From NCBI GenBank assembly GCA_965226875.1, contig OZ245439.1, positions 3,601,817 to 3,665,816 of the forward strand: a DNA stretch of 64,000 nt, given 5' to 3'. The notes under the pieces are model-generated. The model did no database searches, had not been told where the DNA came from, and saw nothing but the letters and a program-made list of their open reading frames with translations. Position numbers and translations under genes: made by a program. Positions 1-64,000 of the stretch are shown piece by piece (positions within the stretch are counted from its first letter, which is position 1; each line of letters begins with the position of its first letter). This stretch comes from Dehalococcoidia bacterium. GTDB taxonomy: Bacteria; Chloroflexota; Dehalococcoidia; Lucifugimonadales; UBA3495.

Positions 1-288
1 CTCGTCTTGGGGGCGGCCCCAGTTCTCGGTGGAGAAGGCGTAGATGGTGGCGAACCGGACGCCGAAGGAAATCAGAGTTTCCAGCAGGACCTGGATACGC
101 TCGACCCCGGCGCGGTGGCCCTCCAGCCGGGGCAGGCCACGCTTATGGGCCCATCGACCGTTGCCATCCATGATAAAGGCGACGTGAAGCGGACCTGCGC
201 CGCCCTGGGACCGGGATTGCGCCCCATCTTCATCCGCTGCGCTCAGGCCGCTCCGTTCCGTTTCGCTCCTCTCCGCTGAAGCAGCCAC
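1..288 (-). CDS. uppS: undecaprenyl (isoprenyl) diphosphate synthase, N-terminal part; gene runs off the left edge
   Basis: Own reverse-strand translation; absent from the ORF track because there is no stop in the window. GTG at 288..286, then ...[62 protein letters not shown], with the DGNGRWA and FSTENW cis-prenyltransferase motifs. It lies directly downstream of frr, as in the conserved pyrH-frr-uppS order. Confidence 0.85.
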
Positions 289-297
289 CGGAACGGG

Positions 298-885
298 CTA
301 GACCTGGAGAATCTCCGCCTCTTTGGCGGACGCAGTCTCGTCTATCTGCTTCGTATGGTCGTCGGTGACCTTCTGAAGCTGGTCTTGGGCGCGGTGGTTT
401 TCGTCTTGGGAAATGGCCTTGTCACGCTCCATTTTGCGCAGAGTTTCCAGCCCGTCGCGGCGCACGTTGCGGACCGAAACCTTGCCGTCCTCGACCTTCC
501 GGCGCAGCAGCTTCACCATCTCCTGGCGCCGTTCGTTGGTCAGGGGCGGGATGGGCACGGTGATGACGTTGCCGTCGTTGGACGGATTGAAGCCCATCTC
601 GGAGCGTTGCAGGCTTCGCTCGATCTCCCGCATCGCGCCCTTGTCCCACGGCTGTACCTGGATGGCGCGAGCGTCGGGGGCAGAGATGGAGGCGATTTGC
701 TTCAGAGGAGTCGCGGAGCCGTAATAGTCCACGGACAGGTTCTCTATCAACGAAGGCGTGGCCCGTCCGGTGCGCAACTGGGTCAGGTCCCGATTGAAGG
801 CTTCCAGGGACCGGTCCATCCGGGTGTCTATGTTGCTCAACACCTGCTCCGCGGTTAACTCGGTTTCACCTTCCATCGCGGCCAT
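298..885 (-). CDS. frr: ribosome recycling factor
   Basis: ORF 298..936 contains LTQLRTGRATPSLIENLSVDYYGSATPLKQIASISAPDARAIQVQPWDK. I moved the start to ATG 885 (MAAMEGE), which has GGAGGG upstream and abuts the pyrH stop at 888. Confidence 0.93.
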   Translation of the reverse strand: MAAMEGETELTAEQVLSNIDTRMDRSLEAFNRDLTQLRTGRATPSLIENLSVDYYGSATPLKQIASISAPDARAIQVQPWDKGAMREIERSLQRSEMGFNPSNDGNVITVPIPPLTNERRQEMVKLLRRKVEDGKVSVRNVRRDGLETLRKMERDKAISQDENHRAQDQLQKVTDDHTKQIDETASAKEAEILQV

Positions 886-887
886 GG

Positions 888-2148
<1,261 letters not shown>

Positions 2149-2390
2149 CTGCTTTACTCCTTAATCGTTACTAGTTGTGTATTTGGCTGTACCCGGCCGG
2201 GGAATAATCGCCAATGGCGGGCCGGTCCGCTCGCCTCAATCCCAGCAGACGCTCCAGCCGGATGCGGTCGCCCCCTGACAACTGGATTCTGGCGTGCTCC
2301 AAGAACCGGCGGCTCATCTGCGCGTGGCCTTCGACGTCTAGCTCACCGGGTTCAGGCAGCGGCGTTGTCATGCTGTGCGTTTCGGGCGGC

Positions 2391-3731
2391 CTACTGGTTG
2401 TCCCCTGCGGTGTCTCGCCCGCCGGCTACGCGGGCGCCCATGCTGGCGGCCAGCTCGGCCAGGGTGCTCTCGTCCAGCGTGATCGCGTCGGTCAGGGCCG
2501 CGTCCTCGCGCTCAGACAGGCCCTCGGGCTCGCCCAAGCCAGCGGCGTCTGCGGCCAGCGACTGCATCTCTTCCATCTCGGCCTGTAGCGCAGCCTCCCG
2601 CTGTGCCAGTCCTTCCAGCACCGCCGAGGCCATGCGGTTGGTGACCAGGCGGATGGAGCGGACAGCGTCGTCGTTGCCGGGAACGATGTGGTCCACCAAG
2701 TCGGGGTTGCAGTCGGAGTCGACGATGGCGAAAACGTCGATGCCCAGCCGCCGCGCCTCGGCGACGCAGATGTTCTCCCGCCCGATGTCGATAGCGAAGA
2801 TGGCCTGGGGCAGAGTGGTCATGTCCCTCATGCCGGTGAAGTACTTTTCCAGCCGGTTAAGGGTGTCCCGCATCTTGACGCCCTCTTTCTTGGGCAGCAG
2901 GCGGAAATAACCCTGGTCCCGCTTCTGCTGGAGTTCCAGCATATAGTTGATGCGGGTGCGGATGGTCTGGAAGTTGGTCAGGGTGCCGCCCAGCCACCGC
3001 TGGTTGACGTACCACATACCGCAGCGGTCGGCTTCGCTCTGTATCACTTCCTGGGCCTGCCGCTTGGTGCCCACAAACAGGACCTTGCCGCCGTTGGCAA
3101 CCAGTTCCACCATGTCCTTGTAGGCATCGTTAATCATGCCCAGCGTCTGTTGCAGGTCGATAATGTGGATGCCGTTGCGCTGGGTGAAGATGTAGCGCTT
3201 CATGGTGGGGTTCCACCGCCGGGTCTGATGCCCGAAGTGGACGCCCGCCTCCAGAAGGGCCTTCATGTTGATGGGCTCCCGCCCCGTCGGCTGCGGGGGA
3301 CGCTCCGGCGCGGGCCGGGGCTGCTGTTGCGCCTCCGGGGGCCGGGCTTGGGGAGCTGGGGGTGCTTCCGCCACTGCAACGGCGGCCTGCGCCGGGGCCG
3401 TCTGTTCCGCCGGGGGCGCTTCCGCCACCGCAACGGCGGCCTGCGCCGGGGCCGTCTGTTCCGCCGGGGGCGCTTCCACCACCGCAGCGGCGGCCTGCGC
3501 CGGGGCCGTCTGTTCCGCCGGGGGCGCTTCCACCACCGCAGCGGCGGCCTGCGCCGGGGCCGTCTGTTCCGCCGGGGGCGCTTCCACCACCGCAGCGGCG
3601 GCCTGCGCCGGGGCCGTCTGTTCCACCGGGGCGGGCGCCGCCGCTTCCGGCGCGCTTTCTACCACTGTCTCTTCCGGTCGCTCTTGCGACTCAACCATCC
3701 AATACCCGCCTTTTATCTTCTTACTGGCCAT
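2391..3731 (-). CDS. rpsB: 30S ribosomal protein S2 with a long repeat-containing N-terminal extension and a C-terminal tail
   Basis: S2 core INMKALLEAGVHFGHQTRRWNPTMKRYIFTQRNGIHIIDLQQT...LFVGTKRQAQ. About 170 aa of Ala/Pro/Gln-rich sequence precede the core. The start is ambiguous: ATG at 3779, 3731 or 3698. Confidence 0.9.
   Translation of the reverse strand: MASKKIKGGYWMVESQERPEETVVESAPEAAAPAPVEQTAPAQAAAAVVEAPPAEQTAPAQAAAAVVEAPPAEQTAPAQAAAAVVEAPPAEQTAPAQAAVAVAEAPPAEQTAPAQAAVAVAEAPPAPQARPPEAQQQPRPAPERPPQPTGREPINMKALLEAGVHFGHQTRRWNPTMKRYIFTQRNGIHIIDLQQTLGMINDAYKDMVELVANGGKVLFVGTKRQAQEVIQSEADRCGMWYVNQRWLGGTLTNFQTIRTRINYMLELQQKRDQGYFRLLPKKEGVKMRDTLNRLEKYFTGMRDMTTLPQAIFAIDIGRENICVAEARRLGIDVFAIVDSDCNPDLVDHIVPGNDDAVRSIRLVTNRMASAVLEGLAQREAALQAEMEEMQSLAADAAGLGEPEGLSEREDAALTDAITLDESTLAELAASMGARVAGGRDTAGDNQ
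3358..3627. repeat. tandem repeat, 5 x 54 bp, in frame inside rpsB
   Basis: Unit GGGGGCGCTTCC(G/A)CCACCGCA(A/G)CGGCGGCCTGCGCCGGGGCCGTCTGTTCCGCC starts at 3358, 3412, 3466, 3520 and 3574. It encodes PPAEQTAPAQAA(A/V)AV(V/A)EA five times on the minus strand. There are two sequence subtypes. Confidence 0.95.
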
Positions 3732-4083
3732 GCCAGAGATAGGCAAACCAACCTCGGCCCGCCCTGCCAAATGGCACACTGGGAAACGTTAGGAGTATAT
3801 CATAGCCCCCAAAGCCGGGCAAACGCGACGCGGGCAAATTTCTGATGACCCTGCTTCCTTAGTCACGCTCCACCAACTCGCCTTTAGCGTACTTGTGCAT
3901 CGAGTTGCCGGCAGTATTACGACGGCCTGCACCGGGACGGGTTCCCAAAGTCCGCCGGCGAAGCCGGCAGCGGGATTCGCGCCATCCTGGTTGCGGCGCC
4001 GGAAAGCCCGGACTGCCCGCCGGTCCCGCAACATTCATACAGGGTCAATGCTGCATCAATTTCAATGCCCCGAACACCCGATG

Positions 4084-6465
4084 CTACTCCGGCTCCAGCG
4101 TCTGATGAGTCTCGCTGTCGGCTATGATGGCGTCCCAGTCCCAGCGCATGGGGCGCATTTGGACCTGGCGCCAGGCATCCGACTGGTCGTGGTAGTGGGG
4201 GCTGCCCGGGTGGCCGGAACTGCCCAGGGGCACAACCCACAGCGAGTCGTCCCAGTTGGCCGTGTCGTAGGAGTAGCGGGCCACCGACAGGCTGGTGACC
4301 GTGGCAGGAGCTGAGGGCGAGTAACCGCCCTGCAGCGGAGTGTCGCCGTCGCCGCTGTGAGGGATGGGCGGCGGGTCCAGCAGGCCGTCCAGCTCCGGGT
4401 GCGCGGCGGAGAGGGTGTGGCGCGGCACGGCGCGGTGGATGCGGTCCCAGGCCCAGCCGTCGGGGTCGTCGCCCAGACGCTCGCGCAGGTCGGCCACGCC
4501 CCGGGCCAACGCGCGGGAGATGGCGGCGGGCCAGGTGTCGCCGTCGGCCAGCAGCGAGCGGTCGTCCTGCCGGACCATCTCCACCATCCGGGCCTTGAAG
4601 CGGTTGCTGAAGGAACCGAGGCCCCGGTCAGCGGGGTGCCAAGCGGCATCGGCCAATTCCGGCGTCAGGTTGCGCTCCAGCAGTTCCTTGAGCAGCGCGT
4701 CGCGCATCGCTGAATAGATGGTCGGCTCCACGCGGTGAGCGTCCATGGTGCCGTCCCATCCCAGCAGACGCTCGCGGGCGATGGCCGACAGTGCGTCCTG
4801 CGGCTCCACGCCGGGCAGCACGGCCAGGTAGGCCAGCGAGGGGAGGGAGACCCGCTGCGCGTGGACTCTGGCCATGTCGGGCGCGGCGGGCTTGGTCAGC
4901 GACTTCAGGCCCTGCGTCACACCCCTGACGCGGAACTCCGGAGTGAAATCCACGGCTATGTAGTGGGGATAGTCGTCGCCCACGGGCCGGTTGTTGGCGG
5001 TGGCGATGTAGCCCTCCGGCGGGTTGACGGAGCGGGGCAGTTCCTCAAAGGGGATGTCGCCATGCCACTCGTGCTCGCCCGTCCAGCCCGGCACCGGCAG
5101 CCAGCCGTTGACGCGCGGGCGGATGGGGATGCGCCCCCGGCAGAGATAGCCGATGTTCCCGTCCACGTCGGCGAAGAGGAAGTTATTGCAGGGGTCAACC
5201 CAGCCGCGTTGGGATTCCGCCAGCTCCTCGGCGTTGCGGGCGCGGAGCATCCGCCACAGGATGGCCGTCCATGCTCCCCCTCCATCCCCCCCGTCGTGGA
5301 AGGGAATTGAAGGGTGGGTGGTGGCGGTGTACTTGAGGGCCATACCCGAGCCTACCTCCGGCCCTCCTGAGATGATGGGGCCGTGCCCGGTTGCCACAAT
5401 CCTCACGGACTCCTCGCGCCCGCTGCTGCTGCGCACGGTCTCGTCGTATACCTCGGCGTCCAGCCACTCGCCCTTCCAGAGATATTGCGGCGTCTCGCCG
5501 TCCCGGAGTTGCTCTATGTACAGGTCCTGGTAATCGGCGGCGGTGTGGGTGACGCTCCAGCAAACCCACGGGTTGTGGCCGAAGTGCGGGAAGGCCGGGA
5601 CGCCGGGGAAGGACAGCCCGGTGACGTCGAACTCCGGGCAGGAGATGCGGTTCTGGTAGTAGGCGTTGGGAGTGTCCAGCCCGCGGTGGGAGTCTCCGGC
5701 CAGCAGTGGCCTGCCGGTGGCGGTGGCGTCGCCACCCACCACCCAACTGTTGCTGCCGCCGTCCATCTCCGACAGGTAGTTGAGGGCGGCGGCGCCTTCG
5801 GCTAGCTCCTTCAGGCCCACGTCCAGCGGGCCGGGTGCCGTAGCGCCGGGGGGCAGTATCAGCAGGTGGCCCGGCTCGTAGCCGGGGAAGAGCTTGCCAG
5901 CCTTCTCCGGCCCCATTGCCCGCACCATCCGCGCCCGCCAGACCTTGGACTCGAAAACGCCCATCAGGATGTGGCGCACCTTATACACGGTCATGCTGTC
6001 CCACGGCTGCCACGGCTCCGGCTCGATGCCTGCGATGCCATACTCGGCGGGCAACGGGTCGGGGCCTTCGATGAAGGCGTTGACCCCGGCGGCGTAGGCG
6101 TCAAACACCATCCGGGTGTGCGGGTCCATGGCGGCGTAGTCGGCCTTGGCGCTGGCGGCCAGCCGGAAGCGGCGCATCAGCTTGTCCTGCTCCAGCGCGC
6201 CGTCGCCTGCGGCCTCGGCCCAGCGTCCGCTGCCCCGCAGGCGGTCGTACTCCATATGCCACAGCCGGTCCTGAGACGTGACGAACCCTTGGGCGAAAAA
6301 TGCGTCGTGTTCATTCTCCGCCCGGACGTGGGGTATGCCAAGCCCGTCGCGGTAAACTTCCACCCTGGCCTTCAGGCCCTCGAGTCGCAGCGTTCCCGAA
6401 AGCCGGGGAATCGCCGCCGCCAGCTCGCTGGCGCCAATCTCGCTTACGCCAACCATTCCATTCAC
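4084..6465 (-). CDS. penicillin acylase family protein (Ntn hydrolase; penicillin/AHL acylase-like)
   Basis: 793 aa. The motif DGGSNSWVVGGDATATGRPLLAGDSH matches the autoprocessing site and Ser nucleophile context of penicillin amidases. I saw no obvious signal peptide. Confidence 0.85.
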   Translation of the reverse strand: MNGMVGVSEIGASELAAAIPRLSGTLRLEGLKARVEVYRDGLGIPHVRAENEHDAFFAQGFVTSQDRLWHMEYDRLRGSGRWAEAAGDGALEQDKLMRRFRLAASAKADYAAMDPHTRMVFDAYAAGVNAFIEGPDPLPAEYGIAGIEPEPWQPWDSMTVYKVRHILMGVFESKVWRARMVRAMGPEKAGKLFPGYEPGHLLILPPGATAPGPLDVGLKELAEGAAALNYLSEMDGGSNSWVVGGDATATGRPLLAGDSHRGLDTPNAYYQNRISCPEFDVTGLSFPGVPAFPHFGHNPWVCWSVTHTAADYQDLYIEQLRDGETPQYLWKGEWLDAEVYDETVRSSSGREESVRIVATGHGPIISGGPEVGSGMALKYTATTHPSIPFHDGGDGGGAWTAILWRMLRARNAEELAESQRGWVDPCNNFLFADVDGNIGYLCRGRIPIRPRVNGWLPVPGWTGEHEWHGDIPFEELPRSVNPPEGYIATANNRPVGDDYPHYIAVDFTPEFRVRGVTQGLKSLTKPAAPDMARVHAQRVSLPSLAYLAVLPGVEPQDALSAIARERLLGWDGTMDAHRVEPTIYSAMRDALLKELLERNLTPELADAAWHPADRGLGSFSNRFKARMVEMVRQDDRSLLADGDTWPAAISRALARGVADLRERLGDDPDGWAWDRIHRAVPRHTLSAAHPELDGLLDPPPIPHSGDGDTPLQGGYSPSAPATVTSLSVARYSYDTANWDDSLWVVPLGSSGHPGSPHYHDQSDAWRQVQMRPMRWDWDAIIADSETHQTLEPE

Positions 6466-6820
6466 CTCTCCCGGAATTTACGGGATGATAGCACGGGAAG
6501 GCGAAATGGAGCGTCGCGCGCGCGCAGCGCGTGTCGGTCAGGGTTGTTGCAGGCGCCGGGGTTCCGCTTCGAGTTTGCGGATCCGGGCTTCGGCAGCCAG
6601 GCGGCCCTCGCGTTCGGCGATGCGCCCTTCCGCTTCCTCTAATATATGGTACCGGAGATAAGCAGAAGCATCCGGCGCGGGCGCCGTTATGTCCGCGGAT
6701 CCCAGTGTCTTTTGCGCTCCGCATTTCCCAATTCCCTGTTTCGCGCATATAGCATATAATTGGTCATTGCAATCCGGGGAGGGCCGATTAGGTGCGTCTC
6801 CCGCCGAGTAGGGGTTTCCC

Positions 6821-7465
6821 GTGGCGATATTGACCATCCGGCTGGTGCCGAATCCTGCCCTGTTCAAGAAGGCGCGCAAGATCGCCAAGATCACCGCGCA
6901 GCACAAGAAGCTGGCCCAAGACATGGTGGAAACAATGTCCGAGCATAACGGCGTGGGGCTGGCGGCCAACCAGGTGGGGGTGCTGGAACGCATCTGCGTC
7001 GTCCAGACGCCGGACATGGAAGAAGCCATGATCCTGGTGAACCCGGAGATTGTGAAGAAGGAAGGCCAGCGCGAGGTCGAAGAGGGCTGTCTTAGCGTCC
7101 CCGGCTATCGCGGCATGGTGATTCGTTCCGAGTGGGTACGGGCCCGCGCCCTGGACCTCAACTCCAAGACCTTCAAGGTGGAAGCCGACGAGCTTCTGGC
7201 CCAAGCGCTGGAGCATGAGATAGACCACCTGAACGGCATCATGTACATGGACCACCTCGTCGCCCATACCACCGTGTACAAGATTCAAGAGGCGGCGGAA
7301 GACGAGGACGACGAAGACGAGGACGACGAGGAAGAAGGCGAAAACGGCCACACCCACGGCCACGAACGCACCCACGACCCGGCTTTCGAGGCCATGCACC
7401 GCCGCCTGCACGGGCTGGACGGCGAAGGCGCCGATACCGGAACAGGCGAGACCGCCGCTTCGTAA
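6821..7465 (+). CDS. def: peptide deformylase with acidic/His-rich C-terminal tail
   Basis: All three PDF motifs are present: GVGLAANQVG, EGCLSVPG and HEIDHLNG. GTG start. The tail is EDEDDEDEDDEEEGENGHTHGHERTH. Confidence 0.92.
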   Translation: MAILTIRLVPNPALFKKARKIAKITAQHKKLAQDMVETMSEHNGVGLAANQVGVLERICVVQTPDMEEAMILVNPEIVKKEGQREVEEGCLSVPGYRGMVIRSEWVRARALDLNSKTFKVEADELLAQALEHEIDHLNGIMYMDHLVAHTTVYKIQEAAEDEDDEDEDDEEEGENGHTHGHERTHDPAFEAMHRRLHGLDGEGADTGTGETAAS

Positions 7466-7514
7466 ACAGCTCCCCCTCCTTGGGGGAGGGTTTTCCCGAA
7501 CAGTTCCCTCTATT

Positions 7515-9209
7515 TTGAGGGAGAAGGTCAGGGTGAGGGTGGGGCCGCCACCGAATCAGACCGTTTTCCCGGACAACGCTCCATCGGACCCATATAACGC
7601 GGGACCCATGCAACACCCACCCCATGCAACGCGCAACGGACCTATGCAATCCACAACATCCATAACAGACATGACCGGGACAGACACGACCGGCCCGACA
7701 TTGATTGACCGGCTGACCGCTTTCTTTTCCGCCCGGGGGCTGGACGCCTACCTGGTGGGCGGGGTGGTGCGCGACCGGCTGCTGGGTCGAACCACCGACA
7801 CCGACGTTGACCTCGCCGTGGAGGGGGACGCCGTCGCCCTGGGGCGGGAGTTGGCCGACGAACTCGGAGGCTCGCTGGCGCCCCTCAGCGTTCCGCGCGG
7901 TATGATGCGCGTGGTGCTGCCTCGTGCCGGGGACGCTGACAGCAACGCCGGAGACCACAGCCGCATTGTGGACCTGTCGGGCTTCTTCGGACCCATCGAA
8001 GCCGACCTGGAGCGGCGCGATTTCACCGTCAACGCCATGGCCGTGCGCCTGGCCGACTGGCACAGCGGCGACTTGGGCAGCGCGGTGATTGACCCATTCG
8101 ACGGGCGCGGCGACCTGCTGCGAAAGACTATCCGCGCGCTTAATCCCGGCGTATTCCACGACGACCCAGGCCGCCTGCTGCGGGCGGTGCGGCTGGCCGG
8201 TGAGCTGGGCCTGCGCGCCGAGCCGGAAACCGTGCGGATGCTGGCCGCCAACTCCCACCTGCTGCCCCGGGTCTCTCCCGACCGGATGCGCGACGAGTTC
8301 CTGCGCCTGCTGGCCCCCAACGGCGCCCGGGGGCGCATCGAGACCCTGGACCGGCTGGGGCTGCTGGAACATATCATCCCCGAACTCATGGCGACCAAGG
8401 GCGTGGACCAGCCGAAAATGCACTACTGGGACGTCTGGGGCCACACCCTGCACACCGTCGAGTCCGTCGAGGGTGTGACCGGCGGGCATCAGAACTCTCC
8501 GATATACTCCTGCGTCCCGTGGACGCCGGAGTCGGAAGCCCACTTCAACCGGAAGGTCAGCGACGGACACAACCGCCGCACCATCCTCAAGCTGGCGGCG
8601 CTGTTCCACGACATAGCCAAGCCGCAGACCAAGACGCTGGAAGCCGACGGGCGCACCCATTTCTTCGGCCACTCCGAGCAGGGCGCGGTCGTCGCGGAGA
8701 TTCGCCTGACGGCCCTGCGGCTCAGTTCGCGGGGGGTGGACATGGTGTCCAGGATGGTGGAGCATCACCTGCGCCCCTCCAACATGGCGGAAGAAGGCAA
8801 ATGGCCTACCAACCGGGCTATCTACCGCTACTTCCGGGACACGGGAGAGGTGGCCATAGATACGCTGTACCTGTGCCTGGCCGATTATTTGGGGGCAAAA
8901 GGGCCGGAGTTGGCGCATCCCCAGTGGCTTGAACATGCTAGAATGGTTGCTCATGTGCTTCACACGGGCACACAGGAACCTGTCGCCGTAACCACGCCAC
9001 GCCTCGTTACCGGACACGATCTGATGTCCCGGCTCCAGTTGGAGCCGGGGCCCCACCTCGGCGCTCTGCTGGAAACAATCGAGGAGGCGCACGCGGCGGG
9101 CGAAATCGAAAATCAGGAGCAGGCTCTGGAATTGGCTGCCGCCACACTGAAAAGTCAGGGTGCTGCCGCGCCCTCTCGCGGGCCTTTTCCGGTTAACCGA
9201 CCAGACTAA
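7515..9209 (+). CDS. cca: CCA-adding enzyme / poly(A) polymerase family nucleotidyltransferase with HD domain
   Basis: YLVGGVVRDRLLGRTTDTDVDLAV head domain, RDFTVNAM, and the HD motif AALFHDIAKP. The true start is probably downstream (ATG at 7608, 7644 or 7671), because 7476-7545 is a repeat element. Confidence 0.8.
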   Translation: MREKVRVRVGPPPNQTVFPDNAPSDPYNAGPMQHPPHATRNGPMQSTTSITDMTGTDTTGPTLIDRLTAFFSARGLDAYLVGGVVRDRLLGRTTDTDVDLAVEGDAVALGRELADELGGSLAPLSVPRGMMRVVLPRAGDADSNAGDHSRIVDLSGFFGPIEADLERRDFTVNAMAVRLADWHSGDLGSAVIDPFDGRGDLLRKTIRALNPGVFHDDPGRLLRAVRLAGELGLRAEPETVRMLAANSHLLPRVSPDRMRDEFLRLLAPNGARGRIETLDRLGLLEHIIPELMATKGVDQPKMHYWDVWGHTLHTVESVEGVTGGHQNSPIYSCVPWTPESEAHFNRKVSDGHNRRTILKLAALFHDIAKPQTKTLEADGRTHFFGHSEQGAVVAEIRLTALRLSSRGVDMVSRMVEHHLRPSNMAEEGKWPTNRAIYRYFRDTGEVAIDTLYLCLADYLGAKGPELAHPQWLEHARMVAHVLHTGTQEPVAVTTPRLVTGHDLMSRLQLEPGPHLGALLETIEEAHAAGEIENQEQALELAAATLKSQGAAAPSRGPFPVNRPD

Positions 9210-9212
9210 CCG

Positions 9213-11267
9213 ATGCGTTCCCGAAGCGTCCGTCTCACCATAGTCATTCTTTTCATCCTGGGGCTTGCTCTTGCCGCCTTGGGATTTCGCTCTATCTATA
9301 TCGACATCCCCGGTCTGCCCACCCTGGACCGTGAAGGGGCTGGCCCCCTCGGCCTGAAGCTGGGCCTCGACCTCAGCGGCGGCGGGCACCTGGTCTACCA
9401 GGCCGACACCGGCTCCCGATTCGACGTCACCCTGCTGGAACCCACCAACCTGCAGGACATAGCCACGGCCCTGAGCGGCTTCCGCTTCGGGGACGAAGAA
9501 CTGCCACTGGAGGACTACCAGGTATTCCCGCGAGACGTTGAGTTTGTCCAGCGGGAAGTCCCGGCCCCCGTGTCCATAACAGTCGAAGACGCCGAAGACC
9601 AGGAAGAAACGACTGAGGACGAGGAAGCCGCGCCCGGCGACGCCGCCGCGGAATCCGAAGGTGCAGAGCCACAGGCCCAAGGGGAGGGTGAAGAGGAACC
9701 ACCCGAACCGCAGTTCGAGACAATCGCCCTCGCCAGCATCTTCCAGATACGCACGCCGCTTCTGGACCCCGACGACCCGCGCCGCACCGGGTTGCGCGAT
9801 TCCATCGAGGACGCCCTGGGGCAGGTGAGCCAGTTCCGGGTCACCGACATTGGCGAGCCCACGCCCGGCGACATGGAGGGCGTGCTGCACAACATCACCC
9901 GCCGCGTCAACCGCTTCGGCACCGAAGAGCCGATCATCCAGATATTCGGCGACGACCGCATCATCGTCCAGCTACCCGGCGCCAGCGGCTCCACCACCGA
10001 GCTGGCCTTCGCCGACCCGGTGGACGACATCGGTGTGCTGACCGGCGCCTTGACCGCCGCGGGCTACCAGGACGTTAATGTAGAACGGATCGATGACCGG
10101 TCCTTCCGCATCCTGTCCGGTATCGTCGGCGCCGAGGTGGAGACCGCCACGCGAGAGGCTCTGACCGAAGCCATCGCCGCCCCGACGCAGCTCAACGTGA
10201 GCAGCGCCATTGACGAGGCCAAGTCCCTCATCGGCCAGACGGCGCTGCTGGAGTTCAAGGAGCGCACCTGCGACACCTTTATCTGCGCCAACTTCGCCGA
10301 CGCCGACCTGGGGCTGACCGGCGACGACCTGGAGCGCGCTGAGGCCGCCGCCGACCCCGTGGGCTTGGGCTGGGTGGTCAACCTGCAATTCGACGGGCGC
10401 GGCTCCGATATTTTCTCCGAGCTCACCCGCCGCATCGCCGATGTGCAGACCAAGCGCATCGCCATATTCATGGACAACGAGGAAATCCTCGCCCCGGTGT
10501 CCCGCGCCTGGATCCGCGACGGCCGCACCCAGATCAGCGGCAACTTCACCCGCGAAGAGGCCCGCACCCTGGGCATCCAGTTGGAATCGGGCCGCCTGCA
10601 AGTGCCGCTCAAGCTGATCCAAGAGAGCGACGTGGGCCCCGTGCTGGGTGCTGAGTCGCTGGAAAACAGCCTGCGGGCCGGACTGGTCGGGCTGGGGCTG
10701 GTCCTGATCTTCATGGTCGCCTACTACCGCATGGCCGGCGTGGTGGCCGCCTGCGCCCTGGCGTTCTACGCCGTGATGGTGCTGGCTGTGTTCAAGCTCA
10801 TCCCCATCACCCTGGAACTGGCCCACATCGGCGGCTTCATCCTGTCCATCGGCATGGCGGTTGACGCCAACATACTCATCTTCGAGAGGATGAAAGAGGA
10901 AGTCCGCATCGGGCGGACCCTGGCCTCCTCCATGGAGGTCGGGTTCAGCCGGGCCTGGCCGGCCATCCGCGACTCCAACATTTCGACCATGATCACCTGC
11001 CTGGTGTTGCTGTGGTTCGGCGACCGGCTGGGCGGCGGGCTGGTCACCGGCGTGGCCATCAGCCTGTTCATCGGCGTGGCGGCCAGTATGTTCACCGCCG
11101 TGGTGGTCAGCCGCAACCTGCTGCAACTGCTGGCCTTCGTGGGCCTGGGGCAGCGTATTGGCCTGTTCACCCCGGAGCGCGTCGCTCGCGGTTCCGGGAC
11201 GGGGCCAACGCAAACAACCTCCGCAGGCTCCGGGCCTGCCACTGGAACCAGGGGAGGGGGCCGCTAG
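9213..11267 (+). CDS. secD: protein translocase subunit SecD (with acidic insertion)
   Basis: LGLDLSGGGHLVYQAD motif and a C-terminal 6-TM block (GLGLVLIFMVAYYR...ILSIGMAVDANILIFER). Immediately followed by secF. Confidence 0.9.
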   Translation: MRSRSVRLTIVILFILGLALAALGFRSIYIDIPGLPTLDREGAGPLGLKLGLDLSGGGHLVYQADTGSRFDVTLLEPTNLQDIATALSGFRFGDEELPLEDYQVFPRDVEFVQREVPAPVSITVEDAEDQEETTEDEEAAPGDAAAESEGAEPQAQGEGEEEPPEPQFETIALASIFQIRTPLLDPDDPRRTGLRDSIEDALGQVSQFRVTDIGEPTPGDMEGVLHNITRRVNRFGTEEPIIQIFGDDRIIVQLPGASGSTTELAFADPVDDIGVLTGALTAAGYQDVNVERIDDRSFRILSGIVGAEVETATREALTEAIAAPTQLNVSSAIDEAKSLIGQTALLEFKERTCDTFICANFADADLGLTGDDLERAEAAADPVGLGWVVNLQFDGRGSDIFSELTRRIADVQTKRIAIFMDNEEILAPVSRAWIRDGRTQISGNFTREEARTLGIQLESGRLQVPLKLIQESDVGPVLGAESLENSLRAGLVGLGLVLIFMVAYYRMAGVVAACALAFYAVMVLAVFKLIPITLELAHIGGFILSIGMAVDANILIFERMKEEVRIGRTLASSMEVGFSRAWPAIRDSNISTMITCLVLLWFGDRLGGGLVTGVAISLFIGVAASMFTAVVVSRNLLQLLAFVGLGQRIGLFTPERVARGSGTGPTQTTSAGSGPATGTRGGGR

Positions 11268-12244
11268 TGCTGGACATCGTTAGCAAGCGGAGTTGGTACT
11301 TCCTGTTCTCCGCCCTGATCATCATTCCGGGCATCCTGTCCATGCTGCTGCCGCCCGGCTGGGTCACGCTGGAATCCGGCCTGCGCCCCGGCATCGACTT
11401 CACCAGCGGCGCGGTCTTCAACGTCACCTTCATCGACGACGTGGATGAAGCGGAGATCCAGGAACGAATGATCGCATTGGGCCACCCCGAGGCGCTGGTG
11501 CAGCGGGTTGGAATCAACAACTACTTCGTCCGCACCAACATACTGGAAGAAGCCGTAGGGGACGGGCTTTCGGAGCGGGAAATCATCGAGCGCGACCTGG
11601 TGGAGACGCTGGGCCTGGACCGCGACCAGGTGGAGTTCGAGAGCGTCTCCCCCATCGTGGCGTCGGAGACGGTGAACATCGCCTTCTATGCCTTGGCCGC
11701 CGCGTCGGTGTTCATCCTGCTCTTCGTCTGGTACGCCTTCCGGCGGGTGCCCAAGGCCTACCGCTACGGCGTGAGCGCCGTCTTGGCCCTGGCCCACGAC
11801 GTGCTGATTATCCTGGGTGTCTTCTCCATCCTCGGGCGGGTCATCGGGTTCGAGGTGAACTCCATGTTCATCGTCGGCCTGCTCATTGTCGCCGGGTACA
11901 GCGTCAACGACACCATCGTTGTCTTTGACCGCATCCGCGAGAACGTCACCCGACATCCCGACCGGGACCTGGGCGGGCTGGTAAACATCAGCATTATGGA
12001 GACCATCGGCCGCTCGCTCAACACCAGCCTGACCACCCTGTTCGTGCTCATCGCCATGCTGCTCATCGGCGGCCCCAGCATCCGAGAGCTGTTGCTGGTG
12101 CTGGCCATCGGCGCCGTCGTCGGGACGTACAGCAGCATCTTCATCGCCAGCCAATTCCTGGTGATGTGGGACCGGGGCGAAATCCGCCGCTTCGGACGCT
12201 CCGCCGCCGTCGCCTCCTCCCTGATGAACCTGTTCGGCAAGTAG
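11267..12244 (+). CDS. secF: protein translocase subunit SecF
   Basis: GTG at 11267 overlaps the secD TAG (TAGTG), with GGGGAGGGGG upstream. Sequence VLDIVSKRSWYFLFSALIIIPGILS...GYSVNDTIVVFDRIREN. The ORF-track start at 11012 is an in-frame upstream extension inside secD. Confidence 0.9.
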   Translation: MLDIVSKRSWYFLFSALIIIPGILSMLLPPGWVTLESGLRPGIDFTSGAVFNVTFIDDVDEAEIQERMIALGHPEALVQRVGINNYFVRTNILEEAVGDGLSEREIIERDLVETLGLDRDQVEFESVSPIVASETVNIAFYALAAASVFILLFVWYAFRRVPKAYRYGVSAVLALAHDVLIILGVFSILGRVIGFEVNSMFIVGLLIVAGYSVNDTIVVFDRIRENVTRHPDRDLGGLVNISIMETIGRSLNTSLTTLFVLIAMLLIGGPSIRELLLVLAIGAVVGTYSSIFIASQFLVMWDRGEIRRFGRSAAVASSLMNLFGK

Positions 12245-12497
12245 TCTCCCGCGATTTTCCTGCCGGCGGGGCGCTACTATAATGAGCGCAGCCGGTCATG
12301 GATGACTACCTCGAGAGCATCTGGAGCATTAACTCCAAAGACCGGGGATGGTTCCAGCTACTGACCCTGACAGGCGGCACGGTCGGTTCAGTCATTCTGA
12401 CGCGGCTGGCATTCTGACGCTGCTGGAGCTTGATTCCCTCGCCGCCGGCGCCCCATCAATGCGACCAGCTCAGACTCCACCTCTGCAAAGGTGGTGC

Positions 12498-13544
12498 CTA
12501 GCGGCGAGGAACCAACGCCACCCTGCCCAGAACAGCGCGGCGCGGGAGCAGTTCGTAGGCCCTCCCCGCCTCCTCCAGCGGCATCACCTGTTGCAGCACC
12601 GGGGTCAGCCTGCCCTCCGCCGCCAGTGCGATGGTCTGCTCCAGCGTCGCGCGGGACACGCCGGAGACGCCAGTGAGCCGGGCGTCGCGGAACACTATCT
12701 CCGGGATGAGGCCGCGCAGGCTTCCCTCGCCGCCGACTTCTCCCAGCAGCGCCAGCCTCCCGTACTGGGCCAGGCAGCGCACCGAAGAGCGGATGGTCGG
12801 GGTGCCCACGGTGTCGATGACCACCTCGGCCCCCTCGTCGCCGGTGAGCGCCGTCACCACCTCCGAAAAGTCCAGCCCCGAATCCGCCCCTCCCGTCTCG
12901 ATAACCTCGTCGGCCCCGTAGTGTGCCAGCGCCCCGGCCTTGCCCGATGTTGACGTGACCGCCATTGTCCGCGCGCCTAGCGACGCCGCGAGTTGTAGCG
13001 CGTGGATGCCCAGTCCGCCTCCCGCGCCGGTCACGACGACCGTCTCGCCCGCCGACACTTCCACCGCCGACAGCGCCTGCAACGCGACCCCGGCCGGGCA
13101 GGCCAGCAGCGACGCCGCCGTGAGGTCCAGACCGTCGGGGAGCGCGACGAGGCTGTGTTGCGAGACCGCCACGAACTCGGCGAATCCCCCGTTGCGCCCG
13201 TGGCCGATGCCCTCTCCATTGCGGCAGCGGTGCTCCCGCCCGGCCCGGCAGCGGTCGCACTCGCCGCAGGCGTTGGTCAGCAGCGACACCACCCGGTCGC
13301 CGGGGCGCACGCGCGTAACGCCGTCGCCCAGTTCCTCCACGACGCCGGCGATTTCGTGTCCCAGCACCACGCCGGAGCGGACGCCGCGCCGCAGCGTCCC
13401 CGCCATGACCAGCCGGTCGTGATGGCAGAAGCCGCAGGCCGCCACCCGCACCAGGGCCTCCCCTGCTCCGGGGCGCGGCACGGGCAGCTCCCCCACCGAC
13501 AGGTGAGGCGGAGTTCCCGGACTATCCAACATCAGCGCGCGCAT
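12498..13544 (-). CDS. zinc-dependent alcohol dehydrogenase family oxidoreductase (MDR superfamily)
   Basis: MRALML...ACGFCHHDRL...GHEIAGVVEELG...CGECDRCRAGREHRC...VVVTGAGGGLG, showing catalytic and structural Zn ligand patterns and a Rossmann GxGxxG. The 674-aa track ORF is this gene fused to antisense read-through of nfo. Confidence 0.85.
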   Translation of the reverse strand: MRALMLDSPGTPPHLSVGELPVPRPGAGEALVRVAACGFCHHDRLVMAGTLRRGVRSGVVLGHEIAGVVEELGDGVTRVRPGDRVVSLLTNACGECDRCRAGREHRCRNGEGIGHGRNGGFAEFVAVSQHSLVALPDGLDLTAASLLACPAGVALQALSAVEVSAGETVVVTGAGGGLGIHALQLAASLGARTMAVTSTSGKAGALAHYGADEVIETGGADSGLDFSEVVTALTGDEGAEVVIDTVGTPTIRSSVRCLAQYGRLALLGEVGGEGSLRGLIPEIVFRDARLTGVSGVSRATLEQTIALAAEGRLTPVLQQVMPLEEAGRAYELLPRRAVLGRVALVPRR

Positions 13545-13640
13545 TGCCCGACATTGTATGCCGTCAGCCATGCGCCGCCAACAGCCCGTCCCGTATAATT
13601 CTCCTGCTCTGATATTGCATGACGGGGCATTACTGTGATT

Positions 13641-13668
13641 CGTCATTCCCGCTTTCGCGGGAATGACG
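13641..13668. repeat. palindromic repeat CGTCATTCCCGC-TTTC-GCGGGAATGACG (family also at 19251-19298 and 35809-35862)
   Basis: Perfect 12-bp arms read directly from the sequence. The same ATTCCCGC/GCGGGAAT core recurs at two other intergenic loci. Confidence 0.85.
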
Positions 13669-13718
13669 GGATGGGTGAATTCGGTTATTTGCCCATGCTT
13701 CGGTGAAAGGAGCTGAAA

Positions 13719-14576
13719 TTGAAAATAGGGGCGCACGTTTCGACGGCCGGGGGCATCAGCAAGGCAGTGAGGCGCGGGCAGGATATTGGCTGCGAGGCGT
13801 TGCAGATTTTCGGCTCGTCGCCCCAGTCGTGGGCCTTCCGGGAGATTCCCGACGCTGAGATTGAGGCTTTCCGGCAGAACATGGCCGACGCCGGCATGGG
13901 GCCAGTGTTCCTGCACGCCATATACCTGGTCAACCTCGGCACCAGCAAGGCCGACGCGCTGGACAAGGGCGTCGAATCGCTGTCCGCCCACCTTCGGCTG
14001 GCAGGGCGGTTGGGCGCCGAGGGTCTCATATTCCACCCCGGCAGCCACGGCGGGGCAGGCTTCGAGGCCGTGCTGCCCCAGGTGGCCGGGGCCATCCGCC
14101 GCGCGCTGGACGGCGCCCCCGACGGGCCCTGCCTCGCGGTGGAGAACATGGCGGGCATGGGCAAGCACATCGGCGCCCGCTTCGAGGAGCTGGGCGCAAT
14201 CCTCGACGCGGTGGACGACCAACGCCTCAAGGTCTGCCTCGATACGCAGCACAGCTTCGCCGCCGGATACGACCTGACCACCGGCGAGGGCATCGAGGAT
14301 ATGCTGGCCCAACTGGACACCGGGCCTGGCTCCGGGAATGTCGTCGCCATCCACGCCAACGACTCGAAGCGGGTGTGCGGCTCCGGGGTGGACCGCCACG
14401 ACAACATCGGCGAGGGCTTTATCGGCGAGGACGGTTTCGCCGTGTTCATGGGCCACCCGGCATTCCGCGACGTTCCCTTCCTGCTGGAGGTTCCCGGATT
14501 CGAGGGCAACGGCCCCGACCAACGGAACGTCGACCTGCTGAAGGACATCCGCCGGCGGGTGGGCGCGGCCCCGTGA
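13719..14576 (+). CDS. nfo: deoxyribonuclease IV (endonuclease IV)
   Basis: MKIGAHVSTAGG...ALQIFGSSPQSW...FLHAIYLVNLG...IFHPGSH...VENMAG...CLDTQHSFAAGYD...IHANDSK. TTG start preceded by AAAGGAG. Confidence 0.92.
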   Translation: MKIGAHVSTAGGISKAVRRGQDIGCEALQIFGSSPQSWAFREIPDAEIEAFRQNMADAGMGPVFLHAIYLVNLGTSKADALDKGVESLSAHLRLAGRLGAEGLIFHPGSHGGAGFEAVLPQVAGAIRRALDGAPDGPCLAVENMAGMGKHIGARFEELGAILDAVDDQRLKVCLDTQHSFAAGYDLTTGEGIEDMLAQLDTGPGSGNVVAIHANDSKRVCGSGVDRHDNIGEGFIGEDGFAVFMGHPAFRDVPFLLEVPGFEGNGPDQRNVDLLKDIRRRVGAAP

Positions 14577-14581
14577 TACGC

Positions 14582-14941
14582 ATGACCCACCGGGAGTTCG
14601 TCCGGCTGGTGCGCCTCGCCTACTCCCAACTGCCCGGCGACCTGCTCCGGCGGCTGGAGAACGTGGACATCGTGGTCGAGGAGTGGCCCGGCCCCGACGA
14701 GGCGGAACTGCTGGGCCAGCATGACGCGCTGTTCGGACTCTACCACGGCTGGCCCCTCACCGAGCGCGACGGCATCGGCCCGGCGCTGCCCGACCGCATC
14801 GTCATCTACCGTCAGCCCATCCTGCGGGCCTGCGAGACCCGGGCCGAGGCCACCCGCGAAATCCGCATCACCCTCTGGCATGAGGTCGGCCACTACCTCG
14901 GCATGACTGAAGAAGACCTGCACCGGCTGGGCTACGGCTGA
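14582..14941 (+). CDS. metallopeptidase family protein (small zincin-like, HExxH)
   Basis: 119 aa from ATG 14582, with the C-terminal motif ITLWHEVGHYLGMTEEDL. The ORF-track start at 14375 lies inside nfo. Confidence 0.7.
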   Translation: MTHREFVRLVRLAYSQLPGDLLRRLENVDIVVEEWPGPDEAELLGQHDALFGLYHGWPLTERDGIGPALPDRIVIYRQPILRACETRAEATREIRITLWHEVGHYLGMTEEDLHRLGYG

Positions 14942-15426
14942 TGCCGCCGAAAGGACCTCGGTCAATGAAGCAACTGTCCTCCGGCGCGGGCTGGCTGTTC
15001 GGAACGGCGCTGGGTCTGGGGCTTTTCCCTTTGGCGCCTGCTACACTGGCCAGCCTGGTGGCAGTAGCGGTATACGCGCCGCTTCCGATGGATGGCAATT
15101 CGCCTTCCTTCCTGGTCCTGGTCGCGGCGTCGCTGGTCATCGGGCCGTGGGCCTGCGGCAGCCTGATACGGGCTGACGACCCCGACCCCAAGCGGGCGGT
15201 GTGGGACGAAGTGGCGGGGGTATGGCTTACCTGTCTCTTCCTGCCCAAGACTCTGCCCTGGCTGGCCGCCGCCTTCCTGCTCTTCCGCGTCCTGGACATC
15301 CTAAAGCCGTGGCCCATCCGCCGCTTCGAGCGTCTCCCCGGCGGCTACGGTATCATGGCTGACGACGTGGCCGCGGGCGTCATCGGGGCGGCGGCGCTGA
15401 ACCTGGTGTACCGGCTGTTTTGGTAA
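14941..15426 (+). CDS. pgpA: phosphatidylglycerophosphatase A
   Basis: GLGLFPLAPATLASL...DPKRAVWDEVAGVW...FRVLDILKPWPI...GGYGIMADDVAAGV. The ATG overlaps the upstream TGA (TGATG). Confidence 0.88.
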   Translation: MPPKGPRSMKQLSSGAGWLFGTALGLGLFPLAPATLASLVAVAVYAPLPMDGNSPSFLVLVAASLVIGPWACGSLIRADDPDPKRAVWDEVAGVWLTCLFLPKTLPWLAAAFLLFRVLDILKPWPIRRFERLPGGYGIMADDVAAGVIGAAALNLVYRLFW

Positions 15427-15625
15427 AATGGGGTCCTCGCCAACTGTATGTGATAAGATACGGTGTGAGCCAATGTTCATACTCATGGAACTAAGAAAAG
15501 AATGAACTACTTAATCAAAGGTTCTTTATTCTCCCTCTCCCTTGAGGGAGAGGGACCATCGAAAGCCCCTACCTTTGGACACCGCATGGTGGCGGGGATC
15601 GGACTCAGGCCGTATAGTGGAATTA

Positions 15626-16525
15626 ATGACTGTCCTTGTTGAAGCGAAAGCACTGACCAAGCGGTACGGATCCATTCTGGCCCTAGACTCCGTGGACTTT
15701 GAGGTCGGCGAGGGCATTACCGGGCTGCTGGGGCCCAACGGGGCGGGAAAGAGCACCGCCATCAAGCTGTCGCTGGGGCTGATCAGGCCCACGTCCGGCT
15801 CCGCGGAGGTCATGGGGCGGCAGCCCTACGACTCGCCGGAGGTGCGGGAGCGATTGGGCTATATGCCGGAGCACGACTGTCTGCCTCCGGCGGCCAGCGC
15901 CGCCGAGTTTCTGTCCCACATGGCCCAAGTGTCCGGTCTTCCGCCGGCCCAGGCCCGCACCCGCGCCGCCGACATCCTCCGGCACGTTGGCCTGGAGGAG
16001 GAGCGTTACCGCCCCATAGGGCAATACTCCACCGGAATGAAGCAGCGGGTGAAGCTGGGCCAGGCCCTCGTCCACGACCCGGTCCTGGTGTTGCTGGATG
16101 AGCCGACCGCCGGTCTCGACCCCACCGGGCGCGAGGAAATGCTGCAACTGGTGCGCCGCACCGGGCGGGAGTTCGGCATCAGCATCATCCTCTCCTCCCA
16201 CCTGATGAACGATGTCGAGAGCACCTGCGACCGCATCATCGTCCTGGAGGGCGGAAGAGTAACCGAGGAAGGAACGGTCGCCGGGTTCACCACTGATACC
16301 GAGGTTATCGTCCTCGACGTTGATGACAAGCGGGAGGAAGTCGCCACCGCGCTGGCCGCCAGGGGAATAAACGCGACCCTGGAAGGGCCGTCTATGACAG
16401 TGGAATTGCAGTCCGAGGAGCAGTACGACGACATACGGGACGCGGTGGCGGAAACGGGCGCGCGCCTGCGCCGGATGAGTCCGCGCCGCCGTCAGTTGGC
16501 CGAAATCTTCCGGGCGGCCCGATGA
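15626..16525 (+). CDS. ABC transporter ATP-binding protein
   Basis: Walker A GPNGAGKST, signature YSTGMKQR and Walker B VLVLLDEPTAGLD. Start taken at ATG 15626 (MTVLVEAK). Confidence 0.9.
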   Translation: MTVLVEAKALTKRYGSILALDSVDFEVGEGITGLLGPNGAGKSTAIKLSLGLIRPTSGSAEVMGRQPYDSPEVRERLGYMPEHDCLPPAASAAEFLSHMAQVSGLPPAQARTRAADILRHVGLEEERYRPIGQYSTGMKQRVKLGQALVHDPVLVLLDEPTAGLDPTGREEMLQLVRRTGREFGISIILSSHLMNDVESTCDRIIVLEGGRVTEEGTVAGFTTDTEVIVLDVDDKREEVATALAARGINATLEGPSMTVELQSEEQYDDIRDAVAETGARLRRMSPRRRQLAEIFRAAR

Positions 16526-17466
16526 CCGGTCCAACAAACCGCCAGTCCGGCGCCGAGGTCTTCGATCTTGGCTACCGGCACTACGAGGGTCTCCGGGAAG
16601 GGAGGGCGAGAGCCCGCCGGGCGATATATGTCAACGGGCTGCGAACGACACTGGGCATCGGCCGGGGTACGATGGCAAAGGTGCTCGCCATCCTGATGTT
16701 CGGCGCTGCGATGGTGCCCGCAGTCATCATGGCGGTGATCGCGTCGTTGTTGGAGCCCTTGGCCGACGCCCTGCCCTCTCATGCCGACTACTATGAACTG
16801 GTTTCGCTGGTGCTTTTCCTGTTCGCCGCCATCATCGGGCCGGAACTGCTTTGTCCTGACCGTCGTGATGGCGTCATTCACCTCTACCTGGTTCGCCCGA
16901 TCACGCCCACCGACTACGTTGTCGCTCGCTGGCTGGCGTTGTTTACGGTGACCATCGCCCTCGTATATTCGGGACAGTTGGTGCTCTGGATCGGGCTGGT
17001 GCTGTCTGCATCCGATCCCGCGGAATATCTCCGCGAGAACTGGCTGGACATTCCGCGTATCCTGGGCGCGGGGCTGGTGGTGGCCGTGTTCCTGGCCACG
17101 GCGCCGCTGGCGGTGGCAGCGTTCACCGACCGGCGGGCCTACGCCGCCGCCTTCGTCATAGGGCTGTTCATCATCAGCGCCACGGTTTCCGGCGCGCTCA
17201 CCGCCTGTACCGAATCGGGCGAATCCGGCGAGTGCGAGCAACGAGTCACAGGCGGAGCGGCGAAGTGGCTGTCGCTGGTCAGCGTGGGAGAGGCGCCCAC
17301 CAGGGTCAACGACATCATATTTGGCAAAGACGACCCCGGTCTCGGCAACGACCAGACCGGCGTTTCCGCCGAACTCCCGCGTCCCGCGCCGGTGCTCTGG
17401 TACGCCTTGCTGACCTGCGGCCTCGGGGCCCTGCTCTGGAGACGCTACGAGAGGATAGCCGCTTGA
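16522..17466 (+). CDS. ABC-2-type transporter permease-like membrane protein
   Basis: 314 aa, with multiple hydrophobic helices. Translationally coupled to the flanking ATPase genes by 4-nt overlaps. Confidence 0.6.
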   Translation: MTGPTNRQSGAEVFDLGYRHYEGLREGRARARRAIYVNGLRTTLGIGRGTMAKVLAILMFGAAMVPAVIMAVIASLLEPLADALPSHADYYELVSLVLFLFAAIIGPELLCPDRRDGVIHLYLVRPITPTDYVVARWLALFTVTIALVYSGQLVLWIGLVLSASDPAEYLRENWLDIPRILGAGLVVAVFLATAPLAVAAFTDRRAYAAAFVIGLFIISATVSGALTACTESGESGECEQRVTGGAAKWLSLVSVGEAPTRVNDIIFGKDDPGLGNDQTGVSAELPRPAPVLWYALLTCGLGALLWRRYERIAA

Positions 17467-18389
17467 GTGCGTCGGGGCCGGTGATAGAAGTCGAAAACGT
17501 CTCCAAGTGGTACGGCGACGTAGTGGCGGTGAACGGTGTGTCGGTGCAGATATTCCCCGGCATTACCGGGCTGCTCGGCCCCAACGGCGCGGGCAAGACC
17601 ACGCTGCTGCACCTGATTACCGGGCTGGCAGCCTGCTCCGAAGGCTCGGTAACGGTGCTCGGAGAGCCGTCGCGGAACAATCCCGAGCTGTACCGGCGGG
17701 TCGGCGTGATGACCGAGAACGAGGGGGTCTACGGCTTCCTCACCGGGCGGCAGTTCCTCGAATCTACGGCGAAGATGCACGGCCTGTCTTCCGTCGCCCC
17801 TGCGGTGGACCAGGCGCTGGAGATCGTCGGGATGGCCGATGCGCAGCGCCGCCGCCTCGGCGGCTACTCCCGCGGGATGCGCCAGCGGATGCGCCTGGCG
17901 GCGGCGCTGGTGCATGACCCGGAGGTGCTCGTACTCGATGAACCGCTGAGCGGCACCGACCCCCGGCAGCGCCTGGAGTTTGGCGCCGCAATGATCCGCT
18001 TCGCCGAACAGGGCCGGACCGTACTGGTGTCGTCCCATATCCTGGAGGAAATCGAGCTGCTGGCGGACCGCATCGTGCTGATGGTCAGCGGCAAGCTCGC
18101 CGCCACCGGCGACATAAGGGCCATCCGGGAGAAACTGGACGAACAGGCATACCACGTGAGGATCGTGACCGATTCCCCCCGTGCGTTGGCCGCGGCCCTC
18201 GTGAGCCTGGAAGAGGTCGATTCGGTGAACCTCGGCCCGGACAGCGATTTGGTCGTCCTGAGCCGGAACGTCGGCGTGCTTCAGGAGGCAATCCCCCGCT
18301 TGGCCCGGGAGCTGGGGGCGCGGCTCTTCCGGGTTGAACCGCTGGACGAGTCGCTGGAAAGTATCTTCGGCTACGTGGTCGGGCGCTGA
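17463..18389 (+). CDS. ABC transporter ATP-binding protein (second copy)
   Basis: Walker A GPNGAGKTT, signature YSRGMRQR and Walker B VLVLDEPLSGTD. The start is TTG 17463 or GTG 17481. Confidence 0.88.
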   Translation: MSASGPVIEVENVSKWYGDVVAVNGVSVQIFPGITGLLGPNGAGKTTLLHLITGLAACSEGSVTVLGEPSRNNPELYRRVGVMTENEGVYGFLTGRQFLESTAKMHGLSSVAPAVDQALEIVGMADAQRRRLGGYSRGMRQRMRLAAALVHDPEVLVLDEPLSGTDPRQRLEFGAAMIRFAEQGRTVLVSSHILEEIELLADRIVLMVSGKLAATGDIRAIREKLDEQAYHVRIVTDSPRALAAALVSLEEVDSVNLGPDSDLVVLSRNVGVLQEAIPRLARELGARLFRVEPLDESLESIFGYVVGR

Positions 18390-19114
18390 TGAGGGAAGTG
18401 TTCCGGCTCTCCTTCCGGCAATTGACCGGGCCGCTGCGCCTGGGCCTGATTCTGCTGCTCTCCGCCCTGCCTGTCGCCCTGGCCGCGATAATCGCCGTGA
18501 CCACCGGCGAAGAAGGAATCGGACGTGACGACTTCGTAAACATCATGCTGAGTGGGCTGCTGGTCGCCGGAGTCCTGCCCATCGTCGTCATGACCCTGGG
18601 CACCGCCGCCTTCAGCAACGAGCTGGAGGACCGCACACTGGGCAACTTGGCGCTGATGCCGCTGGCCCGTTGGCAGATAGTCCTGCCCAAGCTGCTGGCC
18701 GCCGTGGCCATCTCCGGCCCGGTAATCATCGTCAGCGGAGTGGTGACGTCTCTCATCGGACTGGGCCTGGATGCCCGGGCCGCGCTGTCGGTGGCTGTCG
18801 CCCTGTTCCTGGGCGTGGCCGCCTACTCGGCCATCTTCACCTGGACCGGCCTGGTGACCGGAAGGGCGCTGGCGGTGGCCCTGCTGTACGTCCTGATCTG
18901 GGAGGGCATTATCGGCTCGTTCATCAGCGGGGTTGGCTACCTCAGCGTCCGGGGCTACACCCTGGCCATCATGCACGGGCTGGACTCCGCGGCCTTCGAG
19001 GCAGTCGGCGGCCAGGTGATCGCCCTTCCGGCGGCCATCGTGGGCGCGCTGCTGGTGACCGCCGTGTTCTACGGCCTAGCCGTGTGGCGGCTGACCCGCA
19101 TGGACGTCCCTTGA
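18389..19114 (+). CDS. ABC-2-type transporter permease-like membrane protein (second copy)
   Basis: 241 aa, about 6 hydrophobic segments. The ATG overlaps the upstream TGA. Confidence 0.6.
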   Translation: MREVFRLSFRQLTGPLRLGLILLLSALPVALAAIIAVTTGEEGIGRDDFVNIMLSGLLVAGVLPIVVMTLGTAAFSNELEDRTLGNLALMPLARWQIVLPKLLAAVAISGPVIIVSGVVTSLIGLGLDARAALSVAVALFLGVAAYSAIFTWTGLVTGRALAVALLYVLIWEGIIGSFISGVGYLSVRGYTLAIMHGLDSAAFEAVGGQVIALPAAIVGALLVTAVFYGLAVWRLTRMDVP

Positions 19115-19188
19115 ACAAAAGGAACAAAAGCCGCAGATTGTCAATGTAGCATAGAGCCACTACAACGAGTTGATTGCTACCCGGCTTG

Positions 19189-19329
19189 GAAACTATCTCA
19201 AAATCAACTGGCCCTCCTGATATACCGGCATCGCTGACCAAAGCCCATAGATTCCCGCCTTCGCGGGAATAACGGGCGCCTTCGCGGGAAGGACGGGTCG
19301 GGTGCCGCGCCACGTCTTGAGATAGTCTC
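19189..19329. mobile_element. MITE-like element with terminal inverted repeats GA(A/G)ACTATCTCAA and internal ATTCCCGC palindromes
   Basis: Left end GAAACTATCTCAA at 19189-19201 and right end TTGAGATAGTCTC at 19317-19329. The interior holds ATTCCCGCCTTCGCGGGAAT. The same end motif (GAACTATCTCAAGG) is the insertion target of IS21 copy B. Confidence 0.55.
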
Positions 19330-19466
19330 TAAATCCCTTCGCATGGGAGGCCTTCCGTGCCAACCTCAAGATACAAGACCCCGGGGAAGAACCGTTGCGC
19401 CCATTGGGATGCCGCCTTACACTGGCGGAGTTTTAAATCCAGGTACGCACGATATGGAGGCACACT

Positions 19467-20252
19467 ATGAGTGAACTGGACGATCGATACGAACTAGGAC
19501 AGGAAACGCGGAGAATGTTTGGCGGCGGCCAAATCACTGGCGGGGCGGCACCTGGGGCTTGGGACATTGCGCCGGACCTGGAAAGGATCCTTGGTGAGGC
19601 GTTATTCGGCACCATTTGGAGGCGGCCGGCCCTGACCCCGGTGCAGCGGGAGATGGTCACGCTGTCGTGTCTCATAGTCATGAACCGCGAGGTACAGCTG
19701 AAGCGGCATTTGGGCAACGCGCTGAACGTAGGATTGACGCCTGACCAGATCGTGGAGTTGATCATTCACGACACCTGGTACAGTGGAGCGCCGGCGGGCA
19801 TCCAGGCGCTGACACTGTGCAAAGCGGTTTTTGAGGAGCGCGGGATAGACTTCACGCCGGCCCGCATTCACGATGCCAGCGAAGACCCCGACAGCCTGTT
19901 CCAGCGGGGGGACGAGTTCCGGCGGAACTACATGGGAACCACCTCCGCGGCACGGCCTGCTCCGCCGACACAAGCTGAGAGGGAGTTGGGGCGTACTACC
20001 GGAGAATACTACTGGGGAGCGACCTGGACGCGACCGGGGCTTGATCTCCCCAGCCGTTGCATCTGCACCATGTCGTGCCTGGCGGCGTTGGGCCGCGAGG
20101 GGCCACTGCGGAGCCACATCCGGGGCGCGCTGAACATCGGGTTTACACAGGACCAGATCATCGAGGTGTTCGGCCACATGACGCTCTACGCCGGTATACC
20201 GTTCGCCCGGGGTGCGATGGACGTTGCCAACGAGATTTTCGCCAGCGCGTGA
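19467..20252 (+). CDS. carboxymuconolactone decarboxylase family protein (two AhpD-like CMD domains)
   Basis: 261 aa with two repeats of the CMD pattern: LTPVQREMVTLSCLIVMNREVQLKRHLGNALNVGLTPDQIVELIIH and LDLPSRCICTMSCLAALGREGPLRSHIRGALNIGFTQDQIIEVFGH. Confidence 0.8.
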   Translation: MSELDDRYELGQETRRMFGGGQITGGAAPGAWDIAPDLERILGEALFGTIWRRPALTPVQREMVTLSCLIVMNREVQLKRHLGNALNVGLTPDQIVELIIHDTWYSGAPAGIQALTLCKAVFEERGIDFTPARIHDASEDPDSLFQRGDEFRRNYMGTTSAARPAPPTQAERELGRTTGEYYWGATWTRPGLDLPSRCICTMSCLAALGREGPLRSHIRGALNIGFTQDQIIEVFGHMTLYAGIPFARGAMDVANEIFASA

Positions 20253-20832
20253 CGGTGCTGCCGCGTGTAGAAGCGTAATCAAGGGTCGAATTGCAACCGC
20301 CAGTTTATTGATGTTCAGCGGAAACGTCCGCCGGCATCCATGGGGTTGTATTCGACCCTATGTCCAATCATCTGGGAAAGGGTATCAGCAAAGCGGCAGT
20401 GGTTTTCGCACCCTTGCCAGAACCGGACGCACTGGACTCACAGCTTTGGAATACGACGAGGTCAGGTCGGAGACTCCGCCACTGGATCCCCAGGGAATCC
20501 AGCGCACAGGTGTGTAACTGGATGCAGCGACCTTTTTCAAGAACTGGCTTTGAACGCACCGCCAAGAGGCGTCAACAAGTCTTCCGAAATGAGTCCCGGA
20601 CCGTCAGCGCCGAGGGGAAACATTCAAAAGACGATAAGGTATTGCGCAATCCTCATCTCTTGGCCTTGGGCTACGAAGAAGAGAACCTCTACCCAAGCAT
20701 CCGGGTCATGGGAGCCGTCGACTTCTTCGGTCAGCGCAACATAAAATGGTGGAAGAGCGCCAGAAGCGGCGAAGACACCAGCGTGGACGCCTTCCTGGTG
20801 GCCGAAACCATATCAGGACGCAGGCGGGCATA

Positions 20833-20872
20833 CCTCCTAAACCAAAGCCAAGGTGAAAAGCGCAGAAACAAA
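20833..20872. repeat. 40-bp direct repeat, copy 1 (partner at 22401-22440)
   Basis: CCTCCTAAACCAAAGCCAAGGTGAAAAGCGCAGAAACAAA, versus copy 2 with one A/G difference. Confidence 0.9.
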
Positions 20873-21092
20873 ATCCTGGAGATGAACGGCGAGAGCTACC
20901 GACTCAAGCGCAGCCGGGAGAACGCCGCCTCGCAACCTCTAGAGAAGCCGGAAGACGCATAACGCACCGTCAACGCTGCCCCTTCCTACTCCTGTAACGT
21001 CGCCACCCTGACCGATTTACTACAGACAGTCATCAGGCCGATGGTACACGGTTACTCCGCCACAGTGGCATGTTTTGGCGACGCCCTTGACA
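20873..21092 (+). mobile_element. 3'-terminal remnant of an IS21-family element (last istB codons plus right end), diverged relative of 26217-28362
   Basis: Collinear with 28143-28362: ATCCTGGAGATGAACGGCGAGAGCTACCG...CTCCTGTAACGTC...GGTACACG...TTGACA. It encodes ...ILEMNGESYRLKRSRENAA. Confidence 0.8.
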
Positions 21093-21307
21093 CCGATTGT
21101 CGGCCAACAACAAGTGAGAAGAAGGTGACCATGTGCAACGAGTGCGGGATGGCCTACAGCTTCTACATCAGAGCTCTGTTCCACAAGGCCTAATACCTCT
21201 CCGCCCTTGACGTACTACCAGTATGGTCATAATCGGCTATAGTCCAACCATACTGATCATAGTACCTTGCACTTTACGATGTTCATGCAGGTCAGGAGTA
21301 GTCGCTG

Positions 21308-22408
21308 ATGGCCGAAGACTACAATTCTGCTCCCACGAGGGTCGTGCGGAGCTACCGGTCCGTCCAGGGGTGGCGGCGTGGCTTGGTACGCAACCTGGAA
21401 GCTGGAGAGCTGCTCGAGCTCTTCTTGGTGGCGGCGGTTGCTGCGGTGCTGGCCATTCGGGCGTTTCTAGCTGCCCTCGGCTACCCATCGCTGGGTGGCG
21501 ATGGGCTCCACATCGCCCACATGTTATGGGGCGGTGTCTTCATGCTGGTGGCCTTCATCCTGCTATTCTCCTTCGTGGGACGGGGGCTGGGCCGCTTGGC
21601 GGCCATTCTCGCCGGCATCGGCTTCGGCACCTTCATCGACGAGCTCGGCAAGTTCATCACCTCCGACAACGACTACTTCTACAAGCCCACCATCGGTCTC
21701 ATTTACATCATCTTCATCGTCATCTTCCTGATTCTTCGCACAGCTCGCCGCAAGCGGAGCATCGCCCCCGGCGACGCCCTAGCAAACGCTCTCACCCATG
21801 TCCAAGACTCCATCTCGGCGCCGCTCGATCCGCAGAAGAAAGCGGAAACTTTGGCCTTGCTCGATCAGGCGGACCCAGACCATCCCCTGTACCGCCATCT
21901 ACGGGCTTACGTCCAGGAAGCCGAACTGAGCCCCGACGACCCGACCAACTTCTATTTCCGCATCAAGGAGTGGGCGTTCGAGACCTACCGGCGAGTGGCA
22001 ACCCACCGCCGGTTCGCCGTTCTGTTCCCGGCGCTATTCCTGACTTGGGGCATCGTTCAGGCCGGGTCGTTGGCTTACCTAGCCTACGGGATTACTGGCA
22101 CGACTATTGAGGCGCTGAGCTGGACTCACTACGCTCAAGCCGCCTCAATGGCGGTCACGGTCGCATGTATCGCAATCGGCATCGTGGCCTGGCCCTCCAG
22201 CCGTTCCAGGTCCTACCGCTGGTACATGCGCGGTGCACTGGTGTCCATCTTCATCACCCAGGTGTTCGTCTTCTTCCAGTCCCAGCTGGCAGCCATCACC
22301 GGCCTCAGCGTAAACGTCCTGACCTACGCCTCCCTCGCCTTCGTAGCGAATCTGGAGGCTGAGGCCACGGCGCAGCCCTCTATCCAACAACCGGCGAATG
22401 CCTCCTAA
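21308..22408 (+). CDS. hypothetical polytopic membrane protein
   Basis: 366 aa, with several clear TM helices and a good coding look (GC3-rich). I recognise no family. Confidence 0.6.
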   Translation: MAEDYNSAPTRVVRSYRSVQGWRRGLVRNLEAGELLELFLVAAVAAVLAIRAFLAALGYPSLGGDGLHIAHMLWGGVFMLVAFILLFSFVGRGLGRLAAILAGIGFGTFIDELGKFITSDNDYFYKPTIGLIYIIFIVIFLILRTARRKRSIAPGDALANALTHVQDSISAPLDPQKKAETLALLDQADPDHPLYRHLRAYVQEAELSPDDPTNFYFRIKEWAFETYRRVATHRRFAVLFPALFLTWGIVQAGSLAYLAYGITGTTIEALSWTHYAQAASMAVTVACIAIGIVAWPSSRSRSYRWYMRGALVSIFITQVFVFFQSQLAAITGLSVNVLTYASLAFVANLEAEATAQPSIQQPANAS

Positions 22409-22440
22409 ACCAAAGCCGAGGTGAAAAGCGCAGAAACAAA
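22401..22440. repeat. 40-bp direct repeat, copy 2
   Basis: CCTCCTAAACCAAAGCCGAGGTGAAAAGCGCAGAAACAAA. It overlaps the last codons and stop of 21308..22408. Confidence 0.9.
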
Positions 22441-22484
22441 GGATAAAATTGCGGAGTCGCTGGGTTACTTTCCGTGTCGTCTAG

Positions 22485-23838
22485 TATTACAACGTCAGTT
22501 AGTTTGATAGGATGACTGTGTAGCTGGAGAGGGAACAGGCAGGTGAGGTGGGGATGTGGATGCGGCAGCTTTCGAACAGGTGTACGGGGCCTTTGGGGAT
22601 TTTCACGCTTACTTCGCTTCGCTGTTTGGCCGCCGGGAGACGCGGGAGCACAGCGGTCATTATCTCCAGGCCCTGCTGGTACAGTCCGGGGAGCGGCGCA
22701 ACGCTGAGAACCTGTCGGAGACGGTTCCGGGGTCTGCCCGAGGGATGCAGCGGTTTCTCACTGATTCTCCCTGGGACGATGAGGCGATTATAGGACGGCT
22801 GCAGGAGTACCTGGGAACCCGGCTGGAGCATCCGGAAGGGGTGTGGGTGCTGGACGGCAGCGACTTTCCCAAGCAGGGACGGAAGTCGGCGGGAGTGGCC
22901 CGGCAGTACTGCGGGAGGCTGGGGAAGGTGGCCAACTGCCAGGCCGGAATGTTCTTGGCCTATGTCAGCCCGTTGGGACGGGCCCTGGTGGACAAACGGC
23001 TGTATCTGCCGGAGAGTTGGACCTCGGACAAAGACCGGTGTGAGGCGGCGGGTGTGCCGGAGGATAGGCGGGGCTACCGGTCGAAGACGGAGTTGGCCTT
23101 GGAGATGGTGGGGCGGGCACAGGAGCGGGGCCACCTGAAGGCTGGATGGGTCGCTGCGGACGATGCCTTCGGTATGTCGCCGTCATTCCGCGACGGCCTG
23201 GCGGCCTTGGGGATGTGGTACGTGCTGGACGTTCCGTCCGGCTTTACGATGTGGCCGCCGGAGCCTGCCTGGACCAGTGTGGAGTATCAGGGATTCGGGC
23301 GTCCCCGCAAGCCGAGGCTCCGCAGCGGGCAGCGTCGGACGATGGCGGAGCGGGCCGATGCCATCACGGAGGAGGCCTGGCGTGAGATTACGGTGGCCGA
23401 GGGAAGCCAGGGACCACGCAGCTACCTGTTCAGTGCCCAGAGCCAGAGGGTGCGTCCAACCAGCAGGCGTAAGCCCGGCGAAATCCACTGGGCCATTTAC
23501 CGCCGGAATCTGGACGGCAGCGAACCCCGCTACTATCTGTCCAATGCACCGGAGGATACCCCGTTGGAGACCCTGGCATACGTGGGAGGATCCCGTTGGC
23601 GTATAGAAACGGAGTTCGAGACGGAGAAAAGCGACGTGGGGCTGGACGAGTACGAGACCCGCACCTGGGCTGGCTGGCATCACCATGTGGCCCTGTGCCT
23701 GCTGGGCGGAGCTTTTCTGCTGAGCTTGCAACAGGCTTGGGGGGAAAAAGATGCCCCGGATCACGAGGCCGCAGGTCTACCGGGTGGTGCGGGAAATGCT
23801 GCCCCGGGAACGGTTCGGACCTGAAGAGTTGCTGCGGT
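22485..23838 (+). mobile_element. IS701-family element, 3'-truncated by IS21 copy A
   Basis: Left end CTAG|TATTACAACG at 22481/22485, the same end sequence as both ends of the 61147-61291 mini-element. The transposase ORF is cut at 23838. Confidence 0.7.
22556..23838 (+). pseudogene. IS701-family DDE transposase, frameshifted and truncated
   Basis: WVLDGSDFPKQG...VAADDAFG...GGSRWRIETEFETEKSDVGLDEYETRTWAGWHHHV. The frame changes in the G6A5 run near 23740-23752 and continues as MPRITRPQVYRVVREMLPRERFGPEELLR. It is then cut by IS21 at 23839. Confidence 0.8.
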
Positions 23839-23873
23839 TGTTCAGCGTCAACTACTTTTGCCGGTTCCGTCAA

Positions 23874-24650
23874 TTATTCTTGCCGGTTCACCCCCTGTTT
23901 CTGACTGCGCTGCTGGGCCACTCCGGTGCGGTAGCTGGGGACGTCGAATTCCAGGATGACCGAGTGGTGGACCACCCGGTCGATGGCCGCAGCCGTGGCC
24001 ATTGGGTTGGCGAAGATGTGCTCCCACTGGGAGAAGACCAGGTTGGACGTGATGCCCAGGGACCGGCGTTCGTAGCGTTCGGCGATGAGTGTGAAGAGCA
24101 CCTCGGACTCTTCGGCCCCTTGGGGCAGGTACCCCAGGTCGTCCAGCAGCAGGAAGTCGTAGTTGTCGAGCTTTCGTAGTTGTCGCGGTAGCGCCAGGTC
24201 CCGCTTGGCGGCGAGCAGGTCCTGCACCAGCCGGTAGGCCGGGGCGAAGAGCACCGAGCGTCCGGCTTCCACCAGCCGGTGGCCCACGGCGCACAGTGCA
24301 TGGGTCTTGCCGGTGCCGGGCAGTCCGAAGGCCAGCACGTTGACGCCTCGGTCGACGAAGCTGCCGTCAGACAGCTCGCCCAGTTGCTGCCGCAGAGCCA
24401 GGGGCACACGGTCGTGCTCGAAGGTCTCCCAGGTCTTGCCGGCGGGCAGCCTGGATGCGGTGCGCAGCCGGCCGATGCGGCGCTGCCTCCGGTCCTCGGC
24501 CTCCTGCTCCAGCACTTCCAAGAGGGTCTCCAGGGCGTCGCCGTGCCCGGCGGCGGTGAATCGGGACACCGACTGCGCCCCCATGGTGGGCAGCCGGAAT
24601 TGGTGGCACAGCTCCCCGATCCGGACCTTAATGGCGTTGGCCTCCATCAT
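23874..24650 (-). CDS. istB: IS21-family helper ATPase IstB
   Basis: 258 aa with Walker A GLPGTGKTH and Walker B LLLLDDLGY. The ATG overlaps the istA stop. Confidence 0.93.
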   Translation of the reverse strand: MMEANAIKVRIGELCHQFRLPTMGAQSVSRFTAAGHGDALETLLEVLEQEAEDRRQRRIGRLRTASRLPAGKTWETFEHDRVPLALRQQLGELSDGSFVDRGVNVLAFGLPGTGKTHALCAVGHRLVEAGRSVLFAPAYRLVQDLLAAKRDLALPRQLRKLDNYDFLLLDDLGYLPQGAEESEVLFTLIAERYERRSLGITSNLVFSQWEHIFANPMATAAAIDRVVHHSVILEFDVPSYRTGVAQQRSQKQGVNRQE

Positions 24651-26131
24651 CAGGCCACCCCCGCCAGCAGGGAGTCGTAGACCCTCAGGTCCGGCATCCC
24701 GGACAGGCTCAGCACCGGCGCCCGCGGCGGAGCCGGGTTCGCCAGTTCCTTGACCGTGGCGTAGTCGAAGGGCTCACCGGCCTCCAGCAGCAGGGCTAGG
24801 GCGCTGTCCACCGTCGACTCCATAGTTGTCGCCGCAAGGTGCAGGATCCGCAGGTACTCCACGTCAGTCCGTTCGCCTCGCCACCTCTTGAGGGCGTCGT
24901 AGGCCAAGCGGAAGGTCATGGTGGGAAACATCTGCTCCCGGAACCGGTAGCGAGCGAAGGCCCCGGGCTTGCGCACCAGGGAGCCGATGACGTGGCGGTA
25001 ATTGACGTTGGCCTCCCTTTCACCGCGCACCCGCTCCATGCGTTCCACCAAGTGGCCCTTGTAGTACACTTCCAGACGCTCGGCGTACAAGCGTATCTGC
25101 ACCTCCTTTCCGATGAGCCGGGAGGGTACGGTGTAGGTCCGTCCGGCTGCCTGGATGGTGCTCCACTTGCGCACCCGGGCCTGGTGGTTGACGTACTCCG
25201 GCACGGGAGCTGGAGGCAGGCACTGCAGAAGTGGGCGTTCCTGCTCCAGCTTCCCTTGCACCAAGCGGTTGCGCCGCTCAACCACCTTCCTGACGAAGCC
25301 GGTGTAGGACTCGGCGGAATCGAAGTCGCGGCTGCCCCGCAGCATGAGGGCCTGGTCCAAAGCGTCCTTCAACCGGTAATGAGCCTGCTCGGCCACGCCA
25401 TTCTCGTGGGATTCCCCGGAATTGATCAGCGTGGCCTCGATCCCGTAGTGCTCCAGGAGCTCGGCGTAGTTGTCGTTCAGGGCCCGGCCGCGGCTGCGCT
25501 TTATCTCATGGGTGAGGGCCGAGCTGTTGTCGGAGCGTATGATCTGGGGCGCGCCGCCCAGTTCCCAGAGCGCGTTCTGGAGTCCCTGCTTCAGGGCCAC
25601 AAAGGTCTCGCCGGCAACCACCTCGGCGTAGCGCCAGCCTGAATGGCTCAACACCAGCTGGAACAGCAGGTGGCGGTAGCGCCGGCCGCCGATGGTTACT
25701 CCCAGGGAGTTGCAGTGGGTGAAGTCGAGCTGCGCCTCCCGGCCAGGTGGATGCTCCTGGGGGAAGTAGACCTCCTGATCCGGACCGTTGAGTGCCCGCC
25801 AGTCCTGTAATCGGCGTTGCAGGGTGCGGAGCTGGGAGGCGCTGAACCGGCCGGGAAATTTCTCCTCCAGCCACTCGATAATTGTCGTTGCCCTGAGCCT
25901 GCCGGCGGCCTCTCCCCTGAGCAGGGGCAGGATTTCTTCCTCCCAGACGCCGTCAAAGGGATCGGGCCGGGTGCGCCACCGGCGCTCCTGCTTGGTCTCC
26001 GAGGGCAACGGGCCACACTGCCACTTCCGCGCCGACCGCTCGCTCATCCCCGCCATGGCCGCCGCCGTCTGTTGTTTCTTTCCTTCCATCTGTCTTTGCC
26101 TCAGTAATGCGACTTGCTGATCCGTAACCAA
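24650..26131 (-). CDS. istA: IS21-family transposase IstA
   Basis: 493 aa: HTH N-terminus, DDE core (...IIRSDNSSALTHE...ESHENGVAEQAHY...). The translation is identical to 36003..37484. Confidence 0.93.
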   Translation of the reverse strand: MVTDQQVALLRQRQMEGKKQQTAAAMAGMSERSARKWQCGPLPSETKQERRWRTRPDPFDGVWEEEILPLLRGEAAGRLRATTIIEWLEEKFPGRFSASQLRTLQRRLQDWRALNGPDQEVYFPQEHPPGREAQLDFTHCNSLGVTIGGRRYRHLLFQLVLSHSGWRYAEVVAGETFVALKQGLQNALWELGGAPQIIRSDNSSALTHEIKRSRGRALNDNYAELLEHYGIEATLINSGESHENGVAEQAHYRLKDALDQALMLRGSRDFDSAESYTGFVRKVVERRNRLVQGKLEQERPLLQCLPPAPVPEYVNHQARVRKWSTIQAAGRTYTVPSRLIGKEVQIRLYAERLEVYYKGHLVERMERVRGEREANVNYRHVIGSLVRKPGAFARYRFREQMFPTMTFRLAYDALKRWRGERTDVEYLRILHLAATTMESTVDSALALLLEAGEPFDYATVKELANPAPPRAPVLSLSGMPDLRVYDSLLAGVA

Positions 26132-26216
26132 TCCGGCACCTCCTGTACCGAATGATTACCACATGTGACCGGCAAAAATAGTCGTCGCCACCGGCAAGAC
26201 TAATTGTCGTTGATCA

Positions 26217-27451
26217 GCTGAGGGACGAGTACGGGTTCGACGGTGGATACACCACAGTCAAGGACTATGTAAGAGAGAATCGCCGTCAGACCAAGGAGAT
26301 GTTCGTCCCTCTGTCCCATGCGCCGGGCCACGCCCAGTGCGACTTCGGCGAGGCCCTGGTGGTCATCGGCGGCGTGGAGCGCAAGGCCCACTGCTTCGTC
26401 ATCGACCTGCCCCACAGCGACGGCTGCTTCGTCAAGGCCTACCCGGCGGAGACCACCGAGGCCTTCCTGGACGGGCACGTCTCGGCGTTCGCCTTCCTGG
26501 GCGGAGCGCCCCAGAGCATCCTCTACGACAATACCAGGCTGGCCGTGGCGAGGATCCTGGGGGACGGCCGTCGCCAGCGCACCCGCGCCTTCACCGAGCT
26601 GCAGTCCCACTACCTGTTCGAGGACCGGTTCGGGCGTCCCGGCAAGGGCAACGACAAAGGCAAAGTGGAGGGACTGGTGGGGTACGTGCGCCGCAACTTC
26701 CTGGTTCCGGTGCCGTCCTTCGAGAGCTTCGATACGCTCAATGCCTACCTGGAGCGGCGTTGCCTGGAACGAATGGACGCCAAGCTCAGGGGACATATGG
26801 AGACCATCGGTCAAAAAGATGGAGCGGGACCTGGACGCCCTGCTGCCGCTGCCGCCAGTAGCATACGACGCCTGCAAGAAGCAGGCGGGCCGGGTGAGTT
26901 CCCTGTCCTTGGTCCGGTACAAGACCAACGACTACTCGGTGCCAGTGGCCTACGGATACCGGGACGTCCTGGTTCGGGGCTACGTTGATGAGGTGGTGAT
27001 CAGCTGCGGGTCAGAGGTCATCGCCAAGCACCCACGCTCCTACGAGCTGGACGACTTCGTCTACGACCCCATCCACTACCTGCCGCTCTTGGAGCGTAAG
27101 TCGGGAGCCTTGGATCAGGCCGCTCCGCTGCAGGGCTGGGCTCTGCCAGAAGAGTTCGGCACGCTGCGCCGGCTTCTGGAGTCCCGAATGGGACGGCGGG
27201 GCAAGCGGGAGTACGTGCAGGTGCTCCGTCTGCTGGAGACCTTCTCCCAGCAGGAAGTGCACGCAGCGGTGAAAGATGCCCTCCGGCTGGGAGCCATCAG
27301 CTTCGACGCCGTGAAACACCTGCTCCTGTGTCGGCTGGAGGGGCGGCCGCCCAGGCTGGACCTGGAGCTGTATCCCTACCTGCCACGGGTCCGGGTGAGC
27401 ACCACGTCCGCCGGGGACTACCTGACCTTGCTGTCGGGGAGGACGGCATGA
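26217..27451 (+). pseudogene. istA: istA of the second IS21-family element: N-terminally truncated and frameshifted
   Basis: Frame a reads GHAQCDFGEALVVIGG...ILYDNTRLAV...GKGNDKGKVEGLVGY...HMETIGQK. The frame changes in the A5 run at about 26813-26818. It then reads MERDLDALLPLPP...VRYKTNDYSVP... to the stop at 27451. Confidence 0.85.
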
Positions 27452-28230
27452 ACGACCGGTCGACGCTGCTGCTGGAACATCACCTTAAGGAACTGAAGCT
27501 GCCCAGCTTCCTCCGGGAATACGGGAAGATGGCCGCGCAGTGCGCCGCCGAGGGTGTGGATCACCCCCAGTACCTGCTCAGGCTGGCCGAGCTGGAACTC
27601 ATAGACCGGCACCAGCGCATGGTGGAACGGCGGATCCGCGCCGCCCGCTTTCCCGCCGTAAAAAGCCTGGACACCTTCGACTTCCCGGCCATCCCATCGC
27701 TGAACAAGGCACTGGTGATGGAATTGGCCCGCTGCGAATACATCCAGCGCCGTGAGAACGTCATCGCCGTCGGAAACAGCGGCACCGACAAGACCCATGT
27801 GGCCCTGGGACTGGGCTTGGCCGCCTGCCAGAGGGGCATGTCGGTGGGTTTCACCACCGCCGCGGCCCTGGTGCACGAGTTGATGGAGGCCAGGGACGAG
27901 AGACGCCTGCTCAACCTCCAGCGGCAACTGTCCCGCCTGAACCTGCTGATCATCGACGAACTGGGCTTTGTCCCACTACCCCGGACCGGGGCGGAACTGC
28001 TCTTCGAGGTGTTCAGCCAGCGCTACGAGCGAGGCTCCACCCTTATAACCACCAACCTGCCATTCGACGAATGGACCGAGGTCTTCGGTTCGGAGCGCCT
28101 CACCGGGGCACTGCTGGACCGGCTCACCCATCACGTCCACATCCTGGAGATGAACGGCGAGAGCTACCGCCTCAAGCGCAGCCGGGAGAACGCCGCGTAT
28201 CAAGCTCCAGACGATCGCGAGGAAGAATAG
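27448..28230 (+). CDS. istB: IstB-like ATPase of the second IS21-family element, with an atypical Walker A
   Basis: 260 aa. Walker A reads GNSGTDKTH (Asp where IstB copy A has Gly in GLPGTGKTH). Walker B is LLIIDELGF. Confidence 0.8.
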   Translation: MNDRSTLLLEHHLKELKLPSFLREYGKMAAQCAAEGVDHPQYLLRLAELELIDRHQRMVERRIRAARFPAVKSLDTFDFPAIPSLNKALVMELARCEYIQRRENVIAVGNSGTDKTHVALGLGLAACQRGMSVGFTTAAALVHELMEARDERRLLNLQRQLSRLNLLIIDELGFVPLPRTGAELLFEVFSQRYERGSTLITTNLPFDEWTEVFGSERLTGALLDRLTHHVHILEMNGESYRLKRSRENAAYQAPDDREEE

Positions 28231-28363
28231 GGCGCACCGCCAACGCTGTGTCTTCCTGCTCCTGTAACGTCCCCACTCCGACCAATTTACTGCCGTCAGT
28301 CATCACGTCAGTGGTACACGATCTCGCCGCCCCAGTGGCCCAATATCTCGGCGCCATTGACAC

Positions 28364-28680
28364 GTGCACCGGGAGCGCAAGGAGAAGCTGGAGATCGCCG
28401 CCGAGGAGGCGCGGGCGCTGCTGTCGGACCGGCGTCAGTTCCTGGACAGCGCCGACACCATCGACACTTTCGCCGCCGAGATGAGCGAGTTCCTCAAGAC
28501 CAGCGAGTTGACCGAGACCAAGGCTTTCGTGAGGTCCTTCGTCAAGGAGATCGTGGTCAAGTCCGGCAGGGCCGCCATCGTCTACTCGATACCGACGCCG
28601 GATAACTCTCCGGCAGGGGGTGCGGACGCCGTGGAGATCGCCCTAAACGGGGGTGTTATGACTTCGGTACGTCATGGTGG
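28364..28680 (+). pseudogene. C-terminal fragment of a large serine recombinase, cut by the IS21-family element ending at 28362
   Basis: ERKEKLEIAAEEARALLSDRRQFLDSADTIDTFAAEMSEFLKTSELTETKAFVRSFVKEIVVKSGRAAIVYSIP resembles the coiled-coil/C-terminal region of large serine recombinases. No N-terminal resolvase domain is present here. Confidence 0.5.
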
Positions 28681-28722
28681 GCCTGGATGGACTCGAACCA
28701 ACGACCTCGGTCTTATCAGGAC
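28675..28722 (-). other. tRNA-Ile(GAT)-like 3' fragment (anticodon loop to CCA), not a complete tRNA
   Basis: The reverse strand reads CAGTCCTGATAAGACCGAGGTCGTTGGTTCGAGTCCATCCAGGCCCACCA. This gives a CTGATAA loop, a TTCGAGT T-loop and an acceptor 3' strand plus CCA. The stems carry mismatches and no matching 5' acceptor or D-arm follows. Confidence 0.45.
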
Positions 28723-28885
28723 TGCTGGCATCAGTAACCGATTCGCTAGCTCGCCCGGTCTAGCAGTCTCACAAATTTCGACACTCTGACCAACATCAGT
28801 AGAAGTGCCTCCCCAAATCCAGAGGAGTCGCTGAGCCTTCGCGACTACGCTGCCAACGGCTATATTAATCGTCATTCATATATGG

Positions 28886-30136
28886 TCATCTTGCCCTTGC
28901 GATTTCCCCTTCATCTTGAGCACTAGCTCGAATTTCGGGCCACACTTCGGGATCAGGGTCCCCGCCTCCAACCGCCACATAGTCCGCCCATTTCTGCATC
29001 AACCCGATTCGTGGCTCGAAAAGATCAGTCCTTTTGTAGGCCCTTCGGGTCTTCTTGCCTTCTTGGTGAGCCAAGGCGGCGTCGGCGGCCGACGAGAGTT
29101 GCGGCAATCGTTCTTCGGCCCAGTCAGTGAAGGAGCTCCGAAACCCGTGAGGCACTGCAGGAATACCAAGCCTTCTCAACAGCTCGGTGAAAATCATATC
29201 CGAAACTGCTTTGCCTCCGGGTCTAGCCGGGAAAATCAGTCCGTCAGGCCCGGTTATCTCCCAGGATTGGCACAGGATTTCCATTGCTCTGTACGATAGG
29301 GGCACGCGGTGGGGACGGCGAGCCTTCATCTTGTTGGCAGGAAGTTCCCAAGTGCGTCTGTCCCAGCGAATTTCGCCCCAATTAGCGTTGCGGACTTCTC
29401 CTGAGCGAGCCGCGGTCACAACCAGGAACTCGAAGGCGAGCTTGGTTAAGAGGTTGGCCGTAGACTCCTTCACCTGTTCAAGTGCTCGAGGTACTTGGTT
29501 GAATGGTAACGCCTCGAAGTGATTTTCCGCCTGATTTACTGGGGGAAGGGATTTCAGCAGGGCCCGCCCCGCGGGGTTGTCGATCCGGTAACCATTGGTA
29601 ACCACCCAGTCCATTACAGTTTCCATACGCTGTCTGACTCTGCTCGCAGTCTCGTGCTTTACGGTCCAGATGGGCTCCAAAACATCGAGGGTATCCCTTG
29701 GGGTGATTTCGTCGACGGTCTTGTCTCCAATCACGGGGAAAGCGTAGGTCTTGAGCGTTGACCTCCACTGTGCAGCGTGTTTCTGGTTGCTCCATGTGGG
29801 ACGGCGCAGTTCGATGACGCGCAATGCTGCCTCAGCGAAAGTAGGGACGGATGGCGCGGGGTTCCGAGCGGCTTCCTTGGCGGCCTGCTTCTCTGCTAAA
29901 GGATCTCGTCCTTCGGAGACCGCGGTGCGGTTGAGGGCTGCAAGGGAACGTGCTTGGGCGAGACTGACGGCAGGGAAAGAACCCAGTCCGATGTCACGTC
30001 GCCGTCCGTCGACCACGATTCTCTGGACCCAGGACTTGGAGCCCGAGGGGGCGACGTAAAGGTAGAGGCCGTCCCCGTCGCCGTGCTTGCCGGGCTTGTT
30101 GATAGCCTTGACTGAAAGCGCGTTGAGCTTACCCAT
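28886..30136 (-). CDS. tyrosine-type site-specific integrase (P4-like, with N-terminal arm-binding domain)
   Basis: 416 aa: LSVKAINKPGKHGDGDGLYLYVAPSGSKSWVQRIVVDGRRRDIGLGSFPAVSLAQAR N-terminus, and C-terminal catalytic region ...HRVPLS...HGFRSSFTDWA...LAHQEGKKTRRAYKRTD. Lies immediately 3' of tRNA-Ser. Confidence 0.9.
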   Translation of the reverse strand: MGKLNALSVKAINKPGKHGDGDGLYLYVAPSGSKSWVQRIVVDGRRRDIGLGSFPAVSLAQARSLAALNRTAVSEGRDPLAEKQAAKEAARNPAPSVPTFAEAALRVIELRRPTWSNQKHAAQWRSTLKTYAFPVIGDKTVDEITPRDTLDVLEPIWTVKHETASRVRQRMETVMDWVVTNGYRIDNPAGRALLKSLPPVNQAENHFEALPFNQVPRALEQVKESTANLLTKLAFEFLVVTAARSGEVRNANWGEIRWDRRTWELPANKMKARRPHRVPLSYRAMEILCQSWEITGPDGLIFPARPGGKAVSDMIFTELLRRLGIPAVPHGFRSSFTDWAEERLPQLSSAADAALAHQEGKKTRRAYKRTDLFEPRIGLMQKWADYVAVGGGDPDPEVWPEIRASAQDEGEIARAR

Positions 30137-30289
30137 AACCCGCCTGATCCCACATATTTTCCCACATGATGAGTGGGACGTGGTGGCATTTTATGGGGTC
30201 TGGAGGGAAAACTCAAGCCAAGTGTATCACTACATTAGATACATTTCAGAAGTGACTGAGACTTACTGGGACGGCATGGGAAATTGAAA

Positions 30290-30379
30290 TGGCGGAGAGA
30301 GTGGGATTCGAACCCACGGTACAGTTGCCCGTACTCCGGTTTTCGAGACCGGCGCTTTCGTCCACTCAGCCATCTCTCC
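30290..30379 (-). tRNA. tRNA-Ser (anticodon CGA), class II with long variable arm, CCA encoded
   Basis: Folded by hand. Acceptor GGAGAGA/TCTCTCC, anticodon stem CCGGT/ACCGG with loop CTCGAAA, variable arm GTACGGGCAACTGTAC, T-arm GTGGG-TTCGAAT-CCCAC, then discriminator G and CCA. Confidence 0.9.
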
Positions 30380-30669
30380 GCGAGTGGAACAGGGGAGGGT
30401 TTGTTCGGGGATCAGGCCGGTTTGTCCTTCTTAATGCAAGTCCCCCGGACGCAGAATTGCTGGGGGATACGGCATTGAACCAAGGTTGCCCGACTGTGCG
30501 ATAACCCTTCAAACCAGTTTAACGAAATCCGTATGTGGCGGCAAGGGCCGCATCCTGGGCCGCAGGGTTCTGCATCTCTCCATTGAGGGAGAGGGCCGGG
30601 GTTAGGGTGAATTGCGGGGATTGGACGACGGTCGCTTCCTTGTATTTATTTATTTGTCTCACCGCTATC

Positions 30670-33600
30670 TCAGCGCCAGTCGTGGGCACCGGGCATGGGG
30701 ACTCGGGGGTCTATGGCCCGGATGTCAGAGACGACCAGGCTGGTGGTGCCGTCCCAGCGGGATACGGTACCCTGGGCCAGGATTATGTGGCTCTGCAACT
30801 CCCGGCGGCGACGGAAGAAGACTTGGGGCCATAAGATGAGCTGCACGTCGCCCTCCTCGTCCTCGATGGTCACGAACACCGTGCCTTCCTGACCCTTGGG
30901 GTGCTGACGGGCGATGGGCCAGCCGGCCACCAGCGCCCCGGCGCCCTCCTCCAGCCCGTACACCGCCGTGGTGGGCAGCACATGGCGGCCCAGGCCGGGC
31001 CGGACGAACTCCATCAGATGGCCTTGCGGGTAGATGCCCATGACCTCGTATTCCCCCGCCATCTTCTCGTAGTCGGTGAAGTCGGGCAGTTCGGGGGCGT
31101 CGCTCTTCGGGGACAGGGGCAGCGCAGCCTGACCGTTGCGGCCGGGGCGGGTGGCCAGCCCTGCATCCCACAGAGCCGCCCGGCGGTTGGGAGCGACGCC
31201 GTCGAAGGCCCCGGCCTTCACCAGCGAGAGCGCGGCCTGGGGCTTCAGCCCGGTGCGGCGCACCAGGTCGCTGGCCCCGGCGTAGGGGCCGCATCGCTCC
31301 CGCTCGGCCACTATCTGACGGGCCGACTCCGGCCCTACGTCGCGGATGAACTGGAGACCCAGCAGCACCGAGCCGCCCTCCGGGATGCACCGCTCCGCGC
31401 TGCGGTTGACGCAGGGATTGAGGAAAGGCACCCCGAAGCGGCGGGCGTCCTGCTTCAGGGTCTCCATGGGGTAGAAGCCCATGGGCTGGTTGTTAATCAG
31501 GCCGACGAAGAACTCCACCGGGTGGTAGCGCTTCAGCCACGCGGCCTGGTAGGCGGTGACGGCGAAGGCGTGGGAGTGGGATTCGGGGAACATATAGTGG
31601 CCGTTCAGCTTGGCGAATATCCGGCGGGCGGCGTCTTCGGGCACGCCGTTGCGCTGCGCTCCCTCCAAGAACCGCTGCCAGTGGCCTTCGATCAGGTGCG
31701 CGTTGTTGGGGCGGGCGAAGGCCCGGCGCAGCTCATCGGCCTGGGCGGCGGTGAAGCCCGCCACGTCCATCACCAGTTGCACCACCTGCTCCTGCCAGAC
31801 GATGATGCCGTAGCCCCGCTCCAGGGCGCGCTGCTCCAGCGAGTGGTCGTAGTCCCACGGGGCGCCGTGGCGGTAGCGCTCCACGAACTGGGAGACGGCG
31901 CTGCCCTGCACTCCGACGCCAGGGCGGATGAGGGCAACCTGGTAGGCCAAATCCAGCAGGTTGCGGGAGTTGAGCCGCTGGCCCATCTTGAGCTGGGCTG
32001 GCGACTGGAGCAGGAAGACTCCCTTGGCCTTTCCCTGGTTAATCAGGTCGTAGACTTCCGGGTCTTTGGGGTCTATGCGCGAGAGGTCGGGGCGGTGGCC
32101 CTCTCGTTCTTCGATGAGGTCCAGGGCCTCGTCCAACTGGTCCAGCACCGGCAGGGAGAGCAGGTCAATCTTGGCGAAACCAGCGTCGGCCACGCTGTCC
32201 TTGTTCCAGTCCATGATGTAGCGGCCCTCCATGGCCCCTGCCCTGGTCGGCACCATCTCCGGGATGGGGGAACTGCTGAGCACCAAGCCGCCCACGTGCT
32301 GGCCCAGCGACCGGGGCGCGTGCATCAGCTGGGGGGCCAGCTCTATCAGGTCGCGCCATCCGGGAGCGCCCACCCGGTCGCAGAAGGCGGGAAGTTCCCG
32401 CATCTCGAACTCCAGCGCGGCGGCGTCATGGGAGTGCAGTTGCTTGGACAGCAGGGACAGCTCCTCCTTCGGCAGCCCCAGGGCCTTGCCGAGGTCCTGG
32501 ATGATGCCCTTGACGCTGTAGGTGGAAATTGCCCCGGCCAGCACGGCGAACTCCGGCCCGAAGCGTCGGTGCACCCGCTGGATGAGCTCGTCGCGCAGTT
32601 GCCGAGGGAAGTCCAGGTCTATATCCGGGAGCAGGCTGGTGTCTTCGGATATGAAGCGCTCCAGCGTCAGGTCCCACTCCAGGGGGTCGACGTGGCTGAT
32701 GCCGATGAGGTAGCCCACTAGCAGGGCCACCGAGGAGCCGCGCCCCCGGCCCGGCGGCCGCTCCTCCAAGGGCGTCTCGGGTTGGATCAGCCCCTTCTCC
32801 TCCATGATTTTCTGGGCCAGCAGGACAATCTCGCGGTAGAGCAGCAAGAAGCCGGCTAGGTTGTGCAGCTCTATCAGCCGGAACTCCTCCCGCAGCCGCT
32901 CCGCCACCTTCCGCGGCACCGAGCCGTAGCGCCGGGTAGCGGCTTCGTAGCAGAGCTGTTGCAAGTAGCTGTCCGGCGTGTAGCCCTCCGGCACGTCGGC
33001 GTCGGGCAGGGCGTAGCCCAGGTCGGCGCTGAGGTCGAACTCGCACATCTCCGCGATGCGCCGGGTGTTGGCGATAGCTTCGGGGCAGTGGCGAAAGACC
33101 TGCTCTATCTCTGCGGGCGGTTTCAGGAAGAGATGATGATTGGGGCGGATGAAGCGCAGGGCCTGGTCGATGGTGGTGTTGTGGCTGGCGGCCACCAGCG
33201 CGTGTTGCAGCCGGTAGCGTTCCGGCGCGTGGTAGTGGACATCGTTGGTCGCCACGACGGGCGCGCCAATCTCGCGGGCCAGAACGGTCAGGTCGCGGTT
33301 GCGCCGGGTGTCCCCGTTCAGGAAGTTCTGCTGAAGCTCCACGAACACCGAGTCTATGCCGAACCATTCCCGGTAGTCGTCCAATAGCCGCTTGGCGTCG
33401 GCGATCCTGCCCTCCGCCTTTAGCTTGGAGAGCGGCCCGTCCCGCCCGCCGGTGAGCAGCGCCAGTCCCTCGGCGTGTTCGGGAAGAAAGCGGGGATCGA
33501 GGCGAGGGTTGCGCCGGTCGGCGGCGTTGGCCAGTGAGAAGAGGCGGGAGAGGTTGCCGTAGCCCTCCCGCGTCCGGGCGAGCAGGGTCAGCCGGGAGCC

Positions 33601-33816
33601 GTCGGTCAGGGTCAGCTCGCCGCCGGTGATGGGCTTGAGGCCGAGGCCGTTGGCCTGCCGGGCGAAGTCCAGGGCGCCGCAGAGGTTGGTGTCGGTCAGG
33701 GCCAGGCAGTCGTAGCCGTACTCCACGGCCTGGGCCAGCAGTTCGTGGGTGTGAGAAGCGCCCAGGCCAAAGGAGTAGAAGCTCTTGGCGTGAAGCTCGA
33801 CGTAGCCGCCATACAT
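30670..33816 (-). CDS. dnaE2: error-prone DNA polymerase III alpha-like subunit DnaE2
   Basis: 1048 aa. N-terminal PHP domain YVELHAKSFYSFGLGASHTHELL, a pol III alpha core, and no tau/beta-binding tail. Lies directly downstream of imuB. Confidence 0.9.
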   Translation of the reverse strand: MYGGYVELHAKSFYSFGLGASHTHELLAQAVEYGYDCLALTDTNLCGALDFARQANGLGLKPITGGELTLTDGSRLTLLARTREGYGNLSRLFSLANAADRRNPRLDPRFLPEHAEGLALLTGGRDGPLSKLKAEGRIADAKRLLDDYREWFGIDSVFVELQQNFLNGDTRRNRDLTVLAREIGAPVVATNDVHYHAPERYRLQHALVAASHNTTIDQALRFIRPNHHLFLKPPAEIEQVFRHCPEAIANTRRIAEMCEFDLSADLGYALPDADVPEGYTPDSYLQQLCYEAATRRYGSVPRKVAERLREEFRLIELHNLAGFLLLYREIVLLAQKIMEEKGLIQPETPLEERPPGRGRGSSVALLVGYLIGISHVDPLEWDLTLERFISEDTSLLPDIDLDFPRQLRDELIQRVHRRFGPEFAVLAGAISTYSVKGIIQDLGKALGLPKEELSLLSKQLHSHDAAALEFEMRELPAFCDRVGAPGWRDLIELAPQLMHAPRSLGQHVGGLVLSSSPIPEMVPTRAGAMEGRYIMDWNKDSVADAGFAKIDLLSLPVLDQLDEALDLIEEREGHRPDLSRIDPKDPEVYDLINQGKAKGVFLLQSPAQLKMGQRLNSRNLLDLAYQVALIRPGVGVQGSAVSQFVERYRHGAPWDYDHSLEQRALERGYGIIVWQEQVVQLVMDVAGFTAAQADELRRAFARPNNAHLIEGHWQRFLEGAQRNGVPEDAARRIFAKLNGHYMFPESHSHAFAVTAYQAAWLKRYHPVEFFVGLINNQPMGFYPMETLKQDARRFGVPFLNPCVNRSAERCIPEGGSVLLGLQFIRDVGPESARQIVAERERCGPYAGASDLVRRTGLKPQAALSLVKAGAFDGVAPNRRAALWDAGLATRPGRNGQAALPLSPKSDAPELPDFTDYEKMAGEYEVMGIYPQGHLMEFVRPGLGRHVLPTTAVYGLEEGAGALVAGWPIARQHPKGQEGTVFVTIEDEEGDVQLILWPQVFFRRRRELQSHIILAQGTVSRWDGTTSLVVSDIRAIDPRVPMPGAHDWR

Positions 33817-33831
33817 CAGAGTTTTCCGATG

Positions 33832-35358
33832 CTAATGTCCCTGCTGATACCAACAGTCCTCGTGCTGGTCCCGGAACAGGGTGACCTCTCCCCCATCCTC
33901 TCGCTCCACCCGGTAATAGGTCCTGGTCAAAGGTTTGGGCAGCCACCACAGGTCGAAAGTCCACGAGTCCTCGATTCGGGCCACCCGCCGCCACTCTCCC
34001 GAATCTGCTTCGCTCAAATGCCATCCACTCCTCTGCCGCCCGGTTACCGGCGACCTGGCTCCGCCTCCGGGTTGCCTGATGGTCTTGGGCAGGTGGTTCT
34101 CGTCCTCCTGAACTGCAATTTGCTCCGGGACCAGCAGGGGGCGGATGCTGCCGCTCAGGGGGTCCAGCGGCGTCTGCACGGCCCGCATCTCCGGCGCCGG
34201 ATGCCAGGGGGCGACTTCGACCACCCGGTAGAGAGCCGGATTGCCCGCCGCCCGCGCCTGCAATCGCCGCTCCACCTCCACCAGCCGGCTCCGCCGGTAG
34301 TCCCGAGCGTCGGGCAGCAGCCCCAACTGCGCCCCCGACTCCCCGGTGAAGCCGGACAGGGTCAGGGTCAGGCCGTCTATGGGAACTTCGGGCGGTTCCG
34401 CCTCCAGCCTGCTGCGGACGATGAAGGACGCCCTCTCCCATCGTCCGGCGCCCTCTTGGAAGTTGACCGTCTTCTCCCAGGGAGCGGCCCCGAACACCGG
34501 GCATTCCAGGGCGGCCTGCCGGGCGAACCGGCCCCGCATGACGGGACGGGCGTAGGCGCGTTGGAGCAGGGAATCCACGGCCACCAGCAGCATTTCCAAG
34601 GATGTTGAGGAAAAGGGCAGCGAGGTATGCTCCGTCACCGTTTCCTGGTACTTGAGGGGTATCAGGGGCCGGTCGTCGCGCCCGTTGGCGAGGTTCCAGA
34701 TCCATCCGCCCTCCGGCCCGAACTGGTCAATCATCCGGGCCAGGCCCATGGCGGCCACCTGGCCCAGGGTATGCAGCCCGAACCGGCGCAGGGCGGATAT
34801 AATCTCGCCGGGCACCGGAAGCAGACTCACGGGGCGAGATGACAGGAAGGCCGCGGGATCCTCCGGCGCCTTGACAGCCCTCAGCGGGTCGCTGCTGCGG
34901 GCGGCCACCAGCGCCGGGAACTTGCCCTCGCCGATGCCGGCACGCGGGAGCAGGGTCTGGGGTACAGCGTTCAGCAGGGCGCAGACCAGGCGCTCCTCTC
35001 CGCCGTACATGGTTTCCAGGCCCTCCGTTGCGACGTAGGCGATGCCCAGCCCGGCATCCTCCACCCGGTCGCCAATACCTTGCAGGGCGCCGAGGATCTG
35101 CCGGAACACCCGGCGGTAGTGAGGTTCGTCCGCTTCCAGAACAACGGCCCCGGCCTGGCGCGACAGGGCCTGCTCCAGCGGCATCCCTGCCGATACCGCC
35201 ACGGCCATCGGAAAGTGGTCAACCACCACCTTCCCGGATTTTCGTCCGCTCCGCTCCCGGCGGTCGGCAATCAGGGCAGGCTGGTCCTTCAGCCGGGGCC
35301 GGCGTTGTATTTCGGCCTTGGCCCGCAGGTGGGTGATGAGCACACAGGCGACCTTCAA
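33832..35358 (-). CDS. imuB: ImuB-like Y-family DNA polymerase homologue
   Basis: 508 aa: MKVACVLITHLRAKAEIQRRPRLKDQPALIADR.... It is paired with dnaE2 as in imuB-dnaE2 mutagenesis cassettes. TTG start with AGGAG 7 nt upstream. Confidence 0.8.
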   Translation of the reverse strand: MKVACVLITHLRAKAEIQRRPRLKDQPALIADRRERSGRKSGKVVVDHFPMAVAVSAGMPLEQALSRQAGAVVLEADEPHYRRVFRQILGALQGIGDRVEDAGLGIAYVATEGLETMYGGEERLVCALLNAVPQTLLPRAGIGEGKFPALVAARSSDPLRAVKAPEDPAAFLSSRPVSLLPVPGEIISALRRFGLHTLGQVAAMGLARMIDQFGPEGGWIWNLANGRDDRPLIPLKYQETVTEHTSLPFSSTSLEMLLVAVDSLLQRAYARPVMRGRFARQAALECPVFGAAPWEKTVNFQEGAGRWERASFIVRSRLEAEPPEVPIDGLTLTLSGFTGESGAQLGLLPDARDYRRSRLVEVERRLQARAAGNPALYRVVEVAPWHPAPEMRAVQTPLDPLSGSIRPLLVPEQIAVQEDENHLPKTIRQPGGGARSPVTGRQRSGWHLSEADSGEWRRVARIEDSWTFDLWWLPKPLTRTYYRVEREDGGEVTLFRDQHEDCWYQQGH

Positions 35359-35410
35359 GGCATCTCCTGGTCGGGAAAGTCCGGCTGAACTGGCAACGCC
35401 GGATATTATA

Positions 35411-35422
35411 GAACATTTGTTT
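35411..35422. promoter_or_regulatory. candidate LexA (Cheo-type) box GAAC-ATTT-GTTT
   Basis: TAGAACATTTGTTTTC lies 53 nt upstream of the imuB start. It has one mismatch to the GAAC-N4-GTTC core used by Gram-positive-type LexA. Confidence 0.45.
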
Positions 35423-35747
35423 TCTTGTCAACACGGCAATCAGGAACGATAGCGTTCCGAATTAGGTGGTCGAGAGGCGGATGTAGTGTCCGAGTGCGGA
35501 AGGTGAGTTCGGAAACTTCGATTTTCCGGCCATTGTCGGCCATTTCGGGCCGTTGTGTCTGAGTTGGGTTTGGAATCGGGGTTGCGCTTGGTGAGCTTGG
35601 AGCAGGGAGTCTTCTTTTGGTTTTCAGGCATCAAACATCGCGTGGCCTTAGTGGCTTTGTGGTTTTGGTCGGAGTGACATGGGGAGCGGTGGGTCATGTG
35701 TATTTAATAGTACACGTGTTCTATTAACTTGGCAAGGGGGAGGAGGC

Positions 35748-35905
35748 GATAGCGTTCCGAATCAGGTGGTCGAGACGGGTACCCGACATTAACACCCGCT
35801 ACCCTTGGATTCCCGCTTTCACGGGAATGACGGATCGTATGGATTCCCGCGAAAGGGGGAATGACGGACCGTAAGCTGCCATACCACCTAAATTGGAACG
35901 CTATC
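35748..35905. mobile_element. MITE-like element with 23-bp terminal inverted repeats GATAGCGTTCCGAATCAGGTGGT
   Basis: Left TIR at 35748-35770; right TIR ACCACCTAAATTGGAACGCTATC at 35883-35905 (20/23 match). The interior holds two ATTCCCGC palindromes. A third, solo TIR copy is at 35448-35475. Confidence 0.6.
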
Positions 35906-36002
35906 ATCAGGAACTATTGATCAACGACAATTAGTCTTGCCGGTGGCGACGACTATTTTTGCCGGTCACATGTGGTAATCATCCGGTACAGGAGGTGCCG
36001 GA

Positions 36003-37484
36003 TTGGTTACGGATCAGCAAGTCGCATTACTGAGGCAAAGACAGATGGAAGGAAAGAAACAACAGACGGCGGCGGCCATGGCGGGGATGAGCGAGCGGTC
36101 GGCGCGGAAGTGGCAGTGTGGCCCGTTGCCCTCGGAGACCAAGCAGGAGCGCCGGTGGCGCACCCGGCCCGATCCCTTTGACGGCGTCTGGGAGGAAGAA
36201 ATCCTGCCCCTGCTCAGGGGCGAGGCCGCCGGCAGGCTCAGGGCAACGACAATTATCGAGTGGCTGGAGGAGAAATTTCCCGGCCGGTTCAGCGCCTCCC
36301 AGCTCCGCACCCTGCAACGCCGATTACAGGACTGGCGGGCACTCAACGGTCCGGATCAGGAGGTCTACTTCCCCCAGGAGCATCCACCTGGCCGGGAGGC
36401 GCAGCTCGACTTCACCCACTGCAACTCCCTGGGAGTAACCATCGGCGGCCGGCGCTACCGCCACCTGCTGTTCCAGCTGGTGTTGAGCCATTCAGGCTGG
36501 CGCTACGCCGAGGTGGTTGCCGGCGAGACCTTTGTGGCCCTGAAGCAGGGACTCCAGAACGCGCTCTGGGAACTGGGCGGCGCGCCCCAGATCATACGCT
36601 CCGACAACAGCTCGGCCCTCACCCATGAGATAAAGCGCAGCCGCGGCCGGGCCCTGAACGACAACTACGCCGAGCTCCTGGAGCACTACGGGATCGAGGC
36701 CACGCTGATCAATTCCGGGGAATCCCACGAGAATGGCGTGGCCGAGCAGGCTCATTACCGGTTGAAGGACGCTTTGGACCAGGCCCTCATGCTGCGGGGC
36801 AGCCGCGACTTCGATTCCGCCGAGTCCTACACCGGCTTCGTCAGGAAGGTGGTTGAGCGGCGCAACCGCTTGGTGCAAGGGAAGCTGGAGCAGGAACGCC
36901 CACTTCTGCAGTGCCTGCCTCCAGCTCCCGTGCCGGAGTACGTCAACCACCAGGCCCGGGTGCGCAAGTGGAGCACCATCCAGGCAGCCGGACGGACCTA
37001 CACCGTACCCTCCCGGCTCATCGGAAAGGAGGTGCAGATACGCTTGTACGCCGAGCGTCTGGAAGTGTACTACAAGGGCCACTTGGTGGAACGCATGGAG
37101 CGGGTGCGCGGTGAAAGGGAGGCCAACGTCAATTACCGCCACGTCATCGGCTCCCTGGTGCGCAAGCCCGGGGCCTTCGCTCGCTACCGGTTCCGGGAGC
37201 AGATGTTTCCCACCATGACCTTCCGCTTGGCCTACGACGCCCTCAAGAGGTGGCGAGGCGAACGGACTGACGTGGAGTACCTGCGGATCCTGCACCTTGC
37301 GGCGACAACTATGGAGTCGACGGTGGACAGCGCCCTAGCCCTGCTGCTGGAGGCCGGTGAGCCCTTCGACTACGCCACGGTCAAGGAACTGGCGAACCCG
37401 GCTCCGCCGCGGGCGCCGGTGCTGAGCCTGTCCGGGATGCCGGACCTGAGGGTCTACGACTCCCTGCTGGCGGGGGTGGCCTGA
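36003..37484 (+). CDS. istA: IS21-family transposase IstA
   Basis: 493 aa, identical translation to 24650..26131. Confidence 0.93.
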   Translation: MVTDQQVALLRQRQMEGKKQQTAAAMAGMSERSARKWQCGPLPSETKQERRWRTRPDPFDGVWEEEILPLLRGEAAGRLRATTIIEWLEEKFPGRFSASQLRTLQRRLQDWRALNGPDQEVYFPQEHPPGREAQLDFTHCNSLGVTIGGRRYRHLLFQLVLSHSGWRYAEVVAGETFVALKQGLQNALWELGGAPQIIRSDNSSALTHEIKRSRGRALNDNYAELLEHYGIEATLINSGESHENGVAEQAHYRLKDALDQALMLRGSRDFDSAESYTGFVRKVVERRNRLVQGKLEQERPLLQCLPPAPVPEYVNHQARVRKWSTIQAAGRTYTVPSRLIGKEVQIRLYAERLEVYYKGHLVERMERVRGEREANVNYRHVIGSLVRKPGAFARYRFREQMFPTMTFRLAYDALKRWRGERTDVEYLRILHLAATTMESTVDSALALLLEAGEPFDYATVKELANPAPPRAPVLSLSGMPDLRVYDSLLAGVA

Positions 37485-38260
37485 TGATGGAGGCCAACGC
37501 CATTAAGGTCCGGATCGGGGAGCTGTGCCACCAATTCCGGCTGCCCACCATGGGGGCGCAGTCGGTGTCCCGATTCACCGCCGCCGGGCACGGCGACGCC
37601 CTGGAGACCCTCTTGGAAGTGCTGGAGCAGGAGGCCGAGGACCGGAGGCAGCGCCGCATCGGCCGGCTGCGCACCGCATCCAGGCTGCCCGCCGGCAAGA
37701 CCTGGGAGACCTTCGAGCACGACCGTGTGCCCCTGGCTCTGCGGCAGCAACTGGGCGAGCTGTCTGACGGCAGCTTCGTCGACCGAGGCGTCAACGTGCT
37801 GGCCTTCGGACTGCCCGGCACCGGCAAGACCCATGCACTGTGCGCCGTGGGCCACCGGCTGGTGGAAGCCGGACGCTCGGTGCTCTTCGCCCCGGCCTAC
37901 CGGCTGGTGCAGGACCTGCTCGCCGCCAAGCGGGACCTGGCGCTACCGCGACAACTACGAAAGCTCGACAACTACGACTTCCTGCTGCTGGACGACCTGG
38001 GGTACCTGCCCCAAGGGGCCGAAGAGTCCGAGGTGCTCTTCACACTCATCGCCGAACGCTACGAACGCCGGTCCCTGGGCATCACGTCCAACCTGGTCTT
38101 CTCCCAGTGGGAGCACATCTTCGCCAACCCAATGGCCACGGCTGCGGCCATCGACCGGGTGGTCCACCACTCGGTCATCCTGGAATTCGACGTCCCCAGC
38201 TACCGCACCGGAGTGGCCCAGCAGCGCAGTCAGAAACAGGGGGTGAACCGGCAAGAATAA
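37484..38260 (+). CDS. istB: IS21-family helper ATPase IstB
   Basis: 258 aa, identical translation to 23874..24650. Confidence 0.93.
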   Translation: MMEANAIKVRIGELCHQFRLPTMGAQSVSRFTAAGHGDALETLLEVLEQEAEDRRQRRIGRLRTASRLPAGKTWETFEHDRVPLALRQQLGELSDGSFVDRGVNVLAFGLPGTGKTHALCAVGHRLVEAGRSVLFAPAYRLVQDLLAAKRDLALPRQLRKLDNYDFLLLDDLGYLPQGAEESEVLFTLIAERYERRSLGITSNLVFSQWEHIFANPMATAAAIDRVVHHSVILEFDVPSYRTGVAQQRSQKQGVNRQE

Positions 38261-38485
38261 TTGACGGAACCGGCAAAAGTAGTTGACGCTGAACAACTAT
38301 CTCAAGGTCTTTCAACCGTTCTCTCTCCCTCAAGGAGGAGGGAGAATCAAAAGACCGTGCTCCCTTGAAAAGACCGGGGAAAGGGCCCGGGGAAAGGCCC
38401 AGGGCGGACGCAGCTTTTCTTGCGTGGTTTGGCCGCGTTATGGTAATTTTAGGGTGCAATACGTTGGTCTTAAAGGAGAAAAGCT

Positions 38486-38998
38486 ATGGGATACACACCC
38501 AGTTACCTGGGCCACGTGAACATCTACGTCCGCAACGCCAAGGACGCCCGCGATTGGTACGAATCCGTCTTGGGGCTGCACACCTATGACTTCAAGGAAG
38601 GCCGCGCCGCCTTCATGTCGGCCGACCTGAACCAGTCCCACGAGATTGCGCTGATGGAAGTGGGCGAGAACGCCGACGGCCCCCGCGCCGGGCAGGTGGG
38701 CCTGAACCACATGGCGTGGCGCATGGGCAGCCTGGAAGACCTGGCCGATTTCTACAACAATCTGAAGGAAAAGAACGTGCCTCTCCAGCGCGTCTCTGAC
38801 CACGGCCTGTCGCTGGGCATCTACCTCAAGGACCCCGACGGCAACGGTATCGAGGTCTACTACGAGACCCCGCGCGAGGACTGGCACCGCCAGGACAACC
38901 TGTTCATGAGCGGCGAACGTCCGCAGGGCAACTTCCCCGGCCCGTGGGAAGCCGACCTCGTCCCCGACGGCGTGGCTGCCGCCGCCCAGCGGAGCTAG
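38486..38998 (+). CDS. VOC family protein (glyoxalase / extradiol dioxygenase-like)
   Basis: 170 aa: LGHVNIYVRNAKDARDWYESVLGL...HEIALMEV...GLNHMAWRM...GLSLGIYLKDPDGNGIEVYYE, typical paired beta-alpha-beta-beta-beta modules. Confidence 0.8.
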   Translation: MGYTPSYLGHVNIYVRNAKDARDWYESVLGLHTYDFKEGRAAFMSADLNQSHEIALMEVGENADGPRAGQVGLNHMAWRMGSLEDLADFYNNLKEKNVPLQRVSDHGLSLGIYLKDPDGNGIEVYYETPREDWHRQDNLFMSGERPQGNFPGPWEADLVPDGVAAAAQRS

Positions 38999-39064
38999 TC
39001 ACGGCCATTTAGGCTTTTCGTCTGTTGGGGCGAGCGGAAACGCCAGCACAGCCAGCACAAACAA

Positions 39065-39088
39065 AGGGGCGCACAGCCGTGCGCCCCT
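39065..39088. terminator. stem-loop between convergent genes (AGGGGCGCAC-AGCC-GTGCGCCCCT)
   Basis: Perfect 10-bp GC-rich stem. On the minus strand it is followed by TTTGTTTGT, so it fits an intrinsic terminator for the RidA/ABM operon. Confidence 0.6.
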
Positions 39089-39125
39089 ACATCGTTGACG
39101 AGGTTGACGAGCAAGCGCTGTCAGC

Positions 39126-39520
39126 CTACTGCACGACCGCTATCGCCTCAATCTCGATGAGCATGTCGGGGTCGACCAGGCGGCTGATTTCGACGAGGGT
39201 GCTGGCGGGATAGCCCGAGGAGAAGAACTCGGAACGCACCTCGTGGATGACGGAGAAGTGCTCGGCCAGGTTGGTTACGAACACTGTTACCTTCACCACG
39301 TCGTCCATGGTGGCCCCGCCCTCAGCCAGCACCGACTGGAGGTTTTCCAGCGTCTTGCGGGTCTGGGCGCGAATGTCGCCCCGGCCCACCAGCGCGCCGT
39401 CAACGCCTCGCGCCACCTGCCCCGACGCGAACACCATGCGCCCGGCGGGCACCGCGACGCCCTGCGCACATGATGCCCGCCGGCACCGCCACGTCGCTGC
39501 TCAGAAGTATCGTCTTCGCC
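39126..39520 (-). pseudogene. RidA/YjgF family protein with an apparent N-terminal frameshift
   Basis: ATG 39520 has a strong GGAGGAGG upstream and reads MAKTILLSSDVAVPAG. The RidA body (SCAQGVAVPAGRMVFASGQVA...LIEIEAIAVVQ) is in the +1 frame. The track ORF starts only at GTG 39452. Confidence 0.65.
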
Positions 39521-39533
39521 ATCTTCCTCCTCC

Positions 39534-39854
39534 CTACTTCCACTCGGCGTCTGGAGGCCAGACGTTGGTGCTGCCCCGGGCCGCGCCCTGCAATACGGGG
39601 TCGCCCCGCATCGGCCCCATGGCCTCAATTGCCTTGAGATAGTGTTCCGAGGCTTGGTGGGCGTGGAAGGCGGCCTCGTCCACGTAGATTTCGTACACCC
39701 AGAGCCGGTTGGGGTCGCCCGCGTCCTGGATTACGTCGAAGCGCAGGCAGCCGGGCTCCGTGTTGGCCGCAGCCTGGGCGTTGGGCAGCAGGGCTTTCAG
39801 GAATTCGTCCTTCGCCCCTTCTTTGATCTGTATCGGCGCGATGATTACGTACAT
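39534..39854 (-). CDS. antibiotic biosynthesis monooxygenase (ABM) family protein
   Basis: 106 aa: MYVIIAPIQIKEGAKDEFLKALLPNAQAAANTEPGCLRFDVIQDAGDPNRLWVYEIYVDEAAFHAHQASEHY, a ferredoxin-like ABM pattern. Confidence 0.8.
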   Translation of the reverse strand: MYVIIAPIQIKEGAKDEFLKALLPNAQAAANTEPGCLRFDVIQDAGDPNRLWVYEIYVDEAAFHAHQASEHYLKAIEAMGPMRGDPVLQGAARGSTNVWPPDAEWK

Positions 39855-39935
39855 GGCATTTCTCCTATTTGCTTTAAGCCCTCACCCTAACCCTCTCCCT
39901 CTGGGAGGTGGAATTATGGGATTGAGGGCTTTCCT

Positions 39936-40253
39936 CTACTTCCACTCGGCGTCGGTGGGCCAGACGTTGCTGCTGCCCCGGGCCGCGCCCTGGATGCCCT
40001 CGACGCGGATGTCGGCGGTGGCGTCGCGGAACTTGATGAAGTGCGGCGCCTGCGTGTGGGCCTGGAAGGCGGCCTCGTCGTCATATACCTCGTAGAGCCA
40101 GACGCGATGGTCGTCCCCGGCGTCCTGGATTACGTCGAAGCGCCGGCAGCCCGGCTCGTCGTTCACCGACCCTATGGCGTCCGGGACGATGGCCTCCATA
40201 AACTGTTCCTTGCATCCCGGCTTGATCTGGAGGGGCGCAATGATTACGTACAT
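39936..40253 (-). CDS. ABM family protein, tandem paralogue of 39534..39854
   Basis: 105 aa: MYVIIAPLQIKPGCKEQFMEAIVPDAIGSVNDEPGCRRFDVIQDAGDDHRVWLYEVYDDEAAFQAHTQAPHF. Both paralogues end ...AARGS(T/S)NVWP(P/T)DAEWK. Confidence 0.8.
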   Translation of the reverse strand: MYVIIAPLQIKPGCKEQFMEAIVPDAIGSVNDEPGCRRFDVIQDAGDDHRVWLYEVYDDEAAFQAHTQAPHFIKFRDATADIRVEGIQGAARGSSNVWPTDAEWK

Positions 40254-40401
40254 TCGTCAGTCTCCTTGTAATAGGCTGAATCGTTAGCATCGTACATTAT
40301 GGCATCCCGATTCTCAATCTAAAGCCTCCCCATGACGCCCCACTCCGGGCGTGTTACCATTCCCGAAAGTCCACACAGAACTGGAGCAAGGAGGCAGCGC
40401 C

Positions 40402-41856
40402 ATGCCAGCCAGAACCGGGGCGGAGTACATCGCCAACCTGAAGGAGAATGGGCCGGAGGTCTACCTGCACGGCGAGCGGGTCAAGGACGTCACCACCCAT
40501 CCGGCGCTGCGGGGAGGCGTGGAGTCGCTGGCACGGCTCTACGATATGCAGCACAACCCGGCCATCCGAGACGAGATGACCTACGTGTCGCCCACCACCG
40601 GCGACCGCGTCGGCACGTCGTTCATCATGCCGCGCACCATGGAGGACCTGGAGGCCCGGCGGGTGATGATGCGCCACTGGGCCCGGGCCACCTTCGGGAT
40701 GATGGGCCGCAGCCCCGACTTTATGAACGTTAACATCATGGCGATGGCCGCCGCCGGCGACTACTTTGCCCAGAACCGCCCGGAGTTCAAGGACAACATC
40801 AACAGCTACTACGAGCACGTCCGCGAGAATGACCTGGTGCTGACCCACACGCTGCTCAACCTGCAACGCAGCCGCACGCCCGGCGCAACGCCGCTGGAGG
40901 ACCGCACCGACATCGCCCTCCAGGTGGAGAAGGAGACCGACGCCGGCATCATCGTCAACGGCGCCCGGGTGCTGGCTACGCTGGCCCCGCTGTCCGAGGA
41001 GATCGCGCTGTATCCCACCACGTCGCACCAGCTTCCGGGGCAGGCGCCGGAACGCTACTCCTTTGCCTTCGCCGTCGCCAACAACACGCCTGGGCTGCGC
41101 TACCAGTGCCGCGAGAGCTTCGACTTCGAGCGCTCCCACTTCGACCATCCGCTGGGTTCGAGGTTCGAGGAAATTGACGCGGTGGCCTTCTTCGACCACG
41201 TTTTCGTGCCGTGGGAGAATGTGTTCCTGCTGGGCGACGTGGAGCTGTGCAACAACCTGCAACAGGCCACCAACCGCCACCTGCACTCGGGGCACCAGGT
41301 GGTCACCAAGAACGTCGCCAAGTGCGAGTTCGTGCTGGGCCTGGCGACGCTGATGACCGAGACGCTGGGCTCGTCGCAACAGCAGCAGGCGCAGCAGATG
41401 ATCGCCGAGATTATCGAGAACCTGGAGGTCACCAAGGCCTGTCTGCGGGCCGCCGAGGCCGACGCCGAGGTGGACCAGTGGGGCGTGATGGCCCCGGCCG
41501 AGCTGCCCCTGCAAGCCGCCCGCAACCTGTTCATACGGATGTACCCGCGCATGGGCGAGATTATCCACCTGCTGGGCTCCAGCAGCCTGATGGCCCTGCC
41601 CACCGAGGCCGACCTGGAGGGCCCGCTGGCCGAGGAAATCAACCGCTACCTTGAAACCGACTCTGCGTCGGCCCGCGACCGAGTGCGGCTGTTCCGGCTG
41701 GCCTGGGATATGTCGTGCAGCGCCTTCGGAGCGCGGCAGATACTCTATGAGCGCTTCTTCCAGGCCGATTCCGTCCGCAACGCCATCATCCTCTACAACA
41801 TGAAAGACCGCCAGCCCCACGCCGACTGGGTGCGCCAGTTCCTGGAACAGGAGTAG
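40402..41856 (+). CDS. 4-hydroxyphenylacetate 3-monooxygenase oxygenase-component family protein (HpaB-like)
   Basis: MPARTGAEYIANLKENGPEVYLHGERVKDVTTHPALRGGVESLARLYDMQH... ATG 40402 is preceded by AAGGAGG. No flavin reductase partner is visible in the window. Confidence 0.82.
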   Translation: MPARTGAEYIANLKENGPEVYLHGERVKDVTTHPALRGGVESLARLYDMQHNPAIRDEMTYVSPTTGDRVGTSFIMPRTMEDLEARRVMMRHWARATFGMMGRSPDFMNVNIMAMAAAGDYFAQNRPEFKDNINSYYEHVRENDLVLTHTLLNLQRSRTPGATPLEDRTDIALQVEKETDAGIIVNGARVLATLAPLSEEIALYPTTSHQLPGQAPERYSFAFAVANNTPGLRYQCRESFDFERSHFDHPLGSRFEEIDAVAFFDHVFVPWENVFLLGDVELCNNLQQATNRHLHSGHQVVTKNVAKCEFVLGLATLMTETLGSSQQQQAQQMIAEIIENLEVTKACLRAAEADAEVDQWGVMAPAELPLQAARNLFIRMYPRMGEIIHLLGSSSLMALPTEADLEGPLAEEINRYLETDSASARDRVRLFRLAWDMSCSAFGARQILYERFFQADSVRNAIILYNMKDRQPHADWVRQFLEQE

Positions 41857-41896
41857 CGGGGCTGCATTTCACTCACAGAAAACGAGGAGGAGAGCC

Positions 41897-42259
41897 ATGC
41901 CGGAACCGCGAGTAATCAAGTCCCACGAGGTGGAGCAGTTGCAGCGGGCCGAGGGCGTAACCGTTGCCAGCCACATCAACAAGGAGTTCGGAGCGACGGA
42001 GATTTCCAGCGGCATCACCAGTTTTGAGTCGGGCCGCTCCAACACCACCCACTACCACAACGCCGAGGAGTCGGTCATCGTAATCGAGGGCGAAGGCATC
42101 CTGCTGATCAACGGCGTGGAGCACCGCGTAAGCGTCAACGACGCCGCCTTCATCACCCCCGGCACACACCACCGCCTGATCAACACCGGCGAAGGCCCGT
42201 TCCGCATAGCCTGGTCGTATGCTACGGTGGACGTGTCGCGCACGCTGGTGGAGGATTAG
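41897..42259 (+). CDS. cupin domain protein
   Basis: 120 aa. Cupin motifs GRSNTTHYHNAEESVIVIEGEG and ITPGTHHRLINTG. AGGAGGAG upstream. Confidence 0.8.
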   Translation: MPEPRVIKSHEVEQLQRAEGVTVASHINKEFGATEISSGITSFESGRSNTTHYHNAEESVIVIEGEGILLINGVEHRVSVNDAAFITPGTHHRLINTGEGPFRIAWSYATVDVSRTLVED

Positions 42260-42672
42260 GGGGCTGATACACCAGAGGGAGTGAGTGCGGAGTAATGCTG
42301 CTTCGGATTGCGGGGGAAGTGCTGTATCGGCTCTTTGTGGAAGCTCAATGGCTGGTAAACACCATCCAAGAGATTATTTTCCATCCCCTGTCGGCATCGT
42401 ATGTTGATACAACGGAATCAGTCCCTACTAAAGTAGACGAATCTGGTATCACCTCCCTTTCACAACCTGCTGATGGTTGGTTGAATAAAATCGCGGCAGC
42501 AGGGGGAACCTTTGTGGGCTCGCTCGGCAAAGCCTACTTTAGCTGACAGAGCTTAAAACGATGCACACAGGCCGCAATTTTAAGGGGTTGGGATAAGGTA
42601 AATCCATCTGTAGACTGCGAAATGCAAACCACGAGCGACTGCAAATTACTCCATGCTGCACCGATTTACCCC

Positions 42673-43137
42673 TTACTCCCCAACCTCCACGATCATCTCC
42701 ACCTCTACGGGTGAGCGTAGGGGGAGGCCGGCCATGCCTACGGCGGAGCGGGCGTGGCGGCCCTGGTCGCCGTAGAGGCTGACCAGCAGGTCGGAGGCGC
42801 CGTTGCCCACCACGAAGTGACGCTCGAAGTCCGGGTCGGCGTTGACCATCACCAGCAGCTTGACCACCCGCTTCACGCTGTCCAGGCTGCCGGTGGCGGC
42901 CTTGATGGCGGCCAGACAGTTCAGCATCGCCTGGCGGGCCGACTCGTAGCCCTGCTCCTCGGTCACGTCGCGGCCCACCTTGCCGGGGTTCAGGATGGAG
43001 CCATCGGGCATACGGGCTATGTGCCCCGCCACATACAGTAGGTTGCCGGTGCGCACAGACGACACAAAGTTGGCCACCGGCGCGTTGGGCTCGCTGAGCG
43101 ACAGCCCCATCTCCTGCAACTTATCTTCGACGGACAT
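42673..43137 (-). CDS. RidA/YjgF family protein
   Basis: MSVEDKLQEMGLSLSEPNAPVANFVSSVRTGNLLYVAGHIA...VEVEMIVEV. Start taken at ATG 43137, which has CAGGAGG upstream. Confidence 0.8.
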   Translation of the reverse strand: MSVEDKLQEMGLSLSEPNAPVANFVSSVRTGNLLYVAGHIARMPDGSILNPGKVGRDVTEEQGYESARQAMLNCLAAIKAATGSLDSVKRVVKLLVMVNADPDFERHFVVGNGASDLLVSLYGDQGRHARSAVGMAGLPLRSPVEVEMIVEVGE

Positions 43138-43248
43138 TTGCTGTCCTCCTGATTTATTAACCCCTGATTTATAAACCACAGAGAGCACAGAGGTTTTGAT
43201 TTATTTCTTCTCTGCGGTCTCTGTGTCCTCTTTAGGTGAGATTGACCG

Positions 43249-43632
43249 TTAACCGGGCAGGCGGACGATGGCCTCGACCTCGACCAGCAGCTCGGGGCGC
43301 ACCAGGGTGGAGACGCCGACGGTGGAGCTGGCGGGCGGGTTGGCGGGCCAAGTCTCCAGCCGCACCTTGGCATAGGCGGCATAGTCGTCCATGTTGGTCA
43401 GGAAGCAGGTAATCTTGGCCACGTCTTCCATGCGGCCGCCGGCAGCCTCGATGACGCCACGGATGTTGGCCATCACTTGCCGGGACTGGGCCTCGCAGCC
43501 CTCGGCCGCGTTTCCGTTGGCGTCCACGCCCACGTGTCCCGACACATACAGCATGTCGCCGACCCGCACACCGGGGGAGAGGTTGGGGTTGGGGGCCACT
43601 CCGGGGGGAATCACGGGCTGTCGTTCTGGCAT
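43249..43632 (-). CDS. RidA/YjgF family protein
   Basis: 127 aa: VRVGDMLYVSGHVGVDANGN...AKITCFLTNMDDYAAYAKV...PASSTVGVSTLVRPELLVEVEAI. Confidence 0.85.
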   Translation of the reverse strand: MPERQPVIPPGVAPNPNLSPGVRVGDMLYVSGHVGVDANGNAAEGCEAQSRQVMANIRGVIEAAGGRMEDVAKITCFLTNMDDYAAYAKVRLETWPANPPASSTVGVSTLVRPELLVEVEAIVRLPG

Positions 43633-43761
43633 GGCGGTCTCCTTTATATATTTGGGGTTGACGCAGAGGGCGCGGGGATTACACGGGGATTACACAGAGA
43701 GCGCAGAGTGTTTCGATGTGTCTCTGCGCTCCTGACGTTTTTCTAGGTATACGAGATGGTT

Positions 43762-46017
43762 TTATCGGGCAGAGGCAGCGACGCCGGAACGCTCGCGGTA
43801 TACGGAGATACAGCCCCGGATGCCCTCCAGCTTGGAGAACAGCTTGCCCAACTGCTCCATGCCGGTGGTGTGGACCGTGAGGGTCATGCTTACCTTGCCG
43901 TCCTCGTATCCCCCGGTGTTTACCGAGGCGATGTTCACTCCCTCTTCGGACACGTTCCGGGTCAAGTCGTTCAGCAGGCCGACGCGGTCGTAGGCGAGCA
44001 TGGTGATGCGAACCGGGTATAGGTTCTTTGTCTTGCCCCAGTCCACGGGAATGAACCGCTCCGGTTCGTCTTCCTGCTTGACGTTGGGACAGTCGCGCTT
44101 GTGCACCGTCACTCCCCGGGAGCGGGTGACGAAGCCGGTGATTTCGTCGCCGGGAATAGGATTGCAGCACGGGCCCATCCGGGTGAGCATATCGCCCACG
44201 CCCTGCACCGTGACGCCCGAAGTGGGGCTGGACAGGGGCAGGCCAGTACGCTTCTCGGCCAACGAAGGTTCCGGTTCCTGGCGGGCCTCGGCCAGCTTCT
44301 GGGCCAACTGGCTCTGGGAAACGCCACCGGAGCCCAGATTGGCCAGCAGGTCTTCGAGGGTGTCGTACTTGAAGAGGGCCAGGATTTCGCTGTCGGGGAA
44401 CTTCTGGTTGAGACGGTGAATTTCCCGGCGAAGTATCTCCCGGCCACGCTGGATGTTCACGCCGAGCTCCTGGCGGCGGAACCACAGGCGGATGCTCTGG
44501 CGGGCGTTGGCGGAACGGACGTAGCCGCGGTTGGGGTTGAGCCAGTCGAGGCTGGGGCCGCGGTCGGACTTGGTGTTCATGATTTCCACGGTGTCGCCGT
44601 TCTGCAACGTCGTGTCCAGCGACACCAGCTTGCCGTTGACCTTGGCCCCGACGCAACGGTGGCCCAACTCGGTGTGTATCTTATAGGCGAAGTCCACCGG
44701 CGTGGAGCCGGCGGTGAGTTCGACGATGCGTCCCTTGGGGGTGTAGACAAATACCTGGTCTCGGAAAATGTCCTGCTGGACTTTTTCGATAAACTCGGCT
44801 GTGCTGGTTACGTCTCGCTGCCACTCCAACAACTGCCGAAGCCCGCTCATCTTCTCTTCAAAGTTCCTGTCGCTGGAACTGCCTTCCTTGTAGCGCCAGT
44901 GAGCCGCCACGCCGTACTCGGCGGTCTCGTGGAATTCGTAGGTCTTTATCTGCACTTCCAGGTGATTGCCGCTGTCGCAGAGAACCGTGCTGTGCAGGGC
45001 CTGGTACATATTCTCTTTGGGGTTGGCGATGTAGTCATCGAACAGGCGGGGGATGGGATGCCATAGCTGATGAATCGCTCCCAGCGCCCGGTAGCAGTCG
45101 GCCTGCCCCTCCACCAGCACGCGCAGGGCAAAGAGGTCATATATGTCGCTCAGTTGCTTGCCATCGGCTTCGTACTTCTGAATCTTGCGATAGGTGCTGT
45201 ATATGTTCTTGGGGCGGCCCGACACTTCGGCCTTTATGTCCTCCGCCTCCAGCTTCTCCCGCAACTGTTCCGATACCTGGGCGACATACTCCTCCCGTTC
45301 CACCCGCCGCGCGGCCAGCATCCGGGAGATTTCGCGGTACTTGTCGATGTCCAGGTGACGCAAGGCCAGGTCGTCCAGTTGCCACTTGATTTCCCAGATG
45401 CCCAGGCGGTGGGCCAGCGGGGAATAAATGTCGAGGGTCTCCTGGGCGATGCGGCGCTGCTTCTCCGGCGGGAGGGCGTCCAGCGTCTTCATGTTGTGCA
45501 GCCGGTCGGCCAGCTTGATCAGGACGACGCGGATGTCCTCGGCCATGGCCACCAGCATCTTGCGCAGGTTCTCGGCGTAGAGGCTGTCGGGGTCGTCGGC
45601 GCCTTCGGGCATGGCGCTCAGCGGGTCGTGAATGCGGCCGTCCAGCCTGGTCAGCTTGGTGACGCCGTCCACCAGCTTGGCGATTTCCGGCCCGAACTTG
45701 CTGGAAAGCTCGTCCAGTGGCACATCACAGTCTTCCACCACGTCGTGAAGCAGCGACGCGGCGATAGTCTGCTCGTCCAGGCGAAGGTCGGAGAGGTAGA
45801 GGGCGATTTCCAGAGGATGGGCGATGTAGGGTTCGCCGGACTTCCGCAACTGTCCTTCGTGACAGCGTTCGGCGAAGTGATATGCGTCCCTGATGAGGTT
45901 GGTGGCATTCTCCGGCAGGTAGTCCGACACCTGCTCCAGAAGTCGGTCAATTACTTCCTCAGTCGCTACCCCAAGGCCGATACCCCCGTGTGTTGAATTC
46001 AACCGAAGGCTCGTCAC
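43762..46017 (-). CDS. rel: bifunctional (p)ppGpp synthetase/hydrolase (RelA/SpoT homologue)
   Basis: 751 aa. HD hydrolase motifs (AHPLEIALYL, LLHDVVED), synthetase domain (RPKNIYSTYRKI...DLFALRVLV), then TGS and ACT regions. Confidence 0.93.
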   Translation of the reverse strand: MTSLRLNSTHGGIGLGVATEEVIDRLLEQVSDYLPENATNLIRDAYHFAERCHEGQLRKSGEPYIAHPLEIALYLSDLRLDEQTIAASLLHDVVEDCDVPLDELSSKFGPEIAKLVDGVTKLTRLDGRIHDPLSAMPEGADDPDSLYAENLRKMLVAMAEDIRVVLIKLADRLHNMKTLDALPPEKQRRIAQETLDIYSPLAHRLGIWEIKWQLDDLALRHLDIDKYREISRMLAARRVEREEYVAQVSEQLREKLEAEDIKAEVSGRPKNIYSTYRKIQKYEADGKQLSDIYDLFALRVLVEGQADCYRALGAIHQLWHPIPRLFDDYIANPKENMYQALHSTVLCDSGNHLEVQIKTYEFHETAEYGVAAHWRYKEGSSSDRNFEEKMSGLRQLLEWQRDVTSTAEFIEKVQQDIFRDQVFVYTPKGRIVELTAGSTPVDFAYKIHTELGHRCVGAKVNGKLVSLDTTLQNGDTVEIMNTKSDRGPSLDWLNPNRGYVRSANARQSIRLWFRRQELGVNIQRGREILRREIHRLNQKFPDSEILALFKYDTLEDLLANLGSGGVSQSQLAQKLAEARQEPEPSLAEKRTGLPLSSPTSGVTVQGVGDMLTRMGPCCNPIPGDEITGFVTRSRGVTVHKRDCPNVKQEDEPERFIPVDWGKTKNLYPVRITMLAYDRVGLLNDLTRNVSEEGVNIASVNTGGYEDGKVSMTLTVHTTGMEQLGKLFSKLEGIRGCISVYRERSGVAASAR

Positions 46018-46194
46018 TGCACTGTTGCTCTCGCCGGAAGGGAGGTTGAAGAGAGGCAGATTCGTACCCTTTTTATGCCATGCCCGTTACAGGATAATTA
46101 GCTTGATTCTACTCCCTTTCCCGTCAAATTGCCATTGCCCTTCACTTCTATGCAGGGTCTTTCGATTCTTGAACCGAGAGAATAACATGAGGAA

Positions 46195-46848
46195 ATGGAG
46201 GAAAGAATTGAAAATCTAGGGTCCAGGTTGGTGAAGGCCTTCGAACAAGTGCCGGACCCCCGCAGTCCTTTGGGAAGACGCCATAGCTTGCCCGCGATTC
46301 TAACCCTGGCGGTCTGTGCCATGCTGGCCAACTGCCACAGCCTCTACGCCATTCACCAATGGGGCCGGGAGCATGGCGATTTGGCTCCCAGGCTGGGTTT
46401 CAAAGGGAGCAAGACCCCGGCGGTATCCACTTTGCATCTGGTCTTCAAACGGTTGGACCGGGAGGCTTTCGAGACGGCGCTCCAGGAGTGGGCCCAGGAG
46501 GAATTGGGCGACCGGGCGCAGGCGGTGGCCATTGACGGGAAAAGTCTGCGGGGCATTCATGGCGAGGAACTGCCTGGGGTGCATCTGGTGGCGCTATATG
46601 GGCAGCAACTGGGCCTGACCCTGGCTCAAAAGGGGGGTAGGGGAGAAGGAAGCGGAGTTGAGCGTGGCGCCGGAACTGTTGGGCCAGGTTGATCTGGCCG
46701 GTTGGGTGGTAACTGGGGACGCCCTGTATGCCCAGAAGAACCTGAGTCGGCAGGTGGTGGAGCAAGGCGGTGACTATTTCTGGGTGGTGAAGGATAACCA
46801 GCCTACCCTGCGGGCCGATATTGCCCTGCTGTTTGCCGAACCACCCTA
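46195..46848 (+). pseudogene. ISAs1-family (H-repeat-associated) transposase remnant: frameshifted and 3'-truncated
   Basis: FEQVPDPRSPLGRRHSLPAILTLAVCAML...AIDGKSLRG...LVALYGQQLGLTLAQKG. The frame changes in the A4G6 run at about 46628. It continues ...APELLGQVDLAGWVVTGDALYAQKNLSRQVVEQGGDYFWVVKDNQPTL and ends at the IS5-family insertion. Confidence 0.75.
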
Positions 46849-47704
46849 GGGGGTGTCGTCAAAGTAATTTAGTCCAAATCGCCATGGCCCGAATCTGGCA
46901 GATGGCCAGGTAAGAAAGGGAGTTCTTGGCATACCGGGTCGCCACTCCCCGCCACTGCTTGAACTCCAGGAAACCGTTCTCCACCAAATGCCGCAACTTG
47001 TACAGCGCCCGGTCGTAGTCCCGCTTTTCCTTCCGGTTGCTCTTGGGCGGTATCACCGGATTCATCCCCCGGGCCGAGGCCCCGGCCACGATTTCATTGG
47101 TGTCATAGGCTTTGTCCGCCAGCAGGTGTTCCGCCTTGATGCCCTCAATCAGGGGCAGCGCTTGGGAGCAGTCAGCCACAGTGCCTGCGGTCACCGCCAG
47201 CCTTACCGGCATTCCGTGGGAGTCCACCGCCAGGTGCAGCTTGCTGTTGAGCCCCCTTTTGTGCGGGCAATGGCTTGGTTGCCGCCCCGGGCCCCGGCGC
47301 TGTGGGGATGGGCCTTGATGTAGCTGGCGTCAATCATCAGCCATTCATAATCAGGGTCATCCATCACCGCCTCCAGCAGCCCGGCCCAGACGTTCCGGTC
47401 CCGCCAGCGGCAGAAGCGGCGGTGGGTGTTCTTCCAGTCCCCGTAGTCCGGGGGCAGATCCCGCCAGGGGGCGCCGGTGCGCAAAATCCAGAACACAGCG
47501 TTGATGAAACGGCGGTTATCTTGGGCCGGCCGGCCTGTCTTGCCCTTGCCGCCGGGGAGAAGGGGTTCCAAGATTTCCCATACCCGGTCTGAAATATCGT
47601 GGCGCCGGTGCGCCGGGGCTACGGCTACTGCTGGCATTGCCCAATCCTGCTGTACTAATTGCAATATCAGCTTATTATCACACTCTCACTTTGACGACAC
47701 CCCC
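46849..47704 (-). mobile_element. IS5-family insertion sequence (IS427-like, orfA/orfB with -1 frameshift), 856 bp, TA duplication
   Basis: 17-bp perfect terminal inverted repeats GGGGGTGTCGTCAAAGT (46849-46865 and reverse at 47688-47704). TA occurs at 46847-48 and 47705-06. Confidence 0.88.
46859..47664 (-). CDS. IS5-family transposase (two frames joined by a probable programmed -1 frameshift at AAAAGGGGG near 47220)
   Basis: orfA reads ...RFINAVFWILRTGAPWRDLPPDYGDWKNTHRRFCRW. orfB reads KGGLNSKLHLAVDSHGMPVRLAVTAGTVADCSQA...LLADKAYD...YKLRHLVENGFLEFKQWRGVATRY. Confidence 0.85.
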
Positions 47705-47706
47705 TA

Positions 47707-48209
47707 AAAAGAACGAGGTCAAGCTGGAAAGAAGGTTCAGCGCAACCGTCGGGGAGAAGTACCTGGCGAACATTTGCACCGGCTGCGACCAGATGCAGGG
47801 GAACTGGTTCTTGCACATGGACCCCTTTCACAACAGGTTCAATCTCTTCAGAACCGAAAGGCAGAATTACGGCCCCTGCGATAAGTGTGCTACTTACCAC
47901 TGCCTGACCCACGGGGAGTATCTGGATTACAGAGGAACCAATCAATGCCCGGTCTGCCTGGAAGAAGCCGAAAGGGTCATGTGTCCCAACAACCCGGACC
48001 GGGAGTGCTTCTACCCCGACCGGTGCCAGCAGAACGGGTGTTACTTCGTCAACCGGGACCAGCAGCGACAACTTGAACAGCAGGAGTGGGAGCGACAGCA
48101 ACAGGAGCTTCGGGAGCAAAAAGAGCGGAAGAATCGGCAAGAACAGGAACAGAGGCAACAGGAGTGGATAGAACTCAACGAATGGTTCCGTAGACAGAAG
48201 AATCAGTAA
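47707..48209 (+). CDS. Cys-rich protein fragment with Gln/Glu-rich C-terminal coiled coil (no in-frame start before the IS boundary)
   Basis: ...YLANICTGCDQMQGNWFLH...GPCDKCATYHC...NQCPVCLEE...MCPNNPDRECFYPDRCQQNGC... then QQRQLEQQEWERQQQELREQKERKNRQEQEQRQQEW. The reading frame is open from the IS5 end. I recognise no family. Confidence 0.3.
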
Positions 48210-48248
48210 GCCCTACCAAAAAGGGAAAGACGACATCCCCACCGCCAC

Positions 48249-49232
48249 CTACCTTCGCCAAATCCCCAGCGTGATAACCCGCCGTACCCAGCGCAGCCGT
48301 TCCAGTCTAGCCCGCTTACGCCGGATTCCAGCCAGTTCCCGATGCCGCCAGCCCAGTTGCGTGTTGCGGTCCAGGCCCTTCAGAGGCGCGGTCTCCCGGG
48401 GGAGGGTCAGGCCGTGCTCATCCAGCATGGCCACCTCCAGCTCCGGAATCCGCTGGCGCGCTGACACCCAGGCCAGGCCCCGGCCAGTGGGTGGATGCGA
48501 GTCCCACAGCGTGCGCCACTCCTTAATCAGCAGATACGCGGCTCCGTAGACCTCCTCGTCGTAATCACCCGGCTCCCGCGCCACCACGTCGTTATGACGC
48601 CGCTGAGACCTCGGCCTGGCCGCCCTGGCACCGCCGGGCGCATTAGCGCCGACCCGCACAGATTCCAGCCGTTCCACCCGCCGCTCCAGCCGGCGCAGGC
48701 CAGCGGCGAGTTCATCCCGCAGAGCCTCGACCGCCTCGCTATCCAAGCCGCCATTGCCAGCGCCCGTCCCCGCCAGCACCCGCTGCAACTGCCCCTCCAG
48801 CTCCGCCACCCGCTCCTCCAGCGCCCTGACCCGCTCCCTGTCCTGCCCGGACACCTCCACTGCCCGCTCCAACAGCATCCGCTCCAAAGCCCCGGCCAGG
48901 CGCGGCGACAACTCGCCCGCTCCCTGGCTGCGCCACAGGGTCTTGCGGTCCACGCCCAGCTCCTCCGCCGCCTTCACCGGCCCCAAGTCGTGCACCAGGT
49001 CGTTCAGCAACGCCCGCAGTCGCAACCCCCGCAGGCTCTCCAGGCTGGCGGTGCCATCCCCGGACTGTCCACACCGCTGCATCCGTACCACCTCCACTCT
49101 CGCGTTCCAAGAGGAACATTTCCTGTAGGGGGCTGGAACATCGCATCGCCCGCCGCCGCTTGCCACGCGAACCATTCCGTAGCTGGCCGTTGCCATTGGC
49201 CGTGGAACCAGCTCTTCCCTGAAGGTGTTCAC
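48249..49232 (-). CDS. hypothetical protein with HTH-like segment and long Arg/Glu-rich coiled coil
   Basis: GPVKAAEELGVDRKTLWR (HTH-like), then ERVRALEERVAELEGQLQ...LRRLERRVERLES. The start is uncertain (ATG 49232 or 49082). Confidence 0.45.
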   Translation of the reverse strand: MNTFREELVPRPMATASYGMVRVASGGGRCDVPAPYRKCSSWNARVEVVRMQRCGQSGDGTASLESLRGLRLRALLNDLVHDLGPVKAAEELGVDRKTLWRSQGAGELSPRLAGALERMLLERAVEVSGQDRERVRALEERVAELEGQLQRVLAGTGAGNGGLDSEAVEALRDELAAGLRRLERRVERLESVRVGANAPGGARAARPRSQRRHNDVVAREPGDYDEEVYGAAYLLIKEWRTLWDSHPPTGRGLAWVSARQRIPELEVAMLDEHGLTLPRETAPLKGLDRNTQLGWRHRELAGIRRKRARLERLRWVRRVITLGIWRR

Positions 49233-49363
49233 TGATTCGGCCCTTGTCCCCCTCGATTCCCCCGCTTCCAGCTACGGACACGACCGGCTCTGCCCCCTGG
49301 CCCCAAAGTCGAATCCCTGTACACGTCTATGACACCACGTCGGGGCCGTCCTGCGTCAGGTCT

Positions 49364-49395
49364 TATGGGGTGGTTCATGCGTGAACCACCCCATA
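49364..49395. repeat. perfect palindrome TATGGGGTGGTTCA-TGCG-TGAACCACCCCATA (partner at 63372-63407)
   Basis: 14-bp arms read directly. Lies about 80 bp upstream of the first gene of the transfer cluster (49476). Confidence 0.95.
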
Positions 49396-49475
49396 GGGGG
49401 TTCCGACAACCGGCAGTCCGCCTCCACACTTGTTAGCGAACATTAGTTCGTTAAGACAAGCGAAAGGAGGCAACG

Positions 49476-50108
49476 ATGTTCCTGCGGTTCATCCCCACTT
49501 CCGGCAGGGCCAGGCGGCTGATGCTGTTGGCGGCGGCCCCGCTGCTGGCGGCCCTGCCCGCCGTCCGCGCCGCCGCCCCCGCACTGGCCCAGACTCCCCC
49601 AGACCGGCCTCCCGTCTTTGTCAACGAGGACCAGCAGGTCGTCGAGCGCAAGGTCGACGGCCGCTTCATCGCCCGGCCCGTCTTCAGCCGCCCGGTGGAC
49701 GTCCTCTTCTACGCCGTCCGCCACCCCGACAGCGGCGACTGGCTCACCGCCACCTACCGCGCCCAGGGCGGCGAGAACCGGCTCTCCGACGGCTGGGAGT
49801 ACACCATCGAGTACCCCGCCCTGGACGAGTACCCCGCCCTGGACGAGCAGCCCGCCCTGGACCCCGACCAGTCCTACCTGCTGGCACTGCTGGTCAAGAA
49901 CCCCAACGGCGGCGACCCCTACGCCTTCTACGCCCTGATCCCGGAGCACCAGTCCAACAAGCTCTGGGACAAGGTGCTGCAGTCCCTGGAGCCGGACCGC
50001 TGGGGCCGGGCCCTGGCCCGCTGGGCCATCGAGGGCGTCCACGGCACGCTCTGCGGAGTGGTGGAACGGGCCATCGGTGAAGACTCCGCCAACTGCCGGG
50101 AGGGTTAG
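49476..50108 (+). CDS. secreted hypothetical protein (first gene of the transfer cluster)
   Basis: AGGAGG 6 nt upstream. Signal-peptide-like N-terminus RARRLMLLAAAPLLAALPAVRAAAPALAQ. Internal 18-bp x3 repeat (YPALDE YPALDE QPALDP) at 49812-49865. Confidence 0.65.
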   Translation: MFLRFIPTSGRARRLMLLAAAPLLAALPAVRAAAPALAQTPPDRPPVFVNEDQQVVERKVDGRFIARPVFSRPVDVLFYAVRHPDSGDWLTATYRAQGGENRLSDGWEYTIEYPALDEYPALDEQPALDPDQSYLLALLVKNPNGGDPYAFYALIPEHQSNKLWDKVLQSLEPDRWGRALARWAIEGVHGTLCGVVERAIGEDSANCREG

Positions 50109-50113
50109 CGGCT

Positions 50114-51076
50114 ATGGGCGACATCTTCACCGGCACCCCTCCGGGACTCACCTACGAACACGAAATTGTGAAGGCGGCGTGGACCGTGGTCTGGGCCGTT
50201 GCCTCGGGCGCACTGGTGGTGATCCTGGGCTGGATGGGCCTCAGCTTCATCGTCCAGGAGCACCTGGGACATCACCAGTCGGGCTGGCGGGAGATGGTGC
50301 CCCGTCTGGTGCTGGGCTTGGCCGCCGCCGCGTCGTCCCTCTGGTGGTGCGCCCTGGTCATCGACGTGGCCGACGCCGTATCCGGCTTCGTCGCCTCCTC
50401 CCTGGGGGTTACCGCCGGGAACCTGCTGCGGGCGTCGCTCACGACCCTGCTGAAGGCGGCGGCCTCGGGCAGCGTGGGCCTGGTGCTGCTACTGGCCCTG
50501 ATCTACCTGGTCTACGGCTTCTTCGTCATCTACCTGCTGGTGCAGATGGTCCTGCGCCTGGCCCTGATCGACATCCTGCTGGCCCTGGCGCCGGTGGCAT
50601 TGGGGCTGTGGATCCTGCCCCACACGGCGGGCTGGGGACGGCACTGGCTCCGGATGTTCATGACCACGGTGTTCCAGCAGGCGGTGCAGCTCATCGCCCT
50701 GGCCCTCGGCTTCGGGTTCCTGCACGACATGGCGCCCATCTCCCCCTTCGAGCCGGCCCAGGACCTGGTCTGGAAGCTGCTGATGTCCCTGGCCTTCGTC
50801 TACCTGGCCACCCGGGTGCCCTCAATGCTGGGCAACCACGGCACCTTCGACGCTTGGCTACACACCCTCTACTTCGGCATGTCCCTGCCCGGGACCGTGC
50901 TGCGCTCCGGCCAGGCCCTGGCCATGCTGGCCGGTGGTGTGGCCGGCGGCGCCGGGGCGGCCGCGGCGGCGGCCACCAGCGCGACCAGCGCCGCTGTCAA
51001 CGCCGCCAGCTCGGCGGCGCAGACGGGTACGCCCCCGGCCCAGTCCGGGCCTACCCCCAGGAGCTTCGGGCCATAG
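50114..51076 (+). CDS. polytopic membrane protein, VirB6/TrbL-like candidate
   Basis: 320 aa, about 6-7 TM helices and an Ala/Ser-rich tail. The position upstream of pilin-like and VirB4 genes matches VirB6-type channel subunits. The assignment is by topology and context only. Confidence 0.5.
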   Translation: MGDIFTGTPPGLTYEHEIVKAAWTVVWAVASGALVVILGWMGLSFIVQEHLGHHQSGWREMVPRLVLGLAAAASSLWWCALVIDVADAVSGFVASSLGVTAGNLLRASLTTLLKAAASGSVGLVLLLALIYLVYGFFVIYLLVQMVLRLALIDILLALAPVALGLWILPHTAGWGRHWLRMFMTTVFQQAVQLIALALGFGFLHDMAPISPFEPAQDLVWKLLMSLAFVYLATRVPSMLGNHGTFDAWLHTLYFGMSLPGTVLRSGQALAMLAGGVAGGAGAAAAAATSATSAAVNAASSAAQTGTPPAQSGPTPRSFGP

Positions 51077-51191
51077 ACGGAAACGAAAGACATCCCACGC
51101 GGAAAGGAGGCGCGGCGATGTGCCAGTAGAAACGTGGGACTCACCCGAAACGGCAACCAGCAATCTTTCGACATTGTAAGGAGAGAAAGGA

Positions 51192-51479
51192 ATGGCAGAC
51201 CTGACGCAGACCATATCCAACCTGGTGTCCATCCTGCTGGGACTGGTGGGCGTCGTGGGCGTGGGCTACTTCATCTACGGCGCCTACCTATACCTTACCG
51301 CCTCCGGCGCCCCCAACCAGATGGAGCGGGGCAAGAGCGCGATGATGACCGCCCTGGCGGGCATCGTGCTGGCACTGGTGGCCTTCGGCGTGGTGGAACT
51401 GGTGATGAACGCAGTCGTGGGTTCCCCGGTGGACGTGGACTTGCCCAAGCCCACCCCGGCTCCCGATAAGGTCAGCTAG
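51192..51479 (+). CDS. VirB2/TrbC-like pilin candidate
   Basis: 95 aa with two hydrophobic helices separated by a short loop (LVSILLGLVGVVGVGYFIYGAYLYL - TASGAPNQMERGKSAMMT - ALAGIVLALVAFGVVELV). AAGGAG upstream. Confidence 0.55.
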   Translation: MADLTQTISNLVSILLGLVGVVGVGYFIYGAYLYLTASGAPNQMERGKSAMMTALAGIVLALVAFGVVELVMNAVVGSPVDVDLPKPTPAPDKVS

Positions 51480-51489
51480 GAGAGACGAA

Positions 51490-53202
51490 GTGAGAGAGCA
51501 TGAAGTCCCGACCCACGTGCAGGCTGAGGACAAGGTGCTGCTGTGGTTCACCTTCCCCCAGATCGTGGCGGTCTTGGCGGTGTGCGCCGTGTCCTACGGC
51601 GCCTACCGCTACGCCCCCTTCGGTCCCTCCGAAGTGCGGCTGGCACTGGCTGCCCTCCTGGGCATGGTGGGCATCGCAATGATAGTGGGCAAGGTCGGCG
51701 GACGGGGGCTGCCCTTGGTGGTCGCCGACCTGCTCAAGTACCGGCTGGGAGCCAGGCGCTACGCCGGGTCCCCGGCGGAACTGGCCCGCCCTGAGGCCCC
51801 CGCGCCCGATGCGGCGCAGGGCAGGCCCAATCCGCTCCTGCTGCTGGCGCAGCGCATCGGAAAAAGGCTGTCCGGCCTGCGCAAGTCCTGGCGTCGCCGT
51901 CGAGGACGTCGTCCCTTCCGGCCCCACGGCTGGTTCGGCAAGCGCCGCAACCGCCGGGACGGCGACGGCGGCAATCCCGGCAAACCCAAGGAGACCAGGA
52001 ACAAGAAGCCCTGGCGTCTCTCGCTGGCTCTCGCGGCCCTGGCCCTGACGGCCCTGCTCGTACCTCACGCCGCCTTGGCCGACGGCCCCTGGTCCGAGGA
52101 CGCCTGGCGGCTGGACGAGGTCCGGGCCCTGCCGCCCGACCCGGTGCCGGGGCGCGGGCTCTTCGTGGAAGACCTGGCGGTGATCGCCCGAACCGCCTGG
52201 ATCACCATCCGGGCGGCCACCGACCTGAAGCTGGACGCCCGGGCCTACGGCGGCGGCGAGGGGCGCACCCTGACCTTTTTCGTGGCAGACCACATGCAGC
52301 AGGGAGAGGCCGAGATATTCGGTTTCTCCCTGGACGGTCCCAACCCGTCCTTCATTTTCGCCTGGCAGGACGGGCTGGGACAGACCGGGGCGCTGGCCCT
52401 CAAGGGACGGCAACTCCCACACCCCCTGCCTATGGTGGAAGGCGAGGTTTGCAGTCTCAAGGCGGATACCCTGGGCTGGACGCTGGGGGCCATCAGCGGC
52501 GTAGTCGTATCGGAGTGCGCGTCGCAACTGGAGGAGCGGGTGAGCCTGCCGGTGTCCGGCGGGCACCATCGGCAGTCGATGGACGCCATGTTGACCGGAG
52601 CGGTCACCGGCGTAACCGGCACCGTCAGCGTAAGCGCGGGCGGCGCCCGTACCAGCGTCCCCTTCGTCCCCGGCGGCGTAACCAGCTTCCATCTGCCGAT
52701 AGCCTTGGGTGAGGCCGTCCACGACGTCACCATCGAGGCCGCGCTGGAGGCTTCGCTACAGGTGGCTCAGCCCCCGCTGGTGCAACTGACCCATCGCCCC
52801 CAAAGGACGGAGCAGCGCACCGAGACGGTCAGCCTGCTGCGCCCCGGCACCAGCCGCTACGTCAGCCGCACCGTGTCGGTGGCCTTGCCCCCCGATGGCA
52901 GGGTGGTCCAGTACACCATCGGCGCCACCGTCTCCATTCCCAGCGAGACGGTCCAGAAGGACGTCACCCTGGAAATCGACCACCCAGAGCACGTCCGCGC
53001 CGAGGTGGTGCAGCGCGGCCCCCTGGCCCGCAGCCGGAAGGAAACTGTCGTCCTCGATACCACCCTGGCGTCTGACGCATCCTACACGCCCCTGGTCCTG
53101 CCCCAACCCACGCCGGCGCCGCCCACCGCGGAGCACCGGCCCCTGAACGATGACGAGGCGACCGACCTGTTCCAGCGGCCCGGCTGGTGGGAGTGGCCCT
53201 GA
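51490..53202 (+). CDS. PrgI/VirB3-like N-terminal domain fused to a large extracytoplasmic domain
   Basis: The N-terminus VPTHVQAEDKVLLWFTFPQIVAVLAVCAVSYGAY matches the PrgI-family pattern (charged lead, then 2 TM). An Arg-rich linker, a third TM and about 370 aa of unassigned domain follow. GTG start with AGGAG upstream. Confidence 0.55.
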   Translation: MREHEVPTHVQAEDKVLLWFTFPQIVAVLAVCAVSYGAYRYAPFGPSEVRLALAALLGMVGIAMIVGKVGGRGLPLVVADLLKYRLGARRYAGSPAELARPEAPAPDAAQGRPNPLLLLAQRIGKRLSGLRKSWRRRRGRRPFRPHGWFGKRRNRRDGDGGNPGKPKETRNKKPWRLSLALAALALTALLVPHAALADGPWSEDAWRLDEVRALPPDPVPGRGLFVEDLAVIARTAWITIRAATDLKLDARAYGGGEGRTLTFFVADHMQQGEAEIFGFSLDGPNPSFIFAWQDGLGQTGALALKGRQLPHPLPMVEGEVCSLKADTLGWTLGAISGVVVSECASQLEERVSLPVSGGHHRQSMDAMLTGAVTGVTGTVSVSAGGARTSVPFVPGGVTSFHLPIALGEAVHDVTIEAALEASLQVAQPPLVQLTHRPQRTEQRTETVSLLRPGTSRYVSRTVSVALPPDGRVVQYTIGATVSIPSETVQKDVTLEIDHPEHVRAEVVQRGPLARSRKETVVLDTTLASDASYTPLVLPQPTPAPPTAEHRPLNDDEATDLFQRPGWWEWP

Positions 53203-53519
53203 TGCGCCACACCGTTATCTTCCCGCTCCTCGCCGCCGCCCTCCTGGCCTCCGTGGCCGCCGCGCCCGAGGAGGAGTGGGCCGCGATGATCGCCGCTTTT
53301 GACGACGTGCTGACCGGCATGGCCGCCGTCGCCGCCGGGCTGTGCTTCTTCGCCATCGTCTGGGCCGGGTTCGTGCTGATGGCCGAGGGAGCGGAGGGTG
53401 AGGGGCGACGGGGCAAGGCCCGAAATGCCGTGCTGATGGCCGTGGTCGGCCTGGTGGTGGTGCTGTCGGCCAAGGCCATCGCCCTGCTGCTGCTCAGCGG
53501 CATCGTCGGCGTCCCTTAG
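53202..53519 (+). CDS. second VirB2/TrbC-like small membrane protein
   Basis: Signal-like MRHTVIFPLLAAALLASVAAA, then two TM helices around EGAEGEGRRGKARN. The ATG overlaps the upstream TGA (an alternative GTG is at 53187). Confidence 0.5.
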   Translation: MRHTVIFPLLAAALLASVAAAPEEEWAAMIAAFDDVLTGMAAVAAGLCFFAIVWAGFVLMAEGAEGEGRRGKARNAVLMAVVGLVVVLSAKAIALLLLSGIVGVP

Positions 53520-54378
53520 AGCCTGTTTACAATCTCTTCAGGATTAGCACCGCGAAGGCGAGAACCACCATTTGCAGACTGGTATTGAGCTTTCTCTCGC
53601 AGTTCTTCCAGAGGCGGCGGCACTTCTCCAGCCAGCCGAAAGACCGCTCCACCACCCATCGTTTCGGCAGCACCACGAAAGTGTGCAGTTCGTTGCGTTT
53701 CACCACTTCCACCGAGGCTCCCAGCAGGCTCTGCACCGCCGTGGCAAAGGGTTTCCCGGTGTATCCCCCATCCACCAGCACATTCTGCACCTGGCTCAGG
53801 TTGGCCCGGCGCCGGTCAAACATAGCCAAAGCCCCAGCACGGTCGGTAACGTTGGCGGTGGTCACGTGAATCGCATGGGGCAACCCCTGAGTGTCCACGG
53901 CGATGTGGCGCTTGATTCCAGACACCTTCTTGCCCGAGTCATAGCCCTTGTTCTCGGCGCTGTCGGTGTTCTTGACGCTCTGGGAGTCCACGATACAGAA
54001 GCTGGTCCGTTCTTTCCGACCATTGCTTCGCCGGGCCGCGTCAACCGATTTTTTTTAAGACCTGCTCCAGAATGGAATACTTCGCCGGGTCGGGTCGCTC
54101 GCTCCATTGCCGGAAATACTTGTAGCAGGTGCGCCAATCCGGGAAGTCCGCAGGCAGCATCCGCCACTGGCACCCGCTTTTCAGGAGATAGAGCACCCCG
54201 CAGAAAACGTCGTACAGGTCCACGGTGCGGGGCTTAGTCCGGCGGCGGGCCGACTCCAAACAGGGAAGAATCCGGGCAAATTGTTCCCGGCTGATGTCGC
54301 TGGAATAGGAATGAGACATGATTACCCCCTCTGGTAACAGCCTCAACTTAACATATTGCAAAGATCGTAGACAGGCTC
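53519..54378 (-). mobile_element. IS5-family insertion sequence (860 bp) with TTA target duplication, inserted between the pilin-like gene and virB4
   Basis: Ends are GAGCCTGTTTACAATCTCTTC (53519) and reverse GAGCCTGTCTACGATCTTTGC (54378). TTA occurs at 53516-18 and 54379-81. Confidence 0.88.
53527..54319 (-). CDS. IS5-family transposase (orfA/orfB, probable -1 frameshift on an A8 run at 54049-54056)
   Basis: orfA reads MSHSYSSDISREQFARILPCLESARRRTKPRTVDLYDVFCGVLYLLKSGCQWRMLP...LEQVLKK. orfB reads KSVDAARRSNGRKERTSFCIVDSQSVKNTDSAENKGYDSGKKVSGIKRHIAVDTQGLP...VDGGYTG...RWVVERSFGWLEKCRRL. Confidence 0.85.
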
Positions 54379-54413
54379 TTAGACAGAACCAATCACAGGA
54401 GGAGACCAAACTG

Positions 54414-56651
54414 ATGAAAGCGACCCTTGAGAAAGTGAAGGGACTGGCCTTCCCGTTGAGGCGGGCCAGCAACTGGGAACCCGGCGAAGCCATACCTGAA
54501 CCGGCTCCGGTCAAGCCGCCGGCGCCGCTGCCCCTGTTCTTCATGCTGTCCCACCTGGAGGACGACGGGCCGGTGCGCTTGGACGGGGTGAAGCTGGCGG
54601 TGTGCGAGCTGATGGGCCTGGAACTGGACGACGCCAGGCTGGGCGCCTTCGCCGGAGCGCTGAACGCCCTGGACTTACCGGTGCAGTTCCTGGTCCGCCA
54701 GCACCCGCCGGTGCTGGGACCCCTGCGCGACCGGCTGGCCGAGGTACAGCCCGACGACCTGCCCCGGCAGACTCGCGAGTCTGCCGACTCTCTGGGCCGG
54801 CTTTTGACCGACCTGGAGACCCGCGAGGGCATCCTGGACCGGCGATTCTACGCGATCTGCGAGCACGCCCGAGCCGACGAGCTGCGTGGCCTGCTGGCCC
54901 GGGCCGGCCTGGGCGTGTTTCCCATCACTGGGATTCCGCTCCGCCTGCTGCTTTTGGCCTCTACCCTGGGCGGCTCGCCGCGGGAGGGGCAAGAGGACGA
55001 TTCCCTTTCTTTGGAAGTCAACCGGCGGGACATACGCATCGGCGGACACCTGACCCGCTCCCTGCATCTGGGCAAGTGGCCGCGCTCGTTGGCCCCCGGA
55101 TTCCTACAGGGACTGATGGCCACCGGCGCGCCCATGGACCTGGCCCTGCACCTGGACGCCATTCCTTCGGACCAGGCCGCCCGCACTCTGGAATGGCAGA
55201 AGGTCCGCTTCGAGTCGGCTCAATCCTTGTCCCTCAACCGGGGCCGCAGCCTGTCCCCCGAGGCGGAGATCGCCCTGGAGGACGTGAGCAGGCTCAGGGA
55301 CGAGGTGCAGCGGGGACGGGAAAGGCTGTTTCACGCCTCCCTGTCGGTGACGTTACACGCTGACAACGCCGATACCCTGAAGGAGCTGACCCAGAAGGCC
55401 CGGGCCCACTTCGCCGCCACCCTGGGCAAGCTGGACACCCTGGCCTTCCGGCAGCGGGAGGGGCTGCTCTCCACTCTGCCCTTGGGCCTGAACGCTCTGG
55501 CGGTGTGGCGCACGCTGGACACGTCGTCGCTGGCCCGGCTCTTCCCCTTCTCGCCGCCCGACCTGGACACCAGGAGCGGCACCCTCTACGGCATAGACCT
55601 CAGGGCCTGCGCCCCGGTGGTCTACGACCCCTTCGACGGCACTCACCTCAACGCCAATACCGCCGTGCTGGCAAGGTCCGGCAGCGGCAAGTCCTTCGCC
55701 ACCAAGCTGGGGGTGCTGCGGGGCGTCTGCCGGGGTGTGCGCGCCTACGTCATCGACCCGGAGGGCGAGTACGCCGACATGGCGAGGGCCGTCGGCGGAC
55801 GGGTGCTGACCCCCGGTGTCCCCGGCCAGGGGATGAACCCCTTCGTCATCGATCGGGGCGACTCGGAGGAACTGCTCCAGCGTATAGGCAGCCTGCGGCG
55901 GCTGATCGAGGTGATGGTCGGGGAGCGCTTGAGCGCCGAGCGGCGGTCGTCTTTGGACCACGCCCTAGCGGGCTACTACGCCGAGGCCAGAGAGCGCACC
56001 GGATTCCGGGATTTCTACGCCTACTTGGAGCAGAGCGGTGACGGCGACATCGCCCACCTGCTGCGGCCCTTCGCCACCGGCAGCCTGCGCCACCTGCTCT
56101 CCGACGGGGGCGACGACCTGCTGACCCATGAGGCGCTGGTGACAGTCTTCGACCTGCACCTGCTGGAGCCGGAGCTGCGCCCCGCCGCCGCGATGGTCTG
56201 CACCGAGACGGTGTGGGCCGCCGCCGCCCAGGACCCCCGGCCCCGCCTGCTGGTGGTGGACGAGGTCTGGAGCATCATGCAGCACCCTGAAGGCGCGGCC
56301 TTTATGGTCTCAATGGCCAAACGCGCCCGCAAGCACCGCCTGGGGTTGCAGTTCATCACCCAAGACGTGCAGGACCTGCTCAGCGAGGACTCGTCCCGCG
56401 CCATCACCGGCCACAGCGGCCGCGCCCTGCTCCAGAACGCCGCCTTCAAGCTGCTGCTCCAGCAGGACGCCGCCGCCATCAGCACCGTCGGCGAGGCCTT
56501 CGACCTGCCGGTGGAACTGCAACGCTGGCTGCTGTCCTGTCCCAGGGGCGACGGGCTGCTCCTGGCGAGAGGCAACCGCTTTCCCATCCGCATCGAGGCC
56601 ACGCCGGAAGAGACCGAGGTCATCGAGTGGCGCCCCGGTCCGAGGCACTGA
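54414..56651 (+). CDS. virB4: VirB4/TraC-type conjugative transfer ATPase
   Basis: 745 aa from ATG 54414 (AGGAGG 9 nt upstream, restored context once the IS is removed). Walker A ARSGSGKSF and Walker B LLVVDEVWSIM. The track ORF start at 54318 lies inside the IS. Confidence 0.8.
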   Translation: MKATLEKVKGLAFPLRRASNWEPGEAIPEPAPVKPPAPLPLFFMLSHLEDDGPVRLDGVKLAVCELMGLELDDARLGAFAGALNALDLPVQFLVRQHPPVLGPLRDRLAEVQPDDLPRQTRESADSLGRLLTDLETREGILDRRFYAICEHARADELRGLLARAGLGVFPITGIPLRLLLLASTLGGSPREGQEDDSLSLEVNRRDIRIGGHLTRSLHLGKWPRSLAPGFLQGLMATGAPMDLALHLDAIPSDQAARTLEWQKVRFESAQSLSLNRGRSLSPEAEIALEDVSRLRDEVQRGRERLFHASLSVTLHADNADTLKELTQKARAHFAATLGKLDTLAFRQREGLLSTLPLGLNALAVWRTLDTSSLARLFPFSPPDLDTRSGTLYGIDLRACAPVVYDPFDGTHLNANTAVLARSGSGKSFATKLGVLRGVCRGVRAYVIDPEGEYADMARAVGGRVLTPGVPGQGMNPFVIDRGDSEELLQRIGSLRRLIEVMVGERLSAERRSSLDHALAGYYAEARERTGFRDFYAYLEQSGDGDIAHLLRPFATGSLRHLLSDGGDDLLTHEALVTVFDLHLLEPELRPAAAMVCTETVWAAAAQDPRPRLLVVDEVWSIMQHPEGAAFMVSMAKRARKHRLGLQFITQDVQDLLSEDSSRAITGHSGRALLQNAAFKLLLQQDAAAISTVGEAFDLPVELQRWLLSCPRGDGLLLARGNRFPIRIEATPEETEVIEWRPGPRH

Positions 56652-56685
56652 ACCGGAACTCCGAATCCATAGAGAGGCAATCACA

Positions 56686-59301
56686 ATGAGTAGCAACGTC
56701 AGGAAAATTCTCTTCGGTGAGAAGCAGGCCAAGAACCCTCCGGCGCTCTTGGCGGTTACGCCCCACCGCACCGGTGAGCGCACCCTGCTGGGCGTGGAGA
56801 ACCTGCTACAGTCCGTCGCGGTCCCCGAACCATTCTCCCTGGAACTGGCCGGGGACATGGACGGCGTCACCCTCATGGCCCGCTGCCAGGATGACCGGGT
56901 GGTCAGGCAGCAAATCGCCGCCCACTACCCCCAGGCCCGTATCCGGGAGGTGGCCCCCGGCGACGACCCCATGCGCCGCCGCCAGGGCGAGCTGGCCTGG
57001 GGCCTTAACCTGCGGGCCGAGGGGCCGGAGTACGTGCCCCTGCGCACTTTCCGGGACGACGACCTGCTGGACCCCGGCTCCGACCCACTGTTGGCCGTCA
57101 TCGGCTCCCTGTCCTCCCTGCGCCCCGGCGAGCGCATCGTGTCCCGGCTGCTGCTGCGCTCCCTGGGACCCGAGTGGTCCCAGTCCCACCAGGCCAAGGC
57201 CCACAAGCGGGCCGTCCCCGAACCCCGCGACCCGTCCTACACCTACCACACCCGGCCCCTCCAGGTGGACGGGGTGACGATGGCGGTGCTGGGCGCCGGG
57301 GCGCTGGCCGCCCTGCGGGGCTACCTGTGGGTCTAGGACGGGGAGATACTTAAGGCGTCGCTGCTGGGGGTTGGCACCGCCTCCGGCCTGGCGGTGGCCG
57401 GTTGGGGCTGGTGGCGCTGGAAGCAGGCCCGCAACCGGGTCTACGACCCGCTTCTGATACGGGAGAAGGTCTCCCGCATCGCCTTCGACGCCGAAATCCA
57501 GCTCACCGCCTTCCTGCCCGCCGAGGCCGGCACCGAGCGGGCCTGCGACCTGCTGGAGGGGGTGGCCGCCGCCTACCGCCATTACGACCACCCCGCCGGG
57601 GCCAGGTTAAAGGCCAGCAAGATACGGCCCCTGTTTCCTGCGGCCAGCCTCCACCCCGCCGGGCCGGGCCTGTTCGGCGCGCGCAGCGTCCTGGGCGTGC
57701 GCGAGGCGGCCACCCTGTGGCACCCGCCCGGCGAAAGCGATGAAACACCCCAAGTGGAGCGCTCCGGCTCCAGGACGCTGGCGCCACCGGCGCGGGGCGT
57801 GCGGACTGGCGCCCCGGTGGGCGACTCCACCGGCGGCGTGCCCCGCGAGGTCAACTTCTCCGCCGACCTGCTCAAGCGCCACCACCTCTACGTCGCCCGC
57901 ACCCGCATGGGCAAGTCCACCCTGATGCACCACGTCGTCGCCCACAAGCTCCGGGAGAAGGCGGCGGGCCGGGACAATGACGCCATCATTGTGGTGGACC
58001 CCCACGCCGACCTGGTCGCCGGGCTGCTGGAGCAGGTGCCGGAGTCCGTCATTGACCGGGTGAAGCTCATAGACCTGGCCGACAACGCCGGGGCGCCGGG
58101 CATCAACCTGCTGGACACCCGCATCTTCGCCGACCGGGACCGCACCGCCGACTCGGTGGTGCGGGTGGCGAAAGGGCTTTGGGACCAGTGGGGGCCGAGG
58201 ATGCAGTCCATCCTGGAACACACCGTCAAGACCCTGCACGAGGCCAACGAGAGCATGGACGAAGACGGCCAGTACACCATCCTGGACGGGCTGAAGCTGC
58301 TTTCCGACGGGAAGTTTCGCGCCGAGACGCTGGCAAAGCTATCCGATCCTTACCTGCTGGAGTGGTGGACCCGGGATTTCGATAACTGGCACCGCCAGTA
58401 CCGCTCCGAGGCCATCGCCCCGGTGCAGACCCGGCTGGCCTACTACGCTTCCTCCAAGCTCGACTTTACGCAAAATCCAGGAAAAGTAATGGATGACATC
58501 ACCTTTGTGCGTAGCCACTGGTGGTTGGTGTCGGAGGGTTTTTCACTATCGACCGCCAACTCCGATGTACAGAAACTCCCCGCCACTCTGTACCATCGTA
58601 TTGCAGATTCCCTCGCTTATGCCGCTTAAAATGCGTAAAGTCCAGCCAAGAAGGCCAGGGCCATCCTGGGACAGCCCCGCTCCACCATCGACCTGCGGGA
58701 GACCATCCTGGACGGCGGCGTTCTGCTGGTCTCCACCGCCCAGGGAACGGCGGGTAGGGACGTGGCCGCCCTGGTGGGAGCCTCCCTGCTCAACCTGGTG
58801 GACTCGGTGATCCGGGAGCAGGAGAGCCTGCCCCTGCACCGGAGGCGTGGGGCGCTGGTCGTTGTCGACGAGATGCAGTCCATGCCCGGCGTCGACTACG
58901 AGTCCATGTTGTCAGAGTTGGGCAAGTACGGCGCCAGCTTCGTCCTGGCCACCCAGAGCCTAGCCAAACTGGACGACCTCTCCCGCACCATGCAGGACAC
59001 CATCCTGGCCAACGTGGGCTGCCTGGCCGTGTTCCAGGTGGCGGGCACCGACGCCCGCCGCCTGGTCTGGGAACTGGGTAAGGACCGCGTTACCGAAGAC
59101 GACATCACCTCTCTGCCCGTCCATCACTGCTACGTGCGGGCCACCGTGGGCACCGACCGGATGCCCGCTTACTCGATGATGGTGCGCAAGCCCGAGCCGG
59201 GGGATCCTGAAATTGCCGCCCGGGTCCGTGCCCAGGCCCAGGGATACACCACCAGGGCCGGGGAGATCGCCGTCGCCAACGGCAAGACTAATTGTCGTTG
59301 A
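56686..59301 (+). pseudogene. type IV coupling protein (VirD4/TraG/TraD-like ATPase) carrying three lesions
   Basis: One reading frame runs throughout. An in-frame TAG at 57334-57336 falls between two TM helices (...ALRGYLWV*DGEILKASLLGVGTASGLAVAGWGWW). Walker A RTRMGKST, IIVVDPHADL, then a 187-bp MITE at 58459-58645. The frame resumes KARAILGQPRST...LVVVDEMQSMPG...FVLATQS. The last 11 codons come from an IS21 end remnant. Confidence 0.8.
58459..58645. mobile_element. 187-bp MITE with 14-bp terminal inverted repeats and 5-bp duplication CCAAG
   Basis: Left TIR CTCGACTTTACGCA at 58459-58472; right TIR TGCGTAAAGTCCAG at 58632-58645 (13/14 match). CCAAG occurs at 58454-58 and 58646-50. Removing 192 nt restores the coupling-protein frame. 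Confidence 0.8.
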
Positions 59302-59304
59302 TCA
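59271..59304 (-). mobile_element. solo remnant of the IS21 left end
   Basis: CGTCGCCAACGGCAAGACTAATTGTCGTTGATCA matches 26183-26216 of IS21 copy A at 33/34 positions. Similarity stops exactly at the IS terminus. Confidence 0.75.
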
Positions 59305-59469
59305 AGAGGGGGAGCAGAAGCTAAACGAGTACCACCGGCTGCTGCTGGAGAGACAGCAGGGCAACGTGGTGAGCCAGGCGCAACAGAACCCCGCTCCGGC
59401 TCGCAACAGACAGCGCAGCAGGCACAACCCGGCGGGAGGAGGCTCCGCCAAAGACGCGGAACGGGAAGA

Positions 59470-61086
59470 ATGACCTTCACCCATTGCGAGACCGGCCTGC
59501 CGCGCCAGCTGGCGGAGACGCCCTTTGCCGACCGGTTGGACCTGGCGGCCCTGTCCGGCTGGTCCAGGGGCGCGGTGTACGCCGCTATGGACAAGCTTAT
59601 GGAATGGGGGATGGTCGATGCCATCCCCCACGCCACACCGCTGCTCCCGCCTGCCAGGAGGTACTGCCTTACTGCCCACGGCCTGCGCAGTCTGGCGGAG
59701 ATTGACGCCGTGGCCTTGGAAGAACTGCTGCGCCGACGCCCGGTGTCAGCCCGCTGGCAGCGCATCCTGCTGGAGCGTCTTGATGTTCTTGCGGTGATTT
59801 ACCGCCTGGCCGCCGCCGTCGCCAACTTTGATTTTTCCATCGGCGTCCGCTGGTTCCGCGCTGCCCCGGCGGACACCGGTATCGTGCTGCCCGGCGGGCG
59901 CACCATAGCCCTGGTGCGCCAGGGCCTCACCGCCGACCGCACCGGCTTTTCCAAGAGGCTCTGGCGGCTGCGTGAGGGGCCGCTGCCCGGCGGCGTCCTG
60001 GTGCTGGCCCCCGACGAGGTGCGGCTGCGCCAGGCCCGCCGGTTGCTGGCCAGTGCGAGCTTCCCTGTCTTCCTGGCCCTGGAAAAGGACGCCGCCCTGG
60101 CGGGCCTGGATTCCCCGGTGTGGCGTCCCCCTACCGTCGCCGCCGACCTGGACCTACGCTACGTGCTGTCCCACCTGGACCGGGGCGGCGGTTTGCCGGT
60201 GGAGGCCCAGCCCATGCGTGTGGCCTTACCCGGCGACATAGACCTGGACGGCCCGGCCTCCGACTACCTGCTGCCTGTAATGCTCACTCCCGCCGAGAAG
60301 CGCGCCGTGGACCTGCTCTCCGACTGGCCCTGGGCGTCCAAGCAGGACTTGGCCGGCCTGATGGGTGCGACGGTGCGGCGGGTGTCCCAGTTGATCGCCA
60401 GGCTGCAAGACTTGGGACTGGTGGTCCATGCCAACGCCATAGGAACACGGCGGCTGGCCCTGTCGGACCAGGCGCTGGGGCTGCTGGCCCGCCGCGACCG
60501 CACATCGGTTGGCATGGCGCGGCGGCGGTGGAGCGTTGCGCCATTGGATCCGCAAGCGCCGTTGACCTGGCGAAACGTTTCCGGCTCCCGCAGCCGTCAG
60601 TTGCTCCGCAACGCCGAGCACACCGGCGCGGTACATCGATTCTTGGTGGCCCTGTCAACCCAGGCCCGCGTGGCAGGCTGGGAGATAGTGCAGCTCGACC
60701 CGCCCCGGCGGGCGTCGCGCTACTTCCGCCACGACGGGCGGCTGCACTCGGTGCGGCCCGACGCCTTCGGCGTCCTGCGCCGGGGTGAGAAGACCCTGCC
60801 TTTTTTCCTGGAATGGGAGCGCCGGGCGGTGCGGCCCGGCACGATGGCGGCGCGACTCGCCCCCTACCTGCGCTACTACGCTACACGGCGGCCCCTGGAC
60901 GATCACGGCGCTATCCCCGCCGTCCTGGTGGTCTTCGACGACGACCTGGCGGCCACCCACTTCCTGCGGGTGGCCCGGCAGGAGATGGAGCGCGCCGGGG
61001 TGGAGGTGCCACTTCGAGTTTCCCATAAGGCCGCGCTGGAAGGTCAGGGGCCGTTGGGACGGGGTTGGACTACTTCTGACCGATGA
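59470..61086 (+). CDS. replication-relaxation family protein (wHTH N-terminus; possible relaxase surrogate)
   Basis: 538 aa. The C-terminal region HTGAVHRFLVAL...VRPDAFGVLRRGEKTLPFFLEWERRAVRPGTMAARLAPYLRYY resembles the plasmid replication-relaxation family as I recall it. Its position after the coupling protein fits. Confidence 0.55.
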   Translation: MTFTHCETGLPRQLAETPFADRLDLAALSGWSRGAVYAAMDKLMEWGMVDAIPHATPLLPPARRYCLTAHGLRSLAEIDAVALEELLRRRPVSARWQRILLERLDVLAVIYRLAAAVANFDFSIGVRWFRAAPADTGIVLPGGRTIALVRQGLTADRTGFSKRLWRLREGPLPGGVLVLAPDEVRLRQARRLLASASFPVFLALEKDAALAGLDSPVWRPPTVAADLDLRYVLSHLDRGGGLPVEAQPMRVALPGDIDLDGPASDYLLPVMLTPAEKRAVDLLSDWPWASKQDLAGLMGATVRRVSQLIARLQDLGLVVHANAIGTRRLALSDQALGLLARRDRTSVGMARRRWSVAPLDPQAPLTWRNVSGSRSRQLLRNAEHTGAVHRFLVALSTQARVAGWEIVQLDPPRRASRYFRHDGRLHSVRPDAFGVLRRGEKTLPFFLEWERRAVRPGTMAARLAPYLRYYATRRPLDDHGAIPAVLVVFDDDLAATHFLRVARQEMERAGVEVPLRVSHKAALEGQGPLGRGWTTSDR

Positions 61087-61089
61087 TTG

Positions 61090-61451
61090 TTACTTTGTCT
61101 TCTTGCCGAATTCTATCGGATCCCCGAAATAGTCCTCCAGCTCTAGTATTACAACGACGCTTCCTCAATTTAGTCAGTTCATGGCCGGAAATCGCTTCAC
61201 GGAAGGCGAGGCCACAAAGCTGTCAATCGCGTGGGCAGATCGCCATGAAGAGGTGCTCAAGGTCCCTTTCTTGCGAACAGTCGTTGTAATACTAGGGAGC
61301 AGGTCAGCTCTGCTTTGGCTGCTTCGGGCATGGCGTTTCGCAACCGGCCATTCAGGTTTTGCCAGATTGTCTGACGGTGACCCTTCCCTGCCAGGAAGCT
61401 GTCCCCACCCTTCTTGTACTTCTTCCTTTGCTCAAGTATGGAAACCCTCAC
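61090..61451 (-). pseudogene. small ORF (71 aa when reconstructed) split by the IS701-derived mini-element
   Basis: GTG 61451 ...KKYKKGGDSFLAGKGHRQTIWQNLNGRLRNAMPEAAKAELTCS | element | LELEDYFGDPIEFGKKTK* (TAA at 61090-61092). The frame is restored if the element plus one CTAG are removed. Confidence 0.45.
61143..61295 (+). mobile_element. 145-bp deletion derivative (MITE) of the IS701-family element, flanked by CTAG
   Basis: TATTACAACGAC at 61147 and GTCGTTGTAATA ending at 61291, with CTAG on both sides. The interior encodes the missing transposase C-terminus (...SWPEIASRKARPQSCQSRGQIAMKR...), which continues the EELLR end of the truncated copy at 23838. Confidence 0.75.
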
Positions 61452-61486
61452 ACACCAGAACAGTCAGGGATTCTTGGCTCGGAATC

Positions 61487-61915
61487 CTAATCCAGTCCCA
61501 AGGGCGCCTGAAGCCTGACGAACTCTTCCGGCACCCCGAAGTGCTCCGCCACCTGCCAGGAGCAGGCCAGCCCTTCGTTTTCCGCCTCCTGCCCGTCCAT
61601 CAGCAGGGCGTGGGCGAAGTCGTTGGCCTCCCGCTCCTACTTGCAGCCCAGCATCGTGTTCTTGTACACCTCCAACTGATTCCCTAGGTGCATCGTCTTG
61701 TGTCCCAGGGCGTGGGCGATGTACCAGCGGCTTTCCTCCGGCCCCAGGCAGTCGGCGATGCAGATGACCCCGCCGACCTCCAATTCCTTCTGCTTCACCA
61801 GCGGCAGCCGCTCCACCCGATGCCCCATGATGTTGGCCACGGCCACCGCGTCAACCCGGCCGGTAAGCCCCAGTTTGCGCCGTAGGCACGCCCCTCTCCG
61901 GTGCGCCCGCGTCAT
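61487..61915 (-). pseudogene. ImmA/IrrE-like metallopeptidase with an in-frame TAG and a variant HAxxH motif
   Basis: ...SRWYIAHALGHKTMHLGNQLEVYKNTMLGCK * EREANDFAHALLMDGQE.... TAG at 61637-61639. The ATG overlaps the stop of the upstream XRE gene (ATGA). Confidence 0.65.
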
Positions 61916-62280
61916 TCCCCGGCCTCCGCCCGCCGCCGCCGTTCTTGGCGGACGAAGCGGATGAAGTTCTGGATGGTCTCGATATCCTCCAGCGGCAGTC
62001 CCTGGACGGCATCGTGAAACGAGACGCTTGCCTCCTTGAGCAGTTCGGTCTCCAGAACGTCCCGGCCCAGAATCCAGGCGGTGCTGACCTGGCAGCGAAA
62101 AGCCAGTTCTTCCAGGTGCTCGTGGGTGGGCTTGACCCGGCCCGCCTCCCAAGACCAGACGGTCTGGGAGGTGACCCCCACCTGCCGGGCCAGTTCCGCC
62201 TGGGTCAGGCCCAACTTCTGCCGGGCTTCGCGGATGCGGTCTCCGATGTTCTTCCACTGGTACTCCCTAGCTTCAGGCAT
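61912..62280 (-). CDS. XRE-family HTH repressor (ImmR/CI-like)
   Basis: From ATG 62280 (AAGGAGGG upstream): NIGDRIREARQKLGLTQAELARQVGVTSQTVWSWEAGRVKP. Co-transcribed with the ImmA-like gene. Confidence 0.8.
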   Translation of the reverse strand: MPEAREYQWKNIGDRIREARQKLGLTQAELARQVGVTSQTVWSWEAGRVKPTHEHLEELAFRCQVSTAWILGRDVLETELLKEASVSFHDAVQGLPLEDIETIQNFIRFVRQERRRRAEAGE

Positions 62281-62351
62281 GAGGGCCGTCCCTCCTTGCG
62301 AACTGGGGTACATATCCTGTGAACAAAATAGCACATTAGTACGGTTTTGTC

Positions 62352-62381
62352 TTGACATCCCACAAGGCAGCTTTCTACAAT
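62352..62381 (+). promoter_or_regulatory. sigma-70-like promoter TTGACA-18 nt-TACAAT reading toward 62437
   Basis: TTGACA at 62352-57 and TACAAT at 62376-81. A weaker face-to-face candidate lies on the minus strand (TTGTGG 62365-60, TACTAA 62341-36, also 18-nt spacing), reading toward the repressor. Confidence 0.6.
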
Positions 62382-62436
62382 CTATCTAATCGTACTCTAA
62401 GTTTGTTTAGATTACACCGGAGCCGGTAGAGAAGCA

Positions 62437-62682
62437 ATGACGCGCCGGAAGCATCCTATGATAAGGCTCAATTCCCAGGCGGTCTGGAACTATCTCGCAC
62501 TGAAGAAACGCCCCCAGAACTGGCTGGCCGACGAGCTCGGCATCAGCCGCAGCTACCTGTCCATGCTGCTCAACCACGACCGTGCCCCGTCTCGCAAGTT
62601 GCGTATCCGGATGCAGCGCTTCCTGGGCGTGGAGGATTTCAATGAGTTGTTCGTCGTCGAGTACCCCAGCCAAGGTGAGTAG
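62437..62682 (+). CDS. small XRE/Cro-like HTH protein
   Basis: 81 aa: NWLADELGISRSYLSMLLNHDRAPS. Divergent from the repressor gene. Confidence 0.65.
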   Translation: MTRRKHPMIRLNSQAVWNYLALKKRPQNWLADELGISRSYLSMLLNHDRAPSRKLRIRMQRFLGVEDFNELFVVEYPSQGE

Positions 62683-62992
62683 CCCTTTGACGCGACCCCA
62701 CCGGGGAAGGCCGGAGCCCACCATCGCGGGCCGCCCCTTCTTCTACGGCTCCGGCGTGCTGCCCGAGGACTTCTTCGAGCGCCTGGACAGCCTGAGGCGG
62801 GCCACCGGCCTCACCTGGACCGGCTTCGCTGACGCCTTGGGCGCCGACCGCAAGCAGGTGCTCCGCTGGAAGGAGGGCACCGAACCCTGCGGCGGGGCCA
62901 TGCTCTCCATCGTGCGCCTGGCCGGGGCGGTGCCCGGCGGCCTGGACATGATCATGGGGGACGGCTTCCTTTCGTCCTTGTGGAGACCGTAA
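62675..62992 (+). CDS. HTH protein, paralogue 1 of a tandem pair
   Basis: The candidate GTG 62675 overlaps the upstream stop. LPEDFFERLDSLRRATGLTWTGFADALGADRKQVLRWKEGTEPCGGAMLSIVRLA aligns with 62997..63263. Confidence 0.55.
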   Translation: MSSPLTRPHRGRPEPTIAGRPFFYGSGVLPEDFFERLDSLRRATGLTWTGFADALGADRKQVLRWKEGTEPCGGAMLSIVRLAGAVPGGLDMIMGDGFLSSLWRP

Positions 62993-62996
62993 GTCA

Positions 62997-63263
62997 ATGC
63001 CCCGCCAGAAGGCGCGCCACCGCCGGGGATACTACGAGTTCCCCGAGGACTTCCCTGAGTGTCTGCAACGGCTGAAGGAGGCCAGCGGGCTGTCCTGGAG
63101 CGAGCTTGCCCGCCGCCTGGGGACCAGCCCGCTGACCCTCCGGCGGTGGATGAAGGCAGGCGTCCAACCCAGCGGCCACTACCTGCTGGCCCTCCAGGAC
63201 TTGGCCGAGGAGCTGGGACTGGCCCACCTGCTCCCCAAGGCTAGGGCGCTGCACAGGGAGTAA
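62997..63263 (+). CDS. HTH protein, paralogue 2 of a tandem pair
   Basis: 88 aa: FPEDFPECLQRLKEASGLSWSELARRLGTSPLTLRRWMKAGVQPSGHYLLALQDLA. Confidence 0.6.
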   Translation: MPRQKARHRRGYYEFPEDFPECLQRLKEASGLSWSELARRLGTSPLTLRRWMKAGVQPSGHYLLALQDLAEELGLAHLLPKARALHRE

Positions 63264-63371
63264 GCCAGGGAGGATAAGCGGCGCCTCCACTTCTTACCTG
63301 CTGTTAAAGCCGCCATTTTCTGTTCCTCAAGGCGCTGCTACAGGTCGGCGGTCCCGGCGCAATCCCACTTT

Positions 63372-63407
63372 CTCATAGGGTGGTTCAAGCGTGAACCACC
63401 CTATGAG
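63372..63407. repeat. perfect palindrome CTCATAGGGTGGTTCA-AGCG-TGAACCACCCTATGAG (partner at 49364-49395)
   Basis: 16-bp arms. The shared core with the partner is GGGTGGTTCA-NGCG-TGAACCACCC. Lies about 100 bp upstream of the small ORF and recombinase genes. Confidence 0.95.
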
Positions 63408-63506
63408 GGATTACTTTCGTCGCTCCATCGAATCAGAGTAATAGGGAGACAATTGTTCTATTTGGCTTTCATAGAGCAAATCTTCACCACAACTGAGAGG
63501 CGCACA

Positions 63507-63686
63507 ATGAGTACCCCAAAGGGCCGGCGGGATTTGTCGCCAGACCTCCGGGTTTTCTTGACTGAGGTCAGCGAGGTTGTAAAGGAATACCTTGCGCTGA
63601 AGCGCCGGAAAAGTCATAAAATGATAAAGTTGACAAAGGAGGATGAAGACGACGATGAGAGCCGCAGGTTATTTTCGAGTCAGTGA
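63507..63686 (+). CDS. small basic/acidic hypothetical protein upstream of the recombinase (possible directionality factor)
   Basis: MSTPKGRRDLSPDLRVFLTEVSEVVKEYLALKRRKSHKMIKLTKEDEDDDE. Low-GC local context. It overlaps the recombinase start. A competing antisense ORF exists at 63411..63617. Confidence 0.3.
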   Translation: MSTPKGRRDLSPDLRVFLTEVSEVVKEYLALKRRKSHKMIKLTKEDEDDDESRRLFSSQ

Positions 63687-64000
63687 CGAAGACCAGATTG
63701 ATGGCTACTCTCTGGATGCCCAACGAAGGGCTTTCGGGGAGTTTTGCCGTCAGAAAGGCTGGGAAGCTGTCGAGACTTACTGCGAGGAGGGACGCTCTGC
63801 TTGGGTCGAATCGATTGCAAAACGGCCTGCTTTCCGACAAATGCTGGAGGACGCGCACTCCAGGAGATTCGACGTGCTGGTATCCCACACCCTCGACAGG
63901 TTTTCGAGAAATCTCCGTGTAATGCTGGACGCCTTTCATACCTTCGCTCAAAGCGATGTTACCTACGTGTCTATAACCCAGGAGATAGACTACTCCAAGC
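63643..64000 (+). CDS. serine recombinase, N-terminal resolvase/invertase catalytic domain; runs off the right edge
   Basis: Own translation (no stop in the window): (MKTT)MRAAGYFRVSDEDQIDGYSLDAQRRAFGEFCRQKGWEAVETYCEEGRSAWVESIAKRPAFRQMLEDAHSRRFDVLVSHTLDRFSRNLRVMLDAF. Shows the YxRVS catalytic Ser context and the DRFSRN motif. The start is ATG 63643 or 63655, after AAGGAGG. Confidence 0.85.
   Translation, partial: MKTTMRAAGYFRVSDEDQIDGYSLDAQRRAFGEFCRQKGWEAVETYCEEGRSAWVESIAKRPAFRQMLEDAHSRRFDVLVSHTLDRFSRNLRVMLDAFHTFAQSDVTYVSITQEIDYSK

Follow-up and report, generated by a model that had tools for sequence, protein, structure and literature searches.

Two paralogous stem-loops head a small control cassette before the transfer and excision operons of a decayed Chloroflexota integrative conjugative element

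The window, that is the whole stretch of 64,000 nucleotides of Dehalococcoidia DNA that was analysed, carries a decayed integrative conjugative element (ICE). Its content, as assigned with Pfam, comprises a type IV secretion system (T4SS) operon, a MOB_C (Replic_Relax) relaxase, small HTH regulators and a large serine recombinase. Two palindromes, called copy 1 and copy 2 in the following, lie among these genes, which are arranged as listed below.

48249–49082, minus strand: o48249, encoding a protein of 277 aa whose N-terminal XRE/cII-like HTH is followed by a long coiled coil and a helical C-terminal domain
49364–49395, plus strand: copy 1, a perfect 14+4+14 palindrome
49476–61086, plus strand: transfer operon with t1, a TrbL-like gene, pilins, VirB4, coupling protein and relaxase
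54318–56651, plus strand: VirB4 gene, part of the transfer operon
56686–59301, plus strand: coupling protein gene, with in-frame stops
59470–61086, plus strand: MOB_C/Replic_Relax relaxase gene, in the transfer operon
61912–62281, minus strand: HTH gene, one of four encoding small HTH proteins
62352–62381, plus strand: near-consensus promoter TTGACA-18-TACAAT, preceding the HTH81-p107-HTH88 genes
62437–62682, plus strand: HTH81 gene, first of the small-gene trio
62669–62992, plus strand: p107 gene, second of the trio
62997–63263, plus strand: HTH88 gene, third of the trio
63372–63407, plus strand: copy 2, a perfect 16+4+16 palindrome
63507–63686, plus strand: small ORF overlapping the start of the serine recombinase gene
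63655 onwards, plus strand: serine recombinase gene, incomplete because the window ends at 64000

Copy 1 is thus flanked by the divergent HTH/coiled-coil gene on one side and by the first gene of the T4SS operon on the other. Copy 2 comes 109 nt behind the HTH88 stop codon, HTH88 being the last gene of the small HTH-type trio on the plus strand, and the small ORF and the serine recombinase lie beyond it. The claim of the sequence-only reading that the element encodes at least four small HTH proteins was borne out by the minus-strand gene and the trio listed above. The relaxase matches PF13814 over residues 292–485 (E = 1e-8), a family that equals MOB_C (PMC5357655). Gene o48249 reads divergently from the T4SS operon, and tblastn placed it beside copy 1 in all relatives whose flanking sequence is long enough. 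An NCBIfam search with its product gave no match, and its AlphaFold2 model (mean pLDDT 69), when compared with the PDB by Foldseek, retrieved only generic XRE/cII-like HTH proteins and no functional lead.

Both palindromes were found exactly as the sequence-only reading had given them, copy 1 being TATGGGGTGGTTCA-TGCG-TGAACCACCCCATA and copy 2 being CTCATAGGGTGGTTCA-AGCG-TGAACCACCCTATGAG; when T.G pairs are allowed, the stems extend to 49361–49398 and 63369–63410, respectively. The distances of about 80 bp, 100 bp and 14 kb that accompanied them were measured as 80 nt from the end of copy 1 to the ATG at 49476, 99 nt from the end of copy 2 to the ATG at 63507, and 14,010 nt between the copies. 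The core GGGTGGTTCA-N4-TGAACCACCC is indeed restricted to these two sites in the window, even with up to three mismatches allowed (2 observed versus 0.02 expected, and at least two matches in 0 of 100 shuffles), and the two copies rank first and second by length among its perfect short-loop palindromes. The repeat common to both, family D18, extends over 42 nt, includes non-palindromic flanks (TCT... ...GGG.TT) and has the same orientation in both places. Folded as single-stranded DNA, the copies reach −16 and −18 kcal/mol, and single-strand folding of both against shuffled sequence yields z values of −6 to −8.5.

A scan for the core in 185,579 species genomes matched 10 loci. All five matches in Dehalococcoidia, one on each of five MAG contigs, lie in one of the two contexts seen in the window (four copy-1-like and one copy-2-like). 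The remaining five (Actinomyces, a deltaproteobacterium and Bacteroidota) were rejected as unrelated hairpins sharing the core by chance, the clearest of them being L004, which has a T run. A covariance model of the stem-loop, applied to 465 kb of related elements, detected no copy beyond these two positions. The proposed association with both operons therefore holds for all five Dehalococcoidia core matches and for every match of the covariance model. The motif does not behave as a dispersed genome-wide REP element, since the 64 kb hold two copies instead of many scattered intergenic ones and the model adds none. A stem-loop occupies the copy-1 position in every relative examined (15 related elements), with several hairpins in tandem in L012 and L013. 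Homologues of copy 2 are known in L008, L049 and L043–L048, and the majority of relatives have copy 1 alone. VirB4 relatives at 77–91% identity form more than 120 clusters, 1383 proteins being found at E ≤ 1e-20, and the ICE family appears widespread in Chloroflexota and Dehalococcoidia assemblies. A literature search for the family found no paper describing it.

The sequence blocks that surround the two copies are as follows.

49104–49141, no strand assigned: GTTCC-N4-GGAACAT and GGAACAT repeats, upstream of copy 1
49204–49229, plus strand: GGAAC-N18-GTT, ECF-sigma-promoter-like, directed at copy 1 and conserved in most clades
49317–49338, plus strand: CTGTACAC-N4-ATGACACCAC, the most conserved block of the region, with none upstream of copy 2
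49425–49430, plus strand: CACACT block, 25–26 nt past the stem-loop in 15 of 15 relatives and present also after copy 2 in L008, L049 and L043
49430–49435, plus strand: weak −35-like TTGTTA, assigned by inspection and absent from the promoter-scan output
49437–49450, plus strand: GAAC-N4-GTTC dyad CGAACATTAGTTCG of LexA (Cheo-box) type, a candidate operator
49452–49457, plus strand: weak −10-like TAAGAC, likewise assigned by inspection and absent from the promoter-scan output
63423–63427, plus strand: CTCCA, a degenerate CACAC block after copy 2
63447–63458, plus strand: degenerate dyad AGACAATTGTTC, the copy-2 counterpart, with one half-site intact

The geometry around copy 1 is fixed in the relatives and runs CTGTACA, 44 nt, a stem-loop of 36–38 nt, 25–26 nt and CACAC; the distance from the start of CTGTACA to the stem-loop was found in 15 of 15 relatives. 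The dyad CGAAC-N4-GTTCG lies 42 nt downstream of copy 1, has the size of an operator (14 bp) and sits between the weak −35-like and −10-like hexamers. GAAC-N4-GTTC is the LexA (Cheo-type) SOS box of Firmicutes and Actinobacteria, with variants in Chloroflexi (PMC4951493). The dyad of the window is a perfect match to it at the place expected in a promoter region and is kept in all copy-1 regions of the window clade and after copy 2 in L008, L049 and L043. The likeness belongs to this neighbouring dyad and does not extend to the palindrome, and it is likely that the small dyad, not the large palindrome, is the better operator candidate. Other clades of the family have different dyads at this place, and given these an ICE-encoded repressor would be an equally good candidate as LexA for its binding. 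The GTTCC/GGAACAT repeats are also replaced in other clades, by TTGCA-N4-TGCAA, GTGCAATC, TGTCC or GGTCCACAATCCCCA at the same place, and the class of repeat co-varies with the recognition-helix region of o48249. The segment at 49204–49229 we take to be a putative ECF promoter from its likeness to the SigE/SigH/SigR-type consensus. The only other exact CGAAC-N4-GTTCG of the window, at 9704, lies within long overlapping ORFs and was read as a chance match. A small ORF running from the ATG of ATGACAYCAC through the hairpin was also considered and was rejected on inspection, its length and frame not being conserved.

In L008, L049 and L043, copy 2 is still followed by CACACT at 26 nt and by the GAAC-N4-GTTC dyad, and the left-hand block and the upstream repeats are absent, so that the portion shared by the two copies is the promoter-proximal part. 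The stem-loop was evidently duplicated together with CACACT and the dyad in the copy-2 lineage, and the two palindromes are genuine paralogues, each the leading stem-loop of a small control cassette before the transfer or the excision operon. Copy 2 occurs only in the lineage with the extra HTH paralogue HTH88, and duplication of p107 into HTH88 may have accompanied that of the cassette before the recombinase operon. In a second element (L042/L049), both copies have an identical upper stem. The suggestion that a shared operator couples transfer and excision thus survives in one of its parts: a shared cassette that would couple them is well supported, because both operons begin with it (in relatives with the same CACACT and dyad after copy 2), and the palindrome as the operator is the part that is not favoured. 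Shared regulator boxes before int, xis and tra operons are familiar from the SetCD boxes of SXT/R391 and the KorA/KorB operators of IncP-1. There too the operons for transfer and for excision or maintenance are preceded by one common cis motif and respond jointly to a single signal. Those boxes, however, are short, sequence-conserved duplex sites with many copies and a known protein reader, whereas here a stem-loop of 32–42 nt drifts by compensatory change and occurs once or twice per element; the part that resembles them is the small dyad, not the palindrome. The control region of the family is hereby pinned down as a structure-constrained stem-loop, invariant blocks spaced at fixed distances, repeats that differ by clade and a dyad like an SOS box, which offers concrete sites for testing element induction (perhaps by the SOS response) and a possible start of transfer, and one lineage appears to have tied excision to transfer by copying the promoter-proximal cassette. 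Its importance is limited in that hairpins, operators and oriT repeats are all familiar in ICE control regions and that the copy in the window sits in an already decaying element.

Comparison of the stems between clades demonstrated that the inner arms can be wholly different and yet that the changes are always compensatory, both sides being altered in 14 of 19 pairs of the upper stem. A covariation score as high as that observed was reached in 0 of 500 shuffles, 85% of the cells in the stem alignment are paired as against 36–52% with the partner slid, and RNAalifold returns the same helix. The 4-nt loop is distinct in each of the seven window-clade copies, in which the stems are alike apart from compensatory changes. 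It appears from these comparisons that the stem-loop behaves as a conserved structure rather than as a simple protein-binding word. Pairs of the T.G type outnumber A.C pairs on the sense strand (17 versus 7 cells, or about 16 versus 8 when counted by eye as lineage events with copy 2 included), an excess that leans to the sense strand, is weak and is not significant once clades are collapsed. In 4 of about 11 lineages by our count, as against about 8% expected, the central bases of the palindrome are self-complementary as well; such a centre would be without meaning for an RNA loop and counts against an RNA reading.

The explanation that we tentatively prefer is that the stem-loops are a structure-dependent element acting at the level of transcription beside a repressible promoter. 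The palindromes would form the 5' element of a directional control cassette of about 90 nt, in paralogous copies and in the order stem-loop, 25–26 nt of free sequence, CACAC(T), GAAC-N4-GTTC dyad, weak −10 and ribosome-binding site. This cassette would head the T4SS operon across a large Chloroflexota ICE family with MOB_C relaxase and serine recombinase. The LexA-type dyad would serve as the sequence-specific operator, for host LexA or an ICE repressor, and the large palindrome would be selected for self-complementarity, forming a stem-loop in single-stranded nucleic acid, most likely the RNA of the sense strand. Such a stem-loop would stop or process transcripts arriving from upstream, so that each operon would fire from its own repressible promoter only. 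At copy 2 the transcripts would come from the strongly promoted HTH81-p107-HTH88 operon, since a transcript started at 62352–62381 would continue into copy 2; at copy 1 they would come from the ECF-like promoter or a leader, a sense transcript that we infer, between divergent genes, from the consensus-like motif alone.

The position and orientation of copy 1, which are the same in all relatives, are consistent with a barrier of this kind, and the copies have the stable G+C-rich stem-loop of a terminator, with stems of 14–21 bp. Two relatives are terminator-like in that TCTTTT(T) follows the stem-loop (L012 and L014), L014 having in addition a run of A ahead of it, and hairpins free of a U tract stand at gene ends elsewhere in these elements, behind the relaxase gene in L016 and between the two genes of a convergent pair in L017. 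Against a terminator stands the lack of a U tract at most copies, among the relatives at all but those of L012 and L014, and also at copy 1, where GGGGGTTCCG follows directly on the 3' side; a loose terminator scan of the window passed copy 2 only, with TTACTTTCGT. The hosts do use canonical terminators, of the form GACCCGC...GCGGGTCTTTTT, directly upstream of the recombinase in L013, L043 and L049. Moreover, the spacing to CTGTACA (44 nt) and CACAC (25–26 nt), which is invariant even between deeply divergent elements, exceeds what a terminator needs and points to a nucleoprotein or RNA architecture that is fixed. Intrinsic terminators or leader attenuators of conjugation operons are known, among them IRS1 of pCF10 and the Tn916 leader. 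The stem-loop resembles them in its G+C-rich perfect stem, its variable 4-nt loop and its covariation, in its place between an upstream promoter and the first gene of the operon, and in the U tract of L012 and L014; it differs in that most copies have no U tract, the stems of 14–21 bp are unusually long and the distances between motifs are rigid.

The main rival, unlikely in our estimate and yet a serious one, holds that the stem-loop is the relaxosome recognition hairpin of the ICE's oriT. On this view the invariant CACAC(T) or CTGTACAC, at a set distance, would be the nick site of the MOB_C relaxase, which would bind to the upstream repeats peculiar to each clade, and copy 2 would amount to a second, partial oriT-like site. 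A relaxase of that family is present, and an inverted repeat with conserved structure, variable sequence and a fixed distance to invariant blocks is the classic anatomy of an oriT. No other conserved non-coding stretch in the conjugation module is as large as the interval of about 390 nt between o48249 and t1, where DNA identity is 87% as compared with 57–72% for the flanking proteins, and the coupling-protein and relaxase genes overlap in relatives, leaving no intergenic space before the relaxase. In pAD1, the nick lies within a large inverted repeat. Its MOB_C prototype TraX binds direct repeats at 70–120 bp from the nick (PMC12857230). In the present family the repeats, which are specific to each clade, are found 65–280 bp upstream of the stem-loop, and the winged-helix region of the relaxase is its least conserved part. 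The locus thus shares with pAD1 oriT2 the relaxase family (PF13814, Replic_Relax), a prominent inverted repeat and short clade-specific repeats at a distance. It differs in being 10 kb from the relaxase gene, in having a second copy without repeats and in being a candidate site from sequence alone. Elements with two oriTs, such as ICEclc and R6K, are known, and in surveyed species the place of MOB_C oriTs is between the operon for the secretion system and that relaxase gene (bioRxiv 10.64898/2026.01.13.699239), whereas here 10 kb separate the site from the relaxase. What was duplicated with copy 2 is the promoter-proximal half with CACACT and the LexA-type dyad, without CTGTACAC...ATGACAYCAC and the repeats, and two oriTs in the same orientation 14 kb apart would invite incomplete transfer or loss of the T4SS module by deletion. 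The 25 nt that separate the hairpin from CACAC show no sequence conservation, unlike the hairpin-to-nick segment of well-studied oriTs, and the hypervariable loop excludes a nick inside it.

Improbable, although closest to what had originally been proposed, is a duplex operator or upstream activating site at which a dimeric or tetrameric HTH protein of the ICE binds the double-stranded palindrome and co-regulates both promoters, reading the outer half-sites CYTRTAGGG, the inner arms of 7–10 bp, or both. Inner arms with a 4-bp spacer match the geometry of an HTH-dimer operator, the sequence of the outer stem (CCTATAGGG-like) is conserved across clades, the fixed spacing to CACAC fits a protein in contact with RNA polymerase, and a hypervariable centre suits a spacer free of protein contacts. 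Candidate proteins are at hand, as o48249, HTH81 and p107 are encoded by every element and copy 2 co-occurs with the extra p107 paralogue HTH88. The complementarity, however, covers essentially all 14–21 positions per arm, far beyond the contacts of one HTH, and wobble-compatible mismatches are tolerated in the stem. Natural operators are usually imperfect. The sequence of the stem is uncoupled from the recognition helices. Stems and their inner arms differ between elements with (near-)identical o48249, HTH81 and p107 helices (L017 versus L040, and L011, L018 and L036 mutually), and they are identical in the window, L042 and L005 although the o48249 helices and the upstream repeats differ. The helices of HTH81 and p107 are near-invariant throughout the family and the arms are variable. 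Among elements sharing a recognition helix the half-site is thus not conserved, CYTRTAGGG of the outer stem being the only conserved part, and the palindrome is not favoured as an operator of a dimeric HTH protein. A further argument from apparent variation of the half-site spacing (25–28 bp) was dropped when an alignment without gaps gave constant spacing of the outer half-sites, save for a 2-nt loop deletion in one clade.

Something of a long shot is a hairpin-dependent site, in which an extruded or single-stranded hairpin at a rigid 25–26 nt from CACACT would be the geometry that the ICE machinery reads. Possible readers are RNA polymerase in company with a small universal HTH factor, and the MOB_C relaxase, which is restriction-endonuclease-like. 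On such a scheme only supercoiled, excised or single-stranded DNA would allow the T4SS and recombinase operons to fire, or nicking to occur. If true, this would be a structure-sensing switch common to both processes, transfer and excision alike, and Chloroflexota ICEs would have their first defined control or oriT architecture.

A longer structured RNA is very doubtful. The stem-loop would in that case be the terminal or central helix of a conserved leader or small RNA of 150–240 nt that starts at the ECF-like promoter (49204–49229) and controls the T4SS operon in cis or in trans. The span from 100 nt before CTGTACA to the start codon is 251–272 nt in 16 of 18 elements (L012 is longer through insertions, and the end-point of L013 is unreliable), and the interval from CTGTACA to CACAC is almost free of indels. 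Conserved blocks that look single-stranded alternate with variable spacers, and the motif GGAAC-N16-18-GTGTT is kept upstream. Yet RNAalifold gave no second helix with strong covariation, and Rfam matched no family, giving one tRNA only for the whole window at gathering scores and noise only for the copy-1 region and the copy-2 region of L049 at permissive E-values. The promoter for such an RNA is read from consensus alone, and copy 2, which consists of the stem-loop and the downstream part only, means that a long RNA cannot account for both copies.

Recombination sites, element ends or dispersed REP-like repeats are hardly credible, although the serine recombinase gene adjoins copy 2 and the copies bracket the transfer and regulation block, since conserved ICE genes lie beyond both (o48249, with primase and Rad52-like genes in relatives, on the left and the recombinase on the right), most relatives have the single copy 1, the centre is hypervariable unlike that of att, res or hix sites, and the core is nearly missing from the 185,579 species genomes outside the two contexts. 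The attL and attR sites of serine integrases are hybrid sites, not identical perfect palindromes. The other alternative of the sequence-only reading, module boundaries, applies loosely, in that each copy starts an operon, and not otherwise.

Apart from the stem itself, the block TGACACCAC resembles the right arm TGAACCACC, so that an alternative pairing may be possible. The likeness is not general but belongs to the window clade, with another form of it in L021 and L022.

Re-reading of the window confirmed the sequences and coordinates of the two palindromes, copy 1 (49364-49395) ahead of the T4SS operon and copy 2 (63372-63407) ahead of the recombinase operon. Their shared core, GGGTGGTTCA-N4-TGAACCACCC, was said to be confined to these places, and with up to three mismatches it indeed occurs in the window only at 49368 and 63378 (0.02 occurrences expected). 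The repeated unit measures 42 nt (family D18), includes non-palindromic flanks and has the same orientation at both sites. The copies are the longest perfect short-loop palindromes within the window, and, folded as single strands, both outscore shuffled sequence by 6-8.5 standard deviations.

Pfam assignments place copy 1 between o48249, a divergent HTH/coiled-coil gene (48249-49082, minus strand), and the T4SS operon, whose first gene is t1. Homologues of o48249 begin at the methionine corresponding to 49082, which sets the non-coding stretch that holds copy 1 at 49083-49475. The genes and sites downstream are:

T4SS operon (Pfam): a TrbL-like gene, two pilins, VirB4, coupling protein and a Replic_Relax relaxase (PF13814, which corresponds to MOB_C; PMC5357655)
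3' of the relaxase, minus strand: an ImmR/ImmA-like pair
62352-62381, next along the window: a near-consensus promoter, ahead of the small plus-strand HTH-type genes HTH81, p107 and HTH88
after HTH88: copy 2, then a 59-codon ORF, then the serine recombinase

The sequence-only reading had tied the palindromes to these two operons. When one genome of each species was scanned, the 20 specified core bases were found at 10 loci, and the association holds at all five that are Dehalococcoidia MAGs: in L001, L003, L005 and L007 the palindrome lies between the o48249 and t1 homologues, and in L008 it is flanked by an HTH88 homologue and a serine recombinase. At the remaining five loci, in other phyla, the match is to an unrelated hairpin. 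The family to which the element belongs has many members: VirB4 relatives at 77-91% identity form more than 120 clusters. Further loci were obtained through VirB4 look-ups (L011-L019 and L042), through HTH88 relatives (L043-L049, L049 being the same element as L042) and by scanning metagenomes for CCTGTACA-N5-ATGACAYCAC, a flanking block that is independent of the palindrome; the scan gave 22 loci (source of L021-L041), of which about ten belong to this ICE family. This ICE family of Chloroflexota is widespread yet uncharacterised, and its palindromes are of kinds already familiar among the cis elements of ICEs. In the related element L018, a group II intron reverse transcriptase/maturase (5950-7740) is located inside the T4SS operon.

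The copy-1 region aligns nearly gap-free in 15 elements, the neighbouring proteins of which are only 35-70% identical. Each of the 15 has CTGTACA 44 nt ahead of the stem-loop, which itself spans 36-38 nt, and CACAC 25 nt past it (in the window, 26 nt); the spacers show no sequence conservation. The lower stem, CCTATAGGG-like, is kept with the compensatory variants CTGTAGG/CCTACAG and CTCATAAGGGG/CCCCTTATGAG, and the upper stem is clade-specific (TGGTTCA/TGAACCA, CGGACGC/GCGTCCG, GTGACGC/GCGTCAC, GGCCGCA/TGCGGCC, GCGTCGC/GTGACGC). In the 15-element alignment 85% of the helix cells are paired, as against 36-52% with the partner slid; both sides have changed at 14 of 19 pairs, and none of 500 shuffles reached the observed values. 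The same helix was recovered by RNAalifold. Among the seven window-clade copies the stem is constant save for compensatory changes, and the 4-nt loop is different in each. The hairpin is degenerate in L019 and at a second site in L022, and several hairpins stand in tandem in both L012 and L013. This pattern most likely reflects selection on self-complementarity, and the palindrome would therefore act as a stem-loop.

About 40 nt past the stem-loop, just ahead of the RBS, lies a second dyad, in the window CGAACATTAGTTCG (49437-49450), a perfect CGAAC-N4-GTTCG of the LexA/Cheo type. The GAAC-N4-GTTC LexA motif is known in Firmicutes and Actinobacteria, and variants of it have been reported for Chloroflexi (PMC4951493). 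LexA-type dyads also follow copy 1 in L001, L003, L005, L007 and L042 and copy 2 in L008, L049 and L043; in other clades a different small dyad takes this place. By our reading the dyad is flanked by weak -35-like and -10-like hexamers, which the promoter scan did not report. The arrangement suggests that transfer and excision are SOS-controlled, by host LexA directly or by an ICE repressor of the same specificity.

Copy 2 is present in the window, L008, L049 and L043-L048, and every element with copy 2 also carries HTH88, an extra p107 paralogue. A covariance model of the stem-loops found nothing beyond the known sites in 465 kb, including the recombinase regions of L013 and L017-L019. In L008 and L049, CCACACTGGTTTGGAACGGGTGTTC, 26 nt past copy 2, nearly equals CTCCACACTGGTTTGGCGAACATCGGTTCGC past copy 1; L043 has CCACACT...AGAACAAATGTTCT past copy 2, and the tail in the window is degenerate (CTCCA...AGACAATTGTTC). 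An identical upper stem is kept in both copies of L042/L049, and copy 2 of L043 has diverged (GGGGGTTTCA-TCGA-TGAAGTCCCC, with two T.G pairs). Copy 2 has neither the CTGTACAC...ATGACAYCAC block nor the repeats found upstream of copy 1, so that the copied unit is the stem-loop with the promoter-proximal part. The comparative evidence supports the earlier proposal that transfer and excision are coupled through a control element common to both. L044-L048 represent one chromosomal site, bordered on the right by MFS, SRP54 and Rieske genes, in five samples; it carries remnants of a related ICE reduced to p107-HTH93-copy 2-recombinase beside a Mutator-family transposase fragment. Directly 5' of the serine recombinase gene, several relatives have a conserved structured leader of ~130 nt (...GGCCGTGGCGCCACCTG...CAGGTGATGCGGTG...) that ends in a canonical terminator, GACCCGC...GCGGGTCTTTTT:

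L049, 3890-4010
L043, about 11700-11830
L013, about 17640-17720

This leader has no match in Rfam and may be an attenuator or a small RNA.

For the palindrome, a role at the level of transcription is tentatively favoured because the copied unit is a promoter-proximal cassette. In this view the stem-loop would block or process upstream-derived transcripts, which would reach copy 2 from the strongly promoted HTH operon and copy 1 from an ECF-like promoter or leader, and each operon would then rely on its own dyad-controlled promoter. A GGAAC-N16-18-GTGTT motif, which we take to resemble an ECF promoter, points towards copy 1 in most clades. U tracts after the stem-loop in L012 and L014 count for this role, as do the hairpins without a U tract that close other transcription units in these elements and the 17 T.G against 7 A.C cells on the sense strand, a weak bias. 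However, most copies have no U tract though canonical terminators lie nearby, 4 of about 11 lineages have a self-complementary centre, and a simple terminator leaves the rigid spacing unexplained.

The inverted repeat of an oriT is a possible but rather unlikely identity. Copy 1 has the classic anatomy of an oriT, and an inverted repeat is also a feature of the MOB_C prototype; copy 2 fits this identity poorly. In that prototype the binding repeats stand at a distance (PMC12857230).

The dimeric HTH operator preferred in the sequence-only reading is now doubtful, and the big palindrome is probably not a plain operator; such a mechanism better fits the neighbouring LexA-type dyad. Complementarity is retained at nearly all of the 14-21 positions per arm, arms are unlike despite the same HTH helices (L017 vs L040; L011, L018, L036), and they are identical between elements with different o48249 helices. 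Clade-specific repeats (GGAACAT, TTGCA-N4-TGCAA, GTGCAATC, TGTCC, GGTCCACAATCCCCA) occupy equivalent positions upstream of copy 1 (49104-49141 in the window), and their class changes in step with the terminal part of the recognition helix of o48249 (window, L001, L003 and L007 vs L042 vs L005); these repeats, not the palindrome, are therefore assigned to o48249. The helices of HTH81 and p107 are nearly constant in all clades.

That the stem-loop is part of a longer structured RNA appears improbable; RNAalifold found no further helix with strong covariation in the copy-1 region alignment. A recombination site, an alternative raised earlier, is highly improbable, and so is a REP. The palindrome is not a dispersed repeat, an element end or an att site: ICE genes extend beyond both copies, a single copy is the rule in most elements, and the central bases are hypervariable. 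REP-like palindromes of the ATTCCCGC-TTTC-GCGGGAAT type (13641-13668, 19248-19309, 35806-35873) form a small family scattered in the non-ICE part of the window and unrelated to copies 1 and 2.

The conjugative element in the window is decaying, a point-mutated pseudo-ICE. Its coupling-protein gene (56686-59301), a single reading frame 80% identical to an intact 857-aa homologue, contains in-frame stops (TAG 57334, TAA 58627, TAA 58636), as does the ImmA-like gene (61490-61918), with a TAG at position 61637. The left arm, at 46195-47664 between relA/spoT (43762-46017) and the ICE, is replaced by IS5-family and ISAs1-family transposase fragments; in L017, L019 and L042 this arm holds primase and Rad52-like genes. 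The ImmA-like Peptidase_M78 proteins of the window (61490-61918) and L042 (20508-20936) read HALGH where the metalloprotease HExxH is expected, and both are missing the catalytic Glu. An inverted repeat of 2380 nt, 100% identical (23837-26216 and 35918-38297), flanks ~9.7 kb and is probably two IS copies in a composite-transposon-like unit. A 43-48-nt copy of its terminal sequence (85-91% identical) occurs at 59266-59313 and coincides with a shift in frame at the 3' end of the gene for the coupling protein. At 3301-3685, a unit of 54 nt is repeated in tandem about six to seven times, with mutual identity of up to 96%.
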